Source: an uncultured Candidatus Rokubacteria bacterium (lineage in GTDB: Bacteria; Methylomirabilota; Methylomirabilia; Rokubacteriales; CSP1-6). Taken from it: a DNA stretch of 64,000 nt. Positions within the stretch are counted from its first letter, which is position 1, and the number at the start of each line of letters is the position of its first letter. A model generated the notes under the pieces. It was not told where the DNA came from. It did no database searches and saw only the letters and a list, made by a program, of their open reading frames with translations. The translations under genes and the position numbers were made by a program. Positions 1-64,000 of the stretch are shown piece by piece. The stretch is from positions 282,423 to 346,422 of the forward strand of contig CAVYTA010000007.1 of the NCBI GenBank assembly GCA_963771355.1. Direction: 5' to 3'.

Positions 1-40
1 CACCGGCGGCGCCGTCCGGCCGCCGCGGAGGACTGAGACG

Positions 41-1102
41 GTGCGGCCCATCGACGCGATCCTCGACACCGCCATCGCCCTCAACGCGACCGACATCCAT
101 CTTCAGGCGGGACTGCCGCCGGTCTACCGGGTCCAGAAGCGACTCGTCCAGAAGGGCGGCGCCCGGCTCGGCCCTCAGGAGACGGAGGAGCTGGTCTTCT
201 CGCTGATGACCGACCAGCAGAAGCGGATCTTCCGCGAGAAGCTCGATCACGACTTCTCCTGCGCGGTGCCGGGCCGGGCGCGCTTCCGGGTCAACGCCTT
301 CCGGCAGCGCGACTCGGTGGCGGCGGCCCTGCGGCGCATCCCCTTCGAGATCCCGTCCTTCGAGAGCCTGGGCCTGCCCGCCAGCATGGCGGATCTCGCC
401 CAGCTGCGGCGCGGCTTCGTGCTCATCACCGGCGCGGCGGGGCATGGGAAGTCGACCACCCTCGCCGCCCTCATCGATCGGATCAACAGCGAGCGGCAGG
501 TCCACGTGGTGACCATCGAGGATCCGATCGAGTACCTCTTCGTCCACAAGCAGAGCGTGGTGGTGCAGCGGGAGCTCGGCACCGACGTGGAGAGCTTCGC
601 GGGCGGCCTCCGCGCCGCCCTCCGCGAGGATCCCGACGTGGTCCTCGTGGGCGAGATGCGCGACTTCCAGACCATCGAGGCCGCGCTGACCGCGGCGGAG
701 ACTGGCCACCTGGTCTTCAGCACGCTGCACACCAAGACGCCCGCCCAGGCCATCGACCGGATCGTGGATGTGTTCCCGCCGCACCAGCAAGGGCAGGTCC
801 GCGTGCAGCTCGCGAACGTGCTCCACGCCGTCGTGACCCAGCAGCTCCTCGTGCGGAAGGACGGCGAGGGGCTGGTGGTGGCGGTGGAGCAGCTCATGGC
901 GAACCCCGCGGTGTGCAACCTCATCCGGCAGGGCAAGACCTTCCAGTTGCCCTCGCTCATCCAGACCGGCGCCGCGGCGGGGATGGTGACGATGGAGCAA
1001 TCGCTGAAGTCGCTGTGCGAGCGTGGCCTGGTCACCTACGAGGAGGCCCTGGAGCACGCCTTCGACGCGCACGAGCTCGCGCGTCTCATGGGACGCAGCT
1101 AG
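41..1102 (+). CDS. pilT: Type IV pilus retraction (twitching motility) ATPase PilT/PilU family
   Basis: 353 aa. GTG start at 41 preceded by GGAGGA. Walker A GAAGHGKST. The PilT-family blocks IEDPIEY and HLVFSTLHT are present. N-terminal domain reads DIHL......GLPPVYRV. Confidence 0.85.
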   Translation: MRPIDAILDTAIALNATDIHLQAGLPPVYRVQKRLVQKGGARLGPQETEELVFSLMTDQQKRIFREKLDHDFSCAVPGRARFRVNAFRQRDSVAAALRRIPFEIPSFESLGLPASMADLAQLRRGFVLITGAAGHGKSTTLAALIDRINSERQVHVVTIEDPIEYLFVHKQSVVVQRELGTDVESFAGGLRAALREDPDVVLVGEMRDFQTIEAALTAAETGHLVFSTLHTKTPAQAIDRIVDVFPPHQQGQVRVQLANVLHAVVTQQLLVRKDGEGLVVAVEQLMANPAVCNLIRQGKTFQLPSLIQTGAAAGMVTMEQSLKSLCERGLVTYEEALEHAFDAHELARLMGRS

Positions 1103-1132
1103 ACGCTCGGCCATCGCGCGCTTTCCCTCCTG

Positions 1133-2935
1133 GTGGCGCTGGCGGCGATGGCGCCGTTCCTGCCCGTGCTGGGCGCCGGCTTCGTCAACTGGGACGACGA
1201 GGCGCTGCTCGTCGCGGAGACCGGCTACCGGGCGCCGGGGGCTCTGCGCTGGGCGCTGGCCTCCACCGCCATGGGCCACTGGAGCCCGCTCGCCTGGCTC
1301 TCCTTCGCCCTCGACTACCGGCTCGGCGGCCTCGATCCCCGCGTCTTTCACGCCACCAGCCTGACGTTGCATGGGCTCAACGCCGCCCTCTTCTATGGCC
1401 TGGCCCGGCGGCTCCTGGCCGCCGCCGGGCCGGAGCGCGCTGACCCGGTTCAGGCCTGGGGCGCCGCGCTCGCGGCGCTCGTCTTCGCCGTGCACCCGCT
1501 GCGGGCGGAGCCGGTGGCCTGGATCTCGGACCGTCGTGACCTGCTCTGTACGGCATTTCTGCTGCTGGCGCTCATCGCCTATGTTCGGGGCGTGCGCGCG
1601 GGGGGGCCGCTCGCGCCCGGCTGGGGGCTCGCGTCGCTGGCGGCCTTTGCGGGGGCGCTCGGCTCGAAAGGCATCGCCGTGGTGCTTCCGCTCCTCCTCC
1701 TCGTCCTCGACTGGTATCCGCTGGGCCGCGCCGGGCGAGGCTGGCGCGCGCTCGTGCGCGAGAAAGCTTCGTACGTGGCGGTGGCCCTAGCGGGCGCCGT
1801 CGTCACGTGGCTGGCGGTGTGGGCCGATGCCGCGCCCCTCGGCTATCGAGAGTACGGTCCCCTGGCACGCCTCGCGTTGGCGGGGCACGCGGCCTGGCAA
1901 TTGCTCGTGCGGCACCTGTGGCCCGTCGGGCTCTCCCCGCTCTACGAGCTGCCCGCCGAAGTGCGGCTCCTGACCCCCCGCTTCCTGGTTCCGTTACTCG
2001 CCGTGGGCGCGCTCACCGCCACGCTGGTCCAGCTCCGTCACCGCTGGCCCGCCGGTCTCGCCGCCTGGCTGGCCTCGCTCATCGCGTTGGCCCCGGTGAG
2101 CGGCATCGTGCTGGCGGGCCGGCACGTGGGGGCCGATCGCTATACCTATCTGGCGGGTCTGGGACTGGCGCTTCTCGCCGGCGGGGGCGGGGTCCATCTC
2201 GTCGCGCGCCGATCCCCGACGGCGCGCCGGATCGCCGGCGTCGCCGCGGCGCTGCTTCTGGTGGGGCTGGGATCCCTCGCGTGGCAACAGACCCTTCACT
2301 GGCGCGACTCGGAGCGCCTGTGGCGTCGGGCGGTGGCGGTGGAGCCCGACTGCGCGTCCTGCCTCAACAACCTGGGCCGTGCCCTCATGCGCGCGGACAG
2401 CCGGCGGCCGGCCCGGGACGCCGAGGCGGAGGTGCTGTTCCGGCGGGCGCTCACGCTGCGACCGGATCAGCCCGGCCCCTATCTCAATCTGGGCGCGCTG
2501 CTCGTCGGCCTGGGACGGCATGGCGAGGCCGAGACCGTGTTCCGCGAGATCGCGAGACGCTGGCCGGCCCTGGCGGACGGCCCCGCCGGCCTGGCGGCGG
2601 TGAGCCGCGCGCGCGGCGACGAGGTCGCGGCCGCGGCGCTGCTGCGACAGGCGCTCGTGCTGGATCCCGGTTTCACCGGGGCCCGGGTGGAGCTGGGCCG
2701 GCTGCTGAACAATCGCGGGGTCGCCGCCGCGCGGGCCGGCCGTCTCCGGGAGTCGGCCGCCTTGCTCCGGGAGTCGGTGGGGCTGCTCCGGGCCGACCCC
2801 GAGCCATTGCGCAATCTTCGACAGGTGCTTCGCGCCCTCCGCGCCGCGGGCGACGAGACGGCGGCGCTGCGCGAGCTCGAGGCCCTCCGCGCCCTGGATC
2901 CGGCGCTGGCCGAGTCGGCCGGGCGGGAGCTTTAA
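1133..2935 (+). CDS. Membrane GT-C-like (TMTC/DUF1736-like) glycosyltransferase candidate with C-terminal TPR repeats, paralog 1
   Basis: 600 aa. Multi-TM N-terminal half with an NWDD acidic motif in the first loop. Blocks MGHWSPLAWL, HATSL..HGLNAALFY, HPLRAEPVAW and DRYTYLA are shared with the ORFs at 6593 and 8668. C-terminal half is TPR-like (NNLGRAL, YLNLGALL). Begins 31 nt after the pilT stop. Confidence 0.65.
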   Translation: MALAAMAPFLPVLGAGFVNWDDEALLVAETGYRAPGALRWALASTAMGHWSPLAWLSFALDYRLGGLDPRVFHATSLTLHGLNAALFYGLARRLLAAAGPERADPVQAWGAALAALVFAVHPLRAEPVAWISDRRDLLCTAFLLLALIAYVRGVRAGGPLAPGWGLASLAAFAGALGSKGIAVVLPLLLLVLDWYPLGRAGRGWRALVREKASYVAVALAGAVVTWLAVWADAAPLGYREYGPLARLALAGHAAWQLLVRHLWPVGLSPLYELPAEVRLLTPRFLVPLLAVGALTATLVQLRHRWPAGLAAWLASLIALAPVSGIVLAGRHVGADRYTYLAGLGLALLAGGGGVHLVARRSPTARRIAGVAAALLLVGLGSLAWQQTLHWRDSERLWRRAVAVEPDCASCLNNLGRALMRADSRRPARDAEAEVLFRRALTLRPDQPGPYLNLGALLVGLGRHGEAETVFREIARRWPALADGPAGLAAVSRARGDEVAAAALLRQALVLDPGFTGARVELGRLLNNRGVAAARAGRLRESAALLRESVGLLRADPEPLRNLRQVLRALRAAGDETAALRELEALRALDPALAESAGREL

Positions 2936-3054
2936 GGGGCCTCTTGTGTTCATCCGGGTTTCCTGATACGGAAAGCCCAGGCTGGCGCCCGCACCGGCTC
3001 CCCACGAGCTCGAGAACAACCGGCGGCACCCGGAACCCCCAAGGAGACCTAGCC

Positions 3055-3441
3055 ATGGCTCAGGTGAAGCAGCTCACCCTGACCGCGCTATCCAAGCCCG
3101 GGGTGCTCGCCAGGATCTGCGGGGTGCTCTCGGACGCTGGGGTCAACCTGGTGGCCATCTGCGCGGCGGATGGCGATGGCCGCAGCAAGCTCCGGATGCT
3201 GGTCTCCGACCCCGCCCGGGCCAAGCAGGCGCTGGCGGCCGCCAAGATCCGGTGCGGCGAGGAGCCCGCCCTGCTGCTCACCCTGGACGACAAGCCGGGG
3301 AGCCTCGGGCGCGTGGTCGCGCGCCTGGCCGCGGCGAAGATCAACATCAAGTGCACCTACGCCACCACCGGGGGCGGCGGCACCGCCCAGGTCGTCCTCG
3401 TCGTCCCCAATCCGGACAAGGCGGAACGGGCCCTGGCCTGA
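3055..3441 (+). CDS. Small tandem ACT-domain protein
   Basis: 128 aa. ATG at 3055 sits 8 nt after AAGGAGA. Two roughly 60-aa halves each fit the ACT-domain pattern (LTLTALSKPGVLARICGVLSDAGVNL and LLLTLDDKPGSLGRVVARLAAAKINI). Confidence 0.6.
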   Translation: MAQVKQLTLTALSKPGVLARICGVLSDAGVNLVAICAADGDGRSKLRMLVSDPARAKQALAAAKIRCGEEPALLLTLDDKPGSLGRVVARLAAAKINIKCTYATTGGGGTAQVVLVVPNPDKAERALA

Positions 3442-3445
3442 GACC

Positions 3446-3643
3446 GTGCGACTGAAGCGAGAGGACGTCGAGCGGATGATGTCGGAGCGCCCGGCGGGCA
3501 CCGCTCTCGAGGAGGCGCTGGAGGTGTTCGAGGTGTTCGCCAGCGGGACCCTGGCCGATGAGGTCTACATTCTCGACGATGTGAGCGGCAAGCGCATCGC
3601 CATCGCGCCGGCGGCGCTGAAGGCGAAGTACAGAAAGGAGTGA
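3446..3643 (+). CDS. Hypothetical small protein
   Basis: 65-aa ORF (GTG 3446), 5 nt after the ACT gene stop. No recognisable domain. Codon usage is similar to its neighbours. Confidence 0.3.
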   Translation: MRLKREDVERMMSERPAGTALEEALEVFEVFASGTLADEVYILDDVSGKRIAIAPAALKAKYRKE

Positions 3644-3649
3644 CCCCCC

Positions 3650-4477
3650 ATGGCCATCATCGTCATCTCCCATGAGATCGGAGCGGGCGGTCCCGAGATC
3701 GGGCAAGCCCTCGGGGAGCGGCTCGGGTACCGGTGCGTCGGGCAAGATCTGATCGTCGACGTCGCGCGCCGCTACGGGCTCCTCGAGGAGAAGCTGTCGC
3801 ATCTGGACGAGGCCAAGCCCTCGCTGTTCGAGCGCTTCGACGCAGAGACCCGACGGTACATCACCGTGATCCAGACCGCGCTCTACGAGTTCGCCGAGCA
3901 CGACAACGTGATCCTGCTCGGCCGGGGCGGGCAGTGGCTCCTGCGGGGTATCCCTCACGTGCTGCGCGTGCGGGTGATGGCGCCCTTCGACCTGCGCGTG
4001 AAGCGGCTGGGCAAGAAGATGGCCGGCCAGATGGGCGAGCAGACCAATCAGCGCACCGTCACCGACATGGTGCGACGGGACGACATGGAGAAGATCGGCC
4101 GGATGCGCTACCTCTACGAGGTGGACATCCGCGATCCCGCCCTCTACGACGTGGTCATCAACACCGAGAAGCTCCCCCACGACTCCGCGGTGGAGGTGAT
4201 CGCGGGCCTGGTGCGGCGACCAGAGATGGCCACCGGCGACGCGGGCTCCCGTCTGGTCTCCGACCGCGCGCTCGCCTCGCGCGTGCAGGTGGCCCTCGCC
4301 ACCCACCCGGAGACGCGGAAGTACCGCACCACGGTGGAAGCCAAGGACGGCGTGGTGACCCTCGAGGGGACGGCCGCCCTCGAGGACGCGGTGGAAGTGG
4401 CCCGCGGCGTGACCGGCGTGCGCGAGGTGCGCACGCAGCAAGTGGAGATTCCCCCGATCCCGCCGTTCGTGGCGTAG
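3650..4477 (+). CDS. Cytidylate-kinase-like (AAA_17/CMP-kinase-like) domain fused to a C-terminal BON domain
   Basis: 275 aa. AGGAG SD before the ATG. The N-terminal pattern IVISHEIGAGGPEIGQALGERLGY is P-loop-like and typical of the cytidylate-kinase-like family. The C-terminal segment VEAKDGVVTLEGTAALEDAVEVARGVTGVREV is BON-domain-like. Confidence 0.55.
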   Translation: MAIIVISHEIGAGGPEIGQALGERLGYRCVGQDLIVDVARRYGLLEEKLSHLDEAKPSLFERFDAETRRYITVIQTALYEFAEHDNVILLGRGGQWLLRGIPHVLRVRVMAPFDLRVKRLGKKMAGQMGEQTNQRTVTDMVRRDDMEKIGRMRYLYEVDIRDPALYDVVINTEKLPHDSAVEVIAGLVRRPEMATGDAGSRLVSDRALASRVQVALATHPETRKYRTTVEAKDGVVTLEGTAALEDAVEVARGVTGVREVRTQQVEIPPIPPFVA

Positions 4478-4537
4478 GCGCGCCCGGGCGGGTTCGCCCC
4501 GTCGCCATTCCAACCGTTCAGCCGCCGGCGGAGAAGG

Positions 4538-5725
4538 TCAGCCGCCGGTCGAGGGGCGGTCGGAGCGGGAGCGGTCCTCGGGGATCTCGCCCACCGTCGC
4601 CGTGACGGTCACCTTCTGCTTCTTGCGCCAGACCTCGAGGGTCACCGGCTTGCCCACGGGGGTCTCCGCCACCAGCCGCTGGAACTGGTGGAAGTCCTCT
4701 ACCGGCGTCTTCTCGTAAGACAAGATCACGTCGCCCTGGACGAGTCCCGCCTTCGCGGCCGGGCTCCCGGGAATGGTCGAGGCGACGAGCGCGCCTTCGT
4801 TGCGGGGCAGCCCGAGGGACTGCACCAGCTCCTTCGAGAGCGGCTGAAGCGCCACGCCGAGCCAGCCGCGCACCACCTTGCCCTTCTCCACCAGTTGATC
4901 CACCACGCGCTTCACCATGTTCACCGGGATGGCGAACCCGATGCCCTGGCCCGCCGCGACGATGGCGGTATTGATGCCGATCACCTGGCCCTTGAGATTG
5001 ATGAGCGGGCCGCCGGAATTGCCCGGGTTGATCGAGGCATCGGTCTGGATGAAGTTCTCGTAGGTGGCCACGCCCACGTCGGAGCGGCCGGTGGCGCTGA
5101 TGACCCCCACCGTCACCGTCTGGTCGAGCCCGAAGGGATTGCCGATGGCGATGGCCCACTCGCCGACCTTGAGGGCGTCCGAGTCGCCCAGCGCGGCCAC
5201 CCGCAGCTCGTGCCCGGGGTCGAAGCGGACGAGGGCGAGGTCGGTCTTGGGATCCACGCCCAGCACCTTGCCCCGATACTCCTTCTTGTCCGACAGCCGC
5301 ACCGAGATCTCGTCGGCGCCCTTGATCACGTGGAAGTTGGTGAGGACGAGTCCCCGCTTGTCGATGATGACGCCCGACCCGAGGCTGGGCTGGCGGAACT
5401 CCGGCCGCTGTCCGGGAGTGTCCGTGCCGAAGAACTGCTTGAAGAAGTCCTGGAGGAACGGATCGTCGCCGGGCTGAGGGGCGATCGGCCGGCGGGCCTT
5501 GGAGCGGTGCACGGTGCCGATATTCACCACCGCGGGCCCGAGCTGCTGCGCCACGCCCACGAAGGTGGCCTGCAGCGTCTCGGGCAAGGCAGGGCCCGCT
5601 ACCGCGCGCGCGGCTGACGGCACGGGCGTTCCGGCGGTGATGCGATCCCGGACGAGGTAGCCGGTGAGGGCAGACGCCAGCACCAGGATGAAGCCGATGA
5701 GTCCACCGAGGAGGGCGCGGTTCAT
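4538..5725 (-). CDS. htrA: Periplasmic serine endoprotease DegP/HtrA family (trypsin-like plus PDZ)
   Basis: Start placed at MNRALLGG, residue 33 of the ORF. Signal/TM segment LIGFILVLASAL. Catalytic triad context: NFHVI (His), DLALV (Asp), GNSGGPL (Ser). C-terminal PDZ segment reads GALVASTIPGSPAAKAGLVQGDVIL. Confidence 0.85.
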   Translation of the reverse strand: MNRALLGGLIGFILVLASALTGYLVRDRITAGTPVPSAARAVAGPALPETLQATFVGVAQQLGPAVVNIGTVHRSKARRPIAPQPGDDPFLQDFFKQFFGTDTPGQRPEFRQPSLGSGVIIDKRGLVLTNFHVIKGADEISVRLSDKKEYRGKVLGVDPKTDLALVRFDPGHELRVAALGDSDALKVGEWAIAIGNPFGLDQTVTVGVISATGRSDVGVATYENFIQTDASINPGNSGGPLINLKGQVIGINTAIVAAGQGIGFAIPVNMVKRVVDQLVEKGKVVRGWLGVALQPLSKELVQSLGLPRNEGALVASTIPGSPAAKAGLVQGDVILSYEKTPVEDFHQFQRLVAETPVGKPVTLEVWRKKQKVTVTATVGEIPEDRSRSDRPSTGG

Positions 5726-6013
5726 GTCACTGGCTGCGGGTGGGCGATGATACTCACCGCCCGCGCGGGGTGTCAAGCAACGCCCCCCATCGTCTCGCTC
5801 GACGATTTTTGAAGTCAGCACCCCAAATTGTGGCTGCCGGCGACTTCACGCCTGGCGGAGCAATGTCCAACTGAATGATTTCCCTGGATTATTTCAGGTC
5901 GAATAAGCTTCGATGACGGGCATGGCACTTGCTAGCATTGAGGACCGTACAGGTCGGCGACGCAGCTTGCGTACCGACCGAACTTATAAACCTAATTGAA
6001 TGTGGGAGGATCG

Positions 6014-6514
6014 ATGATGTTCACCTCAATGATGAAGGCGTTTCGCAGGACGGGGCGCGAGGAGGGATTCACCCTCGTCGAGCTTCTGATCGTGATCCTC
6101 ATCGTCGGCATTCTCGCGGCGGTGGCAATTCCTCTGTACCTGGGGTACACGAAGGATGCCAAGCTGGCTGAAGGCAAGGCGCTCCTGGGCTCGGTGATGA
6201 CGGCACTGCAGGGATGCGTGCAGGCCAAGGGCTCCGGGCAGAGCTGCTCGGTCAGCGAGATCGTCAATCGCGTCGGTGTCAGCACGGCCGGCGTGACGGG
6301 CGATGGGCGGTGGACGGTGACGACCTCGGGGAGCCTCGCGGTGTCCTCGACCTCGCCGCCGACCTTCAGCGGTACCATTCAGGCGGTCGGCACGGGTGCC
6401 GACACGGCCGCGCTCTCGCTGGGCATGTTCCCGACCACGACCGGTGTCTTCCTCCGTTGCAACTCCTCCAGCAGCACGCCGCCGTCGGGTCCCACCGCCG
6501 GCGAGCCCTGCTAG
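6014..6514 (+). CDS. pilA: Type IVa major pilin (prepilin with class III signal)
   Basis: ATG at 6014 with GGGAGGA 4-5 nt upstream; alternative ATGs at 6029 and 6032. Leader reads ...RTGREEG|FTLVELLIVILIVGILAAVAIP, i.e. G-1, F+1, E+5. Two Cys pairs (QGC...SC and C...C at the C-terminus). The C-terminal tail is Ser/Thr/Pro-rich: SSTSPPTFSG...TTTGVFLRCNSSSSTPPSGPTAGEPC. Confidence 0.85.
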   Translation: MMFTSMMKAFRRTGREEGFTLVELLIVILIVGILAAVAIPLYLGYTKDAKLAEGKALLGSVMTALQGCVQAKGSGQSCSVSEIVNRVGVSTAGVTGDGRWTVTTSGSLAVSSTSPPTFSGTIQAVGTGADTAALSLGMFPTTTGVFLRCNSSSSTPPSGPTAGEPC

Positions 6515-6533
6515 CCGAATTTCGTCGCAGCAC

Positions 6534-6566
6534 CCGGGGGTGACGGGGATGACCCGCCACCCCCGG
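6534..6566 (+). terminator. GC-rich stem-loop (about 9-bp stem, 15-nt loop) just after pilA; possible attenuator or partial terminator
   Basis: CCGGGGGTG...CACCCCCGG inverted repeat about 20 nt downstream of the pilA stop. No U-run follows. The position mirrors the pilA/downstream-gene attenuators of other T4P loci. Coordinates are +/-2. Confidence 0.3.
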
Positions 6567-6592
6567 CGTCATTCCCCCTCCTCTCGTCACCC

Positions 6593-8560
6593 ATGACCCC
6601 GCCCGGCACCGCCCCGATCGTCCGTGGCTTTCCGCGCTGGATCGACGGCACCCTCGTCATCCTCGCGGCGGTCGCCGCGTTTCTCCCCGGCATATTCGGC
6701 GGCTTCCTCGGCTGGGACGACGATCAGAACTTTCTCGAGAATCCCGGCTATCGGGGCCTGGGTCCCCGCCAGCTCGGGTGGATGCTCACCACCTTCCACA
6801 TGGGGCACTGGAAGCCGCTCACCTGGCTCACCCATGGCGTGGACTGGGCGCTGTGGGGGATGCACCCGCTCGGCTACAAGGCGGGGAGCATCGCGCTGCA
6901 CGTCGCCGCCACCCTGGCGTTTCTCGCGCTGGCGCGTCGGCTCCTGCGCCTGGCGCAGCCGGGGTACCCGCTCGACGCGGTGCGAGCGGGAGCTCTCGGC
7001 GCCGCGCTGCTCTTTGCCGTGCATCCGTTGCGCGTGGAGCCGGTGGCCTGGCTGAGCGCGCGCGGCGATCTCGTGGCCGGGCTCGTCGCATTCCTCAGCG
7101 TGCTGGCATATCTCCGGGGGACGCGGGCCGGGTACTGGATGTCCGTCGGCCTGTTCGCGGTGGCGCTCACGGGGAAATCCATGCCCGTGACCCTGCCGCT
7201 CGTGCTCCTCGTCCTCGATGTCTACCCGCTCCGCCGGCTCGGCCCCTTCGCGGAAGGCGGCCCGTCCATCGGCGGCTGGTGGAATCCGCCGGCCCGGCGG
7301 ATCTATCTCGAGAAGGCGCCTTTCCTCGTCCTGTCCGCCGCGGCCACCATCATGGCTGTCCTCGCGCGGATCGAGTTCGGAAGCCTCGCCGAGGTCAACG
7401 AGGTGGGGTGGGGCGCGCGCCTGGCTGCCAGCGTGTACGCGCTTGCCTTCCCCCTCTGGAAGATGGTGATCCCCGTAGGTCTCTCGCCTCTCTACGACCT
7501 CCGGGCGGCGCTGGGCCGCGGCCCCTGGCCCTTCGTCATGGCCGGCACGGCCGTCGCCGGGCTCACCGCGCTGGCGGTGGCGCGCGCCCGCCGCTGGCCG
7601 GCCTTCGCGGCGGTGTGGGCGTCCTACGTGATCATGCTGCTGCCGGTGTCGGGCCTCGTCCAGAACGGCCCTCAGATCGCAGCGGACCGCTATACCTATC
7701 TGGCCGGCGGAGGCTGGGCGCTGCTCGCCGGCGGTGGGCTCGCCTGGTGCGCCGCGCACGTGACGGCCCGCTCGCCGCGCGCCGCGCTCGCGCGGGGCGT
7801 GCTGGGTCTCATGGTGGCCGCCACGCTCGTCCTGGTGAGCGCAAGCGCGTGGCAGGCCCTCATCTGGCACAACTCGGTCACGCTCTGGTCGCGCGTGGTG
7901 GAGCTGGAGCCGGACGGCGCCATCGCGCGGACCGGGCTCGGCACCGCGCTGCTGGCCGACGGCCGGCCGCTCGAGGCCGCGGCCCACTACCGCCGCGCGC
8001 TGGAGATCTTCCCGCGGCTGCCCGAGGCGAATCTCGGGCTGGCTCTGATCCTGGCCGGCGAGGGCCGGGGCGCGGAGGCGCTGCTCCACGGGCGCCAGGC
8101 GGTGGCGCGTCAGCCGCAGCGGGCGGGATTCCGGATGGTGTTCGCCGAGATCCTCTGGGGCGCGGACCGGCGCGAGGAGTCGCTCGCCGAGCTGCGCGAA
8201 GGCGCGCGGCTGGCCCCCGCTGTCCCGCTCTTTCCCTACCTGCTCGCGGTCAAGCTCGCCCGGATGGGACGGGGACCGGAGGCCATCGCCGCGCTCGAGG
8301 AGGGCCGCCGGCTCGAGCGCGCCGCGTACCTCTCGGGTCTCGAGGGCGATCGATTCACGGCGCTGGTGTACGAGTCGATCGATCCCCCCACCGCCGTGGC
8401 CGCCTGGCAGCGCTACGTGATCGCGCTGAGCCGGGTGCCGCGGCCGACGGCGCTGCAGCTCAGCCAGCTTGCGTATGGTATCGCCGCGCTCGACGCGCTC
8501 ACGAAGAGCTCGGCGCCGCCCCGGGCGCTCCCCCCGGCGCCCTCAGGGACCTCTCGGTAG
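6593..8560 (+). CDS. Membrane GT-C-like (TMTC/DUF1736-like) glycosyltransferase candidate with TPR repeats, paralog 2 (tfpW-like position immediately downstream of pilA)
   Basis: 655 aa. GFLGWDDDQNFLENPGYRGLG first-loop motif. Shared blocks HMGHWKPLTWL, HPLRVEPVAWL and DRYTYLAGG. Roughly 11 TM segments, then a C-terminal TPR region (HYRRALEIFP, EANLGLALIL). Confidence 0.65.
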   Translation: MTPPGTAPIVRGFPRWIDGTLVILAAVAAFLPGIFGGFLGWDDDQNFLENPGYRGLGPRQLGWMLTTFHMGHWKPLTWLTHGVDWALWGMHPLGYKAGSIALHVAATLAFLALARRLLRLAQPGYPLDAVRAGALGAALLFAVHPLRVEPVAWLSARGDLVAGLVAFLSVLAYLRGTRAGYWMSVGLFAVALTGKSMPVTLPLVLLVLDVYPLRRLGPFAEGGPSIGGWWNPPARRIYLEKAPFLVLSAAATIMAVLARIEFGSLAEVNEVGWGARLAASVYALAFPLWKMVIPVGLSPLYDLRAALGRGPWPFVMAGTAVAGLTALAVARARRWPAFAAVWASYVIMLLPVSGLVQNGPQIAADRYTYLAGGGWALLAGGGLAWCAAHVTARSPRAALARGVLGLMVAATLVLVSASAWQALIWHNSVTLWSRVVELEPDGAIARTGLGTALLADGRPLEAAAHYRRALEIFPRLPEANLGLALILAGEGRGAEALLHGRQAVARQPQRAGFRMVFAEILWGADRREESLAELREGARLAPAVPLFPYLLAVKLARMGRGPEAIAALEEGRRLERAAYLSGLEGDRFTALVYESIDPPTAVAAWQRYVIALSRVPRPTALQLSQLAYGIAALDALTKSSAPPRALPPAPSGTSR

Positions 8561-8667
8561 GGCAACTCGCCACCACCTCGGGCGCAGCTCCACGTGCTCT
8601 CCGATACGCCGCAGCGGCCGTCACGCCGCCGACCCAGCGCAACCGGCGGGCGGGCGGGGAGCCACGC

Positions 8668-16073: not shown

Positions 16074-18181
16074 TGACCCGCCCGACCCCGCCGTCCCCGT
16101 GTGCGCTCGCCGGCCAGCGGGGCAGCGTCATCCTGATCAGCATCGTGCTCGTCTTCGTGATGACCCTGCTCGGCCTTGCGCTCTTCGAGCTGGGCGCGAT
16201 CGAGAACCGCATGTCGCTCTCCAGCGCCGCCGACGCGCGCGCGTTCGAGGTGGCGCAGGGGGGGATCGAGCGGGCCCTCCGCGAGCTCCAGGATGGCTTC
16301 GACGCTGACACCCAGGGGAGCGAGAGCTGGGCCGACAACGACGGCGTGCGGGCCCCCATCTGCTCCGCGTCCTGCGTCACCGGGGCGTATCGGCCGATGA
16401 CCCTCGCCAATACCAGCTTCCCCGGCGGAGGCAGCTACGCCGTTGAGATCATGCTGGTGACGGTGGCGCAGGCCAACGCGACCTCGCCGTATCCGATCGG
16501 CCTCAGCTGCTTCAGCAACGCGGCCAATGTCTGCACGAACCTCGTCTTCGTCCGCAGCACGGGAACGGTGACGGACAGCCCGGCGGGGGGCGCCACCTCG
16601 CCCGCGCCGGCCGGCTATACCGCGGTGAAGACGCTCCAGGTGCTGGCCCGGGCCTATGCGCCGTCCGTGTTCGCCAATGGCGTCGTGGCCGGCACGCCCT
16701 CCGCGCTCCAGCCGGTGAACGGTAATGTCCTCATCTCGGGCTCGGCGCAGATTCTCGGCGCCCCCGTGGGGGCCCTGTCCGCCATCAACTGGAACGGCGT
16801 GAACGCCGGCTTGCGAAATGATCTGAGCAATCTGATCGCCGACGCTCAGATCCTTCGCCGGCTGCCCGCCCAGCAAGCCGTTTGCGCGCCTACCGCCGTG
16901 CCGTGCGCCGTGCCGAACGTGTACTCGCTCGGGGCCGGGGCCCAGGTGGCCCGCCCGACCGGCATCGCCGCGATCACCCTCGCGGGCGGGGCCGCCATCG
17001 GCGGGGCCGCCGGCGCCGCCTACGCTACCGGCGGCAGCACGCCCGGCTCGCTCGCGGGCAAGGGGCCGCTCGATTCCATCTTCGTCGCCGATGGCTGCCA
17101 GAACAGCACGTGCGCCGATAGCTACGCGGTCACTGCCCCCTCGCAGCTTCCGATCGTCGACATGGGGGCCATCGGCCGCGCGTATCCCGAGAACCCGGTG
17201 GCGCCGTTCCCCACGCTGACGAGCCCGGTGCGCATCGCCGGCGTCACTTACGGGACCGGGCTCCAGAACTACTTCTCGACACGCGCGGCCAACATGACGG
17301 CCATGCTGTCCGCCAACGACATGCCCGGAACCGTTGGCGGTCTTACCTCGAGTACCAGCAACTGCTCCAATTCGGCGTGCAGTCCCATCACCGGCTTCAC
17401 GAACAAAGATGGCGCGGCACGGCTGGGGCGGATCTGCTGGACTCGCAATTCGGGGACCCTCACCTTCGGCGTGTCCACCGCCGGCGATCCCTGCAACTCG
17501 CCCGCTACCGCGGCCGACCCGCTGCTGGTCTACAACACCAGCGCGAACGGCTGGCGAATCGATCGAGGAGCCTTCTCCCGGTCCGACACCACCTGTCCAG
17601 GGACGCAGATCTGCTACACCGGCGTTGCGATCATCTACAATGCCAACTCGGTGTCGATCGAGGAGACGGTGACGAGCCTCTGCGGCGTCGCCAATTCGAA
17701 CTGCACCGCCGGGAACGAGAAGTTTCCGACCAACGATCTCATGGCGCTCCTCACGCCCGGCAATGTCAGCGTGGCCGCGACGACGACCAATGTCGTCGCG
17801 CGCGTGATGGCCATGCTCTACGCGGGGACGGACTTCGTCTCGCGCTCGGTGGTGCCGGCGACCCCCACGCGTATCGTGGGCGGCGTGGCAGCCAGTCGCT
17901 TCTGTTTCGGTGGCGGGGGGGCCTGCCCCGGCGGTACCTCGAACGCCCCCGAGATCTACCAGGCGCCACTGAACGGCTCGTCGTTGAACGCGACCCCGCC
18001 GGTGGCCCATGACGCACGTGGGCTGCCCAATGAGCTCCTCGCCCTAGCGCCGTCGCTCAATGGTCAGGCGCCGAAGCACTGGCGGGTGGAAAGCGTGCCC
18101 CGCCTGTGGCTCGAGTGCCGGCCCATCGCGCCCTCGGCGACCCTGCCCACCACGCCCACCGGCGCCTGCGGCTACAACTAG
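16073..18181 (+). CDS. PilX-N-domain protein with a large Cys-rich C-terminal region (PilX/PilY1-like tip-adhesin candidate)
   Basis: ATG 16073 overlaps the previous stop. N-terminus QRGSVILISIVLVFVMTLLGLALFELGAIENRMSLSSAADARAFEVAQGGIERAL matches the PilX_N pattern. 702 aa with more than 20 Cys in paired clusters. Confidence 0.6.
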   Translation: MTRPTPPSPCALAGQRGSVILISIVLVFVMTLLGLALFELGAIENRMSLSSAADARAFEVAQGGIERALRELQDGFDADTQGSESWADNDGVRAPICSASCVTGAYRPMTLANTSFPGGGSYAVEIMLVTVAQANATSPYPIGLSCFSNAANVCTNLVFVRSTGTVTDSPAGGATSPAPAGYTAVKTLQVLARAYAPSVFANGVVAGTPSALQPVNGNVLISGSAQILGAPVGALSAINWNGVNAGLRNDLSNLIADAQILRRLPAQQAVCAPTAVPCAVPNVYSLGAGAQVARPTGIAAITLAGGAAIGGAAGAAYATGGSTPGSLAGKGPLDSIFVADGCQNSTCADSYAVTAPSQLPIVDMGAIGRAYPENPVAPFPTLTSPVRIAGVTYGTGLQNYFSTRAANMTAMLSANDMPGTVGGLTSSTSNCSNSACSPITGFTNKDGAARLGRICWTRNSGTLTFGVSTAGDPCNSPATAADPLLVYNTSANGWRIDRGAFSRSDTTCPGTQICYTGVAIIYNANSVSIEETVTSLCGVANSNCTAGNEKFPTNDLMALLTPGNVSVAATTTNVVARVMAMLYAGTDFVSRSVVPATPTRIVGGVAASRFCFGGGGACPGGTSNAPEIYQAPLNGSSLNATPPVAHDARGLPNELLALAPSLNGQAPKHWRVESVPRLWLECRPIAPSATLPTTPTGACGYN

Positions 18182-18188
18182 CCGCTCG

Positions 18189-18211
18189 GGAGCCCGTCCG
18201 CTCCGGTTTTT
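18189..18211 (+). terminator. Weak rho-independent terminator candidate (GGAGC-loop-GCTCC followed by GGTTTTT)
   Basis: 5-bp stem, 6-nt loop, T5 run, starting 8 nt after the PilX-like gene stop. This is the only T5 run I saw in the window. Coordinates are +/-1. Confidence 0.3.
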
Positions 18212-18298
18212 CCTTGGGAGTCCGCAGTTTACGTTGATATCATCGGTCACCTTGGTACCGCTGTCTCCGCCGACGCTAAACGTCTGTCCCGAGATCCC

Positions 18299-19330
18299 AT
18301 GACCCCCAATTTCCTTCGCCGGCACCGGGTGGTGGGGCTGGACGTCGGCCACGGGTCCGTCAAGGCGCTGGCGCTGGAGCGTCGAGGCTCCCAAGAGATC
18401 GTGGTGGGGCGTGGGCTGACCCGGCTGGAGGGCAATCCCGACTCGCGACAGGTCGGGCAGGCCATCCACGCGGCACTTGCCGCCGCGGGGGCGGACGGCC
18501 AGCCGGTGATCGCGGCCGTGGGTGGTCCCGAGGTGGTCATCCGCCAGGTGTCGCTGCCGCCGGTGCCGCTCGCCCGCATCCTCCCCGCGCTGGAGATCCA
18601 GCACCGCGAGCTCGGCCTGCTCCCGCCCGCCGAGTCCGTGATGGACGCCCAGGTGCTCCGCCGCGCCAAGGATGGCGTCACGTCCGAGATCCTCGCCATC
18701 TGCGCGCCGCGCGTCCTGGTCGACGAGCGTACGAAGCTCCTCCAGCAGGCGGGCGTGAGGCTCCAGACGCTCGACGTGGAGCCGCTCGCGCTGCTGAACG
18801 CGGCGATCTACATCACCCAGCTCGAGCCGGGCGAGCTCCTGGTCCTGCTCAATGTCGGCCGACGGTCGTCCTCGCTCTGTCTCTTCAGCGAGCAGGGGCC
18901 GGTGGTCTCGCGCTACCTCGACATCGGCGCCGAGGCCTTCTTCGAGCAGCTGCGCGGTCCCGGCGGAGGAGCGGTCTACTCCCCCGAGGCGATGGCGCGG
19001 GCGCTGGCGCCCAGCGAGCTGGAGGGAGCCCAGTTCGCCTGCCGCGATCTCGTCGATCGCATCGCCGAGGACATCCGCCTCTCGCTGACGTTCTACCGGA
19101 CCGAGTACGACCGCGAGAGCCTGCCCCGCTACGCCATCGGCGGGTGGACGGAGCTGCCCCCCCTGGGCCGCTGGCTCGCGCAGCGAATCGGGCTCAACGC
19201 GCCGCTCGAGGTGATGGACCCGTTCAGGGCGGTGGAGGTGAAGATCACGCCGGCGGCGCCGGCGCGGGAGACCGGTGACACCGGCCCCCAGTACCTCCAG
19301 GCCTTCGGGCTCGCATTGAGGGGCCTGTGA
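18299..19330 (+). CDS. pilM: Type IV pilus assembly protein PilM (actin-like ATPase fold)
   Basis: 343 aa. VVGLDVGHGSVKALAL N-terminal actin-fold motif. Position is immediately upstream of the pilN/O/P/Q-like genes. Confidence 0.8.
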   Translation: MTPNFLRRHRVVGLDVGHGSVKALALERRGSQEIVVGRGLTRLEGNPDSRQVGQAIHAALAAAGADGQPVIAAVGGPEVVIRQVSLPPVPLARILPALEIQHRELGLLPPAESVMDAQVLRRAKDGVTSEILAICAPRVLVDERTKLLQQAGVRLQTLDVEPLALLNAAIYITQLEPGELLVLLNVGRRSSSLCLFSEQGPVVSRYLDIGAEAFFEQLRGPGGGAVYSPEAMARALAPSELEGAQFACRDLVDRIAEDIRLSLTFYRTEYDRESLPRYAIGGWTELPPLGRWLAQRIGLNAPLEVMDPFRAVEVKITPAAPARETGDTGPQYLQAFGLALRGL

Positions 19331-19962
19331 CTCGCCGCTTCAGCATCGACCTCATTCATCCCGGCCAGCTCTCCCTGACCTGGCAGGAATGGTTCGTCGG
19401 CAATCAGGGCGCGCGGCGCCTGGCGGCGGTCGCCCTCGCCGGCATCCTCGTGCTGGTGCTCATCATGGTCGGCGGCATCCTGCCGACCTACTGGCGCCTG
19501 TCGTCGGATCTCAACGCCATCCCGCGCCTCCAGAAGGACCTGGCGGCGTCGGAGGGCGACCTCAATGTCCTGCGGACCAACCTGCAGGCTCTCACGCTGG
19601 AGGCGCGGCGCCAGGTGCGCTGGGCCGGGCTCCTGGGCGCCCTCAGCCAGCACATTCCGCCCACCATACGCCTGCAGACGGTGGAGGCGTCGCGGCCCGC
19701 GCCGGCGGCGGGCGCCGCTCAGCCGCCCCCGGACGCGAAGGCGGAGGGCGTGCTGCGCATCGAGTCGGTCACGCCGGTGCGCTCGGGCAGCCAGCCGCTC
19801 CTGGAGGTGGCGCAGTTCATGGCCGGGCTCATGCGCGATCCCGCCGTGAATAAGCGGTTCCAGCTCAAGAGCTGGGACATCAAGCCGCCCGGCGGCGGGA
19901 GCGCGGAAGACGAGACCCAGTACCTCAACATCACCATCCTGCTCTCGGAGCGCGCCCAGTGA
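19327..19962 (+). CDS. pilN: PilN-like bitopic inner-membrane protein
   Basis: GTG overlaps the pilM stop (GTGA). Single TM LAAVALAGILVLVLIMVGGIL followed by a coiled-coil region. 211 aa. Confidence 0.6.
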   Translation: MTRRFSIDLIHPGQLSLTWQEWFVGNQGARRLAAVALAGILVLVLIMVGGILPTYWRLSSDLNAIPRLQKDLAASEGDLNVLRTNLQALTLEARRQVRWAGLLGALSQHIPPTIRLQTVEASRPAPAAGAAQPPPDAKAEGVLRIESVTPVRSGSQPLLEVAQFMAGLMRDPAVNKRFQLKSWDIKPPGGGSAEDETQYLNITILLSERAQ

Positions 19963-20630
19963 GAGGCCGCCCGCTCGCCCTCGCCTGGGTCGCGCTGGCG
20001 GTCGTCCTCGTGGTCCTCATCGGGGTGGCGCTCACGCAGTGGCGCTCGCTGGCCAGCCGCGGCCAGCGCGCATCGACCGAGCGGGTCCTCCTCGCCAATG
20101 AGATCCGGGCGAAGGAAGACCAGATCGTCACCTTGATGCGCGCCAACGTGGGATTGCTCCAGGAGATGCAGTGGACGTCGGCGGGCGGCGACCCGGCCGC
20201 CTTTCTCACCCGGCTGGCCGACCTCGCGCGCGAGAAGCGCATGAAGGTGATCGGCATCGGTCCCCTCGAGCGGTCCGCCACCGCGCAGTTCAACAAGTCG
20301 TGGCACACCATCCAGGTCGTGGGCCCCTACCGCGAGCTGCGCGACCTCGCCGGGCGCGTGGAGACGGAGAAGGGCATCCTCGAGGACGTCACGGTGACGG
20401 CGATCAAGGATGGAGGCCGCCTGGGCGCGTCGCGGGCGGACGAGATCGAGGCTCGCTTCAAGATGACCGCGCTCGAGCTGACGCCGGACGCGCGCAAGGT
20501 GTTCGAGCGCGCGATGGCGGCGAGTGGCGGGGCGGCCGCGGGCGCGACCGCCCCGTCGCTGGCGCTGCCCCTGCCGGCGGCGCCGGCGGAGGTCGGGAGC
20601 GATGCGCGCGATCCCTTCGCCATGACTACG
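19959..20630 (+). CDS. pilO: PilO-like protein; the reading frame continues without a stop (see finding)
   Basis: GTG overlaps the pilN stop. TM LALAWVALAVVLVVLIGVAL. PilO-like core ...WHTIQVVGPYRELRDLAGRVE.... The frame then runs into a Pro/Ala linker containing an RDPF motif (about 20607-20618). No in-frame stop occurs before pilQ, so the 3-prime end is undefined. Confidence 0.55.
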
Positions 20631-20730
20631 GCGATGCGCCGTCCGGCGCCGCCGGCAGGGGGCCGCCCGGCCGGCCGGCCCCTCCGCGGCCGGCCCCTCT
20701 CCGGCGGGGCCGGCCAGCGAGCCGCGCCCG

Positions 20731-20943
20731 GTGGGGTTCGAGCTGAAGGGGATCGTGGCCTTTCCCGGCGGCTATCTCGCCATCGTGAACAATCAGATCG
20801 TCAAGACCGGCGACACGGTCCTGGGCCACCGCGTCGAGCGGATCGCCGAGGACATGGTCGTCTTTCGCGAACCGGGCGGCGGCACCCGACAGGTGACCCT
20901 TCCCGGCCTGACCGAGGGGCCCCCCGGCGGGCCGAGGAGGTGA
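20731..20943 (+). CDS. pilP: PilP C-terminal beta-domain (in +1 frame relative to pilO; no own signal peptide)
   Basis: 70 aa from GTG: GFELKGIVAFPGGYLAIVNNQIVKTGDTVLGHRVERIAEDMVVFREPGG matches the PilP beta-sandwich pattern. An upstream stop in this frame lies at about 20623. Confidence 0.5.
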   Translation: MGFELKGIVAFPGGYLAIVNNQIVKTGDTVLGHRVERIAEDMVVFREPGGGTRQVTLPGLTEGPPGGPRR

Positions 20944-20951
20944 GGGACGCC

Positions 20952-22631
20952 ATGCAGGTCCGCATCCGTCGACTGGTGGGATTGCTCGTTCTCGCCCTGC
21001 TGGCGCTGCCCGCCGCCGCCCTCGCCCAGGGGCCGTGCGCCGATCGGCTGCCGACCGAGCGCATCACGCTCAACCTGCGCGATGCCAACGTCCAGACCAC
21101 GCTGCGCCTCCTCGCCCAGCAGTACCGCGTCAACATGGTCGTCACCGACGAGGTGAAGGGCACCATCACGCTCGACTTCTACCAGGTGCCCGCGCGTGAC
21201 ATCTTCCAGGTGGTGATCGACGCCGCCAATCTCCAGTGCGTGGAGGTCGGCGGCGTGCTGCGCGTGTCGAGCTTCTCCCGCCTCCGCGCGGAGGACGAGG
21301 AGCGGCGTAACGCGGCCGCGGAGCGCGGGCGGCGAGAGGCGGAGGCGGCCAAGAAGCAGGTGGAGGCCGACCGCGACCGGGACGACTTCGAGAAGGTGAA
21401 GGCGCGCGGCGCGGTCAAGGAGAAAACTATCCGCCTCTCCTACGCGAATGCGGAGGAGGTGGCCAAGACCATCCTCGGCATCCTCGGCCTGCCGCCGGAA
21501 GGTGCGCTGCCGCCCGCGGCGCCCATTCCCGGCGCGTACCTGCCGCCGCCCCCCATCAATATCCCGTCCACGCCGCCGCCCCCGCCCACCTCGCCCTTCG
21601 CGTCCACCGCCCTGGTCTCGCTCCCGGCCGAGGCCCTGGCCAAGGGGCTCACCGTGCGGGCCTACAAGCCCACCAATTCGGTGTTCATCCGCTACTACGA
21701 GCACGACCTCGAGCGGATCGAGAAGCTGATCAAGGAGCAGCTCGACATCCCGCTGCCCCAGGTGCAGATCGCCGCCACCATGGTCATCACCACCCAGAAC
21801 GCGCTGGAGCAGCTGGGCGTGCAATGGGGCGGCGCGGCCATCGGGAAGACGGCCGACGGCCGGGGACCCGCGGTGGTGGGCTCCGGCTTCGCCACCCCGC
21901 GCACCACCGGGACCGCGGGAACCGGCGTGGTGAACGGCCCCTTCAGCCCCAACACCAACTTCACCGGCTCCGATCTCCTGCCGGTGGCGCCCTCCACCGG
22001 GCTGCCCCTCGGCCAGAACCTCGTCAACCTCCCCACCTCGTTCCTGCCCACCCTGGCCAACCCCGCGATGGGAGTGCTCTTCGGCCTGGTGGGCGCGAAC
22101 TACAACGTGAGCCTCGCCATCCAGGCCCTCGAGCTGCAGGGGAAGGCCCGGAAGATCTCGGAGCCCAAGATCGTCACGGTGGAGAACGCCACCGCCGAGA
22201 TCTCCCGCGGATTCGAGGTGCCGTTCACGAGCTCCCCCACCGCGGACGTCTCCAACGTGCAGTTCAAGGACGCCCTGCTGCGATTGCAGGTGACGCCCAA
22301 CGTGATCTACGCCGACGGCGTGACCAAGATCCGCATGAAGATCCTCGTGGAGAACAACGAGCCGGACTTCACGCGGTCCATCAGCGGCAACCCGCCCATC
22401 TTCAAGCGGCGGACCGAGACGGAGGTGGTGGTGCAGGAGGGCGAGAAGCTGGTGATCGGCGGCGTCATGCTCGACAACTCGTCCAAGACCATCCGCAGCG
22501 TGCCGGTGCTGAGCAGGATCCCCATTTTCGGCTGGCTGTTCAAGTCCCGCGAGCTCAACTCCGACGGCGAGGAGCTGGTGGTCGTGCTGACGCCTTCGGT
22601 GGTCTCCTCCGGCCAGACGGCGGGGAGGTAG
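20952..22631 (+). CDS. pilQ: Type IV pilus secretin PilQ
   Basis: ATG 20952 sits 6 nt after GGAGGTGA. Signal peptide LVGLLVLALLALPAAALAQG. Secretin signature ...VPVLSRIPIFGWLFKSRELNSDGEELVVVLTP. 559 aa. Confidence 0.85.
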   Translation: MQVRIRRLVGLLVLALLALPAAALAQGPCADRLPTERITLNLRDANVQTTLRLLAQQYRVNMVVTDEVKGTITLDFYQVPARDIFQVVIDAANLQCVEVGGVLRVSSFSRLRAEDEERRNAAAERGRREAEAAKKQVEADRDRDDFEKVKARGAVKEKTIRLSYANAEEVAKTILGILGLPPEGALPPAAPIPGAYLPPPPINIPSTPPPPPTSPFASTALVSLPAEALAKGLTVRAYKPTNSVFIRYYEHDLERIEKLIKEQLDIPLPQVQIAATMVITTQNALEQLGVQWGGAAIGKTADGRGPAVVGSGFATPRTTGTAGTGVVNGPFSPNTNFTGSDLLPVAPSTGLPLGQNLVNLPTSFLPTLANPAMGVLFGLVGANYNVSLAIQALELQGKARKISEPKIVTVENATAEISRGFEVPFTSSPTADVSNVQFKDALLRLQVTPNVIYADGVTKIRMKILVENNEPDFTRSISGNPPIFKRRTETEVVVQEGEKLVIGGVMLDNSSKTIRSVPVLSRIPIFGWLFKSRELNSDGEELVVVLTPSVVSSGQTAGR

Positions 22632-22635
22632 CGCG

Positions 22636-24369
22636 ATGTACGAAGCCTTCTTCAGCCTCGACGACTCGCCCTTCGTCCTCACGCCCGATCCTCGGTTCCT
22701 GCTCCGCTCGAAGAGCCATCACGAGATCCTCTCCACCCTCCTCTACGGGATCACCAGCCAGAAGGGCCTGATCGCCCTCATCGGCGACGTGGGGACCGGG
22801 AAGACCACGCTGTGCCGGGCCCTGCTGCGCGAGCTGCCCGGCGAGGTGCAGAGCGCGCTGGTCCTCAACCCGCACCTCTCGGAGGCCGAGCTGGTGGGGA
22901 CCATCCTCGACGACCTCGGGATCGAGCGGCGCGGATCCACCAAGGGTGAGCTCATGACCACCCTGAACCAGCACCTCCTCGCCGCGGGGGCGGACGGCAA
23001 GACGGTGGTGGTCGTCCTCGACGAGGCCCAGCAGATGACCGACGAGGCCCTCGAGCAGATCCGCATCCTCTCCACGCTGGAGACGGCCACCCGCAAGCTG
23101 CTCCAGATCGTGCTCGCCGGGCAACCGGAGCTGGAGGAAAAGCTCCAGCGTCGCGAGCTGCGGCAGCTCGACCAGCGGATCGGCATCCGCTGCTACCTCG
23201 AGCCCCTGAGCCGGAAGGATACGTATCGCTACATCGAGCACCGGCTGCGCGTCGCCGGACTCCCCGGCTCGGTGCCCTTCACCCGCGCGGCGATGGCGCG
23301 CATCTTCCACTACAGCGGGGGCGTGCCCCGCGTCATCAACCTCGTGTGCGACCGGGCCCTCATGGCCGCCTTCGGCGCGCGCGCGCGCGAGATCACGCCG
23401 GCCATGGTGCGTACGGCGGCGCGGAACCTGGAGGGGCGGAGCGGGGGGCGGCGACGACGGGCCCGCGTTCCCCAGCGGCCCATCCTTCGCCGGCTCGCGA
23501 CGGCGGCGGGGCTCACCGGGCTCGTGGTCCTGGGCGGTGCGGCGGCCGGCTCGCAGCTCTCGGGCTGGACCCTGCCGTCGCTGCGGCTGGGCGCCGCCGA
23601 CTCCACGGCGTCGGCGCCGCCGTCCCCGTCCGCTCCCGTCGCGCTCGCCGCGCTGGTGCCGGTGACGACCGCACCCGCAGCTCCCCTCCTGCCCGCGTCC
23701 CCGGTACCGGTCTCGCCGCCGGAGGCGACGTCACCGGCGGAGCCGGCGCGGAGCCTCCTCGCGCGGCTGCTGCGCCTCTGGGGCGTGAGCGACGAGCTCG
23801 GCGCGCCCGTCGTCGCCGCGTGGCCGGTGGACGCGGGCGGAGGGCCGGACATCGCGGCGGTGGCCGGGCGCTATCACCTCACCGCCACCGTGCTCCGCGA
23901 CGTCTCCGTGAGCGACCTGCGCGCGGTGGGCTTGCCCGCGATCGTCGAGCTCGGCGAGCGCGGCGCCGTGCGCCCGTATCTCGTACGCCGGCTCGAGCGG
24001 GACGCCGCCACCCTCATCGCCCCGACGGGTGAGGAGTCGCGAGTGCCCCTCGAGCGACTGGAGGCGGCGTGGACCCGCTCCGCCTGGGTGCTCTGGCGGA
24101 ACGTCGATCTGCTGCCCGTCGATCCCGCCGAGGCGATGTCGCCCACGGTGGTGGCCACGGTGGCGCTGCGCCTTGCCAAGCTCGGGCATCTCACGGGGGC
24201 GCTGTCCACCGTCCCCGATGGGCGCTTCCAGGCGGCGGTGCGCAGCTTCCAGCGCGCGGCCGGCCTCCAGGAGGATGGCGTGGTGGGGCCGCGCACGACC
24301 CTGGCCCTCGCCCGCGCCACCACGGCGCCGTTCGGGCCCAGTCTCATCGATCGCCGGCCATCCGGATGA
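22636..24369 (+). CDS. ExeA/GspA/MshM-like AAA ATPase with C-terminal peptidoglycan-binding domain
   Basis: Walker A GDVGTGKTT, Walker B VVVVLDEAQ. The C-terminus LAKLGHLTGALSTVPDGRFQAAVRSFQRAAGLQEDGVVGPRTTLAL fits PG_binding_1. A long Pro/Ala-rich linker separates the two domains. Confidence 0.75.
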   Translation: MYEAFFSLDDSPFVLTPDPRFLLRSKSHHEILSTLLYGITSQKGLIALIGDVGTGKTTLCRALLRELPGEVQSALVLNPHLSEAELVGTILDDLGIERRGSTKGELMTTLNQHLLAAGADGKTVVVVLDEAQQMTDEALEQIRILSTLETATRKLLQIVLAGQPELEEKLQRRELRQLDQRIGIRCYLEPLSRKDTYRYIEHRLRVAGLPGSVPFTRAAMARIFHYSGGVPRVINLVCDRALMAAFGARAREITPAMVRTAARNLEGRSGGRRRRARVPQRPILRRLATAAGLTGLVVLGGAAAGSQLSGWTLPSLRLGAADSTASAPPSPSAPVALAALVPVTTAPAAPLLPASPVPVSPPEATSPAEPARSLLARLLRLWGVSDELGAPVVAAWPVDAGGGPDIAAVAGRYHLTATVLRDVSVSDLRAVGLPAIVELGERGAVRPYLVRRLERDAATLIAPTGEESRVPLERLEAAWTRSAWVLWRNVDLLPVDPAEAMSPTVVATVALRLAKLGHLTGALSTVPDGRFQAAVRSFQRAAGLQEDGVVGPRTTLALARATTAPFGPSLIDRRPSG

Positions 24370-24379
24370 GGCGCCGCGC

Positions 24380-25027
24380 GTGAGCCGGCTCTTCGACAGG
24401 CTCGCCGGGCTCGACCGGGGCCGCGCGCGCCCGGCGGGAATGGGTAACCTCTCGATTCTAGAGCCGTCCCGGGGACGCAGAGGGTCATGGCGTCTGATCG
24501 GCTCTTTGGTTATCCTACTGTGTATGGTCGCCGTCCTGGCTGCGGTGTCGGCTCGCCTTCTGAACCCGGCGGCCGTACCGGCCAGCCCCGTCCCCCCCGC
24601 CCCCTCCGTGCCGGTCTCCGAAACCGAGAGCCCCGTGGAACCGCTGCGCGCCTCCGTCTCCCCGCTGCTCGCCCAGGGCCTCGAGGCAGCGCAGCGAGGC
24701 GAGCTGGCCGATGCCGAGGGCTATTTCCGCCGGGCGGTGGCGCAGGACGCGGGAGACGCGGAGGCGTGGAACAGCCTCGGGGTGGTGCTCGTTCGCCAGG
24801 GGGAGCAAGCGCAGGGGGTGGAGGCGCTGCGGAAGGCCCTGCGGATGCAGCCGTCGCACATCGAGGCGCATCGGAATCTCGGCGTGGCGCTCGATCGACA
24901 GGGCCGGGCGGGAGAGGCCGCGGAGCACTACCGCTTCTTCCTCTCGCTCACCACCGATGCCCATCCCGGCCGCGGCGACGTGCGCCGCCGGCTCCTCGAG
25001 CTGGGCTCGGTCCGCACCGGCGTATGA
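24380..25027 (+). CDS. TPR-repeat protein with N-terminal TM (MshN-like position)
   Basis: GTG 24380 (alternative ATG 24440). TM LIGSLVILLCMVAVLAAV. TPRs: AEGYFRRAVAQDAGDAEAWNSLGVVLVRQGE..., IEAHRNLGVALDRQGRAGEAAEHY. Confidence 0.55.
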   Translation: MSRLFDRLAGLDRGRARPAGMGNLSILEPSRGRRGSWRLIGSLVILLCMVAVLAAVSARLLNPAAVPASPVPPAPSVPVSETESPVEPLRASVSPLLAQGLEAAQRGELADAEGYFRRAVAQDAGDAEAWNSLGVVLVRQGEQAQGVEALRKALRMQPSHIEAHRNLGVALDRQGRAGEAAEHYRFFLSLTTDAHPGRGDVRRRLLELGSVRTGV

Positions 25028-26754
25028 GCCTGGCCCCCGAACGCCGGGGCTGGATCACGCTGGGCCAGATGCTGGTCCAGGACGGAATCCTGACCGACCA
25101 GCAGGTCTCCGCCGCGCTCGAGCGGCAGCGGAAGAGCAAGGAGCGGCTCGGACAGGTCCTCATCGAGATGCGCCTCATCGACGAGGAGGTCCTCCTCAAG
25201 TATCTCGGCGCCCAGTTCCGCAAGGAGCCGATCACCCGGCAGGAGCTCGCCGCCCTCGACCTGGACGTGGTGAAGCTCATTCCCGAGGAAGTGGCGCGCC
25301 AGCACCGCGTGATCGCCGCCGAGCGCAACGGGCGCCGCCTCATCGTCGCCACCGCCGACCCGCTCAACGTGGTGGCCATCGACGATCTCCGTCGCGCCAC
25401 CGGCCTGGAGATCGACTTCCGTATCGGGCCCGGCAGCGCCATCCAGGAGGCCATCGAGCGCACCTACCGCCGGATGATCTCCACCGAGGGCATCGACGAG
25501 GCGCTCCGCCAGGACCTGGGCCTCTCGGTGGGGCTCGCGGCCGCCGCCGAGGAGGCGGTGGACATCAAGCAGCTCCGCACCCAGGCCGACGACCCGCCGG
25601 TGGTCAAGGTCGTGAACTACGTGCTGGGCCGGGCCGCCAGCGACACCGCCTCCGACATCCACGTGGAGCCCCACGAGGATCGCACGCGCGTCCGCTATCG
25701 CGTCGACGGGCTACTCTTCGATCTCCTGGAGGTCCCGCGCGCGCTGCACCTGGCGGTGGTGTCGCGGCTCAAGATCATCTCCCGGCTCGACATCGCCGAG
25801 CGGCGGCTACCCCAGGACGGCAGCTTCGCCTCCAAGATCCACGGCCGTGAGATCGACTTCCGCGTCTCCACGCTGCCCACCATCTACGGCGAGAAGGTGG
25901 TGCTCCGGCTCCTGGAGAAGGAGGCGGTGGTCCAGCACTACACGCTGGAGAACCTGGGCTTCGAGCCGGACCAGCTCGATTACTTCATGAAAGGCATCCG
26001 GCGGCCGTGGGGCATGGTGCTCCTCACCGGGCCCACCGGCAGCGGCAAGTCCACCACCCTGCACACCGCGATCAAGGCGATCAAGTCCCCCCGCAAGAAC
26101 ATCATCACCGTCGAGGACCCGGTGGAGTACCGGCAGCCGGGCATCCAGCAGGTGCAGGTCAAGACCGACATCGGCTTCGACTTCGCGCGGTCGCTCCGGT
26201 CCATCTTGCGGCAGGACCCCGACATCATCATGATCGGCGAGGTTCGCGACCAGGAGACGGCGCAGATCGCGGTGCGGGCGGCGCTCACCGGCCACCTCGT
26301 GCTCACGACCTTGCACACCAACGACGCGGTCTCCACCGTCACCCGCCTGATCAATATCGGCGTGGAGCCCTTCCTCGTCGCCACCGCGGTCAACGTGGCG
26401 GCGGCGCAGCGGCTGGTCCGGAAGATCTGTGCGGCCTGCAAGGAGGCCTACCGGCCCTCGGCCGAGGAAGCGGCCCTCTTCGGCCGTGACCCGGTCCCCG
26501 AGGTGCTCTACCGCGGGCGGGGCTGCAAGGCCTGCCGCAACATGGGGTTCTCGGGCCGCATGGCGCTCTACGAGGTGTTCTGGCTCAATGCCGCCGTCCG
26601 GCGCATGGTGCTCGACGGCGTCGACGGCGATACCCTTCGCCGCCACGCGATCGAAGGCGGCATGGTGACGCTCCGCCAGGCGGGATTCCGCCGGGCCGTC
26701 CAGGGGCACACGACGATCGAGGAGATCCTGGCCGTCGTGGCGGACCAGGAGTAG
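25024..26754 (+). CDS. pilB: Type IV pilus assembly ATPase PilB/MshE family with N-terminal MshEN (c-di-GMP-binding-type) domain
   Basis: ATG overlaps the previous stop (ATGA). Two MshEN-like 20-mers: TLGQMLVQDGILTDQQVSAAL and RLGQVLIEMRLIDEEVLLKYL. Walker A LLTGPTGSGKSTT. Tetracysteine CAACKEAY...GRGCKACR. 576 aa. Confidence 0.9.
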   Translation: MSLAPERRGWITLGQMLVQDGILTDQQVSAALERQRKSKERLGQVLIEMRLIDEEVLLKYLGAQFRKEPITRQELAALDLDVVKLIPEEVARQHRVIAAERNGRRLIVATADPLNVVAIDDLRRATGLEIDFRIGPGSAIQEAIERTYRRMISTEGIDEALRQDLGLSVGLAAAAEEAVDIKQLRTQADDPPVVKVVNYVLGRAASDTASDIHVEPHEDRTRVRYRVDGLLFDLLEVPRALHLAVVSRLKIISRLDIAERRLPQDGSFASKIHGREIDFRVSTLPTIYGEKVVLRLLEKEAVVQHYTLENLGFEPDQLDYFMKGIRRPWGMVLLTGPTGSGKSTTLHTAIKAIKSPRKNIITVEDPVEYRQPGIQQVQVKTDIGFDFARSLRSILRQDPDIIMIGEVRDQETAQIAVRAALTGHLVLTTLHTNDAVSTVTRLINIGVEPFLVATAVNVAAAQRLVRKICAACKEAYRPSAEEAALFGRDPVPEVLYRGRGCKACRNMGFSGRMALYEVFWLNAAVRRMVLDGVDGDTLRRHAIEGGMVTLRQAGFRRAVQGHTTIEEILAVVADQE

Positions 26755-26758
26755 GGCG

Positions 26759-28021
26759 ATGCCCGTGTTCGAGTACGAGGTGGCGGACAGCGCGGGCGCG
26801 CTCTCGCGCGGCCGCGAGCAGGCGGAGAACGCGGGGGACCTCATCCACCGCTTTCGCGAGCAGGGGCGCTTCGTGCTGGCCATCCGTCCCACCTCCGGAG
26901 AGGGGGCCTTCGGCCGCGCCGCCTCGCTCGCCCTCGGCGAGTCCTTCCGCACCACCCTCCGGCGCCTGTCGAGCGGGGTGGGGCTGCCCACCATCGTCCT
27001 CTTCACCGGACAGCTCGCGGCCATGCTGGGCGGCGGCCTCCACCTCGTGCGCATCCTCACCTCGCTGGCGGCGGAGACCACCAACGAGAAGTTCCGCAAG
27101 GTTCTCGCGGGCGTGCGCGACTCGATCACTTCGGGGTCGAGCTTCGCCGACGCGCTGGCCCTGCACCCGCACATCTTCGACCGCCTCTTCGTCGCGGTGG
27201 TGCGGGCGGGGGAGCTCTCCGGCTCGCTCCCGGTGGTGCTGGACACCCTCACCGTGTACCTCGAAAAAACGGCGAACCTCCGCCGTAAGGTCCGGGGCGC
27301 GATCGCGTATCCGGTGGTGATCCTCACCGTGGCCCTGGGCGTGGTCTTCATCATGGTCGTCAAGATCGTGCCCATCTTCGAGAACGTCTACGCGCGCGCC
27401 AACGCGGTGTTGCCGGCCCCCACGCGAACGCTCATCTGGGTGAGCGGCCTCGTCCGCGAGTACACGCTCCTGGTGTTCCTGGCCATCGTCCTCGGCCTCG
27501 TCGGCTTCTACTTCGCGCTGCAGACGGACGCGGGCCGCCGCCTCTTCGACCGCGGCAAGCTCTCGGTGCCGATGTTCGGGGGGCTCGTCCGCAAGGCCAT
27601 CATGGCGCGGGTGTGCCGCACGCTCGGCGTGCTGCTCAACAGCGGCATCCCGCTCATCGAGGCCATGGAGACGGTATCCAAGGTGGCGGGCAACCGCATC
27701 ATCGAGAACGCCCTCGTCACCGCCACGCAGCGGATGCGCGACGGCGGGACCATCGCCGCCACCCTGCGCGAGACCGGCCAGTTCCCGAGCATGGTCGTCC
27801 AGCTCGTGGCCACCGGCGAGGAGAGCGGCACGCTGCCGGCCATGCTCGGCAAGGCGGCGCTCTACTACGAGCAGCAGGTGGACAATGCGGTGGCCACGCT
27901 TTCCACCCTCATCGAGCCGGTGATGATCGTCGTGATGGGCGCCATCGCGGGCAGCATCATCTTCGCCCTGTACCTGCCCATCTTCACCCTCGGCCAGGCC
28001 CTCCGGGGCGGGGTGAGGTAG
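26759..28021 (+). CDS. pilC: Type IV pilus inner-membrane platform protein PilC (two T2SS-F domains)
   Basis: 420 aa. The platform-protein family pattern is duplicated (...FTGQLAAMLGGGL... and ...TLGVLLNSGIPL...). Position immediately follows pilB. Confidence 0.85.
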   Translation: MPVFEYEVADSAGALSRGREQAENAGDLIHRFREQGRFVLAIRPTSGEGAFGRAASLALGESFRTTLRRLSSGVGLPTIVLFTGQLAAMLGGGLHLVRILTSLAAETTNEKFRKVLAGVRDSITSGSSFADALALHPHIFDRLFVAVVRAGELSGSLPVVLDTLTVYLEKTANLRRKVRGAIAYPVVILTVALGVVFIMVVKIVPIFENVYARANAVLPAPTRTLIWVSGLVREYTLLVFLAIVLGLVGFYFALQTDAGRRLFDRGKLSVPMFGGLVRKAIMARVCRTLGVLLNSGIPLIEAMETVSKVAGNRIIENALVTATQRMRDGGTIAATLRETGQFPSMVVQLVATGEESGTLPAMLGKAALYYEQQVDNAVATLSTLIEPVMIVVMGAIAGSIIFALYLPIFTLGQALRGGVR

Positions 28022-28028
28022 GGAGGGC

Positions 28029-29489
28029 ATGGCGGCCTTCGATCCGTTCCGGCCGATGCGCGGCAGCTCGGCGCGGCTCTACGTCGTGATGCCGCTGCTC
28101 ATGGCGGCGGCGGCGGCCGCGTCCGGTCTCTACGTGCTCTTCCTGGCGCGCCCGTTCATCAACAGCCTCAACGCCCAGCTCGCCGAGCGCGCGGCGGCGT
28201 GGCTCTTCTTCGGCACCGCGGCGGCGGGCAGCCTGGGCGCGCTGGCCGGCCTCGTCATCGGGCTCCGGGTGGCCGGGCGCATCCGCGGCATCACCCAGCG
28301 CGCGGAGGCGCTCACCGCCCGCGTGGACGACGGACCGGTCCCGTCCCGGCCCGCCGACGAGATCGGCGCTCTGGATGCCGCCGTCGGCCGGCTCACGCTC
28401 TCCATGGACCGCTTCATCCGCGACAGCGATATCCTCGCCCGGCTTCCCGAAGGCATGCTCCTCATGGGGCCGGGCGGCGACCTCCTCTCGTTCAACACCA
28501 CCGCGGAGGTCGTTCTGGAATCCGCGCTGGAGCCGTTCCGCGGGGCTCCGCTGCTGTCCCCGCGCGGCCTCTTTCCGGTGGCGAACGGCAACGGCCAGCT
28601 CGCGCGCCTCCTCGACGACGCGCTGCTCGAGGAGCGCTCGCTGCACGTGGGCGAGGTGCACGTGTCGCCGGCCTCGGGCCGGGAGTTCGTGCTCGAGGTG
28701 ACGGTGCAGCACCGCGAGTGGCGCCGCGACTCCACCGCGCTGATTCTTCTCTTTCGCGACGCCTCCGAGAAGCGGCGCATCCGCGAGGAGATCCGCCGCG
28801 CGGACCAGCTCGCCTTCCTCGGCGGCATGGCCGCTCGGGTGGCGCACGAGATCCGGACCCCCATGGCCACCGTGCGGGGGCTGGTGGAGCTGCTCCAGTC
28901 GGACCTCCCCCAGGGGGACAGCACTCGCCGGGAGTACATCGACCGGGTGCTGCAGGCGGTGGACCGGCAGGATCGGCTCGTGGAAGACATGCTGACCCTG
29001 TCCCATCCCGAGCCCGAGAGCCTGGCGCCGGTGAACCTGCGTGAGCTGGTGGACGAGATCGTCCGCGACATGCCGAAGGACCCGCGCCTGCGCGTGCAGG
29101 GCCCGGCCGCGAGCGCGATCCCCGCCATCCCCGGCGACGCCTTCCGACTGCACGAGGTGTTCAACAACCTCATCCGGAACGCGGTGGAGGCCACGCCGCC
29201 CAGCGGCGTGGTGGACGTGCGGGTGGAGGCGCCCGGGCGCGGGCTGGTGCGGGTCGTGGTCCGGAACACCGGCGGCGGCGTCCCCGTGGAGCTCCGGGAG
29301 CGGATCTTCCAGCCCTTCTTCACCACCAAGGTCAAGGGCACCGGGCTGGGGCTGGCCATCGCCAAGCACATCGTGGACGCGCACCGCGGCACCCTCCGCG
29401 TGGAGAGCGACGGCAGCACCGAGACGCTCTTCGTGGTGGAGCTGCCGACAACGCAGCCCGCTTCCCCGTCGTCCGTAGTAAAGTCATGA
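28029..29489 (+). CDS. Sensor histidine kinase (2 TM, PAS-like, HisKA, HATPase); PilS-like by context
   Basis: H-box ARVAHEIRTPMATVRGLVELL. N-box IRNAVEAT. G-boxes GGGVPVELRERIFQPF and GTGLGLAIAKHIV. Confidence 0.8.
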   Translation: MAAFDPFRPMRGSSARLYVVMPLLMAAAAAASGLYVLFLARPFINSLNAQLAERAAAWLFFGTAAAGSLGALAGLVIGLRVAGRIRGITQRAEALTARVDDGPVPSRPADEIGALDAAVGRLTLSMDRFIRDSDILARLPEGMLLMGPGGDLLSFNTTAEVVLESALEPFRGAPLLSPRGLFPVANGNGQLARLLDDALLEERSLHVGEVHVSPASGREFVLEVTVQHREWRRDSTALILLFRDASEKRRIREEIRRADQLAFLGGMAARVAHEIRTPMATVRGLVELLQSDLPQGDSTRREYIDRVLQAVDRQDRLVEDMLTLSHPEPESLAPVNLRELVDEIVRDMPKDPRLRVQGPAASAIPAIPGDAFRLHEVFNNLIRNAVEATPPSGVVDVRVEAPGRGLVRVVVRNTGGGVPVELRERIFQPFFTTKVKGTGLGLAIAKHIVDAHRGTLRVESDGSTETLFVVELPTTQPASPSSVVKS

Positions 29490-29516
29490 TCGGGCTCGAA
29501 AGAAAGGTGAGGTCCC

Positions 29517-30890
<1,374 letters not shown>

Positions 30891-30917
30891 GCGGACCCGT
30901 TGGCCCAAGTCCCCCCC

Positions 30918-31781
30918 ATGACCGTCCGTAAAGCCGTCTTTCCCGCCGCCGGGCTCGGCACCCGGTTCCTCCCCGCCACCAAGGCGCAGCCGAAGGAGAT
31001 GCTGCCCCTGGTGGACAAGCCCACCATCCAGTACGTGGTGGAGGAGGCGGTGGCGTCGGGGCTCAACGAGCTGGTGCTGGTCACCGGCCGCAACAAGCGC
31101 GCCATCGAGGACCACTTCGACGCCGCCTTCGAGCTCGAGTACTACCTGCAGGACCGCGGCAAGACCGAGGAGCTCGCCCAGATCAAGACCATCTCGGAGC
31201 TGGCCACCGTCTCCTACGTCCGCCAGAAGGAGCCCCTCGGGCTCGGGCACGCCATCCTCTGCGCGCGCACCCTGGTGGGCGACGAGCCGTTCGGAGTCTT
31301 CCTCGGCGACGACATCATCGTGTCCCGCACCCCGTGCATGCGCCAGCTCCTGGACGTCTACGCGCGCTACCAGGGCCCCGTGGTCGCGGTCATGCGCATC
31401 CCGGGGCCGGACATCGGCCGCTACGGGGTGATCGTGCCCAAGCCCCTCGGCGGCAATGTCTACGAGGTGCTCGACATGGTGGAGAAGCCCGCGCCCGCGG
31501 ACGCGCCGTCGGACCTGGCCATCATCGGACGCTATGTCCTCACGCCGGATCTCTTTCCCATCCTTGCCGAGACGCCGCCGGACTCGCGGGGCGAGGTCCA
31601 GCTCACCAACGGCCTCCGCACCCTGCAGCAGCGGCGCCCCATCTACGCGGTGGAATTCGAGGGGACCCGCTACGACACCGGCGACAAGCTCGGCTTCCTC
31701 AAGGCCACCGTGGCCTTCGCCCTGGCGCGGCCCGATCTCGCCGACGATTTCCGGGCCTACCTCAAGGGCCTGGGCTTGTAG
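30918..31781 (+). CDS. galU: UTP--glucose-1-phosphate uridylyltransferase
   Basis: VRKAVFPAAGLGTRFLPATKAQPKEMLPLVDKPTIQYVVEEA is the canonical GalU N-terminus. Start placed at the internal ATG 30918; the ORF's first start is TTG 30900. Confidence 0.85.
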   Translation: MTVRKAVFPAAGLGTRFLPATKAQPKEMLPLVDKPTIQYVVEEAVASGLNELVLVTGRNKRAIEDHFDAAFELEYYLQDRGKTEELAQIKTISELATVSYVRQKEPLGLGHAILCARTLVGDEPFGVFLGDDIIVSRTPCMRQLLDVYARYQGPVVAVMRIPGPDIGRYGVIVPKPLGGNVYEVLDMVEKPAPADAPSDLAIIGRYVLTPDLFPILAETPPDSRGEVQLTNGLRTLQQRRPIYAVEFEGTRYDTGDKLGFLKATVAFALARPDLADDFRAYLKGLGL

Positions 31782-31912
31782 GGACGAGGAAGTGCTTAGA
31801 TGACGCGGAGTTCGCGCTCAATTCACCGGCCGGGTGGTTTGACTTCCCCCGGGCTTTCTGGGAAAATTCGCGCATCCGGAAGGGGTCCGGCCGGGCCGGC
31901 CTCCTGAATCCA

Positions 31913-33130
31913 ATGGCAAATCATCCCAAGCGGGCCTTCCACATCGCCTCCGAGCCCGACATCAAGTCGGGGGAGGTGTCGGACGTCTACTTCGCCCGCA
32001 CCGTCGAGATCCTCCGCGCCAAGGGCATCAACAAGCGGGTCAAGGCCGAGATTCGCCTCAAGAGCTTCCCCCAGGCCGACTGGTCCTTCGGCATCCTCGC
32101 CGGCATCGAGGAGGCGGCAATGCTCCTCGAGGGCATCCCCATCAACGTGTGGACCATGGACGAGGGCACCATCTTCGCGCCGTACGAGCCGGTGGTGGTG
32201 GTGGAGGGGAACTACCTCGACTGGGCCGTGTACGAGACCGCCCTCCTGGGCTTTCTCTGCCAGGCCTCCGGCATCGCCACCAAGGCGGCGCGCTGCAAGC
32301 GCGCGGCGGGGGAGCGGCAGGTGATCTCCTTCGGGGCGCGTCGCATGCATCCGGCGCTGGCGCCCATGATCGAGCGCAACGCCTTCATCGGCGGCTGCGA
32401 CGGGGTGGCGGTGACCAAGGCCGCCGAGCTCATCGAGGCCGATCCCATGGGAACCATTCCCCATGCCCTCGTGCTCATGTTCGGCGACACGGTGGAGGCG
32501 CTGCGCGCCTTCCACGAGGTGGTGGATCCCAAGGTGCGGCGCGTGGCCCTCATCGACACGCTGCAGGACGAGAAGTTCGAGGCCATCCGGGTGGCGGAGG
32601 CGCTGGGCAAGGATCTCTACGCGGTCCGGCTGGACACGCCGTCCTCCCGGCGCGGCGACTTCTTCCGCATCCTGGAGGAGGTGCGGTGGGAGCTGGACTT
32701 CCGCGGCTTCGAGCACGTCAAGATCCTCGCCTCGGGCGGTATCGACGAGTACGAGATCCTCAAGCTCAATTCCCTCGTGGACGGCTATGGTGTGGGGACC
32801 TCGATCGCCAACGCGCCGGTGCTGTCCTTCGCGCTGGACATCATGGAGATCGAGGGCCGGCCGATGGCCAAGCGCGGCAAGCAATCCGGCGCCAAGCAGG
32901 TGTGGCGCGTGCCCGGCACCGTGCAGAACCTGGTCCTGCCCGCGCACAAGCCGGCGCCCCGGGGTCCGGATGGCCGGTCCGCCGAGGCCCTCCTCAAGCC
33001 CCTCCTCACCGGCGGCCGCCTCGTCCGCGACCTCCCGCCCCCGCGCACGATCCGGGACTACGTGCTGGAGCAGATGGCGAAGATCGACATCGGCGCCTCC
33101 CGGGAGCGCGGCCTGCGCGGGGACTACTGA
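31913..33130 (+). CDS. Nicotinate (or nicotinamide) phosphoribosyltransferase family protein (type II PRTase)
   Basis: 405 aa from ATG 31913. The family assignment rests on overall similarity I recall to archaeal/Thermus-type NAPRTases (segments such as FGARRMHPALAP and GGCDGVAVTKAAE). Moderate confidence. Confidence 0.55.
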   Translation: MANHPKRAFHIASEPDIKSGEVSDVYFARTVEILRAKGINKRVKAEIRLKSFPQADWSFGILAGIEEAAMLLEGIPINVWTMDEGTIFAPYEPVVVVEGNYLDWAVYETALLGFLCQASGIATKAARCKRAAGERQVISFGARRMHPALAPMIERNAFIGGCDGVAVTKAAELIEADPMGTIPHALVLMFGDTVEALRAFHEVVDPKVRRVALIDTLQDEKFEAIRVAEALGKDLYAVRLDTPSSRRGDFFRILEEVRWELDFRGFEHVKILASGGIDEYEILKLNSLVDGYGVGTSIANAPVLSFALDIMEIEGRPMAKRGKQSGAKQVWRVPGTVQNLVLPAHKPAPRGPDGRSAEALLKPLLTGGRLVRDLPPPRTIRDYVLEQMAKIDIGASRERGLRGDY

Positions 33131-33147
33131 GGGCCGGGCCCCACGCC

Positions 33148-33933
33148 ATGGGCGTGCTCGATGAGATCGTCGCCCACAAGCGTGAGGAGGTCGCGGCCCG
33201 CCGGGTCGCCCGCCCGCGCCGCGCCCTCGAGGCGGCGTGCCGGGAGCTCGCTCCCGCGCGCGATTTCGCGGAGGCGCTGGCGCCGGGCGGGGGCCGCCGC
33301 GTCCGCCTCATCGCCGAGGTGAAGAAGGCCTCGCCGTCCAAGGGCGTGCTCGACGCCGCCCTCGATCCCGCGGCCCAGGCGCGGACCTATGCCGACGCCG
33401 GCGCCGACGCGGTGTCCGTGCTCACCGATGCCCGCTGGTTCAAGGGCAGCCTCGACGACCTGGTGGCGGCGCGCGCGGCGGTGCCGGTCCCGGTGCTCCG
33501 GAAGGACTTCACGGTGGACGAGTATCAGCTCTGGGAGGCCCGCGCGGCGGGGGCCGATGCGGCGCTGCTCATCGTGGCCGCGCTCGACCGCGAGACCCTT
33601 CGCGATCTGCACTCGGCGGCCAAGGGCATCGGGCTGCACACGCTGGTGGAGGCGCATACCGCCGCGGAGCTGGAGGAGGCGCTGGCGCTGGGCGCGCGGG
33701 TGGTGGGCGTGAACAACCGCGACCTCCAATCGCTCCAGACGGACCTCGCCACCGCGCTCCGGCTCCTGCCCCTGGTGCCGCCGGGGCACGTGGCGGTGGC
33801 GGAGAGCGGCATCTTCACCCGCGACGACGTCGCGCGCATGGTCGGCGCGGGGGCGCACGCCGTGCTGGTGGGCGAGGCGCTGGTGCGCGCCGGCGACGTG
33901 GCCGCGAAGGTCCGCGAGCTCACGCTCGCGTGA
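33148..33933 (+). CDS. trpC: Indole-3-glycerol phosphate synthase
   Basis: LIAEVKKASPSKG, VLTDARWFKGSLDDL, LRKDFTVDEYQLWEARAAGADAALLIVAAL and VNNRDLQS are all canonical TrpC blocks. Confidence 0.85.
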   Translation: MGVLDEIVAHKREEVAARRVARPRRALEAACRELAPARDFAEALAPGGGRRVRLIAEVKKASPSKGVLDAALDPAAQARTYADAGADAVSVLTDARWFKGSLDDLVAARAAVPVPVLRKDFTVDEYQLWEARAAGADAALLIVAALDRETLRDLHSAAKGIGLHTLVEAHTAAELEEALALGARVVGVNNRDLQSLQTDLATALRLLPLVPPGHVAVAESGIFTRDDVARMVGAGAHAVLVGEALVRAGDVAAKVRELTLA

Positions 33934-33944
33934 GGGCCGTCAGC

Positions 33945-34562
33945 ATGGTGCGGGTCAAAATCTGCGGGATCACGCGGGTCGAGGACGCCCGGCTCTGCGT
34001 GGAGGCGGGTGTCCACGCGCTGGGCTTCATCTTCGTCGAGAAGACGCCTCGCTTCGTCACCGCCGCCCAGGCTCGGGCCATCATTGCCACGCTCCCGCCC
34101 TTCGTGACCCCGGTGGGCATCTTCTGGGACCATGCCCCGGGCCACGTGAAGGCCGTCGCCGAGGAGTGCGGGCTGGCCGCGCTACAGTTCCACGGTGACG
34201 AAGCGCCGGAGGATCTCGCGCAGTACCGGCTGCCCGTGATCAAGACGGTCAAGGTGGACGGGCCCATTGCCCCCGAGCGCCTCGCGCGCTACCAGGTCGC
34301 CGCCTTCTTGCTCGACTCGCCCACGCGCTGGAGCGAGGGCGAGGCCCGGGTGCCCATCTCGTGGGAGGTGGCGCGGGATGCCGCCGCCGCCGGGCACCGC
34401 ATCGTGCTGTCGGCCGGTCTCACCCCGGACAACGTGGCCGCGGCGATCCGCGTGGCACGCCCCTACGCGGTGGACGTGAACTCCGGCGTCGAGGCGCGGC
34501 CGGGGGCGAAGGATCCCGACAAGGTGCGCCGCTTCATCGCCGCGGCGCGGGACGCGGGATGA
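33945..34562 (+). CDS. trpF: N-(5-prime-phosphoribosyl)anthranilate isomerase
   Basis: [15 protein letters not shown]...[17 protein letters not shown] at the N-terminus and AVDVNSGVE near the C-terminus. 205 aa. Confidence 0.8.
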
Positions 34563-35785
34563 CGGCGCGCGCCGTGGACCCCGCCGCGCTTCCCGACGCC
34601 GACGGCCACTTCGGCCGCTTCGGCGGGCGCTTCGTCCCCGAGACGCTCATGGCGCCCCTCATCGAGCTGGAGCGCGCCTTCCGCGCCGCGCGCAAGGACC
34701 CCCGCTTCCGGCGCCGCCTGGGCGACCTCCTCCGGCACTACGCGGGCCGGCCCACCCCGCTCTACTTCGCCGAGCGCCTCACCCGGCACTGTGGCGGCGC
34801 GCGCATCTACCTCAAGAGAGAAGACCTCTGCCACACCGGGGCCCACAAGATCAACAATGTCCTGGGCCAGGCGCTCCTCGCCCAGCGCATGGGCAAGCAG
34901 CGCATCATCGCCGAGACCGGTGCCGGCCAGCACGGGGTGGCCTCGGCCACCGCCGCCGCGCTCCTCGGGCTGGACTGCGAGGTGTACATGGGGACCGTGG
35001 ACGTCGAGCGCCAGGCGCTCAACGTCTTCCGCATGCGGCTCCTCGGCGCCAAGGTCATTCCCGTGGAGAGCGGCTCCCGGACGCTGAAGGACGCCGTCAA
35101 CGAGGCCCTCCGCGACTGGGTCACCAATGTCCGCACGACCTATTACCTGCTCGGCTCGGTGATGGGACCGCATCCCTACCCCATGATGGTGCGCGATTTC
35201 CACCGCGTGATCGGCGAGGAGACGCGCGTCCAGGTGCGCCGGCAGGCGGGACGGCTGCCCGATCTGCTGGTGGCCTGCGTGGGCGGCGGCTCCAATGCCA
35301 TCGGGCTCTTCTGGCCCTTCATCAAGGACCGGCGCGTGCGCGTGGTGGGAGTGGAGCCCGGCGGCCACGGGCTCAAGAGCGGCAAGCATGGCGCGTCCAT
35401 CACCGCGGGGGCGGTGGGCGTGCTCCACGGGAGCATGTCCTATCTGCTCCAGAACGACGACGGGCAGGTGACGGAGGCGCACTCGATCTCGGCCGGCCTC
35501 GACTATCCCGGCGTGGGTCCCGAGCACGCGTACTACAAGGACGCGGGGCGCTTCGAGTACGAGTCGTGCACCGATGACGAAGCCCTGGAGGCGTTCCAGA
35601 TTCTCACGCGGCTCGAGGGGCTCATGCCCGCGCTGGAGTCGGCGCACGCCATCGCGTACGCGATGCGGGCGGCGCGCGGGATGAAGAAGAGCGAGATCGT
35701 GGTGGTGGGGCTGTCGGGGCGCGGCGACAAGGACGTCCACACCGTCGGCCAGGTGCTGGACGGGCGAGGAAACGGGCACCCATGA
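34559..35785 (+). CDS. trpB: Tryptophan synthase beta chain
   Basis: ATGA overlap with trp[30 protein letters not shown] (PLP lysine) and GGGSNAIG. Confidence 0.9.
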
Positions 35786-36594
35786 GCCGCCTGGACGACA
35801 CCTTCGCCGCCCTGCGCGCGCGCGGTGAGCGCGCCCTCGTCCCGTACTTCACCGCGGGCGATCCGTCGCTGGCCGTCAGCGCGCGACTCATCGTCGAGGC
35901 GGCGCGCCAGGGTGCCGACGTCATCGAGCTGGGCGTGCCGTTCTCGGACCCGGTCGCGGACGGGCCGGTGATCCAGCGGGGTACCCAGCGCGCGCTCGCC
36001 GCCGGCTCCACGCTCCCGCGCGTGCTCGAGATGGTCCGTGATCTCCGCGGCGAGGTCGCGGTCCCCATCGTCTTCTTCACCTACTACAATCCCATCCTTG
36101 CCTTCGGCCTCAAGGCGTTCTGCCGGACCGCGGCGGAGGCCGGCGTCGCCGGCGTGTTCGTGGTCGACCTGCCCCCCGAGGAAGCGGGGCCGCTCCACGC
36201 CGAGGCCGATCCGCTGGGCTTCGATCTCATGCACTTCGTGGCCCCCACCACCCCGCCCGCGCGGATGCGGAAGATCGCCCAGGCCACCCGCGGCTTCATC
36301 TACCTCGTCTCGCTCACCGGGGTCACCGGCGTCCGCTCCGCCCTGCCGCCCGACCTGGTGGCGCTGCTCCGCACCCTGCGCGGCGTGACCACCAAGCCGG
36401 TCTGCGTGGGCTTCGGGATCGCGACGCCCGAGCAGGCGGAGATGGTGGGGCGCGTCGCGGACGGCGTGATCGTGGGCTCCGCCATCGTCCACCTCGTCGA
36501 GCGCCATGCCGGGTCCGCCGAGCTCGTGCCCGAGGTCGGTCGCTTCATCGCCTCCCTCAAGGCCCCGCTGCGGGCCCTCGGCGGCGGACGGTAG
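35782..36594 (+). CDS. trpA: Tryptophan synthase alpha chain
   Basis: ATGA overlap with trp[29 protein letters not shown] and GFGIATPEQ. Confidence 0.9.
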
Positions 36595-36599
36595 CCGCC

Positions 36600-37466
36600 A
36601 TGGCCTGGTTCTGGAAGAAGAAGGAAGAGGGGGAGGACGCGCCGCGCAAGAAGGTCCAGATCGCCGAGGGGCTCTGGGTCAAGTGCGACTCCTGCAAGGA
36701 GATCGTCTACCGCGCCGAGGTGGACCGGGCCGGGCGAGTCTGCCCCCGCTGCAAGTATCCCTTCCGCATCTCCGCCCGCGAGCGCATCGCCGCCATCCTG
36801 GACGCCGATTCCTTCGAGGAGCGCGACGTCGGGCTCACCTCGCGCGACCCCCTGGAGTTCAAGGACACCAAGCGCTACAGCGACCGCGTCAAGTCCGCCC
36901 GCAAGTCCACCGGACTCGAGGAGGCGGTGATCACCGGCATGGGCCGCGTGGGCGGGCTCCCGGTGGTGCTGGCCGTCTTCGAGTTCGGCTTCCTGGGGGG
37001 CAGCATGGGCTCGGTGGTGGGGGAGAAGCTCACGCGGGCCATCGAGCTGGCCACGCAGAAGCGGGCGCCGCTCATCATCGTGTCGGCCTCCGGCGGCGCC
37101 CGCATGCAGGAAGGCATTCTCTCGCTCATGCAGATGGCCAAGACCTCGGCGGCGCTGAACCGGCTCGCCGAGGAGCGCGTGCCCTATCTCTCGCTCCTCA
37201 CCGATCCGACCACCGGCGGCGTCACCGCCAGCTTCGCCATGCTGGGGGACGTCATCCTCGCCGAGCCCCGCGCCCTCATCGGCTTCGCGGGACCGCGCGT
37301 GATCGCCGAGACCATACGGCAGCCGCTCCCCGACGGCTTCCAGCGCTCGGAGTTCCTCCTCGAGCACGGCCAGCTCGACATGGTCGTCGAGCGCCGCGAG
37401 CTCCGCGACACGCTCCGCCGCATCATCGCCTTCTTCGGAACAGGCCCCGTCCAGCCGTCTCCATGA
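36600..37466 (+). CDS. accD: Acetyl-CoA carboxylase carboxyltransferase subunit beta
   Basis: N-terminal Zn ribbon CDSCKEIVY...CPRCKYP. Carboxyltransferase body MGRVGGLPVVLAVFEFGFLGGSMGSVVGEK. Confidence 0.9.
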   Translation: MAWFWKKKEEGEDAPRKKVQIAEGLWVKCDSCKEIVYRAEVDRAGRVCPRCKYPFRISARERIAAILDADSFEERDVGLTSRDPLEFKDTKRYSDRVKSARKSTGLEEAVITGMGRVGGLPVVLAVFEFGFLGGSMGSVVGEKLTRAIELATQKRAPLIIVSASGGARMQEGILSLMQMAKTSAALNRLAEERVPYLSLLTDPTTGGVTASFAMLGDVILAEPRALIGFAGPRVIAETIRQPLPDGFQRSEFLLEHGQLDMVVERRELRDTLRRIIAFFGTGPVQPSP

Positions 37467-38767
37467 CGTATCGCGAGGCCGTGGCCCGGCTCCTCGCGCT
37501 GCGGGGCGGGGAGATGGCGGGCATGCGGCCGGGGCTGGCCCCCATCCAGGCCCTGCTCGACGCCGTCGGCAATCCCGAGAGCCGGATGCGGCTCGTCCAG
37601 ATCGGCGGCACCAATGGCAAGGGATCCGCCTCGGCCATGCTGGCGGCCATGCTCCACTCGGCCGGCCTCCGCACCGGGCTCTACACGTCCCCGCATCTCC
37701 GCTCCGTGCGCGAGCGCATCCGGGTGGACGGCCGCTGCATCGCCGAGGACGACCTGGCGGACGGTGTGGACGCCCTCGGCACGCTCTTCGCGCGGCTGGA
37801 CGCCACCGTCTTCGAGGCCACCACCGCGCTCGCCCTCGATCACTTCGCGCGGGCGGGCGTCGAGGTGGCGGTGCTGGAGGTGGGCCTGGGCGGCCGGCTC
37901 GACGCCACCACCGTCGGGCGCCCCCACGTGAGCGTGCTGACCCGCATCGACTATGACCACCAGGCGCTCCTGGGCGATACCCTGGCGCGGATCGCCTGGG
38001 ACAAGGCGCATATCATCCGCAGCGGGGTGGCGGTGTCGGCGCGCCAGGAGCCCGAGGCGGAGACGCCCATCCTGGAGCGCGCGGCCGCGGTCGGCGTGCC
38101 GCTCCTTCTGGAGGGACGCGAGCTCGGCGTCTCGGTGCGCGAGGCGTCCCTCGACGGGCAGCGGCTCGACCTGACCGGGCCCGACTGGCGCATCGAGGAC
38201 GCGCGCTGTGCGCTGCTGGGTCCCCATCAGCCGAGCAATGCGCTGGTGGCGGTGGCCGCCGCGCGCGTCATGGGCGCGGGCGAGGCGGCGATACGGCGGG
38301 GGCTCGCGGAGGTGCGCTGGCCGGGGCGCTTTCAGGTGCTCGCCGGCTCGCCCACCGTGATCCTGGACGGCGCCCACAATCCCGGCGGCGCCCGGGCGCT
38401 GGCCGCCTCGCTCCGCGCGTATTTTCCCGGGCGCCCGGTCGCCTTCGTGCTGGGCATCTCCGCCGACAAGGACCTGGCCGGCATTCTCTCCCCGCTCCTG
38501 CCCCTGGCCGAGCGTGTCGTCTTCACGGCGGCGAACTCGCCGCGCGCGGCCGACCCCGAATCCCTCCGTGAGCTCGCGCGGCACCTGGGGCCGTTGCCCG
38601 GGGAGCGCCTTGCCGTCGCCGCTCGGCCGGCCGACGCCCTCGCCCGGCTACGACGGGAGAGCCCCGACGCGCTGGTGTGCGCGGCCGGCTCCCTGTTCCT
38701 GCTCGGCGAGCTCCTGTCCGACCGCCCGGAAACGCTCGATATGCTTTGCGGAATTGACGCCGGCTGA
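37463..38767 (+). CDS. folC: Bifunctional folylpolyglutamate synthase / dihydrofolate synthase
   Basis: ATGA overlap with accD. IQIGGTNGKGS P-loop, then the Mur-ligase-like middle and C-terminal domains. The accD-folC adjacency is classical. Confidence 0.8.
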   Translation: MTYREAVARLLALRGGEMAGMRPGLAPIQALLDAVGNPESRMRLVQIGGTNGKGSASAMLAAMLHSAGLRTGLYTSPHLRSVRERIRVDGRCIAEDDLADGVDALGTLFARLDATVFEATTALALDHFARAGVEVAVLEVGLGGRLDATTVGRPHVSVLTRIDYDHQALLGDTLARIAWDKAHIIRSGVAVSARQEPEAETPILERAAAVGVPLLLEGRELGVSVREASLDGQRLDLTGPDWRIEDARCALLGPHQPSNALVAVAAARVMGAGEAAIRRGLAEVRWPGRFQVLAGSPTVILDGAHNPGGARALAASLRAYFPGRPVAFVLGISADKDLAGILSPLLPLAERVVFTAANSPRAADPESLRELARHLGPLPGERLAVAARPADALARLRRESPDALVCAAGSLFLLGELLSDRPETLDMLCGIDAG

Positions 38768-38789
38768 TATAGCATGTGCGCTGAGCTCA

Positions 38790-40985
38790 ATGCCGTCCAC
38801 ACGCGCGCGTGCAGTCTGGGGCGCCCTGCTCCTCGTCCTGCCGCTGGTCCTGGGTTCGCCCGGAGCCGGCCTTGCCCAGTCCCCCCGGTCTCCCGTCACG
38901 ATTCAGCAGGAGGGGGCCGGCGAGGTGACCGTGATCGCGGATCAGATGCAGCAGGTGACCGGCCCTCCCGATCTGCTCATCGCGGTCGGCAATGTCGAGA
39001 TCGTGCGCGGGGGCTCCCGACTCCTCGCCGACCGGGTGGAGCTCAATCGCGATACGGGCGAGGCGATCGCGCAGGGCAAGGTCGTCTTCTACGACGGCCA
39101 GGACCGGCTGGTCGGCGATCGTGTGGACTACAATCTCAAGACCGGCACCGGCGTCGTCTACAACGCCAACGCCTTCGCCGCGCCGTACTACTCGTTGAGC
39201 GGGCAGCGTCTCGACCGCATCGGCGAGGGCGTCTATGCGGCGCAGGACGCGGTCTTCACCACCTGCGAGGGTGACAACCCGGCCTGGTCCTTCCGGGTGG
39301 GCTCGTGTGTGGCGGACCTCAATGACATCGTGACCGGCCGGGATGCCTCGTTCTGGGTGGGCAAGGTCCCCCTCATCCCGTGGTTCCCGTGGTTCGCCGC
39401 CGCCATCCGGCGCGAGCGGCAGTCCGGCTTCCTCTTCCCGCAGGTGGGCATCTCCAGCAACAAGGGCTTCTTCACGCGGGTGCCCTATTACTGGGCCATC
39501 GACGACAGTCAGGATCTCACGGTGTCGCTGGACACCTTCACCTCCCGCGGGGTGGGATCGAGCATCGAGTACCGCTATATCCAGTCCCAGAACGCCGCCG
39601 GCTCGCTGACTGGCTTCTTCGTCCACGAGGCCTTCGACGATAACGAGACGCGCGGCGTCGGTATTGCCAAGCACACCTGGGACATCGCGCCGGGGCTCTC
39701 TTTCAAGGTGGACGCCAACGTCACCACCGACGACAAGGTGTACCGCGAGTACGGCGACCGGCTCCAGGAGCGCTCGAACCAGCGGGCGGAGACCAATGTC
39801 TTCGTCACCAAGCGCTGGGATACCTGGAATCTCGTCGGCAATATCCTCTGGTACCAGGACTTGACCGTCGACCGGCCGGTGGAGCTCCAGCGCGTGCCGG
39901 AGATCCGTCTCGACGGGTTGCGTCAGCCCATTCCGGGGATGCCCGGGTTCTTCTACGAGACCCAGGCCTCCTTCACGAACTTCATCCGGGAGGTGGGTTC
40001 CAGTGGGCTGCGCACCGATCTGCACCCCCGCGTGTCCTATCCGATCCCGGTGGGCGGATACTTCACGGTGACGCCCTTCGCCGGCGGGCGCGCCACCTAC
40101 TACGACAAGCGCGTGGTGGGGACGCGGGTGACGCGGATAAATGACTCCGAGGGGATCGAGATCGAGGAGACGGTGGACGACCCCCGGGTCCGCGCCCAGA
40201 TAGAGGGCGGCGTCGAGCTGGAGACCCGGCTCACGCGCGTCTGGGCGGTGGACGGGACCTGGGGCCTGTCCGCGCTGCAACACGTGATCGAGCCCCGCGC
40301 CACCTGGACGGAGATCCGCGGGGTGAACCAGAAGGACAATCCCCAGTACGATCCCGTCATCGACGACATCGGCAAGACGAGCCAGGTGACGTACTCCATC
40401 ACCCAGCGGCTCAACGCCAAGACGGTGGCCGGCCCCAACCAGGAAGCGGTGCGCTGGGAGGCCGTGCGCTTCGTCCTGGCCCAGACCTACAACCTCCTCC
40501 CCGCCGCGGACCAGCCCTTCAAGGACCTCAGGGCCGAGGTCATCTTGCGACCCAATCAAATGTTCGGCTTTCGCGGGGACGCGGCCTGGAACCTCTACGG
40601 GCTGGGGCTGCGCACCGCCACCGCCGACGTCAACGGGACCTACAAAGACGTCACCGCCGCGCTGGGCGTACGCTACAACGACATCAACGTGGACCCCCCG
40701 GTTGGAACGCGCCTCGACGACGAGCTCGAGCCGAGGTACTCCAACGTCAATGCCGAGGTCGCGGCCCGGATCACGACACACGTCAATGCGCGCGCCTCGA
40801 GCCACTGGGACCTGAGGAAAGGCACCAAGGTCGAGAATCGCTTCGGGGTGGACATCCACTTCCAGTGTTGGGCTATCCTGCTGGAGTACGTGGATCGGCA
40901 CAAGGACGAGGACGAGTTCCGCTTCTCGATCAACCTGCTCGGGATAGGACAGACGGGCACGCGCTTCGGGACGGGAATCCGCTAG
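38790..40985 (+). CDS. lptD: LPS-assembly outer-membrane protein LptD (OstA family)
   Basis: Signal peptide AVWGALLLVLPLVLGSPGAGLAQS. OstA_N-like N-terminal domain (DLLIAVGNVEIVRGGSRLLADRVELNRDTGEAIAQGKVVFYD). Large beta-barrel body rich in aromatic/Gly alternations. 731 aa. Confidence 0.75.
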   Translation: MPSTRARAVWGALLLVLPLVLGSPGAGLAQSPRSPVTIQQEGAGEVTVIADQMQQVTGPPDLLIAVGNVEIVRGGSRLLADRVELNRDTGEAIAQGKVVFYDGQDRLVGDRVDYNLKTGTGVVYNANAFAAPYYSLSGQRLDRIGEGVYAAQDAVFTTCEGDNPAWSFRVGSCVADLNDIVTGRDASFWVGKVPLIPWFPWFAAAIRRERQSGFLFPQVGISSNKGFFTRVPYYWAIDDSQDLTVSLDTFTSRGVGSSIEYRYIQSQNAAGSLTGFFVHEAFDDNETRGVGIAKHTWDIAPGLSFKVDANVTTDDKVYREYGDRLQERSNQRAETNVFVTKRWDTWNLVGNILWYQDLTVDRPVELQRVPEIRLDGLRQPIPGMPGFFYETQASFTNFIREVGSSGLRTDLHPRVSYPIPVGGYFTVTPFAGGRATYYDKRVVGTRVTRINDSEGIEIEETVDDPRVRAQIEGGVELETRLTRVWAVDGTWGLSALQHVIEPRATWTEIRGVNQKDNPQYDPVIDDIGKTSQVTYSITQRLNAKTVAGPNQEAVRWEAVRFVLAQTYNLLPAADQPFKDLRAEVILRPNQMFGFRGDAAWNLYGLGLRTATADVNGTYKDVTAALGVRYNDINVDPPVGTRLDDELEPRYSNVNAEVAARITTHVNARASSHWDLRKGTKVENRFGVDIHFQCWAILLEYVDRHKDEDEFRFSINLLGIGQTGTRFGTGIR

Positions 40986-40989
40986 CCCC

Positions 40990-42108
40990 ATGACCGAGAT
41001 CCGGGTTCCGCAGATCGACCTCAAGCGCCAGCACGCGGCCCTGCGCGCCGAGCTGCTGGAGGCGACGGAGCGCGTGCTCACCTCGGCGTGGTTCATCATG
41101 GGGCCGGAAGGCCGGGCGCTGGAGGAGGAGCTGGCGACGGCCTCCGGGGCGCGGTTCGGGGTGGGCCTCAATTCCGGCACCGACGCCCTGCTCCTCGCGC
41201 TCCGGGCGCTGGGCATCGGGCCCGGCGACGAGGTCATCACCTCGGCCTTCTCGTTCGTGGCGTCCGGGAGCACCATCGCGCTCGCGGGCGCCACCCCCGT
41301 CTTCGTGGACATCGATCCCGCGACCTATAATCTCGATCCCGCGGCAGTCGCCCGTGCCGTCACCCCGCGCACGCGGGCGGTGGTGCCCGTGCATCTCTAC
41401 GGCCAGCTCGCCGACATGGTGGCCCTCGAGGCCATCGCGCGGCCGCGCGGGCTCGCGGTGATCGCCGACGCCGCCCAGGCGGTGGGCGCCGCCTGGGGCG
41501 ACCGCCCGGTGGGCGCGTGGGGGGACGCGGTGTGCCTGTCGTTCTACCCCACCAAGAACCTCGGCGCCTGCGGGGACGGCGGCATGCTCCTCACCTCCCG
41601 GGAGGACGTGGCGCAGCGGGTGCGCCGGCTCCGCGATCACGGCTCACCGCGGAAGTACGAGCACGTGGAGCTGGGGCAGTCGAGCCGGCTCGATGATCTC
41701 CAGGCGGCCCTGCTTCGCGTCAAGCTGCGCCGGCTGGGCGAGTGGACCGCGGCCCGCCGCCGCCTGGCCGCGCGCTACCGCGAGCTCCTGGCCGGCCTGC
41801 CCCTCGAGCTGCCCGTCGAGCGGCCCCCCGCTTTCCACGTCTATCACCAGTTCACGGTGCGGGTGGCGCGCCGGGACGCGGTGGCCCGCCGGCTCGCGGA
41901 GCTCGGCATCGGCACCACCGTGCACTACCCGCTGACGATTCCCGCCCAGCCGCTCTTCTGCCCGCTCGACGGGGCGGCCAAGGTGGCCGCCGAATTTCCG
42001 GAGTCCACGCGCGCCGCGCGCGAGGTGCTCTCCCTCCCGTGCTTTCCGGAGCTGACGGACGCCGAGCTCGCCGAGGTGGCCGCCGCCCTGCGCATCGCGC
42101 TGGGCTAG
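40990..42108 (+). CDS. DegT/DnrJ/EryC1/StrS-family PLP-dependent sugar aminotransferase
   Basis: 372 aa. ...VITSAFSFVASGSTIALAGATPVFVDID... and ...CLSFYPTKNLGACGDGGML... (PLP-Lys context). The family includes ArnB/PglE/WecE-type 4-keto-sugar aminotransferases. Confidence 0.8.
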   Translation: MTEIRVPQIDLKRQHAALRAELLEATERVLTSAWFIMGPEGRALEEELATASGARFGVGLNSGTDALLLALRALGIGPGDEVITSAFSFVASGSTIALAGATPVFVDIDPATYNLDPAAVARAVTPRTRAVVPVHLYGQLADMVALEAIARPRGLAVIADAAQAVGAAWGDRPVGAWGDAVCLSFYPTKNLGACGDGGMLLTSREDVAQRVRRLRDHGSPRKYEHVELGQSSRLDDLQAALLRVKLRRLGEWTAARRRLAARYRELLAGLPLELPVERPPAFHVYHQFTVRVARRDAVARRLAELGIGTTVHYPLTIPAQPLFCPLDGAAKVAAEFPESTRAAREVLSLPCFPELTDAELAEVAAALRIALG

Positions 42109-42115
42109 GCGCGCC

Positions 42116-43000
42116 ATGGGACTGGTCGCTGCCGTCCTCGCCTCGCTGCGCCCGCGGCAGTGGGCGAAGAACCTCTTCGTCTTCGCGGGCGTCATCTTCT
42201 CGCAACAGCTGTTCACTCCCCAGGTGTGGCGGGCGGTGGCCGCGTTCGCGCTCTTCTGCGCGCTCTCCGGCGCCATCTACCTCCTGAACGACGTGGCGGA
42301 CGCGGAGAAAGACCGCCTGCATCCCACCAAGCGCCGCCGGCCGGTGGCCTCGGGCGCGCTGTCCCGCGGGCTCGCGCTGGGCATCGGCGTCGCCCTCCTC
42401 GCGGCGAGCGTGGTGGTGTCGTTCGGCCTGGGGGTCCCCTTCGGCCTGGTGGCGGTCAGCTACGGGGTGCTCCTCACCGCGTACTCTGTGTGGCTGAAGC
42501 ACCTCGTCATCCTCGACGTGCTCACGGTGGCGGTGGGCTTCGTGCTCCGGGCGGTGGCGGGGGCGGTGGCGGTGGGCGCGGACATCTCCGGGTGGCTGCT
42601 CATCTGCACCGTGCTCATCGCGCTCTTCCTCGCGCTGGGCAAGCGCCGGCACGAGTACCTCATGTTGAAGGGAGCCGCCGCCGCCCATCGACCCATCCTG
42701 GCCGAGTACAGCGAGGGGTTCATCGACCAGATGATCGCGGTGGTCACGTCCTCGGCGGTGACCGCTTACGCGCTCTACACCATGTCGCCGGAGACGGTGG
42801 CCAAGTTCCATACCCGGCTGCTGCCGCTCACGCTGCCCTTCGTGCTCTACGGGATCTTCCGCTACCTCTACCTCCTCTACCGCCGTGAGCTGGGCGGCAA
42901 TCCCTCGGACCTCGTCCTGTCCGACCGCTCGCTCCTGCTGAACACCACCCTCTGGATGGCCGCCGTCCTCGTGCTGATCTACGGCCCGTGGGGACGTTGA
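42116..43000 (+). CDS. UbiA-family polyprenyl-phosphate phosphoribosyltransferase (decaprenyl-phosphate 5-phosphoribosyltransferase, Rv3806c-like)
   Basis: 294 aa with 8-9 TM segments. The motif NDVADAEKDRLHPTKRRRPVASG matches, as I recall it, the NDxxDxxxDRxHPTKRxRPIAxG signature of DPPR synthases. Confidence 0.7.
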   Translation: MGLVAAVLASLRPRQWAKNLFVFAGVIFSQQLFTPQVWRAVAAFALFCALSGAIYLLNDVADAEKDRLHPTKRRRPVASGALSRGLALGIGVALLAASVVVSFGLGVPFGLVAVSYGVLLTAYSVWLKHLVILDVLTVAVGFVLRAVAGAVAVGADISGWLLICTVLIALFLALGKRRHEYLMLKGAAAAHRPILAEYSEGFIDQMIAVVTSSAVTAYALYTMSPETVAKFHTRLLPLTLPFVLYGIFRYLYLLYRRELGGNPSDLVLSDRSLLLNTTLWMAAVLVLIYGPWGR

Positions 43001-45198
43001 CCCTCCCGGTCGCGCGCGCGGCCGTGGCGGGGTGGGGCCGCTTTCCCGTCCGTCCCGGGCGGGTGGTGCGTCCCGAGCGGCTGGAGCTTCCCGCGGGCGA
43101 GTCCCTGGTGCTGCCGCGCGGACTGGGTCGCGCCTACGGCGACGCGGCGGTGCCCTGGCGCGAGGCGACCCTGGTGCTGGAGACCGGGCGCGCCGACCGC
43201 ATCCTCGACTGGGATCCCGTGACCGGCCGGCTCACTGCGGAAGCGGGGCTGTCCCTGTCCGAGGTGCTGCGGCTCTTCGTCCCCCGCGGCTGGTTCCCGC
43301 CCGTGACCCCGGGGACCAAGTTCGTGACCCTGGGCGGGTGCGTGGCCACGGACGTGCACGGCAAGAACCACCACCGAGACGGCTCCTTCGCCAGCTTCGT
43401 GGACCGGCTCACCCTGCTGACCGCGGAGGGGAAGACGGTGGCATGCGGGCCCGACCTCGAGCGGGAGCTCTTCCTCGCCACCGTGGGCGGGATGGGGCTC
43501 ACCGGCCTCATCACCGAGGTGACCCTCCGCCTGCGGCCGGTCGAGTCGGGCTGGATCGTCATGGAGAGCGAGGGCGTGCCGGACCTCGATCACATGGTGA
43601 GCGCCCTGGAATCGAGCGGCCGGGACTGGCCCTATACCGTGGGCTGGATCGACTGCCTGGCCTCGGGCGCCGGGCTGGGGCGCGGCGTGCTGCTGCGCGG
43701 CCGTCACGCCGCGCGCGCGGAGGTCCCGGGCGACGATCCGCGCGCGCGGCGCACCCTGCGCGTGCCCCTGGACGCCCCCGAGTGGCTCCTCAGCCCGCCC
43801 GCCATGCGCGCCTTCAACGGGCTTTACTACTGGCTCAAGGCCGGCCGGCGCGGCGGCGGCCGCGCGGGGGCCCGGCCCCACCTCGTCTCCTACGAGTCCT
43901 TCTTCTACCCGCTGGACGCGCTCGGCGACTGGAATCGCCTCTACGGCCGGCGCGGCTTTCTCCAGTACCAGTGCGTGGTGCCCCGGGCGGTCGGGCGGGC
44001 GGCGACGCGCGAGCTCCTGGAGCGTCTCGCGCACGCGGGGGCGGCGTCCTTCCTCGCCGTGATCAAGGACTGCGGGCCTGCCGGCCCCGCGCCCCTCTCG
44101 TTCCCGCTGGAGGGAATCACCCTGGCGCTGGACTTGCCCCACCGGGGGCCGCCCACCGTGGCCCTCGTGCATGAGCTCAACGCCACCGTGATGGCGGCGG
44201 GCGGCCGCATCTATCTCGCCAAGGATGCCGTCACGCGCGCGGAGGACTTCGCGCGCATGACCCCGCGCCTGGCCGAATGGCAGGCGCTCCGGGACCGCTG
44301 GGATCCCGCGCGGCGCTTCCGCTCCGCCATGTCGGTGCGCCTCTTCGGTGACGGAGTTGATTGGCGAGCCGCAGCCGCAGGCGAGGCGAGCGGATATGGT
44401 GGAGCTTTCCGAGCGGAGCGAGGGGGGCGAGCCGCAGCCGCAGGCGAGGCGAGCGGATACATGAAAGCGGTGTTCGTGGGCGCCACGCGCGGCATGGGCA
44501 AGGCGCTCGCCCGGCGTATGGCCGAGCGGGCCGACGCACTGTACCTCCTGGGCCGCGACGCGGAGGGGCTGGCCCTCGCCGCGCGCGACCTGGAGGCACG
44601 CGGAGCCCGCGCCCCGGTGCGGTCGGGCCCGCTGGACCTGGGCGATCCCGGAGGCTTCGTGGCCGCCCTCGACGCGGCCGACGCGGCCCTCGATCGCTTC
44701 GACACCCTGGTGATCACCGCCGGGCTCTTCGGCGCCCAGGACGCCCTCGCCGCGGACGCGGCGCGGCTCGAGCGGCTGTTCAGCGTCAACTTCACGGGCA
44801 CCGCGCTGCTGTGCCAGCTCGCCGCCGACCGCTTGGCCGAGCGCGGGGGCGGGGTCATCTGCGCCTTCAGCTCGGTGGCGGGGGATCGCGCGCGGGCCGC
44901 CAACTACCTCTACGGCGCCTCCAAGGCGGGGCTCTCGGCCTTTCTTGACGGGCTGGGTCTCGCCTACGCCGACCGCGACGTCCGGGTGGTCTGCGTGCGG
45001 CCCGGCTTCGTGCGCACGGAGATGACCGCCGGCCTGCCCGAGCCTCCCTTCGCGGGCGAGCCGGACACGGTGGCGACGTCGGCGCTCCGGGCCATGGACG
45101 CGGGATCCCCTCGGGTCTACAGCCCCGGCATCTGGCGCTGGATCATGGGCGTGATCCGCGCCTTGCCGCGGTCGGTGGTGCGACGGCTGCGCGTCTAG
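42988..45198 (+). CDS. Fused DprE1-like FAD oxidoreductase (to about 44352) and DprE2-like short-chain dehydrogenase (from about 44461): polyprenyl-phospho-ribose 2-prime epimerase-type enzyme
   Basis: Single 736-aa ORF; GTG 42988 overlaps the ubiA 3-prime end by 13 nt. DprE1-like blocks: TGWGRF, RGLGRAYGD, TLGGCVATDVHGKNHH, ATVGGMGLTGLI, GFLQYQCVVP, APLSFPLEG. After a roughly 40-aa linker comes the SDR domain: VFVGATRGMGKAL (Rossmann) and NYLYGASKAG (YxxxK). No stop separates the two domains. Confidence 0.75.
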   Translation: MGTLTLPVARAAVAGWGRFPVRPGRVVRPERLELPAGESLVLPRGLGRAYGDAAVPWREATLVLETGRADRILDWDPVTGRLTAEAGLSLSEVLRLFVPRGWFPPVTPGTKFVTLGGCVATDVHGKNHHRDGSFASFVDRLTLLTAEGKTVACGPDLERELFLATVGGMGLTGLITEVTLRLRPVESGWIVMESEGVPDLDHMVSALESSGRDWPYTVGWIDCLASGAGLGRGVLLRGRHAARAEVPGDDPRARRTLRVPLDAPEWLLSPPAMRAFNGLYYWLKAGRRGGGRAGARPHLVSYESFFYPLDALGDWNRLYGRRGFLQYQCVVPRAVGRAATRELLERLAHAGAASFLAVIKDCGPAGPAPLSFPLEGITLALDLPHRGPPTVALVHELNATVMAAGGRIYLAKDAVTRAEDFARMTPRLAEWQALRDRWDPARRFRSAMSVRLFGDGVDWRAAAAGEASGYGGAFRAERGGRAAAAGEASGYMKAVFVGATRGMGKALARRMAERADALYLLGRDAEGLALAARDLEARGARAPVRSGPLDLGDPGGFVAALDAADAALDRFDTLVITAGLFGAQDALAADAARLERLFSVNFTGTALLCQLAADRLAERGGGVICAFSSVAGDRARAANYLYGASKAGLSAFLDGLGLAYADRDVRVVCVRPGFVRTEMTAGLPEPPFAGEPDTVATSALRAMDAGSPRVYSPGIWRWIMGVIRALPRSVVRRLRV
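44364..44459 (+). repeat. Perfect 33-nt direct repeat (two copies, 63 nt apart) inside the DprE1-DprE2 linker
   Basis: gcgagccgcagccgcaggcgaggcgagcggata occurs at about 44364-44396 and again at 44427-44459. It encodes RAAAAGEASGY twice, in frame. Coordinates are +/-1. Confidence 0.5.
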
Positions 45199-45233
45199 GC
45201 GGTCCCGGAGCGGGCGGTTGCGAGTCGAGTACA

Positions 45234-46664
45234 ATGGTCACCATGCTGGAGCCCGTGCGCGTCCGCTTTGCGCCCAGTCCCACCGGCCACCTCCACGTGG
45301 GCGGGGCCCGCACTGCGCTGTTCAACTGGGCCTTCGCGCGGCGCCACGGAGGCGTCTTCATCCTCCGGATCGAAGACACCGATCGCGAGCGCTCCACCCA
45401 GGAGTCTCTCGAGGGGATCCTCGACGCCCTGACGTGGCTCGGGCTCGATTGGGACGAGGGGCCGCCGACGGCCGGCTATCGGCAGACCGAGCGCAACGAT
45501 ATCTATCGCGCCCATGCCGACCGGCTGCTCGCCGAGGGCAAGGCCTATCGCTGTCGGTGCACGCCGGCCCTGCTCGATTCCCTGCGTACGGCGGCCCAGG
45601 CGCGCGGCGAGACCTTCCGCTATCCCGGCACCTGTCGTGACGCGCAGGTGCCCGCCGGCGAGCCGCACGCGCTGCGGCTCCGCATCCCGGACACCGGGCA
45701 AACCGTGGTGGAGGACGTGCTCCACGGGACGGTGGTCTTCGATCATAGCCAGCTCGACGACTGGATCATCGTGCGCACGGACGGAACGCCCACCTACAAC
45801 TTCTGCGCGGTGGTGGACGACGTGACCATGAAGATCACCCACGTGATCCGGGGCGACGACCATCTGTCCAATACGCCGAAGCAGGTGCAGTGCTATCAGG
45901 CGCTCGGCTACCCGACTCCCGTCTTCGCGCATATCCCGCTCATCCTCGGCCCCGACAAGCGCCGGCTCTCGAAGCGCCACGGAGCCAGCAGCGTGCAGGC
46001 GTTCCGCGAGGAGGGGGTTCTCACCGAGGCGCTCTTCAACTACCTGGCGCGGCTCGGCTGGTCGCACGGCGATCAGGAGGTCTTCTCGCGCGAGGACGTG
46101 GCGGCGCACTTCGATCTCGCCCACGTAGGGCAGGGGGCGGCCGTCTTCGACCGCGCCAAGCTGGAGTGGCTCAACCAGCACTGGATCAAGACGCTGCCGC
46201 CGGAGCAGGTCGTCGAGCGGCTGGTGCCGTTCCTCGAGCGGGCGGGGCTGCCGGTGCCCGCCGACCGCGCCTGGCTCGCCCGGGTGGTGATCACGCTCCG
46301 CGAGCGCGCCCGGACCCTGGTGGAGATGGCGGAGGCCGCGCGCTTCTACTTCGAGCCGCCGGCCGCGTACGATCCCGCCGCGGTGGCGAAGTTCTGGACC
46401 CCGGAGGCACCCGCGCGCTACGCCCTCCTCATCAAGCGCCTCGAGGCCGCGCCGCTCCTGGATCCCCCGGATCTCGAGGCGTTGTATCGCGGGCTGGCCG
46501 CCGAGCTGGAGCTCAAGCTCGTGGACCTCGCCCAGCTCACGCGCATCGCGCTGACCGGCCGCGCGGCCAGCCCGCCCATCTTCGAGGTGGTCGCCCTCGT
46601 GGGCCGCGACGAGACCCTCCGCCGGCTGCGCGCCGCCCAGGCCGCCGCCGAGGCGCGCCGGTGA
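45234..46664 (+). CDS. gltX: Glutamate--tRNA ligase
   Basis: HIGH motif PSPTGHLHVGGART. KMSKS variant RLSKRHG. 476 aa. Confidence 0.9.
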   Translation: MVTMLEPVRVRFAPSPTGHLHVGGARTALFNWAFARRHGGVFILRIEDTDRERSTQESLEGILDALTWLGLDWDEGPPTAGYRQTERNDIYRAHADRLLAEGKAYRCRCTPALLDSLRTAAQARGETFRYPGTCRDAQVPAGEPHALRLRIPDTGQTVVEDVLHGTVVFDHSQLDDWIIVRTDGTPTYNFCAVVDDVTMKITHVIRGDDHLSNTPKQVQCYQALGYPTPVFAHIPLILGPDKRRLSKRHGASSVQAFREEGVLTEALFNYLARLGWSHGDQEVFSREDVAAHFDLAHVGQGAAVFDRAKLEWLNQHWIKTLPPEQVVERLVPFLERAGLPVPADRAWLARVVITLRERARTLVEMAEAARFYFEPPAAYDPAAVAKFWTPEAPARYALLIKRLEAAPLLDPPDLEALYRGLAAELELKLVDLAQLTRIALTGRAASPPIFEVVALVGRDETLRRLRAAQAAAEARR

Positions 46665-47299
46665 GGCGGCTGCTGCTCGCCCGCCACGGCCAGTCCGTGT
46701 CGAATGCGGTGCGGCGCTTCCAGGGCGTGCAGGACGTGCCGCTGTCCGAGCTGGGGCGCCGGCAGGCGGAGGCGCTGGCGGGCGCGCTCCGCGGGCGCCG
46801 CATCGCCGCCGTCTACTCGAGCCCGCTGCTGCGCGCCCGCCACACCGCGGAGCTGGCCGCCGCCGCCGTCCAGGCCCCGCTCGAGTACGTGGACGATCTG
46901 CGCGAGCTCTCACTGGGCGAGTGGGAAGGCTGCACGGTGGAGGAGGTCCAGGCCCGGCCCGGCAATCCCTACGCGTGCTGGGTGCGCGACCCGGTGGGAT
47001 CGCTCCCGCCCGGCTCGGAGCCCCTGGCCGCCGTGCAGGCGCGCGTGGTCCGTGCCCTCGCCGACATCGAGCGCGCGCATCCCAACGGGGACGACGTGCT
47101 GGTGGTCTGCCACGGCGGGGTGATCAGCGCCTATCTCGCGCACTGCCTGGGGCTGCCGCTGTCGTCCATCTGGCGCCTCACGCTCTCGAACTGCTCCATC
47201 ACCGAGCTGGCGCCGCCGCGCCTGCTCTCGATGAACGTCACCGCGCACCTGGCGGAGGTCGCGGCGCCGCTGAGCGGCTTCCCGACGCTGTCCCCATGA
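46661..47299 (+). CDS. Histidine phosphatase family protein (phosphoglycerate-mutase-like)
   Basis: GTG overlaps the gltX stop (GTGA). LLLARHGQSVSN catalytic RHG motif. ...VVCHGGVI second His. Confidence 0.7.
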   Translation: MRRLLLARHGQSVSNAVRRFQGVQDVPLSELGRRQAEALAGALRGRRIAAVYSSPLLRARHTAELAAAAVQAPLEYVDDLRELSLGEWEGCTVEEVQARPGNPYACWVRDPVGSLPPGSEPLAAVQARVVRALADIERAHPNGDDVLVVCHGGVISAYLAHCLGLPLSSIWRLTLSNCSITELAPPRLLSMNVTAHLAEVAAPLSGFPTLSP

Positions 47300-47309
47300 G
47301 GGGGCGGCC

Positions 47310-48914
47310 GTGACCGTCCTCTCGCTGCTCGGCGGCCTCGCGCTGCTCCTCTATGGCATGCAGCTGTCCGGCGAAGGGCTGCAGCGCGCGGCGGGCGGGC
47401 ACCTGCGCCACCTGCTCACCAGCATGACGCGGACCCGCCTCTCCGCGGTAGGGGCGGGGGCCCTGGTGACCGCCCTCATCCAGTCCTCCTCCGCGACCAC
47501 GCTGATGCTCATCGGCTTCGTCTCGGCCGGCCTGATGACCTTCCGCCAGTCCCTCGGCATCATCCTCGGCGCCGACATCGGCACCACCCTCACCGTGCAG
47601 CTGCTCGCCTTCAACATCCGCGACCTCGCCCTCCTGCTGGTCGCGCTGGGCTTCGCCATGTCCTTCTTCGGGCGGCGGGGCCTCGTCAAGAACATCGGCC
47701 ACGCCGTGCTCGGCTTCGGCTTCCTCTTCCTCGGCATGCGGCTCATGACGGACGGCATCGCCCCCATGGCCGAGCACCCGCTGGCCCGTCAGGTCCTGGT
47801 GGCCTTCGCGTCGAATCCGCCGGTGGGGGCGCTGGCCGGCGCGCTGCTGAGCGCGGGCATGGCCTCCTCCGCCGCCACCATCGGGGTCCTCCTCTCCCTC
47901 GCCCATCAGGGATTGCTCCCCCTGGAGGGCGCGCTGCCGGTGGTGCTGGGCGCCAATGTCGGGACGTGCGCGATCGCGCTGGCGGCGAGCATGCGCTCGA
48001 CGGCGGATGCCCGCCGGGTGGCGGTGGCCCACATCGCCTTCAAGGTGCTCGGGGTGGCGCTCGTCTTCCCCTTCATCCAGGCGCTGACCGCGATGGTGGC
48101 CCAGACCGCCGCCGATCCGGCCCGGCAGATCGCCAATGCGCACACGCTGTTCAACGTGGCCATCAGCGCGCTCTTCCTGCCCTTCGCGCCCCTGGCCGCG
48201 CGCGCCATCACCGCGCTGGTACCCGAGCAGGAGCGCGGCGACAACCCGTTCAAGACGCGCTACCTCGACGACCGGTACCTCGATCAGCCGTCCCTTGCCC
48301 TCGGCCAGGCCACCCGCGAGGCCCTCCGCATGGGGGACGTGGCGCAGAGCATGCTGCGCGACGCGCTGGTGGTCCTCCGTCGTGACGACCCGGAGCTCCT
48401 CGAGGAGGTCGAGCGCCGCGACGATCAGCTCGACTACCTCGAGCGCCAGATCAAGATCTTCCTGGCCCGCCTCGGCCGCGAGACCATGAGCTCGGACATG
48501 GCCGCCCGCGAGATCGCGCTCATCTCCTTCATCGGGAATCTAGAAAATATCGGCGACATCGTGGACAAGAACCTGATGGAGCTGGCGCGGAAGAAGCTCT
48601 ACCAGGGCCGGCGCTTCTCGGAGGCGGGCGAGCTCGAGCTGACGGAGTTCCACGAGATGGTGTCCAAGAATCTCGAGCGCGCCATCGCCGCCTTCGCCTC
48701 CGCCGACCGCGCGCTGGCCCAGGAGGTGCTCGACCATCGGCCGCTCATCCGGCAGCGGGAGCGCGAGCTGCGCGAGTCGCATCTCTCCCGGCTGCGGCGC
48801 GGGCTCGCGGAGTCGCTGGAGACCTCGGAGATCCACCTCGACGTCCTCACCAACCTCAAGCGCATCTCCTCGCACGCCACCGCCCTGGTCTTCCCCATTC
48901 TCGAAGAGGAGTGA
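47310..48914 (+). CDS. Na+/phosphate cotransporter family protein (NptA-like) with C-terminal PhoU-like domains
   Basis: 534 aa. Two Na/Pi-cotransporter repeats (LLGGLALLLYGMQL...GADIGTTLTV and SLAHQGLLPL...GANVGTCAIAL). C-terminal helical PhoU-like repeats. Confidence 0.7.
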   Translation: MTVLSLLGGLALLLYGMQLSGEGLQRAAGGHLRHLLTSMTRTRLSAVGAGALVTALIQSSSATTLMLIGFVSAGLMTFRQSLGIILGADIGTTLTVQLLAFNIRDLALLLVALGFAMSFFGRRGLVKNIGHAVLGFGFLFLGMRLMTDGIAPMAEHPLARQVLVAFASNPPVGALAGALLSAGMASSAATIGVLLSLAHQGLLPLEGALPVVLGANVGTCAIALAASMRSTADARRVAVAHIAFKVLGVALVFPFIQALTAMVAQTAADPARQIANAHTLFNVAISALFLPFAPLAARAITALVPEQERGDNPFKTRYLDDRYLDQPSLALGQATREALRMGDVAQSMLRDALVVLRRDDPELLEEVERRDDQLDYLERQIKIFLARLGRETMSSDMAAREIALISFIGNLENIGDIVDKNLMELARKKLYQGRRFSEAGELELTEFHEMVSKNLERAIAAFASADRALAQEVLDHRPLIRQRERELRESHLSRLRRGLAESLETSEIHLDVLTNLKRISSHATALVFPILEEE

Positions 48915-48918
48915 GGCG

Positions 48919-50750
<1,832 letters not shown>

Positions 50751-50857
50751 CGGGTTTGACCATTACCATCATCAACATGCCTTTGGCATGTTGACCGTGG
50801 CCCGATCGGATAGGGCGACCCGCGGCGTGCGCGTTACCGACGGCTGGCGACCGGCTG

Positions 50858-53800
50858 ATGGTTGATCTCCTTCGCGCGGCGCCGCGTGATCGGAAGGCCC
50901 TCGCCGAGCTCCGGCGGCGGGGCTTCACGGAGCCGGGGACGGCGCTGGCGAACCTGCACGGGCTGGCGCCCTCCCCCGCCGAGGGCGCGCTGCTGGAGCC
51001 ACTGCTGCCGCGCCTGCTGGCGGAGCTGGCGGCGGCGCCGGACCCGGACATGGCGCTGAACAACCTCGAGCGCCTCGCCGCCCAGGGCGACCGCGCCGCG
51101 CTCCTCCGCACCCTGGGCGGCCACCCGGGCGCCATCCATCTCCTCGCGCGTCTCGGCGGGACCAGCCAGTTCCTCGCCGACACCCTGCGGCGCTATCCGC
51201 AGCTCCTCGCCTGGCTGCTCGAGCCGAGCATCATGCGGCAGTGGCTCGCCGATGATTTCGAGGCCGAGCTCACCGCCAGCCTCGCCCCGTTCACGCGCCG
51301 CGAGGCGCGCTGGAACGCGCTCCGCCGCTTCAAGTACCGGCAGCTCCTGCGCATCGGCAGCCGCGACATCCTGGGCGACGCCGATCTCACCGTCACCACC
51401 GAGGAGCTCTCGCGCCTCGCCGACGTCTGCCTGGCCGCCGCCTGCCGCTGGGCCGAGGAGGCCCTCGAGCCGCGCTACGGCGTCCCCCTCGCGCCCGACG
51501 GCACGCGCACGGGGTTCGCCGTGATCGGCATGGGCAAGCTGGGGGGCGACGAGCTCAACTATTCCTCCGACATCGACCTCATCTTCGTCTACGGCGACGA
51601 CGGCGAGACCAGCGGCGGGAGCGAGGGGCCGGTGCCCAACGGCCACTACTTCGCGGAAGCGGCCAAGGCGGTGGTGGCGGCGGTGGAGTCGATGACCGAC
51701 GAGGGCTATGCCTTCCGCGTGGACCTGCGGCTCCGCCCCGAGGGCCGCTCGGGCGCCCTCATCCTGTCGCTGGAGGGCTATCGCGCCTACTTCGCCGATC
51801 GCGCCGAGCTGTGGGAGCGTCAGGCCCTCATCAAGGCGCGCCTCGCCGCGGGGGATGGCGCGGTGGCGGCTCGCTTCTTCCAGCTGGTCCGGCCCTTCGT
51901 GTTCCGGCCCGGCCTCGACGAGGCCATCGTCGCCGACGTCCGCCGCATGAAGCAGGAGATCGACCGGGCGCAGCGGGCCAAGGGCGCCGAGCGGCGCAAC
52001 GTGAAGCTCGGACGCGGCGGGATCCGCGAGGTGGAGTTCCTGGCCCAGGCGCTGCAGCTGCTCTACGCGGGCGACGACCCGTGGCTGCGCGGCGGGAACA
52101 CGCTGCGCACCCTGTTCCGTCTCACCGAGCGCGGCTATCTGTCCCCGGGGCAGGGCCGTATGCTGGGGGACGCCCTGGTCTTCCTCCGAAATGTGGAGCA
52201 TCGGCTGCAGATTCTCCACGAGTTCCAGACCCACACGTTGCCCGAGGACCCGCGCGCGCTGGGCCTGCTCGCCCGCCGCATGGGGGTCGCGCTCCCGCCG
52301 GACGCCGCCCGGCGGCGCTTCCTCGCCGAGTACCGGCGGGTCACCAACGGCGTCCACGCGGCCTTCCGCGAGTTCTTCGAGGCGCGCGCGATCCCGCGCG
52401 GAGTGACGCCGCCCCGCATTCCCACCTTCACCGCGCTCAAGGCCACCGGCTTCGCCGATCCCGACCGCGCGCGGCAGAACCTTCGCCTGGTGCTGGAGGG
52501 CCGGCCGCTCCTGCCGTACCCCGCGCGGGCGGGCGCGGCGCTGGCCCGGATGCTGCCGGTGCTGCTCGACGCGCTCTGGCAGAGCCCGGATCCGGACGAG
52601 GCCCTCAACCAGTTCGAGCGCTTCGTGTCCGCGGCGGGCCCGCGCACCGCCTGGCTCGAGCTCCTCGCCGACCATCCCGCGCTGCTCACCAACCTGGTCC
52701 GGCTCTGCGCGCGGGGCGAGCTTGTCACCCAGATGCTCCTCACCCAGCCGGAGCTGCTGGGCGGCCTCGCGGACCCCGCCACCTTCGCCGCGCAGAAGAC
52801 GGGGCGGGAGTTCCGGGCCGCGCTGGCCCCCGTGCTCGCTCCCGCGACGCTCCCCGAACGAAAAGACCTCCTGCGCCGGCTCAAGGGGGCGGAGGAGCTG
52901 CGCGCGACCTGGCGCATGCTGCTCGGCGTGACGGACGCCGAGCGCTTCTCGACCGAGCTCACCGCGCTGGCCCAGGCCGCGCTGGCCACCGCGTGGCTGA
53001 TGGCGGTAACGGACGAGGCACGGCGGCACGGCGTGCCGCGCGACGCGGCCGGCCGCTTCATCGACGCGGTGATCGTGGGGGTGGGGAAGCTCGGCGGCCG
53101 CGAGCTCACCACCGGATCCGACCTCGACCTCTTCGTGATCTTCGACCGGGACGGCATGACCGACGGCGCCCTGCCCATCGAGGCCGCCGTCTTCTATCAT
53201 CAGGCGGTGGAGATGCTCCAATCGCTCCTGGGCGACATCACCGCGGCGGGCATCGTCTTCCCGGTGGACCTGCGGCTCCGACCCGGCTCCAAGGGCAGCA
53301 CCTTCGCGGCCAGCGTCGACTCCATGGCGCAGTATTATCGCGAGTGGGCCGACCCCTGGGAGCGACAGACGCTCACGCGGGCCCGGCTGGTCGCGGGGGA
53401 CCCCGGCGTGGGCCGCCGGGTGCGCCGCCTCGTGAGCGAGCTGCTCTACGGGCCGACGGCGGCGGCGCCTGATCTCAAGGAGATGCGCATGTTGCGCGAG
53501 CGGATGGAGAAGGAGCTGGGCAAGGAGACCCCCGGGCTCTATCACGTGAAGTTCGGCCGGGGAGGCCTGGTGGACGTGGAGTTCATCACCCAGGCGATCC
53601 AGCTGGTCCATGGCCGGCGCCACCCCGGGATCCGGCGGCCGAACACGCTGCAGGCCATCCGGGCCATCGGCGCCGCCGGGCTCCTGCCCGCCGAGGACGT
53701 CGCCGCCCTGGCCGAGCAGTATCGCTTCCTCCGCCGCGTGTCGGCGAGCCTGCGCCTGTTCGGCGTGCGGCCGTCGGACACGCTCGAGCTGGCGGGTCCG

Positions 53801-53917
53801 TTCCCCGCGCGCGTGGCGAAGAGCCTCGACTATCCGTCGCGGAAGGACTTCCTCGAGGACTACCGGAAGCGCACCGCGTGGGTGCGCGCGCTGTGGAGCC
53901 GCGTGGTGCCGGCATGA
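50858..53917 (+). CDS. glnE: Bifunctional glutamine synthetase adenylyltransferase / adenylyl-removing enzyme
   Basis: 1019 aa. Two nucleotidyltransferase domains (GMGKLGGDELNYSSDIDLIFVY and GVGKLGGRELTTGSDLDLFVIF), each followed by a GlnE-type helical domain (HVKFGRGGLVDVEFITQ). Adjacent to glnB. Confidence 0.85.
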   Translation: MVDLLRAAPRDRKALAELRRRGFTEPGTALANLHGLAPSPAEGALLEPLLPRLLAELAAAPDPDMALNNLERLAAQGDRAALLRTLGGHPGAIHLLARLGGTSQFLADTLRRYPQLLAWLLEPSIMRQWLADDFEAELTASLAPFTRREARWNALRRFKYRQLLRIGSRDILGDADLTVTTEELSRLADVCLAAACRWAEEALEPRYGVPLAPDGTRTGFAVIGMGKLGGDELNYSSDIDLIFVYGDDGETSGGSEGPVPNGHYFAEAAKAVVAAVESMTDEGYAFRVDLRLRPEGRSGALILSLEGYRAYFADRAELWERQALIKARLAAGDGAVAARFFQLVRPFVFRPGLDEAIVADVRRMKQEIDRAQRAKGAERRNVKLGRGGIREVEFLAQALQLLYAGDDPWLRGGNTLRTLFRLTERGYLSPGQGRMLGDALVFLRNVEHRLQILHEFQTHTLPEDPRALGLLARRMGVALPPDAARRRFLAEYRRVTNGVHAAFREFFEARAIPRGVTPPRIPTFTALKATGFADPDRARQNLRLVLEGRPLLPYPARAGAALARMLPVLLDALWQSPDPDEALNQFERFVSAAGPRTAWLELLADHPALLTNLVRLCARGELVTQMLLTQPELLGGLADPATFAAQKTGREFRAALAPVLAPATLPERKDLLRRLKGAEELRATWRMLLGVTDAERFSTELTALAQAALATAWLMAVTDEARRHGVPRDAAGRFIDAVIVGVGKLGGRELTTGSDLDLFVIFDRDGMTDGALPIEAAVFYHQAVEMLQSLLGDITAAGIVFPVDLRLRPGSKGSTFAASVDSMAQYYREWADPWERQTLTRARLVAGDPGVGRRVRRLVSELLYGPTAAAPDLKEMRMLRERMEKELGKETPGLYHVKFGRGGLVDVEFITQAIQLVHGRRHPGIRRPNTLQAIRAIGAAGLLPAEDVAALAEQYRFLRRVSASLRLFGVRPSDTLELAGPFPARVAKSLDYPSRKDFLEDYRKRTAWVRALWSRVVPA

Positions 53918-56900
53918 GCCCGCGCCTCTTCATCCTCGACGGGCCCGGGTTCCTCTTCCGCGCCTATCACGCGCTGCCGTATCTCTCCACGTCGCGTGGC
54001 ATGCCGGTGAACGCGATACTGGGCATGTCCACCATGCTGTGGAAGCTGCTCCGGGAAGAGCAGCCGGACTACTTCGCGGTGGCGTGGGACCCGCCCGGCC
54101 CGACCTTTCGAGATGAGAAATTCGCCGCCTACAAGGAGACGCGCGCGGCCACGCCGGACGACCTGCGGCGCCAGATCCCCGTGGTCATGCAGCTGTTCGA
54201 GGCCCTTCGGCTGCCCCTGCTCGAGGTGCCGGGCTTCGAGGCCGACGACGTGCTGGGCACCGTGGTGGACCGGGCCCGCGCGCAGGATCTCGACGTGGTG
54301 CTCGTCACCAGCGACAAGGACATGCTCCAGCTCGTCGGGCCGCGGGTGCGCGTGCTCGCGCCGGGCGCGCGCGCGGGCGAGCAGGTCCTCTACGACGCGG
54401 ACAAGGTCCGCGAGAAGTGGGGCGTGGGGCCCGAGCAGATTCCTGATCTCCTCGCGCTGATGGGCGACTCCATCGACAATATCCCCGGCGTGCCCGGCGT
54501 GGGCCAGAAGACCGCGGTCAAGCTCATCGGCCAGTTCGGCTCGGTGGACGGGCTCTACGACCACCTCACCCTCGTGCCCGGCAAGCTGCGCGAGACGCTG
54601 GCCGCCAATCGCAAGCAGGCGCTGCTCTCGCGCGAGCTGGCCACCGTGAGCACCCGCGTGCCTCTGCCCGAGGATCTCGAGGGCCTGCGGCGCCAGGAGC
54701 CGGACTGGGAGCGCCTGCGCGCGCTGTGGACCGAGCTCGAGCTGCGCACCTTGCTCCGCCAGCTCCCGGAGCAGCCCGGCGCGCCGGTGGAGATGGCGGA
54801 CGAGCTGCCCGTCGACAGCCCCGAGGCCCTGGCCGCCTTTCTGGCCAAGGTTCCCGCGGGCGAGCCGCTCGCGGTGGACTGGATGGGGGAGGGAGGGCCG
54901 CCGAGTCCCGAGGTCACGCGCGTGGGCCTGCATCACCCGGCCGCCGGCGACGTGCTCGTGGCCGCGGAGACCCTCGGGCCGCTGGCCGGCCGCACCCTCA
55001 TCGGGCACGACCTGAAGCCCCTGCTGGAGTGGTGGCTCGCGCGCGGGGAGCCGGCCCCTCCGGTGGAGGACACCGCGGTGGCCGCGTACCTCCTCAACTC
55101 GGCGCGCAGCAACTACAAGCTCGAGGAAGTGTGCGCCGAGCACCTGGGCGAGGGGCCGGGGCTCGCGCGCCCGGGCGGCCGGGCGCGCTGGGTGTGGCAG
55201 CTCTGGGAGCAGGAGGCGCGCGAGCTGCGGGAGGCCACCCTCCGCGCGCTCTACGACGAGATCGAGCGCCCCCTCATCCCCGTCCTCGCCTCCATGGAGC
55301 GCCACGGCGTCACCGTGGATCCCGCCCGCCTCGCCGAGTTCTCGAAGGAGCTGGATCGCAGCCTCGGCAACCTGACGGGGGAGATCTACACGCTCGCCGG
55401 CGAGCAGTTCAACCTGGGCTCGCCCAAGCAGCTCGCCACCATCCTCTTCGAGAAGCTGCGGCTGCCGCCGGTGCGGAAGACCAAGACCGGCTACTCCACC
55501 GACGCCGACGTGCTCGAGCAGCTCGCGCTGAGCCACGCGCTGCCCGCCAAGATCATCGAGCACCGCACGCTGGCCAAGCTCAAGTCGACCTACGCGGACG
55601 CGCTGCCCCTCATGATCAACGCCGAGACCGGGCGCATCCACACGTCGCTGAACCAGCTCGTGGCGGCGACGGGGCGGCTCTCCTGCCTGCCCGCGGGCAC
55701 GCTGGTCAATACCCGGAGAGGGCTGGTCGGAATCGAGACGGTGCGACCCGGTGAGCACATCCATACCTCACGCGGCATGCAGATCGTCCAGGCCTCGGAG
55801 TGCACGGGAGTGAAGCCGGTCGTCGCCCTCCACCTGTCCAACGGGACGATCTTTCGATGCAGTCCGGAACACCGGCTCCGGAGCAAGGGGGTCTGGAAGA
55901 CCGCCGAAGAGATCGGGGCCGGAGACCCGCTCTACATGACGTTTCGCGAAGGCATGTTCGGGGATCGCCTCCGGCTCGACGTGGCGCGGACCGCCGACTA
56001 TGAAACGCGGAAGTCTCCTCGAATTCCGGCGGAATGGTCGGTGGAGCTCGCCGAGCTGGTCGGCTATGCGATGGCGGACGGCCACATCGCCCGGAGCAAC
56101 TACAACGGTAAGCCGGCCAAGCTCGTTCTCGCGTTCGGGTGGGATGAAGACGCGCTCGAGCAGCGGATGGCCCAGCACATCGTCAAGCTCTTCGGCAAGG
56201 AGCCTACCTTCAGGGTCACTCGCACCTGCCCGGTTCTGGAAGTGTCCGGCGTGGACATCGGGGGCTTCATCGAGCAGATAGGCGCGGGCGGGTTGTCGGG
56301 TGCGCTGAGAGTGCCGCCGTCCTTGTTCCAGGCTCCGAAAGGGCGTGGTGGCGCGCATTTCTTCGAGGATACTTCGAGGGGGATGGCTCCGCTGATCCAC
56401 TGAGTGTTCGATCCGTCTCGAGGGGGATGCTGGAGGATGTCCACTACCTCCTGACGCTGTTCGGCATTCCGAGCCGCATTCGAGAGGGAGAGCTCGATCC
56501 TCGAGGCTACGCGCCGCGCCACACGCTCAGGATTCTGGGAGATCGCTCCAAGCGGACATTCCTCGGGAGTATCGGGTTCCTGAGCTCGAGGAAGATCGAG
56601 CGACTCGCGGAGTTCGCGAATCGACCGAAGGCGAAGAGCAAGAGTGAGCTGCTCACGCTCAGAGATCCGGCCGACGTTCTGGACCTCATGCCGACCATCT
56701 TCGAAGCCGCACGCTCATCCGATGGAGGAGTGTCGCCGTCACTCTATCAGTTTGCCCACACGTTCGCGGCGGGGCGCACGACGATCACGCTGGGCCGGGC
56801 CGAGCAGATCCGGCGAGCAATCCGGCTACGAGTATCGACTCCACCGGCCTATCTCGCCGAGATCGTCGGCAGTCAGTACTTCGAGGTTCACGTCGAGCGT

Positions 56901-57758
56901 GTCGAGTTCGAGGCGTCGGTACCGATGTACGACATCGCAGTGTCCGGTGAACAATACATGGCGCAGGGCATCGTCGTGCACAATTCCGCCCTGCCCAATT
57001 TACAAAACATACCCGTGCGCACCGAGCTGGGCCGGCGCATCCGCGCCGCGTTCGTGCCCGCGCCGGGCTGGCGCTTCGTGGCCGCGGACTACTCGCAGAT
57101 CGAGCTGCGCCTGCTCGCCCACGTCTCCGGCGAGGAGAGCCTGGTGGAGGCCTTCCGGAACGGCGAGGACATTCATCGGCGCACGGCCGCGGAGGTGTTC
57201 GGCGTACCGCTCGCGGAGGTGACGTCCACCCAGCGCGACGCCGCCAAGACCACCAACTTCTCCGTGATCTACGGGGTCACCGCCTTCGGGCTCGCCCGCG
57301 GGCTCGGCATCTCCTCCCGCGAGGCGCAGGACTTCCTCGACCGCTTCTTCGCGCGGCACCCCAAGGTGCGGGCGTACCTCGACGCCACCGTCAAGGAAGG
57401 GCGCAGCAAGGGCTTCGTGCAGACGCTCTTCGGCCGGCGGCGGTACCTGCCCGAGCTGCGGAGCGGCAACCCCAACCTGCGCGGCTTCGCGGAGCGGATG
57501 GCCACGAACGCTCCCATCCAGGGCACCGCCGCCGACCTCATCAAGATCGCCATGATCCGGATGGCGCGGGCGCTGGAGGCGGGGCGCTTCGCGACCCGCA
57601 TGCTGCTCCAGGTGCACGACGAGCTGCTCTTCGAGGCGCCGCCGGACGAGGAGAAGCGCCTCGAGGCGCTCGCCGCCGAGGTGATGGAGGGCGCGATGAC
57701 GCTGGACGTCCCCCTCAAGGTGGACGTCAAGGTCGGGGCCGACTGGGCCGAGGTGTGA
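53914..57758 (+). CDS. polA: DNA polymerase I, interrupted by an intein; intein coding region contains a -1 frameshift and a premature TGA
   Basis: ATG 53914 overlaps the glnE stop (ATGA). 5-prime nuclease domain LFILDGPGFLFRAYHAL. Polymerase domain runs ...RIHTSLNQLVAATGRLS, then an intein, then SALPNLQNIPVRTELGRRIRAAFV...DYSQIELRLLAHVSGE (motif A)...QVHDELLFE (motif C). Upstream part is in the frame of 53914 to the TGA at 56401-56403. Downstream part is in the frame of ORF 56427..57758. Confidence 0.8.
55684..56984 (+). mobile_element. Intein with LAGLIDADG homing-endonuclease domain inserted in polA (frameshifted)
   Basis: Begins CLPAGTLV (block A, Cys1). TxxH-like SPEH (block B). First LAGLIDADG motif LVGYAMADGHI. 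The second LAGLIDADG motif, FLRGYFEGDGS, is readable only in the -1 frame upstream of the TGA. Ends GIVVHN, followed by the extein Ser. Length is 1301 nt; 1302 nt would be in frame. Confidence 0.75.
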
Positions 57759-58402
57759 GCGCGCCGCGGACCTTTCTCCTCGCCGGGCTCACCGGCGGCA
57801 TCGCCACCGGCAAGAGCACGGTGAGCGCCCTCTTCACGCATCTGGGGGCCCGGGTCACCGACGCCGACCAGCTCGCCCGCGAGGTGGTGGCGCCGGGCCA
57901 GCCCGCCCACGCCGCCATCGTGAAGGAGTTCGGCCGCGAGGTGCTGCAGCCCGACGGCTACCTCGACCGCAAGCGGCTCGGCGCGCTGGTGTTCTCCGAC
58001 GCCGAGAAGCGCAAGCGGCTGGAGGCCATCACCCATCCCGCCATCCGGACGCGCTGGGATCGCATCCTCTCCGTCTACGACGAGGAGGAGTTCGCGGGCA
58101 TCGTCTTCTGGGATGCGGCGCTGCTCTACGAGACGGGGGGCGCCCGGTTGATGGACACCATGGTGGTGGTCACCGCCGAGCCCGACGTGCAGATGGCCCG
58201 GCTCATCGCCCGCGACGGGTGCACCGAGGCGGACGCGCGGGCGCGCATCGCGAGCCAGATGCCGGTGGCGGACAAGGCACAGCGGGCCGACTACGTGATC
58301 GACAACTCCGGCCCGCGTGCCGAGACGGAGCGCCAGGTGCGGGAGGTGTATCGCGCGCTCCTCGCCGACCTCGCCGCCCGCCGCGCCGGCGCTCCTCGAT
58401 GA
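57755..58402 (+). CDS. coaE: Dephospho-CoA kinase
   Basis: GTG overlaps the polA stop (GTGA). LAGLTGGIATGKSTV P-loop. 215 aa. Confidence 0.8.
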   Translation: MSAPRTFLLAGLTGGIATGKSTVSALFTHLGARVTDADQLAREVVAPGQPAHAAIVKEFGREVLQPDGYLDRKRLGALVFSDAEKRKRLEAITHPAIRTRWDRILSVYDEEEFAGIVFWDAALLYETGGARLMDTMVVVTAEPDVQMARLIARDGCTEADARARIASQMPVADKAQRADYVIDNSGPRAETERQVREVYRALLADLAARRAGAPR

Positions 58403-58415
58403 GCGCCGCGCGCGC

Positions 58416-59303
58416 ATGAGCCCGCGCCGGAACGCGCGCGCGGGCACCCGGCCGGCCATTCGCCACGGGCGGGCGGGGTCCACCTCCGGCAAGCGGCGTG
58501 CCCTGGGGCAGCATTTTCTCCGCGACGAGGCGGCGGCGGCCCGCATCGTGGCGCTGGTATCGCCCACCGCGCGCGACCTCGTCGTCGAGATCGGGCCCGG
58601 CGAGGGCGCGCTCACCGCGCATCTCGCGCGTGCGGCGGGCCGGCTGGTGGCGGTGGAGGTGGACGCGGAGCTGGCCGCGCGGCTCACCGCGCGCTTCGCC
58701 GGCTCGGGGGCGGAGATCCTCCGCGCCGACGCGCTGGAGTTCGACTGGGCGGCGCTGCCCGCCCGGCGTCCCGATCCGGGCGGGCGCATCCTCATCGTGG
58801 GCAATCTCCCCTACAGCGTGGGCAAGCCCATCCTGATGGCGCTGGCCGGGGCCGCCCCCGCGCTCGCCGCCGCCGCGCCCACCGAGCTCGCCCTCATGCT
58901 CCAGAAGGAGGTCGCGGAGCGGGTGGCGGCGGAGCCGGGCGGGCGGACCTATGGGAGTCTCTCGGTGTTGAGCCAGCTCGTCTTCGAGGTGCGCCTTGCC
59001 TTCACCGTGCCGCCGGGCGCCTTCCGCCCGCCGCCCCTGGTGGACTCCGCGGTGCTACATCTCCGCGCGCTGACGGAGCCGCCGGTTCCCGTCGCCGATC
59101 CGCGCCGGCTGCGCGCGGTGGTGCGCGCGGCCTTCGCCCAGCGCCGAAAAAGCCTCGCCAACGCGCTCGCGGGCGGCCTCGGTCTTCCCGCCGAGCGGGG
59201 CCGGGCCGTCCTCGCCGACCTCCGCATCGATCCCACCCGCCGCGCGGAAACCCTGTCGCTCGCAGAGTTCGCGCGCCTGGCCGCCGCCCTGGAGACCGCA
59301 TGA
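58416..59303 (+). CDS. rsmA: 16S rRNA (adenine1518/1519-N6)-dimethyltransferase RsmA/KsgA
   Basis: ATG 58416. LGQHFLRDE, VVEIGPGEGALT (SAM site), IVGNLPYSVGKPIL. Confidence 0.8.
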   Translation: MSPRRNARAGTRPAIRHGRAGSTSGKRRALGQHFLRDEAAAARIVALVSPTARDLVVEIGPGEGALTAHLARAAGRLVAVEVDAELAARLTARFAGSGAEILRADALEFDWAALPARRPDPGGRILIVGNLPYSVGKPILMALAGAAPALAAAAPTELALMLQKEVAERVAAEPGGRTYGSLSVLSQLVFEVRLAFTVPPGAFRPPPLVDSAVLHLRALTEPPVPVADPRRLRAVVRAAFAQRRKSLANALAGGLGLPAERGRAVLADLRIDPTRRAETLSLAEFARLAAALETA

Positions 59304-61663
59304 ACGACCTCGACTTCGACCGCTCGCTGCCCGACACCTCGTCCACCGTGCGCGTCCACGGGCTCGGCGCCCGCGCCGAGATCTGGCGGGACGCGGAGGG
59401 GATCCCGCACGCCCGCGCGGCGTCCGAAGCCGACGCCTTCTTCGCCCAGGGCTGGGTGCACGCGCAGGACCGCCTCTGGCAGATGGAGTACGATCGGCGC
59501 CGCGCCTATGGCCGCTGGGCCGAGCTGGCCGGGCCCGCCGCCCTCGCCCAGGACGTCCAGATGCGCCGCTTTCGTCTGGAGGCGAGCGCCCGCGCGGACT
59601 ACGCCGCCGCGAGCGCGGACACGCGCGTCATGCTCGACGCCTACGCGGCGGGCGTCAACGCGCTCCTCGGGAGCGCGCGGGCGCTGCCGGTGGAGTTCGG
59701 GCTCGTCGGCGCCCGGCCCGAGCCCTGGCAGCCGTGGGACAGCGCCGCCGTCTTCAAGGTGCGCCATATCCTCATGGGCATCTGGCAGGTCAAGGCCTGG
59801 CGGGCGCGGCTGGTGCGCCATCTGGGCGCGGTGCGTGCCGCCGCCCTCTGCCCCGGCACCCAGGACAACCCCCTCCTGATCATCCCGCCCGGGATCGAGT
59901 ACACGGGGCCGGGCGATCACGCCGCCGCCGCCGGGCTCGCCGAGCTGAGCGCGGGCGAAGCCGCGCTGCCCGCCCTGCCCGAATGGGAAGTGGGCAGCAA
60001 CAACTGGGCGGTGTCGGGACGGCGCACCGCGTCCGGCAAGCCCCTGGTGGCGGGTGATCCGCATCGCCCGCTCGACGTGCCGTCCGTGTATTACCAGAAT
60101 CACCTCGCCTGTCCGGAGTGGGACGCCATCGGTCTCTCCTTCCCCGGGGTGCCGGGCCTGCCGCACTTCGGTCACACCGCGCACGTCGCCTGGTGCGTCA
60201 CCCATGCCCAGGCCGACTATCAGGACCTCTACGTCGAGCGCTTCGATCCCGCGGACCCGCGCCGCTACGCGTTCGAGAACGGCTGGCGCGTGGCCGAGAT
60301 GACCCATGAGACCGTCGCGGTGCGCGGCGCCGCGCCGGTGACGCTCGAGCTCACGGTGACGCATCACGGGCCCATCGTGCTGGGCGATCCGCGTCGCGGC
60401 GCCGCCATCGCGTTCCGCTATACCGCGACCGCCCGCCCCAACTCCACCTTCGAGGCCCTGCTGCCCATGCTGCGGGCCCGCAACGCGGACGAGTTCGAGG
60501 AGGCGCAGCGCCCCTGGGTGGATCCCGCCAACAACCTCGTCTACGCCGACGTCCACGGCGCCATCGGCTACCGCACGCGCGGCGAAATCCCCGTGCGCGC
60601 CCGCGCGAATGCCTGGCTGCCGGTGCCGGGCTGGGACGGCGCGCACGAGTGGCAGGGCGCGGTGCCCTTCGAGGAGATGCCGGCGCTCCGCGACCCCGCG
60701 GTGGGCTTCGTGGCCACCGCCAATAGCCGCATCGAGGGCGAGGGGTACCCGCACTATCTGAGCCTGGACTGGAGTCCCGATTTCCGCACCCGCCGCGTGG
60801 TCGAGCGGCTCCGGCCGCTCACGCGGGCCACCGTGGCCGACATGGCGGCCATCCACGGAGATCGCGTGTCCATCCCGGCGCGTGAGCTGATCGAGATACT
60901 CACCGCGCGGCTGCCCGAGCTGCGCGCGGCGGACCCATCGCTGTCGAGCGACGTCGTGGTGCGGGATGCGCTGGACCGATTCCTGGCCTGGGACGGCGTC
61001 ATGGATGGGGCGGTGGTGGCGCCGACCATCTACAGCGCGTTCCGCGAGCGGCTGCTGCACGACCTCATGGAGCCCATCCTGGGCCCGCTCGCCGCCGAGG
61101 CGTTCGCCGGCACGCCGCGCGGCGCCGTGGGTCACATGGCGCGGCTGCGCTCGCTTCTCACCGCCATGATCCGTCGTGACGATCGCACCCTGCTGCCGGA
61201 CGGCGACGCGTGGCCGGCCGCCCTCGCGCGTGCCTTCGCGGGCGCGGTGGCCGAGCTCCGGGCGGAGCTCGGCGGCGACGTGGCGTCCTGGCGCTGGGCA
61301 CGCGTGCACACCACCAGGCCCGAGCATCCCCTGGCCGCCGCCTTCCCCGCCGCGGCGGCGCGGCTCAACCCGCCCGCCGTCGCCATCGGCGGCGACGGCG
61401 ACACCGTGCAGGCCGCATCCTTCATCGCCGCCGCCGGCTACGGGCTCACCTCGACCTCGGTGGCGCGCTACGTCTTCGATCTCGGGGATTGGGAGCAGAG
61501 CGCCTGGATCGTGCCGCTGGGCGCCTCCGGCCATCCCGGGAGCCCACACTATGCCGATCAGGCGCCGGCCTGGGCGGAGTGCCGGCTGCTCCCGATGCGC
61601 TACGGCTGGGCGGGCATCGCGCGCGACGCGGAGTCGCGACAGACGCTCGAGCCCGCCGGCTGA
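59300..61663 (+). CDS. Penicillin amidase / acylase family protein (Ntn hydrolase; possibly acyl-homoserine-lactone acylase)
   Basis: ATGA overlap with rsmA. Alpha-subunit pattern GIPHARAASEADAFFAQGWVHAQDRLWQMEYDRR. The beta-subunit N-terminal nucleophile context GSNNWAVSG is preceded by a spacer. No obvious signal peptide. 787 aa. Confidence 0.7.
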   Translation: MNDLDFDRSLPDTSSTVRVHGLGARAEIWRDAEGIPHARAASEADAFFAQGWVHAQDRLWQMEYDRRRAYGRWAELAGPAALAQDVQMRRFRLEASARADYAAASADTRVMLDAYAAGVNALLGSARALPVEFGLVGARPEPWQPWDSAAVFKVRHILMGIWQVKAWRARLVRHLGAVRAAALCPGTQDNPLLIIPPGIEYTGPGDHAAAAGLAELSAGEAALPALPEWEVGSNNWAVSGRRTASGKPLVAGDPHRPLDVPSVYYQNHLACPEWDAIGLSFPGVPGLPHFGHTAHVAWCVTHAQADYQDLYVERFDPADPRRYAFENGWRVAEMTHETVAVRGAAPVTLELTVTHHGPIVLGDPRRGAAIAFRYTATARPNSTFEALLPMLRARNADEFEEAQRPWVDPANNLVYADVHGAIGYRTRGEIPVRARANAWLPVPGWDGAHEWQGAVPFEEMPALRDPAVGFVATANSRIEGEGYPHYLSLDWSPDFRTRRVVERLRPLTRATVADMAAIHGDRVSIPARELIEILTARLPELRAADPSLSSDVVVRDALDRFLAWDGVMDGAVVAPTIYSAFRERLLHDLMEPILGPLAAEAFAGTPRGAVGHMARLRSLLTAMIRRDDRTLLPDGDAWPAALARAFAGAVAELRAELGGDVASWRWARVHTTRPEHPLAAAFPAAAARLNPPAVAIGGDGDTVQAASFIAAAGYGLTSTSVARYVFDLGDWEQSAWIVPLGASGHPGSPHYADQAPAWAECRLLPMRYGWAGIARDAESRQTLEPAG

Positions 61664-61670
61664 CTCGACC

Positions 61671-63215
61671 TCAGGCCGCCGGCAGGGTGAAGGTGAACGT
61701 GCTGCCCTTGCCCTCCTCGCTCTCGACCCAGATGCGGCCGCCGTGCGCCTCGATCACGCTCCGGGTGATGGCCAGCCCGAGCCCCGTGCCCTCGATGTCG
61801 CGGGTGGCCTTGCTCTTCACCCGGTAGAACTTGTCGAAGACATAGGGCAGGTCGGCGGCCGGAATGCCGAGGCCGGTATCCGTCACGGAGACGGTGACGA
61901 CCGAGGCGGCGGCGCCTTCCGGCGCGCCTCCCGCCGTCACGGTCACCGCGATCCGCGCGCGCCCGCCGGCCGGCGTGTACTTCACGGCATTGCCCGCGAG
62001 ATTCGACAGCGCCTGGGTGAGCCGACCCGGCGTGGCCAGGACGGGCACGCGCTCCGGCGTCTCCACCGCGAGCGCGATGTTCTTGGCCTCGGCCTGCACC
62101 TGCAGCGAGGTGGCCACGTCGTGCACGAGCGGAACCAGGTCCACCGCCTCGCGGGGAGCCTCCAGCCCGGACTCGATCTTGCCGAGATCGAGGAGGTCGA
62201 TGATGAGCTCGTTCATGGACCGGGCCACCCGGAGAATGCTCTCGCACCGCGGCGCATAGCGCGCATCGGTGGGGCCCGACCGGAGCATCAACTCGGCGGT
62301 CAGGACGATGGCGCCGAGCGGGTTCTTGAGATCGTGCGAGACCGTGTTCACGAAGGTGTTCTTCATCCCCTCCAGCTCCTTGAGGAGCGTGATGTCACGG
62401 AGGATGGCGGCGACGCCCACCGCCTCGCCATAGGCGGTGCGCACCGGGACCACGCTGGCCAGCGCGGTGCGGCCGTCGGGCAGCCCAAGCTCGGTGGTGG
62501 CGGGCTCGCCCGCCTCGAGGAGCGGGCGCAGCGGTCCCTCCGCGAGCGGCGCGGGCAGGGGGGCGCCCCCGAGCGCCTCGGGCTCGAGCCCCAGCATGGA
62601 GCGGACGGCGGGATTGGCGAGGAGCACGATCCCGTCGGGATTCACCATCACCACCGCATCCTGGGTGCTGCCGAGCACGGCCGCGAGCGTGCTGCGCTCA
62701 TCGGACAGCGACTGGTAGATGCGCGAGGTCTCGAAGCCCGCGCCGAGCCCCGCCGCCACCAGCGAGGCCACCTGCACGTCGTCGGGGCCATAGACACTTC
62801 GGCCGCGCGCCGCGAAGACGAGGGCGCCCAGCACCTCGAGGCCCCGCCGGACGGGAGCGATGAGGGCGGCGTGAAGACCCAGCGCCGTCCAGCGCCCCTC
62901 GAGATCGGGGACGGGGTTCGGTTCCGCGGCGAGGTCGTCGATGAGCACCACGCGGCCAGTGGCAATAGCGCGTGCAGGCAGCCCCTCGCCCAGCGCGAAG
63001 GGCCGCTCTGCATACGCCTCCGCCGAGTCGCCCGTGAGCGGGTGCACGAGATACGCCTCGCTCTCCGCGTCCCGCAGGCAGACCGCCAGGTAATCGAAGG
63101 CGATGGCCGTCTCCGCCTGGTCGGCGAGGGTCTGGAACACGTGGGTGGGAATGGGCGAGCCGGCCAGCGCGATCAGGAGCTCGGATACGCGGCCGAGCCG
63201 ATCCGCGAGGGTCAC
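61671..63215 (-). CDS. GAF-domain sensor histidine kinase
   Basis: GTG start at 63215 overlaps the upstream gene stop (GTGA). Two GAF-like regions. H-box NTVSHDLKNPLGAIVLTAELM. HATPase GNAVKYTPAGG and GTGLGLAITRSVIEAHGGRIWVES. Confidence 0.75.
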   Translation of the reverse strand: MTLADRLGRVSELLIALAGSPIPTHVFQTLADQAETAIAFDYLAVCLRDAESEAYLVHPLTGDSAEAYAERPFALGEGLPARAIATGRVVLIDDLAAEPNPVPDLEGRWTALGLHAALIAPVRRGLEVLGALVFAARGRSVYGPDDVQVASLVAAGLGAGFETSRIYQSLSDERSTLAAVLGSTQDAVVMVNPDGIVLLANPAVRSMLGLEPEALGGAPLPAPLAEGPLRPLLEAGEPATTELGLPDGRTALASVVPVRTAYGEAVGVAAILRDITLLKELEGMKNTFVNTVSHDLKNPLGAIVLTAELMLRSGPTDARYAPRCESILRVARSMNELIIDLLDLGKIESGLEAPREAVDLVPLVHDVATSLQVQAEAKNIALAVETPERVPVLATPGRLTQALSNLAGNAVKYTPAGGRARIAVTVTAGGAPEGAAASVVTVSVTDTGLGIPAADLPYVFDKFYRVKSKATRDIEGTGLGLAITRSVIEAHGGRIWVESEEGKGSTFTFTLPAA

Positions 63216-63841
63216 GTCGTCGCTTCCCCGTATCCGCAGTGGGCGGCCACCAGCGCCGCCAGCGCGATCCCACCGGGGATGGTGTCCACGGGCCCCACCA
63301 CCGCGCGATGGCGGATCACGCCGGCCTTGTCCACGACGTAGAGACCCTGTTCCACCGCGGTCATCGCATGGTGGTGGAGGCGGCGCACGAAGTTCCGGTT
63401 CACCACGTCCAGCCATGCGCCGCGAATCTGGGGCCCGCTATCCCCAGTGGTGAAGGCACGGGCAAAGCTCACGAGCCCAGTGCGCGTGGCTACCAGCGCG
63501 CCCCGATCTCCCAGGCCATAGACGGCATAGAGGCGCTTGTCGGGATCGCACACGACGGGGTAGGGGACCGGCGCAGGCCGGAAAAAGCTCCGCGCCGCCT
63601 CCAGGAGATTGGGCGCGACCTGGATGACCTCGGCCTCGGCGGCGAGGAGGCCCTGGTAGCCCTCGATGATCCCCTGCATGTAGCCGCGGCAGAATGGGCA
63701 GGTGAACCCGCGTGAGAACCACACGATGACGTTCTGGCGCCCGCGATAGGCAGCCAGGTCGACGGTGGCGCCTCGTACCGAGGGCAGCGAGAAGAGCGGC
63801 GCCGGCTGGCCGACCGCCGCCGGTAGAGCGTCGAGGGCCAT
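63212..63841 (-). CDS. Redoxin/AhpC-TSA-like thioredoxin-fold protein (CxxC)
   Basis: 209 aa. VIVWFSRGFTCPFCRGYMQG has the CPFC motif in a peroxiredoxin-like context. Translationally coupled to the downstream GAF kinase. Confidence 0.5.
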   Translation of the reverse strand: MALDALPAAVGQPAPLFSLPSVRGATVDLAAYRGRQNVIVWFSRGFTCPFCRGYMQGIIEGYQGLLAAEAEVIQVAPNLLEAARSFFRPAPVPYPVVCDPDKRLYAVYGLGDRGALVATRTGLVSFARAFTTGDSGPQIRGAWLDVVNRNFVRRLHHHAMTAVEQGLYVVDKAGVIRHRAVVGPVDTIPGGIALAALVAAHCGYGEATT

Positions 63842-63848
63842 CGTCTCA

Positions 63849-64000
63849 TCTAGGACTTGGCGGCGGGACTTGTCAACGGAGTCGGAGCCGCCGCGGGCGC
63901 GCTGCGTCCTGCCCCGGTGACCAGCCGCAGGAAGCCGGGCGACAGGCGCGGGTCGAGCGTGTCGCGGATCCCGTCGCCGAGGAGGTTGAAGGCGAGGACG
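63849..64000 (-). CDS. C-terminal fragment of an ABC transporter permease (Opp/Dpp family); gene continues beyond window end
   Basis: Reverse-strand reading gives ...VLAFNLLGDGIRDTLDPRLSPG..., the characteristic OppC/DppC C-terminus, ending at a TAG at about 63849-63851. Confidence 0.5.

Follow-up and report, generated by a model that had tools for sequence, protein, structure and literature searches.

The MSHA locus of Vibrio cholerae (mshIJKLMNEGF...) has the order mshI-J-K-L-M-N-E-G: genes for alignment proteins come first, then those for the secretin and an AAA ATPase, next one for a TPR or hypothetical protein, and after it those for the MshEN-bearing extension ATPase and the platform protein. 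A plasmid of Legionella adelaidensis carries an MSH-type locus in which minor pilins precede a PilM-like protein and PilN, and two small genes are followed by those for MshL, an AAA protein, a hypothetical protein and a GspE-family ATPase. Denise et al. detected MSH systems in Gamma- and Epsilonproteobacteria and Chrysiogenetes and nowhere else, reported their loci as single loci without a prepilin peptidase, and made mshM an obligatory marker of their MSH model. In the type II secretion systems (T2SS) of Aeromonas and Vibrio, ExeAB (GspAB) has a role in secretin assembly (PMC6532946). The ExeA-like protein PA5037 (PA14_66580) of Pseudomonas aeruginosa is encoded next to pilMNOPQ, and its loss lowers piliation and twitching, while PilQ multimerisation is unaffected by it (PMC6321873). 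Besides MshE, the PilB proteins of Geobacter and Myxococcus and the PilF protein of Thermus contain an MshEN domain, which is therefore no marker of MSHA.

Here we analyse a stretch of 64,000 nucleotides (the window) from an uncultured soil bacterium of the Rokubacteria (Methylomirabilota), a phylum different from those in which MSH systems have been detected. We are confident, though short of certain, that positions 18299–28021 hold the core assembly operon of a type IVa-like pilus in which the gene order is MSHA-like and the proteins lie outside the MSH clade. Since the layout is that of an MSHA locus and the proteins are ordinary type IVa proteins, we see in it a modest variant of a well-known machine and not a new one.

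Gene content and conservation of the locus

The assembly genes are all on the plus strand and tightly packed, in the order PilM, PilN-like protein, PilO-PilP fusion, secretin, ExeA/GspA-type AAA protein with a peptidoglycan-binding domain, TM+TPR protein, MshEN ATPase and PilC (Table 1). Searches with Pfam and NCBIfam profiles, transmembrane (TM) prediction and, for PilO-PilP, a structural model recovered every gene listed in the initial annotation within the coordinates given there, including the ExeA-type AAA domain with PG_binding_1 and the TM+TPR protein; the pilM-N-O-P-Q series that it had proposed is correct in content, but pilO and pilP are one fused gene. The same gene string is found in Methylomirabilota/Rokubacteria relatives in which the ExeA-like protein is only ~59–60% identical, so that the arrangement appears as a conserved one and not as a chance juxtaposition. 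The curated equivalog cutoffs for PilB, PilQ, PilC and PilM (TIGR01175) were all missed, narrowly or clearly, and thus none of the four is a textbook ortholog.

Table 1. Pilus-related features of the window (positions counted from its first letter)
Feature	Coordinates	Strand	Evidence or remark
PilT-type retraction ATPase, outside the assembly operon	41..1102	+	TIGR01420 pilT_fam 455 bits (cutoff 319.1); Pfam T2SSE
Candidate major pilin, class III signal peptide (...REEG/FTLVELLIV)	5996..6514	+	N_methyl 29.7; TIGR02532 27.5 bits (cutoff 16.3)
Sigma-54-type -24/-12 promoter match, TGGCACacgacTTGCT	14100..14115	+	intergenic, ahead of PEP-CTERM gene and minor-pilin/assembly gene string
Minor pilin	14959..15435	+	prepilin N-terminus RGVSILEVLIA; weak N_methyl match
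Minor pilin, start approximate	15429..16073	+	N_methyl 31.7 bits
PilX_N-type minor pilin	16073..17122	+	PilX_N 27.7 bits
339-aa protein, position kept in relatives	17162..18181	+	gene called in L001
PilM, cytoplasmic actin-like alignment protein	18299..19330	+	Pfam PilM_2 46.7 bits (cutoff 27)
PilN-like bitopic protein	19327..19962	+	TM helix residues 34–52; between pilM and pilO
PilO-PilP fusion gene, frameshifted in the window	19959..20943	+	one gene in relatives
PilQ-type secretin, N0 + N1 + secretin domains	20952..22631	+	Pfam Secretin 134 bits, Secretin_N 39 bits
GspA/ExeA-type AAA+ ATPase, 577 aa	22636..24369	+	AAA_22 95 bits; PG_binding_1 38.7 bits, residues 507–557
Bitopic TM + proline-rich linker + TPR protein	24380..25027	+	TPR families; TM helix residues 39–57
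PilB-type extension ATPase, N-terminal MshEN domain	25024..26754	+	T2SSE 433 bits
MshEN motif I, residues 12–35, TLGQMLVQDGILTDQQVSAALERQ	25057..25128	+	gapless vs V. cholerae MshE residues 9–32
MshEN motif II, residues 41–64, RLGQVLIEMRLIDEEVLLKYLGAQ	25144..25215	+	gapless vs V. cholerae MshE residues 38–61
PilC/GspF-family inner-membrane platform protein	26759..28021	+	T2SSF twice, 191.5 bits
Sensor histidine kinase, PilS-like by position	28029..29489	+	HisKA + HATPase_c; position conserved in relatives
Sigma-54-dependent response regulator, PilR-like by position	29517..30890	+	Response_reg + Sigma54_activat + HTH_8

Among the alignment proteins, PilM reaches 82.9 bits against TIGR01175 (cutoff 133), while the PilN-like protein matches no Pfam or NCBIfam profile and owes its inferred name to position, size and topology only. 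PilO and PilP are encoded by a single gene of 327–343 aa in L001, L003, L090 and other relatives, and the frame-corrected product of the window is identical to protein P0241. The folds of its two halves come from an AF2 model compared by Foldseek, in which the N-terminus is PilO (3jc8_O, E=3e-5; 2rjz) and the C-terminus is PilP (3jc8_P, 2lc4; probability 0.99–1.0). In distant relatives of the fusion the N-terminal region is matched by Pfam PilO and T2SSM_b and the C-terminal region by T2SSB; the T2SSB match, better in those distant relatives, is weak here (18 bits).

The secretin lacks an AMIN domain and scores 274.6 bits against TIGR02515 (cutoff 284.35). The ATPase encoded after it consists of a cytoplasmic AAA domain (Walker A GDVGTGKT and Walker B VVVLDEAQ can be read in the sequence), a TM helix at ~287–305 and a periplasmic PG_binding_1 domain; it is 33% identical to Aeromonas caviae ExeA over the full length, including the periplasmic part, and 47% identical to Ideonella GspA in the AAA domain, with 262.6 bits against TIGR03015 (cutoff 324.5). 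The TM+TPR gene, called at 215 aa in L001, encodes a protein with the topology of MshN and GspB.

Outside the operon, the candidate major pilin resembles T4a pilins and has a cysteine pair at its C-terminus. The 339-aa protein upstream of pilM has no Pfam or NCBIfam match and a 29% identical counterpart in L090. The response regulator gives generic NtrC-family scores, and the sigma-54-type promoter match, a putative promoter, is the sole one in the window at ≤1 mismatch; a 1-mismatch match stands at the equivalent place in L090. No called gene of the 64-kb window matches Peptidase_A24, and a six-frame tblastn of the window with Acinetobacter baumannii PilD gave nothing better than E=0.59, in agreement with the earlier observation that pilD is absent from the window.

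The MshEN module of the extension ATPase

The extension ATPase scores 595 bits against the PilB model TIGR02538 (cutoff 675.65) and 586 bits against GspE (cutoff 630.25). Its nearest solved structures are the PilB proteins of Geobacter (521 bits) and M. xanthus (508 bits), at ~46% identity, compared with 376–389 bits for GspE structures and 376 bits for V. cholerae MshE. A neighbor-joining tree places the MshE proteins, among them those of the Legionella and Aeromonas MSH loci, in a clade that all 100 of 100 bootstraps separate from a group made up of PilB, GspE and the Rokubacteria proteins; the ATPase falls with PilB at 28% bootstrap, its place inside the PilB/GspE group being weakly fixed. 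As a statement of kinship, the designation "MshE-type" is thus not sustained.

The two MshEN copies that had been read at its N-terminus are, in contrast, recognised by the curated NCBIfam profile NF053729 "c-di-GMP_motif" (53.9 bits, cutoff 38, residues 13–64), and Pfam MshEN matches at residues 74–151 (62.5 bits). The two 24-residue motifs, with a 5-residue spacer, align without gaps with residues 9–62 of V. cholerae MshE. Ten of the 12 key residues as defined in the MshEN paper (PMC5013675) are kept, the others being a conservative change of L25 to V and a T in place of R9 at position 1 of motif I, where relatives have P or S; all leucine-cluster positions, both xLG glycines and both glutamines are retained. 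In motif II, position 10 has R for the turn glycine (MshE G47), and 111 of 114 homologs have R, K or H there.

Judged from these motifs, binding of c-di-GMP is plausible, and c-di-GMP control of the pilus may reasonably be supposed. A tentative but tenable alternative is that the MshEN-like N-terminus is just the structural N1 domain common in PilB/GspE-family ATPases, with c-di-GMP binding lost and regulation left to the kinase and sigma-54 regulator, perhaps together with a CHASE2 cyclase. The replacements at R9 and G47 would suit such a loss, as would the fact that neither motif fits the relaxed Wang et al. pattern (in this strain motif I has T, not [RKPN], at position 1), the lack of GGDEF, EAL and PilZ domains among the called genes of the window and of any c-di-GMP riboswitch in an Rfam search, and the divergent neighbour, a CHASE2 adenylate/guanylate cyclase. 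Position 1 is, however, known to be tolerant, with K and L in GSPII-B of PilF, which binds at 6 nM, and P in GSPII-C (PMC11731258), and the match to the curated profile, the retained leucine, glycine and glutamine positions and the exact 5-residue spacer all speak against a loss of binding; the 53-residue module is moreover strongly conserved among relatives, which argues for selection on a ligand site. We favor a module that probably still binds c-di-GMP.

Family affiliation and integrity of the cluster

The MSHA-like order of the genes given in the initial annotation is borne out, and it parallels both V. cholerae mshI-J-K-L-M-N-E-G and the Legionella MSH-type locus. The further proposal, that this is a genuine MSH-type system, belonging to the MSH clade as a distant, non-proteobacterial member, is unlikely to hold. 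In its favor, besides the order, a homolog of the mandatory marker MshM (37–42% identity) directly follows the secretin, the PilP-like C-terminal part of the fusion is ~32% identical to MshK, the locus is a single one without a prepilin peptidase, as in MSH loci, and the MshEN spacer has 5 residues as in MshE. Against it, the ATPase, secretin and platform protein all find better-scoring references among type IVa pilus (T4aP) or T2SS proteins than among Msh proteins, and it is to PilB, PilQ and PilC/XcpS that they are nearer, so that "MSHA rather than classical" fails as a description of kinship. Besides the position of the ATPase outside the MshE clade, the secretin fails the curated MshL model TIGR02519 (80.7 bits, cutoff 250.2) and matches MshL at ~30 bits (phmmer) or 53–59 bits (blastp), whereas the PDB entries that it matches best are PilQ of M. 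xanthus and of P. aeruginosa, with PilQ scores of 159 and 150 bits; PilC, at 346 bits against NF052606 and 341 bits against GspF (both under cutoffs), gives 249 bits with A. baumannii PilC and 232 with XcpS but 192 and 170 with MshG. A tree of AAA domains keeps the AAA protein apart from the MshM clade, which has 100% support, with affinities (ExeA 49%, MshM 25%) that do not separate the two; its architecture is the full ExeA/GspA one and not that of MshM, MshM proteins having 276–320 aa, against 577 here, and being cytoplasmic without TM helix or PG_binding_1. No similarity is detectable between the TPR protein and V. cholerae MshN or between PilM or the PilN-like protein and MshI, and a PilT is encoded in the same window.

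Compared with two independent assemblies that are nearly identical to it, the window contains one G too many at ~20669, which breaks the pilOP frame so that it runs artificially into the secretin ORF, and relative to L001 one C is missing at 17047, fusing the PilX_N-type gene in frame to the next where L001 has two genes. Such single-base indels could be taken to mean that the pilus cluster is pseudogenised and decaying in this genome, which we hold to be quite improbable: the frames are intact in the two independent assemblies (99.3–99.8% identity), the exact corrected protein is present in 18 other assemblies, and GC3 is still ~0.9 across the genes. Frame breaks also affect unrelated genes of the window (the CHASE2 cyclase and a polA intein) and both mapped indels lie in G/C repeat runs, a pattern that fits consensus errors; the extra G is probably an assembly error.

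A type II secretion-like system, that is, a protein-exporting pseudopilus and not a surface pilus, is very improbable, for although the GspE model almost equals PilB (586 vs 595 bits), a Comamonas GspE is the best blastp match of the ATPase among the locally collected references (417 bits), GspA is a T2SS accessory and the homologs carry the JGI annotation "general secretion pathway protein A", the locus has PilM, PilO and PilP instead of GspL, GspM and GspC, a PilQ-like secretin with at most 66 bits to GspD, a PilT, a T4a-like pilin with its cysteine pair and a PilX_N minor pilin, and among solved structures PilB lies well above GspE (521 vs 389 bits).

Proposed working and comparison with described systems

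In the type IVa-like pilus proposed here, PilM, the PilN-like protein and the fused PilO-PilP would form the inner-membrane and periplasmic alignment complex, with the PilP-type C-terminal beta domain docking on the N0 domain of the secretin. By analogy with ExeAB/GspAB and MshM/MshN, the GspA/ExeA-type ATPase and the TPR protein most likely organise, anchor or stabilise the AMIN-less secretin in the peptidoglycan; MshM and MshN are presumed to act likewise on the secretin in MSHA. Because PA5037 has no effect on PilQ multimerisation, a role in secretin assembly may not transfer to the GspA-like protein. The hexameric PilB-type ATPase would drive pilin polymerisation on the PilC platform, its MshEN module probably binding one c-di-GMP molecule and coupling extension to the c-di-GMP level, and PilT would retract the pilus. 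Expression is probably controlled by the histidine kinase, the sigma-54 response regulator and the promoter match ahead of the gene string, and the prepilin peptidase would have to be encoded elsewhere in the genome.

In its proteins the system resembles the type IVa pilus machines of Geobacter and M. xanthus (PilB, PilC, PilM, PilN, PilO, PilP, PilQ, PilT, PilS/PilR), to whose PilB the extension ATPase is most similar, with the same MshEN-type N-terminus; the secretin has its best match in M. xanthus PilQ, the PilO and PilP folds match chains of 3jc8, and the window also encodes PilT, a pilin of T4a character and a kinase with its sigma-54 regulator. Unlike in those organisms, PilO and PilP here form one protein, the secretin is without AMIN domains, the genes of a GspA/ExeA-type ATPase and a TM-TPR protein separate pilQ from pilB, pilD is missing from the cluster and the curated equivalog cutoffs are missed. 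With MSHA the locus shares its order, and from it differs in the greater distance of MshE, MshL and MshG compared with their T4aP/T2SS counterparts.

The inserted pair resembles ExeAB/GspAB in that the ATPase has the AAA_22 domain, single TM helix and periplasmic PG_binding_1 domain of ExeA and its gene is followed by that of a bitopic periplasmic partner, but this partner is of the TPR and not of the GspB/T2SSB-domain kind, the C-terminus of PilO-PilP being the sole T2SSB-like domain, and the genes lie inside the pilus operon whereas exeAB is usually a separate two-gene operon. PA5037 is, by its description, likewise an ExeA-family ATPase linked to T4aP alignment and secretin genes, although it is located upstream of pilM and not between pilQ and pilB. 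The MshEN module, finally, has the tandem 24-residue motifs, leucine clusters, xLG triplets and terminal glutamines of V. cholerae MshE and of GSPII-B and GSPII-C of T. thermophilus PilF, and differs from them in that motif I starts with T (P/S in relatives) and not R, K or L, and that motif II carries R, K or H at the turn glycine.

Gene content and reading frames of the pilus locus

The eight tightly packed forward-strand genes running from pilM to pilC are a genuine pilus operon of the type IVa-like kind that is conserved in Rokubacteria. Genes were called from GC3 frame plots together with the gene calls of a near-identical contig, the G+C content of the window being ~71%. The gene set that the initial annotation had read from the sequence is present, as judged by domain profiles and, for the PilN-like protein, by topology and position: PilM matches Pfam PilM_2 above cutoff (46.7 bits), the extension ATPase has a T2SSE domain (433 bits) and an MshEN region, PilC contains two T2SSF domains, and a protein composed of a transmembrane (TM) helix, a proline-rich linker and TPRs is encoded directly after the AAA protein gene. 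The gene after pilM encodes a bitopic protein of 211 aa without a profile match, which we infer from its topology, size and position to be PilN. With PilM_2, the PilO and PilP folds described below and PilN assigned by topology alone, the PilM/PilN/PilO/PilP alignment subcomplex of the type IVa pilus (T4aP) is represented. The annotation had also reported no prepilin peptidase in the window, and this held: PilD was found neither by Pfam on the called genes nor by six-frame tblastn of the 64 kb with A. baumannii PilD as query.

Where separate pilO and pilP genes had been annotated there is one gene, which in relatives is a single ORF of 327-343 aa. An extra G in the window shifts its frame, so that the PilO frame reaches the secretin ORF without a stop and an 890-aa ORF results; with this G removed, the product is identical to P0241, an intact PilO-PilP fusion found in 18 other assemblies. 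In the AlphaFold model (mean pLDDT 71, >80 for both folded domains), a TM helix and coiled coil at the N-terminus precede a ferredoxin-like domain, which a disordered Pro/Ala linker joins to a small beta domain. By Foldseek, the first domain corresponds to PilO of M. xanthus and P. aeruginosa (E=3e-5 to 1e-3) and the last to PilP of the same species (probability 0.99-1.0), and the identification is by fold search only, as a profile of 34 homologs gave no sequence match in the PDB. Full-length relatives number a few dozen among 1.84 billion cluster representatives. There are ~2,500 weaker matches, the best 150 of which are mostly standalone proteins of 150-200 aa aligning to the C-terminal domain; Pfam assigns T2SSB or T2SSC to some of the standalone relatives and PilO or T2SSM_b to two distant full-length ones.

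The window can be compared with closely related sequence from elsewhere. Its PilC protein is encoded in identical copies on several metagenome contigs, the longest of which, a 1.15-Mb ENA contig (ERZ25039531), matches 21 kb of the window at 99.8% identity, and NCBI names homologs that are 80-96% identical as Methylomirabilota or Candidatus Rokubacteria, which places the uncultured host in this phylum. Relative to two independent assemblies (99.3-99.8% identical), the window has one G too many in a GGCC repeat within the fusion gene and lacks one C from a CCCGGCC run among the minor pilin genes. Since two near-identical assemblies differ from the window at these positions, both indels lie within G/C repeat runs, and the CHASE2-cyclase gene and the polA intein likewise require frame changes for read-through, the data suggest that the single-base indels are consensus errors of the window assembly and not biology. 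The cyclase gene (class III adenylate/guanylate cyclase) needs at least three frame changes in the window, and in a relative an intact copy of >634 aa stands at the equivalent place. The DNA polymerase I gene is split by an intein that includes a homing endonuclease of the LAGLIDADG type, in which the motifs LVGYAMADGHI and FLRGYFEGDGSA are present; the intein is bounded by the N-terminal junction ...ATGRLS/CLPAGTLV and the C-terminal junction ...GIVVHN/SALPNLQNIP; the insert of 1301 nt is no multiple of 3, and therefore a 1-nt indel splits the ORF here. Two homologs of the extension ATPase, P0008 and P0046 (90-96% identity), carry the NCBI MAG labels 'Candidatus Nitrosocosmicus sp.' (an archaeon) and 'Verrucomicrobiae bacterium', and their contigs are probably mis-binned.

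Coordinates of the pilus locus, its neighbours and the sequence irregularities of the window
Feature	Position	Strand	Remarks
PilT	41-1102	+	T4aP retraction ATPase; TIGR01420 455 bits (cutoff 319.1)
Large TPR protein	1133-2935	+	
Rejected sigma-54 candidate	~5922		TGGCACTTGCTAGCAT
T4a-like pilin	5996-6514	+	N_methyl; ...G/FTLVELLIV
Large TPR protein	6593-8560	+	
Large TPR protein	8668-10635	-	
CHASE2 cyclase	11544-13514	-	
Sigma-54 -24/-12 match	14100-14115	+	TGGCACacgacTTGCT
PEP-CTERM-sorted protein	14156-14851	+	
Minor pilins	14959-17122		three prepilin-like genes, one PilX_N; T4aP pilins
Missing C	17047		CCCGGCC run
339-aa protein	17162-18181	+	
Pilus locus, PilM to PilC	18299-28021	+	eight genes
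Extra G	~20669		GGCC repeat
Secretin	20952-22631	+	
DNA polymerase I	53914-57758	+	
polA intein	~55684-56984		
polA 1-nt indel	near 56330		

Neighbouring genes and the putative sigma-54 site

The gene order from the minor pilins through a sigma-54 response regulator to galU is also found in relatives with as little as ~59-60% identity in the ExeA-like protein. In the window, a histidine kinase and the regulator are encoded directly 3' of pilC. At the head of this gene string lies a perfect match to the sigma-54 -24/-12 consensus, the only match in the window, which is intergenic and has a one-mismatch counterpart at the equivalent position in a relative. The site is 40 nt upstream of the gene for the PEP-CTERM-sorted protein, itself directly before the minor pilins; relatives have no PEP-CTERM gene at that place and keep a near-consensus sigma-54 site. 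Another promoter candidate, upstream of the pilin gene, was rejected for its wrong spacing. A link to PEP-CTERM systems was considered from TIGR03015, the best NCBIfam match of the AAA protein, from the 427 bits of the regulator on PrsR and from the PEP-CTERM-sorted gene itself; it was dropped because the scores fall below the cutoffs and amount to no more than generic NtrC-family similarity, and because the gene is missing in relatives.

A 339-aa protein without a Pfam or NCBIfam match, encoded after the PilX-like minor pilin and ahead of pilM, is conserved in position (29% identity in the relative L090) and is possibly a component of the tip or of an adhesin. Around the pilin gene and after pilT are three genes for proteins of 600-655 aa with C-terminal TPRs, which give weak matches to the PilW, Tgl and PrsT-type TPR lipoprotein models.

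The AAA protein, the secretin and the MshEN motifs

By architecture the AAA protein is of the GspA/ExeA type, with an AAA_22 domain (95 bits) bearing Walker A and B motifs, then one TM helix and a periplasmic PG_binding_1 domain at residues 507-557, so that profiles recovered both domains named in the initial annotation. It is 33% identical to A. caviae ExeA over the full length, including the periplasmic part, its AAA domain is 47% identical to that of Ideonella GspA, whose gene is followed by that of GspB, and JGI annotates its homologs as GspA as well. It also resembles MshM, with which it shares 37-42% identity and the position directly after the secretin gene, but MshM proteins are only 276-320 aa long and have neither a TM helix nor a peptidoglycan-binding domain, whereas the AAA protein has 577 aa and both. 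A tree of AAA domains separates an MshM clade (100%), an ExeA/GspA pair (99%) and a Rokubacteria clade (100%), the last grouping with ExeA/GspA at 49% bootstrap support and with MshM at 25%. No GspB/ExeB partner adjoins the AAA protein, the downstream TM and TPR protein having no T2SSB match in Pfam; a weak T2SSB-like signal is seen instead in the fused PilO-PilP protein, at its PilP-type C-terminus.

The secretin consists of N0-like, Secretin_N and Secretin domains and has no AMIN domain according to Pfam, in which it differs from PilQ of Pseudomonas and Myxococcus. Its N0 and N1 domains are separated by a stretch that is highly charged and coiled-coil-like and by an insertion rich in proline (residues ~110-160 and 200-250). 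ExeAB binds peptidoglycan, and the ExeD secretin depends on it to assemble (PMC6532946); loss of PA5037, an ExeA-like protein encoded beside P. aeruginosa pilMNOPQ, lowers piliation while PilQ multimerisation is unchanged (PMC6321873). By analogy with these two precedents, the AAA protein may organise or stabilise the AMIN-less secretin in the cell wall.

The MshEN module expected of the extension ATPase passes its profile: NF053729 ('c-di-GMP_motif') matches residues 13-64 with 53.9 bits (cutoff 38), and Pfam MshEN matches residues 74-151 with 62.5 bits. Residues 12-65, which contain the two 24-residue motifs (motif I, 12-35; motif II, 41-64), align without gaps to residues 9-62 of V. cholerae MshE and keep the 5-residue spacer, L10, G11, L29, Q32, R38, L39, G40, L54, L58 and Q61. 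These are 10 of the 12 key residues; of the other two, L25 is changed conservatively to V and R9 to T. In addition, the turn glycine G47 of MshE is R. These changes place T at position 1 of motif I and R at position 10 of motif II, outside the relaxed search pattern of [RKPN] and [GAS] at these positions (PMC5013675). Among 114 close homologs, motif I begins with P in 66, S in 24, T in 21 and R in 1, and 111 have R, K or H in place of G47. For MshE, affinity is reported to fall more than 10-fold when hydrophobic residues are mutated and less than 5-fold for changes of R9, D12 and Q32 (PMC5013675). In PilF, GSPII-B has K and L as its position-1 residues and binds at 6 nM, and GSPII-C has P there (PMC11731258). 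Given these affinities and variants, the T, P or S that begins motif I is probably tolerated, and we consider the ATPase a putative c-di-GMP receptor, with binding somewhat more likely than not. No GGDEF, EAL or PilZ domain is found among the called genes of the window, nor any c-di-GMP riboswitch or other RNA family; the divergent neighbour of the pilus gene string is the CHASE2 class III nucleotidyl cyclase.

Gene order and kinship with MSHA

For comparison, the V. cholerae MSHA locus was recovered using the MshE N-terminus, taken from a PDB alignment, as a query against genome contigs; its order is mshI-J-K-L-M-N-E-G-F-B-A-C-D... An annotated MSH-type locus on a Legionella plasmid encodes minor pilins, a PilM-like protein, PilN, two small genes, MshL, an AAA protein, a hypothetical protein and a GspE-family ATPase. 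The order of functions in the window equals that of both loci, as the initial annotation had proposed, and the window locus shares with MSH, the MSHA-type pilus clade of Denise et al. 2019, its organisation in a single locus that contains no prepilin peptidase. MSH is a distinct clade arisen from within T4aP, and an MshM-type AAA ATPase gene is a mandatory component of its model (Denise et al. 2019). Homolog searches with the window proteins returned close Rokubacteria relatives only. A search of a plasmid collection for MSHA loci with the ExeA-like protein was unproductive, the best matches being exeAB/gspAB pairs (Aeromonas caviae, Ideonella) and EPS/PEP-CTERM loci, and a Photobacterium match contained no MSH locus.

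The proposed MSHA kinship, including an 'MshE-type' ATPase, does not survive comparison of the individual proteins, as the ATPase, the secretin and PilC are all closer to PilB, PilQ and PilC/XcpS. The extension ATPase lies outside the MshE clade by both phmmer scores and a tree. It scores 521 bits with Geobacter PilB, 508 with M. xanthus PilB, 433 with Thermus PilF, 376-389 with GspE and 376 with V. cholerae MshE. In a neighbour-joining (distance) tree of 28 sequences from few taxa, the MshE clade, including the Legionella and Aeromonas MSH loci, stands apart from a PilB/GspE/Rokubacteria group in 100/100 bootstraps, and within the latter the window ATPase joins PilB at only 28%. The PilB model TIGR02538 is its top family at 595 bits, short of the cutoff of 675.65, with GspE at 586 bits, and the nearest solved structures are of PilB. 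The MshEN domain is not an indicator of MSHA: the N-terminus of the ATPase resembles PilF and the PilB proteins of Geobacter and Myxococcus more than it does MshE.

The secretin is not of the MshL type (TIGR02519 80.7 bits against a cutoff of 250.2). Its phmmer scores are 150-159 bits with PilQ, at most 66 with GspD and 30 with MshL, its blastp matches to MshL of Vibrio, Aeromonas and Legionella (53-59 bits) cover the C-terminal domain only, its TIGR02515 score of 274.6 bits falls slightly below the cutoff of 284.35, and its best PDB matches are PilQ. Likewise the platform protein is not of the MshG type, scoring 192 and 170 bits with MshG against 249 with A. baumannii PilC and 232 with XcpS. 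PilM, the PilN-like protein and the TPR protein have no detectable similarity to MshI or MshN, and the PilP-like domain is ~32% identical to MshK.

The locus is unusual in its MSHA-like order, in which the genes of a GspA/ExeA-type ATPase and a TPR protein separate pilQ from pilB, and also in its PilO-PilP fusion and variant MshEN motif. It could represent a deep T4aP lineage that has kept a layout ancestral to the proteobacterial MSH, with the GspA-type ATPase and TPR protein predating the loss of the periplasmic part in MshM, but we regard this as unlikely. Were it true, the GspAB-type secretin-assembly module would originally have been a pilus component, standing in for pilotins and AMIN domains in AMIN-less secretins. 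The present reading would extend the MSHA-type order beyond the proteobacterial MSH clade, would show that type IVa pilus operons can include a peptidoglycan-binding ExeA/GspA-type ATPase as an integral member, and would imply that PilO and PilP can work as a single polypeptide. It would assign a pilus, and hence surface attachment or motility, to the Rokubacteria, an abundant uncultured soil lineage, and the c-di-GMP affinity of the variant MshEN (T/P/S at position 1, R/K/H at the turn glycine) would refine the consensus by which receptors are predicted. All components are members of described families and the current understanding of type IV filaments is not overturned; the value of the locus lies mainly in comparative evolution and in the MshEN consensus. 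Set beside the known systems, and as far as sequence comparison goes, it is MSHA-like by gene order and not by kinship.

Follow-up and report, generated by a model that had tools for sequence, protein, structure and literature searches.

The pilus cluster in the window (the whole 64-kb stretch of DNA analysed here) raises the question of how a single open reading frame can contain both a PilO-like protein and the secretin PilQ, with a PilP-like beta domain lying between them in another frame. Translation in all three frames bore out the original prediction on this layout. The ORF that starts at GTG 19959 stays open through a linker containing the RDPF motif and on to 22631 (890 aa), taking in pilQ in frame. 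The beta domain (GFELKGIVAFPGGYLAIVNNQ...) is read in the +1 frame as far as a stop at 20941-20943, and has neither a signal peptide nor a lipobox. Upstream, that frame is closed by a TGA at 20623-20625, after which the first possible start is GTG 20731, giving 70 aa. No protein record matches the 890-aa readthrough ORF exactly.

Organisation of the locus and the frame break

The features of the locus, all on the plus strand, are as follows.

18299 to 19330, plus strand: pilM, 343 aa; Pfam PilM_2 over cut-off, E = 2.7e-12; a gene of identical size is called in relatives
19327 to 19962, plus strand: gene in the pilN position, 211 aa, between pilM and pilO with a 4-nt overlap with each
19959 to 20522, plus strand: PilO-like part of the fused gene (residues 1-188), with transmembrane helix, coiled coil and ferredoxin-like core (AlphaFold2 and Foldseek)
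20523 to 20742, plus strand: disordered Pro/Ala/Gly linker of the fused gene, holding the frame break (pLDDT and alignment)
20607 to 20618, plus strand: RDPF motif in the pilO frame, conserved in relatives
20623 to 20625, plus strand: TGA, final upstream stop of the +1 (beta-domain) frame, from the three-frame translation
20668 to 20669, plus strand: GG, the frame-breaking one-base insertion; eight other assemblies are one base shorter
20671 to 20705, plus strand: 15-nt imperfect tandem, coding for AGPSA/AGPSP in the true frame (Tandem Repeats Finder)
20743 to 20943, plus strand: HR beta domain (PilP/GspC/GspB fold), C-terminal tail and stop codon
20952 to 22631, plus strand: pilQ secretin, 559 aa; Pfam Secretin, E = 3.8e-39, with Secretin_N over cut-off
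22636 to 24369, plus strand: GspA/ExeA-like gene, 577 aa; Pfam AAA_22, E = 5.3e-27, and PG_binding_1, E = 1.1e-9

The gene order pilM-pilN-pilO-(pilP)-pilQ is present in the window and is kept in the near-identical loci. The cluster also holds PilB/PilC and minor pilins, and all its genes other than the broken one are intact. The protein in the PilN position has an exact copy on 22 contigs examined and matched nothing in the Pfam and NCBIfam scans. PilQ scored 274.6 bits against TIGR02515 (PilQ), for which the cut-off is 284, and its match to the GspD N0 domain of Pfam, at 23.1 bits, was likewise under cut-off. The pairing of an AAA+ ATPase with a peptidoglycan-binding domain seen in the next gene is that of GspA, the usual partner of GspB (PMC9239104).

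Neither a stop nor a start codon marks the point at which the coding sequence leaves the pilO frame for +1; GC at the third codon position changes phase between approximately 20650 and 20700. When the whole window was segmented by codon-position GC with a Viterbi procedure, this was the sole stop-free frame change on the plus strand besides one at 44347-44444, a 98-nt excursion that returns to the same frame. On the minus strand, a CHASE2-cyclase gene at about 12284-13500 is fragmented over three frames; this gene and the excursion aside, no further stop-free frame change was found in the window. The 100 nt from 20636 to 20735 are 92% GC, the highest of any 100 nt in the window. The adjoining tandem has a period of 15, 2.3 copies, 85% matches and a score of 56. 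When 20600-20730 was mononucleotide-shuffled 5000 times, 32 of the shuffles held an exact repeat of 12 nt or longer whose copies lay no more than 30 nt apart.

A single additional G

Comparison with near-identical assemblies placed the break at one extra G at 20668/20669, where the window reads CCCGGCCGG and the other assemblies read CCCGCCGG or CCGGCCGG. All eight independent assemblies from the same population (L001, L002, L003, L010, L011, L031, L033 and L035) are one base shorter. They comprise ENA long-read-style contigs, Logan short-read contigs and a JGI metagenome; seven are 98.3-99.95% identical to the window, L031 lying outside the alignment. In the alignment, six (L001, L002, L003, L010, L011 and L035) lack the base at 20669. 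Across 4 kb only 2 positions separate L011 from the window, and the extra G is one of them. With the G removed, an ORF of 327 aa is obtained (19959-20943), identical to the protein encoded on the 1.15-Mb contig L001.

The junction tandem, within which the shift had been predicted to lie, is a real 15-nt repeat, but the extra G falls 2-4 nt upstream of it and outside it. All five near-identical sequences compared for that stretch have the tandem and read it in frame (AGPSA-AGPSP). It was rejected as the cause of the shift, since intact strains carry it without loss of frame and its 15-nt unit is a whole number of codons. We also rejected L033 as a second frameshifted copy: it has normal length and no indel, and its ORF is ended by an in-frame TAG. 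That sequence is a low-coverage SPAdes contig, found through a look-up of the 70-aa ORF.

Over approximately 19 kb of clean comparison the window has only two private indels and is not generally noisy; the second, again a length difference of one G, is intergenic, at 8583. Sister assemblies have indels of their own (L001 at 17046, L002 and L035 dozens each), and those in the long-read-style L001, L002 and L035 split genes. Short-read contigs break at 20508, 20553, 20639 and 20709, long-read assemblies have indels close to this spot, and in a GTDB MAG the fused gene is divided between two contigs within the linker (L023/L030). Single-base indel errors in MAGs occur at sites of high GC or short repeats, and the window likewise carries a private one-base difference at its GC maximum.

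The fused protein and its relatives

More than 120 relatives from Methylomirabilota/Rokubacteria-type genomes have a single protein, of about 310-360 aa, spanning both halves. Single proteins align with the whole (100%) of the repaired fusion, namely P0001 (327 aa, 98% identity) and more than 120 others of about 296-355 aa, and in an alignment of 38 relatives both domains are conserved and every sequence is in frame at the break site. The best match in the genome-contig search was 83% identical. At 10 of 12 genome loci examined the gene is a single ORF that includes RDPF and ends in PRR or LRR, among them the short-read MAGs GWA2_70_23 and GWC2_70_16; the exceptions were L022, which reads on into pilQ, and L026, with a different C-terminal tail. 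L022 comes from a MAG with 'contig_N' naming. RDPF is present at all 12 loci, and R217, D218, P219 and F220 are each at least 90% conserved among the 38 aligned relatives. In L028 the fusion ORF is followed by a secretin ORF, in the same order. These results agree with the prediction of a PilO-PilP fusion interrupted by a shift of one base, for which a sequencing indel was one suggested cause, in that relatives encode one protein and both folds are found. We regard it as highly likely that 19959-20943 is one gene for a 327-aa fused PilO-PilP-type protein.

The AlphaFold2 model has a helix at residues 4-62, an alpha/beta core at 79-174 and a further helix at 176-188. Its top PDB matches in Foldseek were all PilO (3jc8_Oa, 8.2e-6; 2rjz, 2.5e-4; 5uvr, 8.1e-4), and the predicted arrangement of an N-terminal transmembrane helix, a coiled coil and a ferredoxin-like periplasmic core corresponds to the bitopic topology of PilO. 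Against Pfam PilO (PF04350) the window protein gave no match, and 3 of the 38 relatives gave sub-threshold matches (best E = 0.04); the NCBIfam GspM match to the PilO part scored 16 bits against a cut-off of 60. Residues 190-256, in the linker, have pLDDT below 50, and the linker varies in length and sequence among relatives.

The C-terminal domain has the HR fold of PilP, GspC and GspB, including the beta-sandwich of PilP, so the assignment of the beta domain to PilP stood as to fold but did not reach the Pfam PilP threshold. PF04351 (PilP) matched neither the window domain nor any of the 38 relatives, whatever the reported threshold, and none of 10 stand-alone relatives of 165-181 aa. T2SSB (PF16537) was the sole Pfam family matched repeatedly: the window domain scored 18.3 bits (E = 0.0018) against a gathering threshold of 28.4 bits, and 36 of the 38 relatives matched, all below threshold, with a best E of 2.2e-4. 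The stand-alone relative P0225 scored 30.5 bits. Searching a profile of the 38 relatives against all PDB sequences gave nothing meaningful. The lipoprotein signal and lipobox of PilP are absent, the domain being internal to a PilO-led ORF in the relatives. As the beta domain has only sub-threshold T2SSB matches, 'PilP' is here an assignment at the level of fold and position; and since neither domain clears the threshold of any curated Pfam or NCBIfam model, it is the predicted fold, the gene order and weak profile matches that support calling them PilO and PilP.

Among known systems, the PilO of type IVa pili (Pseudomonas aeruginosa 2rjz/5uvr, Myxococcus xanthus 3jc8) has the same topology, gives the best fold match and occupies the same gene position before the secretin. 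Identity to canonical PilO is approximately 13-17%, and the fused protein adds a C-terminal linker and HR domain of about 140 aa. With PilP (P. aeruginosa 2lc4/2y4y, N. meningitidis 2ivw/4av2, M. xanthus 3jc8_P) it shares a flexible R-x-P-F region before the domain, and both are encoded directly upstream of pilQ; unlike PilP, the fused HR domain has no signal peptide, lipobox or start of its own and is covalently attached to the PilO C terminus. As in GspB/OutB (T2SSB, 4wfw) and GspC (HR domain, 3oss), it is a transmembrane helix and not lipid that holds the HR domain at the inner membrane. The likeness to GspB extends to the GspA-like AAA+/peptidoglycan-binding gene in the same cluster, with pilQ between that gene and the fusion gene. 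In contrast to GspB and GspC, the membrane-proximal part is a PilO-fold module within a pilMNOQ cluster and not the GspB/GspC N-terminus, and both the PDZ domain of GspC and a GspB-type C-terminal extension are lacking.

Origin of the extra base and proposed working of the protein

The frameshift itself is ordinary. We infer that the extra G most likely reflects faulty consensus or assembly within a repetitive linker of extremely high GC content. An unlikely alternative is a real and very recent inactivating frameshift in this strain or population, leaving PilO without its HR domain and running through Arg-rich nonsense into pilQ. Such cells would be pilus-defective, with a leaky rescue that might come from ribosomes slipping spontaneously by +1 now and then within the linker, as at CCC-C (20680-20683). 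The extra base is, after all, present in the sequence as given, the local assembly is otherwise accurate (two private indels in about 19 kb), and natural populations commonly harbour loss-of-function variants of surface structures. Moreover, any +1 shift from 20626 to about 20730 would be predicted to restore a functional fusion, a shift there being tolerated because the linker is disordered and variable. Against a real mutation, the extra G is found in none of the eight same-population assemblies, some of them 99.9-99.95% identical, the rest of the pilus cluster is undamaged, and the extra base sits at the window's peak in GC, a place at which assemblies are seen to fail. The other private indel is also a single G, in non-coding DNA, which suits random consensus error better than selection. 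Very unlikely indeed is the further reading that the extra G is real and that the short (CCGG/GGCC)n tract beside the 15-nt tandem serves as a mutational or translational on/off switch of the pilus machine, in which the secretin-docking HR domain would be uncoupled from PilO and function would return through back-mutation or through +1 slippage in the tolerant linker. If true, this would make the type IV pilus of an uncultured soil phylum phase-variable through its alignment complex.

Programmed +1 ribosomal frameshifting at a slippery site in or beside the tandem, giving a regulated ratio of products, is more improbable still. The in-frame CCC followed by C (20680-20683) does resemble sites at which tRNA-Pro is prone to +1 slippage, and the 0 frame has no stop at which ribosomes would terminate nearby. 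Conservation is expected of a programmed site, however, and in the eight near-identical assemblies, as in the full-length relatives examined, one continuous reading frame of the DNA covers the fusion, which told against the proposal of slippage as a designed mechanism. On reading the sequence, no element that would stimulate a shift, such as an in-frame stop, a rare-codon-type pause or an upstream Shine-Dalgarno sequence, is apparent, and the unshifted product would be an implausible 890-aa chimera of PilO, nonsense and PilQ. The least credible explanation takes separate pilO and pilP genes as ancestral, with the pilO stop, the pilP start and the signal peptide lost here. Pseudomonas, Neisseria and Myxococcus do have a separate lipoprotein PilP between PilO and PilQ. 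The relatives examined, down to approximately 42% identity, have a fused ORF with the RDPF linker, and none has a separate lipoprotein pilP at this position. The suggestion of a lost pilP start falls with this result, no separate pilP with a signal peptide or lipobox being found in any relative examined; near-identical strains are one base away from the window at the break, and for this lineage ancestrally separate genes are refuted.

The intact protein may be expected to work as follows. The transmembrane helix, coiled coil and ferredoxin-like core would act as PilO, pairing with the protein in the PilN position and thereby with cytoplasmic PilM, both partners being presumed. The flexible Pro/Ala linker with RDPF would cross the periplasm, and the HR domain would dock on the N0 domain of the PilQ secretin, as its position and fold suggest. 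The fused protein would thus combine in one polypeptide the roles of PilO and of the lipoprotein PilP of Pseudomonas and Myxococcus, with the membrane anchor supplied by the PilO helix instead of lipid.

The extra base, probably an error, gives rise to an 890-aa chimeric ORF (PilO, nonsense and PilQ) and a 70-aa orphan ORF, and the annotation should be repaired to a gene of 327 aa. In the literature that our search covered there was no relevant account of a PilO-PilP fusion, and the fused protein is apparently a modest, undescribed variant of a known machine; it makes a modest point about modularity and involves no new mechanism. The fusion implies that the lipid anchor and the separate polypeptide of PilP are dispensable, and it is intermediate between the type IV pilus arrangement (PilO plus PilP) and that of type II secretion, in which GspC or GspB is anchored by a transmembrane helix. 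In the Methylomirabilota/Rokubacteria-type lineage, the alignment complex would be linked to the secretin through an HR domain fused to PilO.

Frame break in the pilus gene cluster

The open reading frame (ORF) under study lies among pilus genes of the window, which has a GC content of 71%.

Pilus genes around the ORF (window coordinates)
18299-19330, pilM (Pfam PilM_2, above threshold)
19327-19962, gene in the pilN position, 211 aa
19959, GTG at which the ORF opens, within the pilus cluster
20952-22631, PilQ-type secretin
22636-24369, GspA/ExeA-like gene, 577 aa, with AAA+ (AAA_22) and peptidoglycan-binding (PG_binding_1) domains

The surrounding genes encode minor pilins, a PilX_N-like protein, a TPR protein, a PilB/GspE ATPase, a PilC/GspF platform protein and a PilS/PilR-like two-component pair. 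The cluster is a complete type IVa pilus cluster, and its other genes are intact in the window.

From GTG 19959 the first stop is at 22631, giving an ORF of 890 aa in which RDPF (20607-20618) is followed by Arg-rich nonsense and then by PilQ in frame. The beta domain (GFELKGIVAFPGGYLAIVNNQ…) is encoded in the +1 frame, where a TGA at 20623-20625 precedes an earliest start at GTG 20731. The phase of third-codon-position GC changes at about 20650-20700, pilO giving way to +1. Besides this one, a Viterbi segmentation of the whole window gave a single plus-strand frame change that no stop codon marks, a 98-nt excursion at 44347-44444. Tandem Repeats Finder gave a 15-nt tandem at 20671-20705, which is rare by chance (32 of 5000 shuffles). 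Because the ORF, frame, third-position GC, Viterbi and tandem results agree, the original prediction is borne out as a description: the pilO frame is open into pilQ and holds RDPF, and the beta domain in the +1 frame, the upstream TGA and the tandem are all present.

The 98-nt excursion lies inside ORF 42988-45198, where codon-position GC leaves the frame and the original frame then resumes. Odd base composition or a pair of compensating indels may account for it.

GspA is usually treated as a type II secretion accessory with GspB as its partner. Here the GspA/ExeA-like gene and a 215-aa TPR gene are found directly 3' of pilQ (22636-25027), inside a type IVa pilus cluster, and no HR domain (the small beta domain of the PilP/GspC/GspB fold) other than that of the PilO fusion turned up in the region examined.

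The fused gene in relatives

A conceptual join of both frames, used as the query against the protein collection, was spanned over 100% of its length by more than 120 single proteins (about 296-355 aa), the best match having 98% identity and a length of exactly 327 aa. When 38 relatives were aligned, both halves were conserved and RDPF was nearly invariant, with a linker of variable length. Twelve genome loci from Methylomirabilota/Rokubacteria-type MAGs, short-read assemblies from 2016 included, were examined, and ten hold a single ORF with a …PRR or …LRR end; the exceptions are L022, whose ORF continues into pilQ, and L026, whose tail differs. The secretin gene is directly 3' of the fusion ORF in the loci inspected for gene order. 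The suggestion that pilP had lost its start is refuted for the lineage, since relatives encode both halves as a single ORF and no separate pilP was found in the loci examined.

Rokubacteria-type fusion genes, up to 83% identical to that of the window, were also seen on four contigs (L015, L019, L028 and L029) from a set of MAGs labelled Candidatus Nitrosocosmicus (an archaeon), Verrucomicrobiia, Binatia and Thermoanaerobaculia. Their presence there is probably due to mis-binning or contamination.

Origin of the extra base

Contigs 98.3-100% identical to the window were retrieved by exact-protein look-ups of neighbouring genes, and one further contig (JGI metagenome) by a pattern scan. All junction-spanning sequences (L001/L034, L002/L032/L036, L003, L010, L011, L031, L033 and L035) lack one of the window's bases at 20669, where the window reads GCCCGGCCGGCCGG, L033 GCCGGCCGGCCGG and the others GCCCGCCGGCCGG. 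Over 4 kb, L011 and the window disagree at only two positions, one being the extra base. Removal of the G gives a 984-nt ORF (19959-20943) of 327 aa, the product of which is the L001 protein exactly and is one residue off the best-matching relative (P0001).

A shift within the tandem had been put forward as one possibility. The extra G sits upstream of it, the tandem beginning 2-4 nt 3' of the G. All five near-identical sequences shown across that stretch have the tandem, read in frame as AGPSA-AGPSP, and the tandem was therefore rejected as the cause.

L033 (1-530, ERZ25418745 NODE_566873, coverage about 2x) carries a TAG codon, in frame, within the linker region (CCGTAGCTG vs CCGTCGCTG) and the variant CCGGCCGG where other assemblies read CCCGCCGG. 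The window reads CCCGGCCGG, apparently the L033 allele and the common allele merged, which would be in keeping with a consensus artefact at a polymorphic position.

On circumstantial evidence, there is a strong likelihood that the extra G is an artefact. Its site is within the GC maximum of the 64-kb window (20636-20735, 92%, in 100-nt stretches), Logan (SRA-run) short-read contigs of the same population start or end at 20508, 20553, 20639 and 20709, and a GTDB MAG has the gene divided over two contigs within the linker (L023/L030). Contigs with 'contig_N' naming, which suggests long-read assembly, contain many indels, L002 and L035 having more than 20 each in about 8-12 kb. A private extra C at 17046 in L001/L034 (1.15-Mb contig) breaks the 702-aa PilX_N-like gene (16073-18181) into pieces of 349 and 339 aa; the window is matched there by every other assembly, and the C is probably an indel error of the 1.15-Mb assembly. 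In L022 (6001-7650; MAG MFD00962.bin.2.205, contig_9420) the pilO-pilP ORF passes the HR domain without a stop, 549 aa, into pilQ-like sequence, seemingly a further indel-type break of the gene, in another genome. At 8583 the window again differs privately in length by a single G (GGGCGCAGC vs GGGCGGCAGC in L034 and L035); the site is intergenic, bounded by ORF ends at 8560 and 8668. That the other pilus-cluster genes are intact in the window also speaks for an artefact.

A genuine recent inactivating mutation is rather unlikely, given the GC maximum, the nearby breaks in short-read contigs and the shorter junction in every near-identical assembly spanning it. In its favour, the window is otherwise clean across the approximately 19 kb compared, which counts against error. 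Such a mutation might be leaky, since the linker becomes tolerable again after a +1 shift anywhere from 20626 to about 20730. Programmed frameshifting is contradicted by the in-frame relatives and is highly improbable. Thus, of the predicted PilO-PilP fusion with a +1 shift, the fusion stands and an indel error is well favoured as the source of the shift, but programmed slippage is discarded. The frameshift is ordinary and most likely artefactual, and the stretch 19959-20943, with one base removed, should be annotated as a single gene of 327 aa.

Elsewhere in the window, a CHASE2-guanylate cyclase gene (12284-13500, minus strand) appears to be broken up: ORF 11544-12284 retains an intact cyclase domain, and the recognisable CHASE2-like segments upstream are scattered over three reading frames. 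This stretch of about 1.1 kb is rich in indels and substitutions among the otherwise 97-99% identical L034, L035 and L036, and may be a pseudogene in decay, a hypervariable region, or consensus noise where strains were collapsed.

Architecture and family of the fused protein

The intact protein was modelled with AlphaFold2 using the 38-sequence alignment.

Structural elements in the AlphaFold2 model
residues 4-62, transmembrane helix and coiled coil
residues 79-174, alpha/beta ferredoxin-like core
residues 176-188, helix after the core
residues 190-256, disordered stretch
residues 262-313, six-stranded beta domain

At the sequence level the fusion family is remote from curated models. The only matches were sub-threshold, to T2SSB (GspB) in 36 of the 38 members and to PilO in three, and a PDB sequence search with the family gave no match. 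An exhaustive profile search returned about 50 clusters (50% identity) at E<=1e-30, which are full-length fusion-family proteins and fragments, and about 2,500 matches at E<=0.001. Within the best 150 of the latter, most matches with E above about 1e-10 are to proteins of about 150-230 aa, in which the RDPF-linker-HR part alone is matched. Ten of these short proteins, when rescanned, matched T2SSB, CdsD_C or T2SSC, and none matched Pfam PilP. The HR domains of GspB, GspC and PilP have one common fold and bind the secretin N-terminal domain, and GspB usually has as its working partner the AAA+ protein GspA, which carries a PG-binding domain (OutB paper, PMC9239104). Here a gene of the GspA type comes after pilQ.

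Beyond the folds, conservation and gene order observed here, we infer that the fused protein does the work of both PilO and PilP. The PilO module, anchored in the membrane, would belong to the alignment complex with PilM and PilN, the flexible linker with RDPF would span the periplasm, and the HR domain would dock on the N-terminal domain (N0) of PilQ, possibly together with the GspA-like protein. Since no description of a PilO-PilP fusion was found in the literature searched, the fused architecture is regarded as a modest new variant of a well-known machine, intermediate between the type IV pilus arrangement, with PilO and a separate lipoprotein PilP, and that of type II secretion, in which HR proteins are anchored by a transmembrane helix.

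Follow-up and report, generated by a model that had tools for sequence, protein, structure and literature searches.

An intein with a LAGLIDADG homing endonuclease in the DNA polymerase I gene of a Rokubacteria-type bacterium, and its apparent frameshift

The polA gene in the window (the whole 64,000-nucleotide stretch of DNA analysed here) raises two questions: what splits it, and whether its change of reading frame inside the insert reflects the organism or the assembly. The insert is a class-1 intein of 433 codons, with a LAGLIDADG homing endonuclease of the double-motif type, and the bacterium whose DNA polymerase I gene, polA, carries it is of the Methylomirabilota (Rokubacteria) type. 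The written sequence of this gene cannot yield a spliceable precursor; in the organism the gene is most likely intact.

A class-1 intein in polA

The locus is laid out as follows, all on the plus strand.

53878-55683, +: polA N-extein, a frame-1 ORF with its likely start at ATG 53914, ending ...LVAATGRLS; it holds the 5'-3' exonuclease, a 3'-5' exonuclease-like region and the first third of the polymerase domain
55684-56984, +: intein, 1301 nt as written and 1299 nt (433 codons) minus two extra bases
55684-55713, +: splicing block A, CLPAGTLVNT, with the Cys1 nucleophile (family alignment)
55861-55872, +: splicing block B, S60-P-E-H63, at the TxxH position (family alignment)
56047-56082, +: LAGLIDADG motif 1, LAELVGYAMADG, Asp132 kept (family alignment, PDB search)
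56355-56390, +: LAGLIDADG motif 2, AFLRGYFEGDGS, Asp233 kept; readable in frame 0 only, with the N-extein in frame 1
56919-56984, +: splicing blocks F and G, VPMYDIAV...QGIVVHN, with the terminal His-Asn (family alignment)
56985-57758 (stop included), +: polA C-extein, beginning with the +1 Ser (SALPNLQNIPVR...)

The host is a family-A DNA polymerase I, with a 5'-3' exonuclease and a polymerase domain bearing motifs A, B and C (Pfam, motifs). The N-extein matches Pfam 5_3_exonuc_N (3.8e-53), 5_3_exonuc (7.8e-33) and positions 3-122 of the DNA_pol_A profile. The C-extein, which contains DYSQIELR, RDAAKTTNFSVIYG and QVHDE, matches positions 124-381 of the same profile (1.4e-111). The intein therefore splits the host profile exactly at 122/124, which agrees with an earlier sequence-only reading that PolA is contiguous up to ...ATGRLS and resumes after the insert. 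Excision would rejoin the conserved host motif TGRLS/SxxPNLQNIP (ATGRLS and SALPNLQNIP in the window; the slash marks the junction), and the host DNA flanking the insertion point, taken as an intein-less site, reads ...ACGGGGCGGCTCTCC/TCCGCCCTGCCCAAT... The same reading placed the insert shortly before motif A, and it indeed lies about 34 residues ahead of the motif A aspartate. The insertion falls between two serines that we take to be S670 and S671 of E. coli Pol I, adjoining the primer-contacting R668 and, in that presumed numbering, 34 residues before D705 of motif A. GC content is 0.63 in the intein and 0.71-0.72 in the exteins.

The intein itself was identified by its blocks and its context. 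The Cys codon TGC (55684-55686) stands immediately 3' of ...ATGRLS. Across the 15 GTDB genomes that carry this intein, block A directly follows the N-extein in every case and reads CLPAGT in 14, with CLSAGT in L018. Block B is CSPEH or CSPDH in every allele that covers it, and M414, Y415, H432 and N433 are invariant in the family alignment. At the downstream junction (...VVHN/S, 56976-56987), GIVVHN ends at 56984 and is followed by Ser TCC (56985-56987) and then ALPNLQNIPVR. Both catalytic acidic positions of the endonuclease are present, D132 within LAELVGYAMADG and D233 within AFLRGYFEGDG. Family alignment, which the sequence-only reading had proposed as a check on the intein blocks, found blocks A, B, F and G and both LAGLIDADG motifs conserved. 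Its call of a full-length intein with a LAGLIDADG homing endonuclease is upheld by Cys1, the S-P-E-H block, both motifs, the terminal HN with the following Ser, and a match to Pfam PF14528 LAGLIDADG_3 over residues 224-298 (63.2 bits, cut-off 22.5). NCBIfam matches also fit this identity. Pfam Intein_splicing scored 26.4 bits, under its 35.8 cut-off, and the splicing-domain assignment therefore stands on blocks, fold and context.

The fold was examined by proxy, using an AlphaFold model of the 84%-identical P0001 allele (pLDDT 74, pTM 0.78). The best Foldseek matches of this model are inteins that contain homing endonucleases, namely TliVMA (7qss, E 1e-17), PI-PfuI, PI-PkoII and PI-SceI, and sequence matches in the PDB are PI-PkoII, VMA inteins and PI-PfuI. 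Judged on the P0001 allele, the intein is predicted to combine a Hint splicing fold with a LAGLIDADG fold.

From its sequence, the PolA intein would be expected both to splice and to home. A precursor made in one reading frame would follow the standard route: an N-S acyl shift at Cys1, trans-esterification to Ser+1, His432-assisted cyclisation of Asn433, and an O-N shift. The products would be a normal Pol I and a free endonuclease, which could cleave intein-less polA alleles and so spread by homing.

Two extra bases in the endonuclease region

As written, the frame of the window runs 1 to 2 to 0 and no single ORF spans the gene, which we attribute to sequence error. With these shifts and the stop at 56401, a spliceable precursor is impossible from the gene as written, as the sequence-only reading had stated. 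Three features describe the break.

56338-56344 (~56344), +: first extra base, in AAAGGGC; frame 1 to 2; unique to the window and missing in six of six related loci
56351-56357 (~56353/4), +: second extra base, in GCGCGCA (GGCGCGCA); frame 2 to 0; common to the window and L002
56401-56403, +: TGA closing the N-extein frame 1; out of frame in the homologous reading

Alignment to the six related loci revealed two separate one-base insertions, near 56344 and near 56353/4. The second extra base is missing in L001, L005, L007 and L008 and present in the 99.2%-identical contig L002. Between the two insertions, KGVVA is readable in the third frame (56339-56353). With both bases deleted, the intein becomes a stop-free 433-aa reading, ...APKGVVAAFLRGYFEGDGS..., in which KGVVAAF is identical to P0002 and P0005, and V222, A223 and F225 of the repaired reading agree with residues that never vary in the family alignment. 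A model with one missing base was rejected: it yields KGRGGA where the family has an invariant V-A.

These findings revise the earlier account of the lesion. The break is real as written and motif 2 is readable only outside the N-extein frame, as had been claimed, but the cause is two extra bases and not a single -1 shift or missing base. The ttcgagg...ttcgagg repeat near which the shift had been placed exists (56362-56368 and 56374-56380), but both insertions lie upstream of it. The TGA does close frame 1, but it is merely the first stop of a wrong frame; lying outside the homologous frame, it results from the shift and is no feature in its own right. For annotation, the apparent polA pseudogene with a frameshift should probably be read as an intact polA that contains an intein, to be repaired by removing two bases and adding none.

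Origin of the frame break

The sequence-only reading had offered three options: an assembly error, a recently inactivated polA, or translation that needs a frameshift. We favour the first, and consider the frame break most likely an assembly or consensus artefact rather than biology. Sister ENA contigs (ERZ25039xxx) show broken glnE, polA, coaE and penicillin-amidase genes, with many frame-breaking indels. Within the intein, the window carries +1 and +1, L002 carries +1, -1 and +1, L005 carries +1 and L006 has twelve insertion events, while L001, L007 and L008 have none; the indel set of L002 differs from that of the window within the same 150 nt, at 99.2% identity. A second gene of the window is affected as well. 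Threaded on the intact homologue P0031, the CHASE2 adenylate cyclase gene (11544-13514, minus strand) shows about 12 frame switches in 1 kb, with in-frame pieces that are still highly similar to P0031. In a heuristic GC3-based scan of the whole window for frame switches, only polA and the CHASE2 gene were clearly flagged, with one possible case in a pilP-like gene. The source contig is presumably a long-read assembly, and such consensus errors would be expected where co-occurring strains hold divergent intein alleles.

Two observations run counter to this picture. The 56353/4 insertion recurs in the independent assembly L002 and could be an ancestral mutation rather than a systematic basecalling error. 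The window is also otherwise of good quality, with intact glnE, coaE, rsmA and amidase genes where the sister contigs have broken ones. Separately, the second polA ORF of the window is identical to P0026, a recorded protein from a metagenomic contig.

If the frameshift were real, the insertions in the endonuclease region would have reduced polA to its two exonuclease parts (the 5'-3' exonuclease and the exonuclease-like region) plus a stub, making it a recent pseudogene that has newly lost its polymerase domain. We consider this unlikely. Its sole positive hint is that two separate assemblies, the window and L002, have the 56353/4 insertion in common. It also fits that, over 13 kb aligned to the short-read contig L007, the window's genes show no net frame-breaking indel beyond the two intein insertions, a result that we count among the evidence for an error as well. 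Under the established homing-cycle model, homing endonucleases are expected to decay following fixation. Some bacteria tolerate loss of the Pol I polymerase domain with the 5'-3' exonuclease kept, so a real truncation is biologically possible. The pattern of substitution, however, is not that of a pseudogene: among the 31 positions at which the insertion-sharing window and L002 inteins differ, 23 nucleotides fall in synonymous and 8 in non-synonymous codon changes, and intein dN/dS is 0.11-0.18 in all pairs. The C-extein, at a dN/dS of 0.046 against L001, carries no indel. The +1, -1, +1 series of L002 resembles noise, and both the frame switches of the CHASE2 gene and the abundance of broken genes in sister assemblies argue against a real frameshift. 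Furthermore, none of 15 GTDB genomes with this allele has a stop in the intein, and 14 are open through both exteins. Were the break real, a soil Methylomirabilota would have its Pol I polymerase domain cut off inside a decaying intein endonuclease while still making the essential 5'-3' exonuclease; a selfish element would then have disabled, in nature, the gene that hosts it.

Two further explanations are far less credible than a real truncation. The only point in favour of expression by programmed ribosomal frameshifting or stop-codon recoding across 56340-56403 is that a gene otherwise conserved changes frame. Such expression would require two successive +1 events 9 nt apart, and the TGA that it would have to recode is not in the homologous frame. 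Reading through 56330-56360, we saw no heptanucleotide slippery site. In L001, L007, L008 and the remaining GTDB genomes the frame runs on unshifted at this position; because these related intact alleles have no shift, translational frameshifting is unsupported, and recoding is effectively refuted. It is just as implausible that the insert is a free-standing homing-endonuclease gene, or another insertion splitting polA, and no intein. The Intein_splicing score below the gathering threshold points that way. Against it, relatives keep all of Cys1, SPEH, the terminal HN and the +1 Ser in one frame with both exteins; the DNA_pol_A profile resumes at the very next position; and the modelled Hint and LAGLIDADG fold resembles the VMA, PI-PfuI and PI-SceI inteins.

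Distribution and relation to known inteins

The allele is widespread. Fifteen GTDB genomes from at least seven phyla have TGRLS/C...HN/S at the same site, and 14 of them, including one complete Rubrivirga chromosome, have an open frame of 1300-1790 aa through both exteins. The fifteenth, L021, has a shorter open frame, interrupted upstream, with masked N bases in the N-extein segment. The taxa are Methylomirabilota, Acidobacteriota, Chloroflexota, Rhodothermales/Bacteroidota, Deferrimicrobiaceae, Acetothermia and Fraserbacteria (genomes assembled from metagenomes). P0028 is a recorded full-length protein of 1339 aa, and L001 has an open frame that begins inside the N-extein and runs through the intein and C-extein. 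In a protein search, the best JGI match that reaches across the frameshift region has only 63% identity; the near-identical JGI fragment P0023 spans the last intein residues and the C-extein only. A tblastn search of 50,697 phage records found no phage PolA with this allele, only distant inteins (at most 28% identity) in terminase, helicase and portal genes. The intein alleles are mosaic, and their dS is 2-4 times that of the exteins; synonymous divergence above that of the host gene, together with this mosaicism, is a sign of continuing intein movement. Along with the occupancy of one site in at least seven phyla, these two features are indirect evidence of homing. One Pol I intein allele at the TGRLS/S site across at least seven bacterial phyla is a modest new point, and it leaves the accepted view of how inteins work unchanged.

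Compared with solved class-1 inteins, TliVMA and PhoVMA (7qss, 7qst), PI-PfuI (1dq3), PI-PkoII (2cw7) and PI-SceI (1lws), the PolA intein likewise has a Hint domain split by a two-motif LAGLIDADG endonuclease, and it shares with them Cys1, the block B His and the terminal His-Asn ahead of a nucleophilic residue. It is merely 11-20% identical to them, however, and its +1 residue is Ser, unlike in these structures. In addition, some 100 extra residues (roughly 300-400), largely helical and modelled with lower confidence, separate its endonuclease core from block F. The solved inteins reside in V-ATPase, ribonucleotide reductase and archaeal PolB, whereas the present host is a bacterial family-A polymerase. 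Archaeal family-B polymerase inteins (Thermococcales, e.g. PI-PkoII, the closest PDB match to a single-sequence query) also sit in conserved catalytic-site motifs and also carry a LAGLIDADG endonuclease; the polymerase families are unrelated, though, and the insertion sites differ, so the likeness is limited to the intein itself.

The literature searched barely describes bacterial Pol I inteins, and the terms "PolA intein" and "Pol I intein" were not found there for a bacterial element. That such inteins are uncommon, as the sequence-only reading noted, accords with the host tally of Novikova et al. 2016 (PMC4760082), in which DNA polymerase I does not reach the top 15 and is mentioned solely under "other" hosts. 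In their host lists, this survey and a 2018 review (PMC5874633) name "primary repair DNA polymerase I" and "Bacterial DNA polymerase I (PolA)" as intein hosts, the same host protein class as here, likened by host name alone. Bacterial Pol I inteins are thus an already-known minor class, to which the intein in the window adds one further member.

An intein in DNA polymerase I

In the window, the DNA polymerase I (Pol I) gene polA is divided between two open reading frames.

Open reading frames of polA
53878-56403, plus strand, frame 1: polA ORF 1
56427-57758, plus strand, frame 0: polA ORF 2

ORF 1 encodes ordinary Pol I up to ...LVAATGRLS and then runs into CLPAGTLVNT..., starting at 55684; in ORF 2, ...QGIVVHN closes the foreign part at 56984 and Pol I picks up again with SALPNLQNIPVR.... 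The Pfam DNA_pol_A profile aligned over positions 3-122 upstream of the element and 124-381 downstream, indicating that the host sequence is broken at one point. The element itself matched LAGLIDADG_3 (63 bits, cut-off 22.5) and, more weakly, Intein_splicing (26 bits, under the cut-off); several NCBIfam models that include an intein also matched it, in their intein segments. The flanking Pol I parts, the exteins, have a GC content of 0.71-0.72, whereas the element has 0.63. The class-1 intein landmarks are complete: Cys1, block B S-P-E-H, blocks F and G with the terminal His-Asn, and +1 Ser. In the family alignment, both LAGLIDADG motifs retain their acidic residues, D132 and D233.

Sequence searches of the PDB matched PI-PkoII, VMA inteins and PI-PfuI, with PI-MtuI marginal. 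An AlphaFold model of P0001, an allele 84% identical to this intein (pLDDT 74, pTM 0.78), best matched the folds of TliVMA (E 1e-17), PI-PfuI, PI-PkoII and PI-SceI, followed by free LAGLIDADG enzymes such as I-DmoI. The reading frames, junctions, Pfam split and LAGLIDADG_3 match agree with the sequence-only reading, which had placed a LAGLIDADG intein in Pol I at 55684-56984; the landmarks, the two motifs and the structural matches bear out its class, and it is hardly conceivable that the inserted segment is something else. Between the LAGLIDADG core and block F, intein residues ~300-400 (~56585-56885) add a stretch of ~100 residues that is mostly helical and has no Pfam match; this most divergent part of the intein (model pLDDT 60-70) may be an accessory DNA-binding domain.

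Active-site motifs are typical places for intein insertion. In E. coli Pol I numbering (R668 ... D705), the insertion point falls between S670 and S671, adjoining the primer-contacting arginine and 34 residues ahead of the motif A aspartate. The first conserved codons of the C-extein are AAT TTA CAA AAC ATA (56997-57011); A or T fills the third position in three of the five, TTA Leu and ATA Ile among them, in a gene whose third-position GC is ~94%. A distant Pyrinomonadaceae genome (L017) has AAT TTA CAA AAT ATT at the same codons. These codons may be a co-converted flank of the donor allele, or may reflect a target-site constraint of the endonuclease.

Origin of the frame break

Across the break region, close homologues read ...FQ[AGS]PKGVVA[AG]FLRGYFEGDGS.... 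In the window, SLFQAPK lies in frame 1, KGVVA in frame 2 (56339-56353) and AFLRGYFEGDGS in frame 0. DNA alignments of six related loci located one surplus base in AAAGGGC (~56344), seen in no other sequence, and a second in GGCGCGCA (~56353/4), common only to the window and L002, a contig 99.2% identical to it; the related contig L006 has an extra base of its own a few nucleotides from the second. Removing both bases yields 1299 nt, or 433 stop-free codons, and brings back V222, A223 and F225, invariant in the family alignment. The break had been ascribed to one missing base near a ttcgagg repeat; the element and its coordinates stand, but this detail is wrong, since two bases are inserted, 10-20 nt upstream of the repeat. 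The TGA at 56401, which had been noted as in-frame, is simply the first stop of the abandoned frame.

Most likely, the frameshift and its TGA come from two spurious bases; six observations were counted in favour of error. The closest contigs belong to one ENA series (ERZ25039xxx), with names of the form contig_N. In L003, L005 and L006, glnE, polA, coaE and the amidase gene are fragmented, and glnE is broken in L002 and the polA N-extein in L001. Within the intein, the indel sets are +1,+1 in the window, +1,-1,+1 within 150 nt in L002, +1 in L005 and twelve insertion events in L006, with none in L001 or the short-read contigs L007 and L008. Over 13 kb aligned with L007, the two intein indels are the only net frame-breaking ones in the window's coding regions. 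P0026, a protein identical to the window's second polA ORF, is recorded from a contig whose size, 812,585 nt, suggests a long-read metagenome assembly. Across the sources of L001-L006 (ENA ERZ25039456, ...490, ...531, ...586, ...596), glnE, polA, coaE and the penicillin amidase gene lie in 2-4 pieces. Proteins predicted from this series need cautious use.

A real break, through very recent inactivation of polA, is unlikely. One insertion does recur in a second assembly (L002), the rest of the window has fewer defects than its sister contigs, and a cell could be viable with Pol I cut short if the 5'-3' exonuclease is retained. However, the window and L002 differ at 31 intein positions, with 23 nucleotide differences falling in synonymous codon changes and 8 in non-synonymous ones, and dN/dS is 0.11-0.18 for the intein in all pairs and 0.046 for the C-extein. 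After a frameshift old enough to be shared, neutral change would be expected, so these mostly synonymous differences argue against the insertion at 56353/4 being one. That recoding bridges the frame change is extremely improbable. A second damaged gene likewise speaks against real inactivation.

Second damaged gene in the window
11544-13514, minus strand: CHASE2 adenylate/guanylate cyclase gene, frames shredded, worst at 12290-13290

Its CHASE2 Pfam profile is split over two frames, with the switch at position 169. When the gene is threaded on an intact homologue (P0031), ~12 frame changes fall within 1 kb, and the in-frame pieces keep a high similarity to P0031. This is not how a real pseudogene would appear, and it counts for error; the damage resembles a localised cluster of consensus indel errors. 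A third frame break may lie at 20560-20943 (plus strand): a PilO/PilP-like N-terminal part with RDPF shares the frame of ORF 19959-22631, whereas a PilP-like beta-domain (GFELKGIVAFPGGYLAIVNNQIVKTGDTV...) occupies a different one (20626-20943) and lacks an obvious start codon.

Allele mosaics, hosts and known Pol I inteins

No other stretch of the locus varies as much as the intein, which diverges by 2.4% from L002 (flanks about 0.3%) and by 17% from L001 (flanks 2-3.6%). Against L001 the window is a mosaic, with 89-100% identity at 55600-56100 and 56-71% at 56500-56900; against L007 it reaches 97% at 56800-56899. Such a pattern points to strains having recombined or exchanged the intein by homing. 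For the same genome pairs, dS is 0.46-0.56 in the intein and 0.13-0.27 in the flanking exteins (2-4 times), and, with the mosaics, these values fit an exchange of alleles among lineages, through homing or gene conversion, better than strict co-divergence with polA. Spurious bases could then arise if reads of co-occurring strains with different intein alleles were collapsed into one consensus; the intein would be prone to such indel errors because of its variability, its mosaic alleles and the short A and G runs adjoining the first insertion.

A protein search returned 22 relatives, nearly all also matching DNA_pol_A. When one genome per species was scanned, 15 full-length copies (L007-L021) turned up, every one at TGRLS/C...HN/S. 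The intein is stop-free in all 15, and 14 have open frames of 1300-1790 aa spanning both exteins; in L021 the upstream open frame is shorter, and the N-extein segment includes masked N bases. One full-length PolA-intein protein, P0028, is on record (1339 aa). Labelled hosts comprise Methylomirabilota/Rokuibacteriota, Deferrimicrobiaceae, Anaerolineae, Oscillochloris, Rhodothermales, Rubrivirga (complete chromosome), Bacteroidota, Acidobacteria/Pyrinomonadaceae, Acetothermia and Fraserbacteria. L007 (DASRWT010000041.1) is labelled as the archaeon Candidatus Nitrosocosmicus, yet almost certainly belongs to Methylomirabilota and was mis-binned, because it has 72% GC and 89% identity to the window across 13 kb in the same gene order. 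In the window, the polA neighbours (glnE, coaE, rsmA and penicillin amidase) and the best matches of a nearby gene point to Methylomirabilota. Both catalytic aspartates are kept in most alleles of the family alignment; P0007 carries FEGYG, so its endonuclease is probably inactive. Phage records yielded no close relative of the intein.

The literature searched named neither a bacterial PolA intein nor its insertion site. The entry "Bacterial DNA polymerase I (PolA)" appears in a 2018 review (PMC5874633), and Novikova et al. 2016 (PMC4760082) include bacterial DNA polymerase I among intein-containing repair proteins, outside the top 15 hosts. Pol I inteins as a class are thus already known, and this intein is a new, uncharacterised example, by its sequence apparently mechanistically ordinary and fairly widespread among uncultured bacteria.
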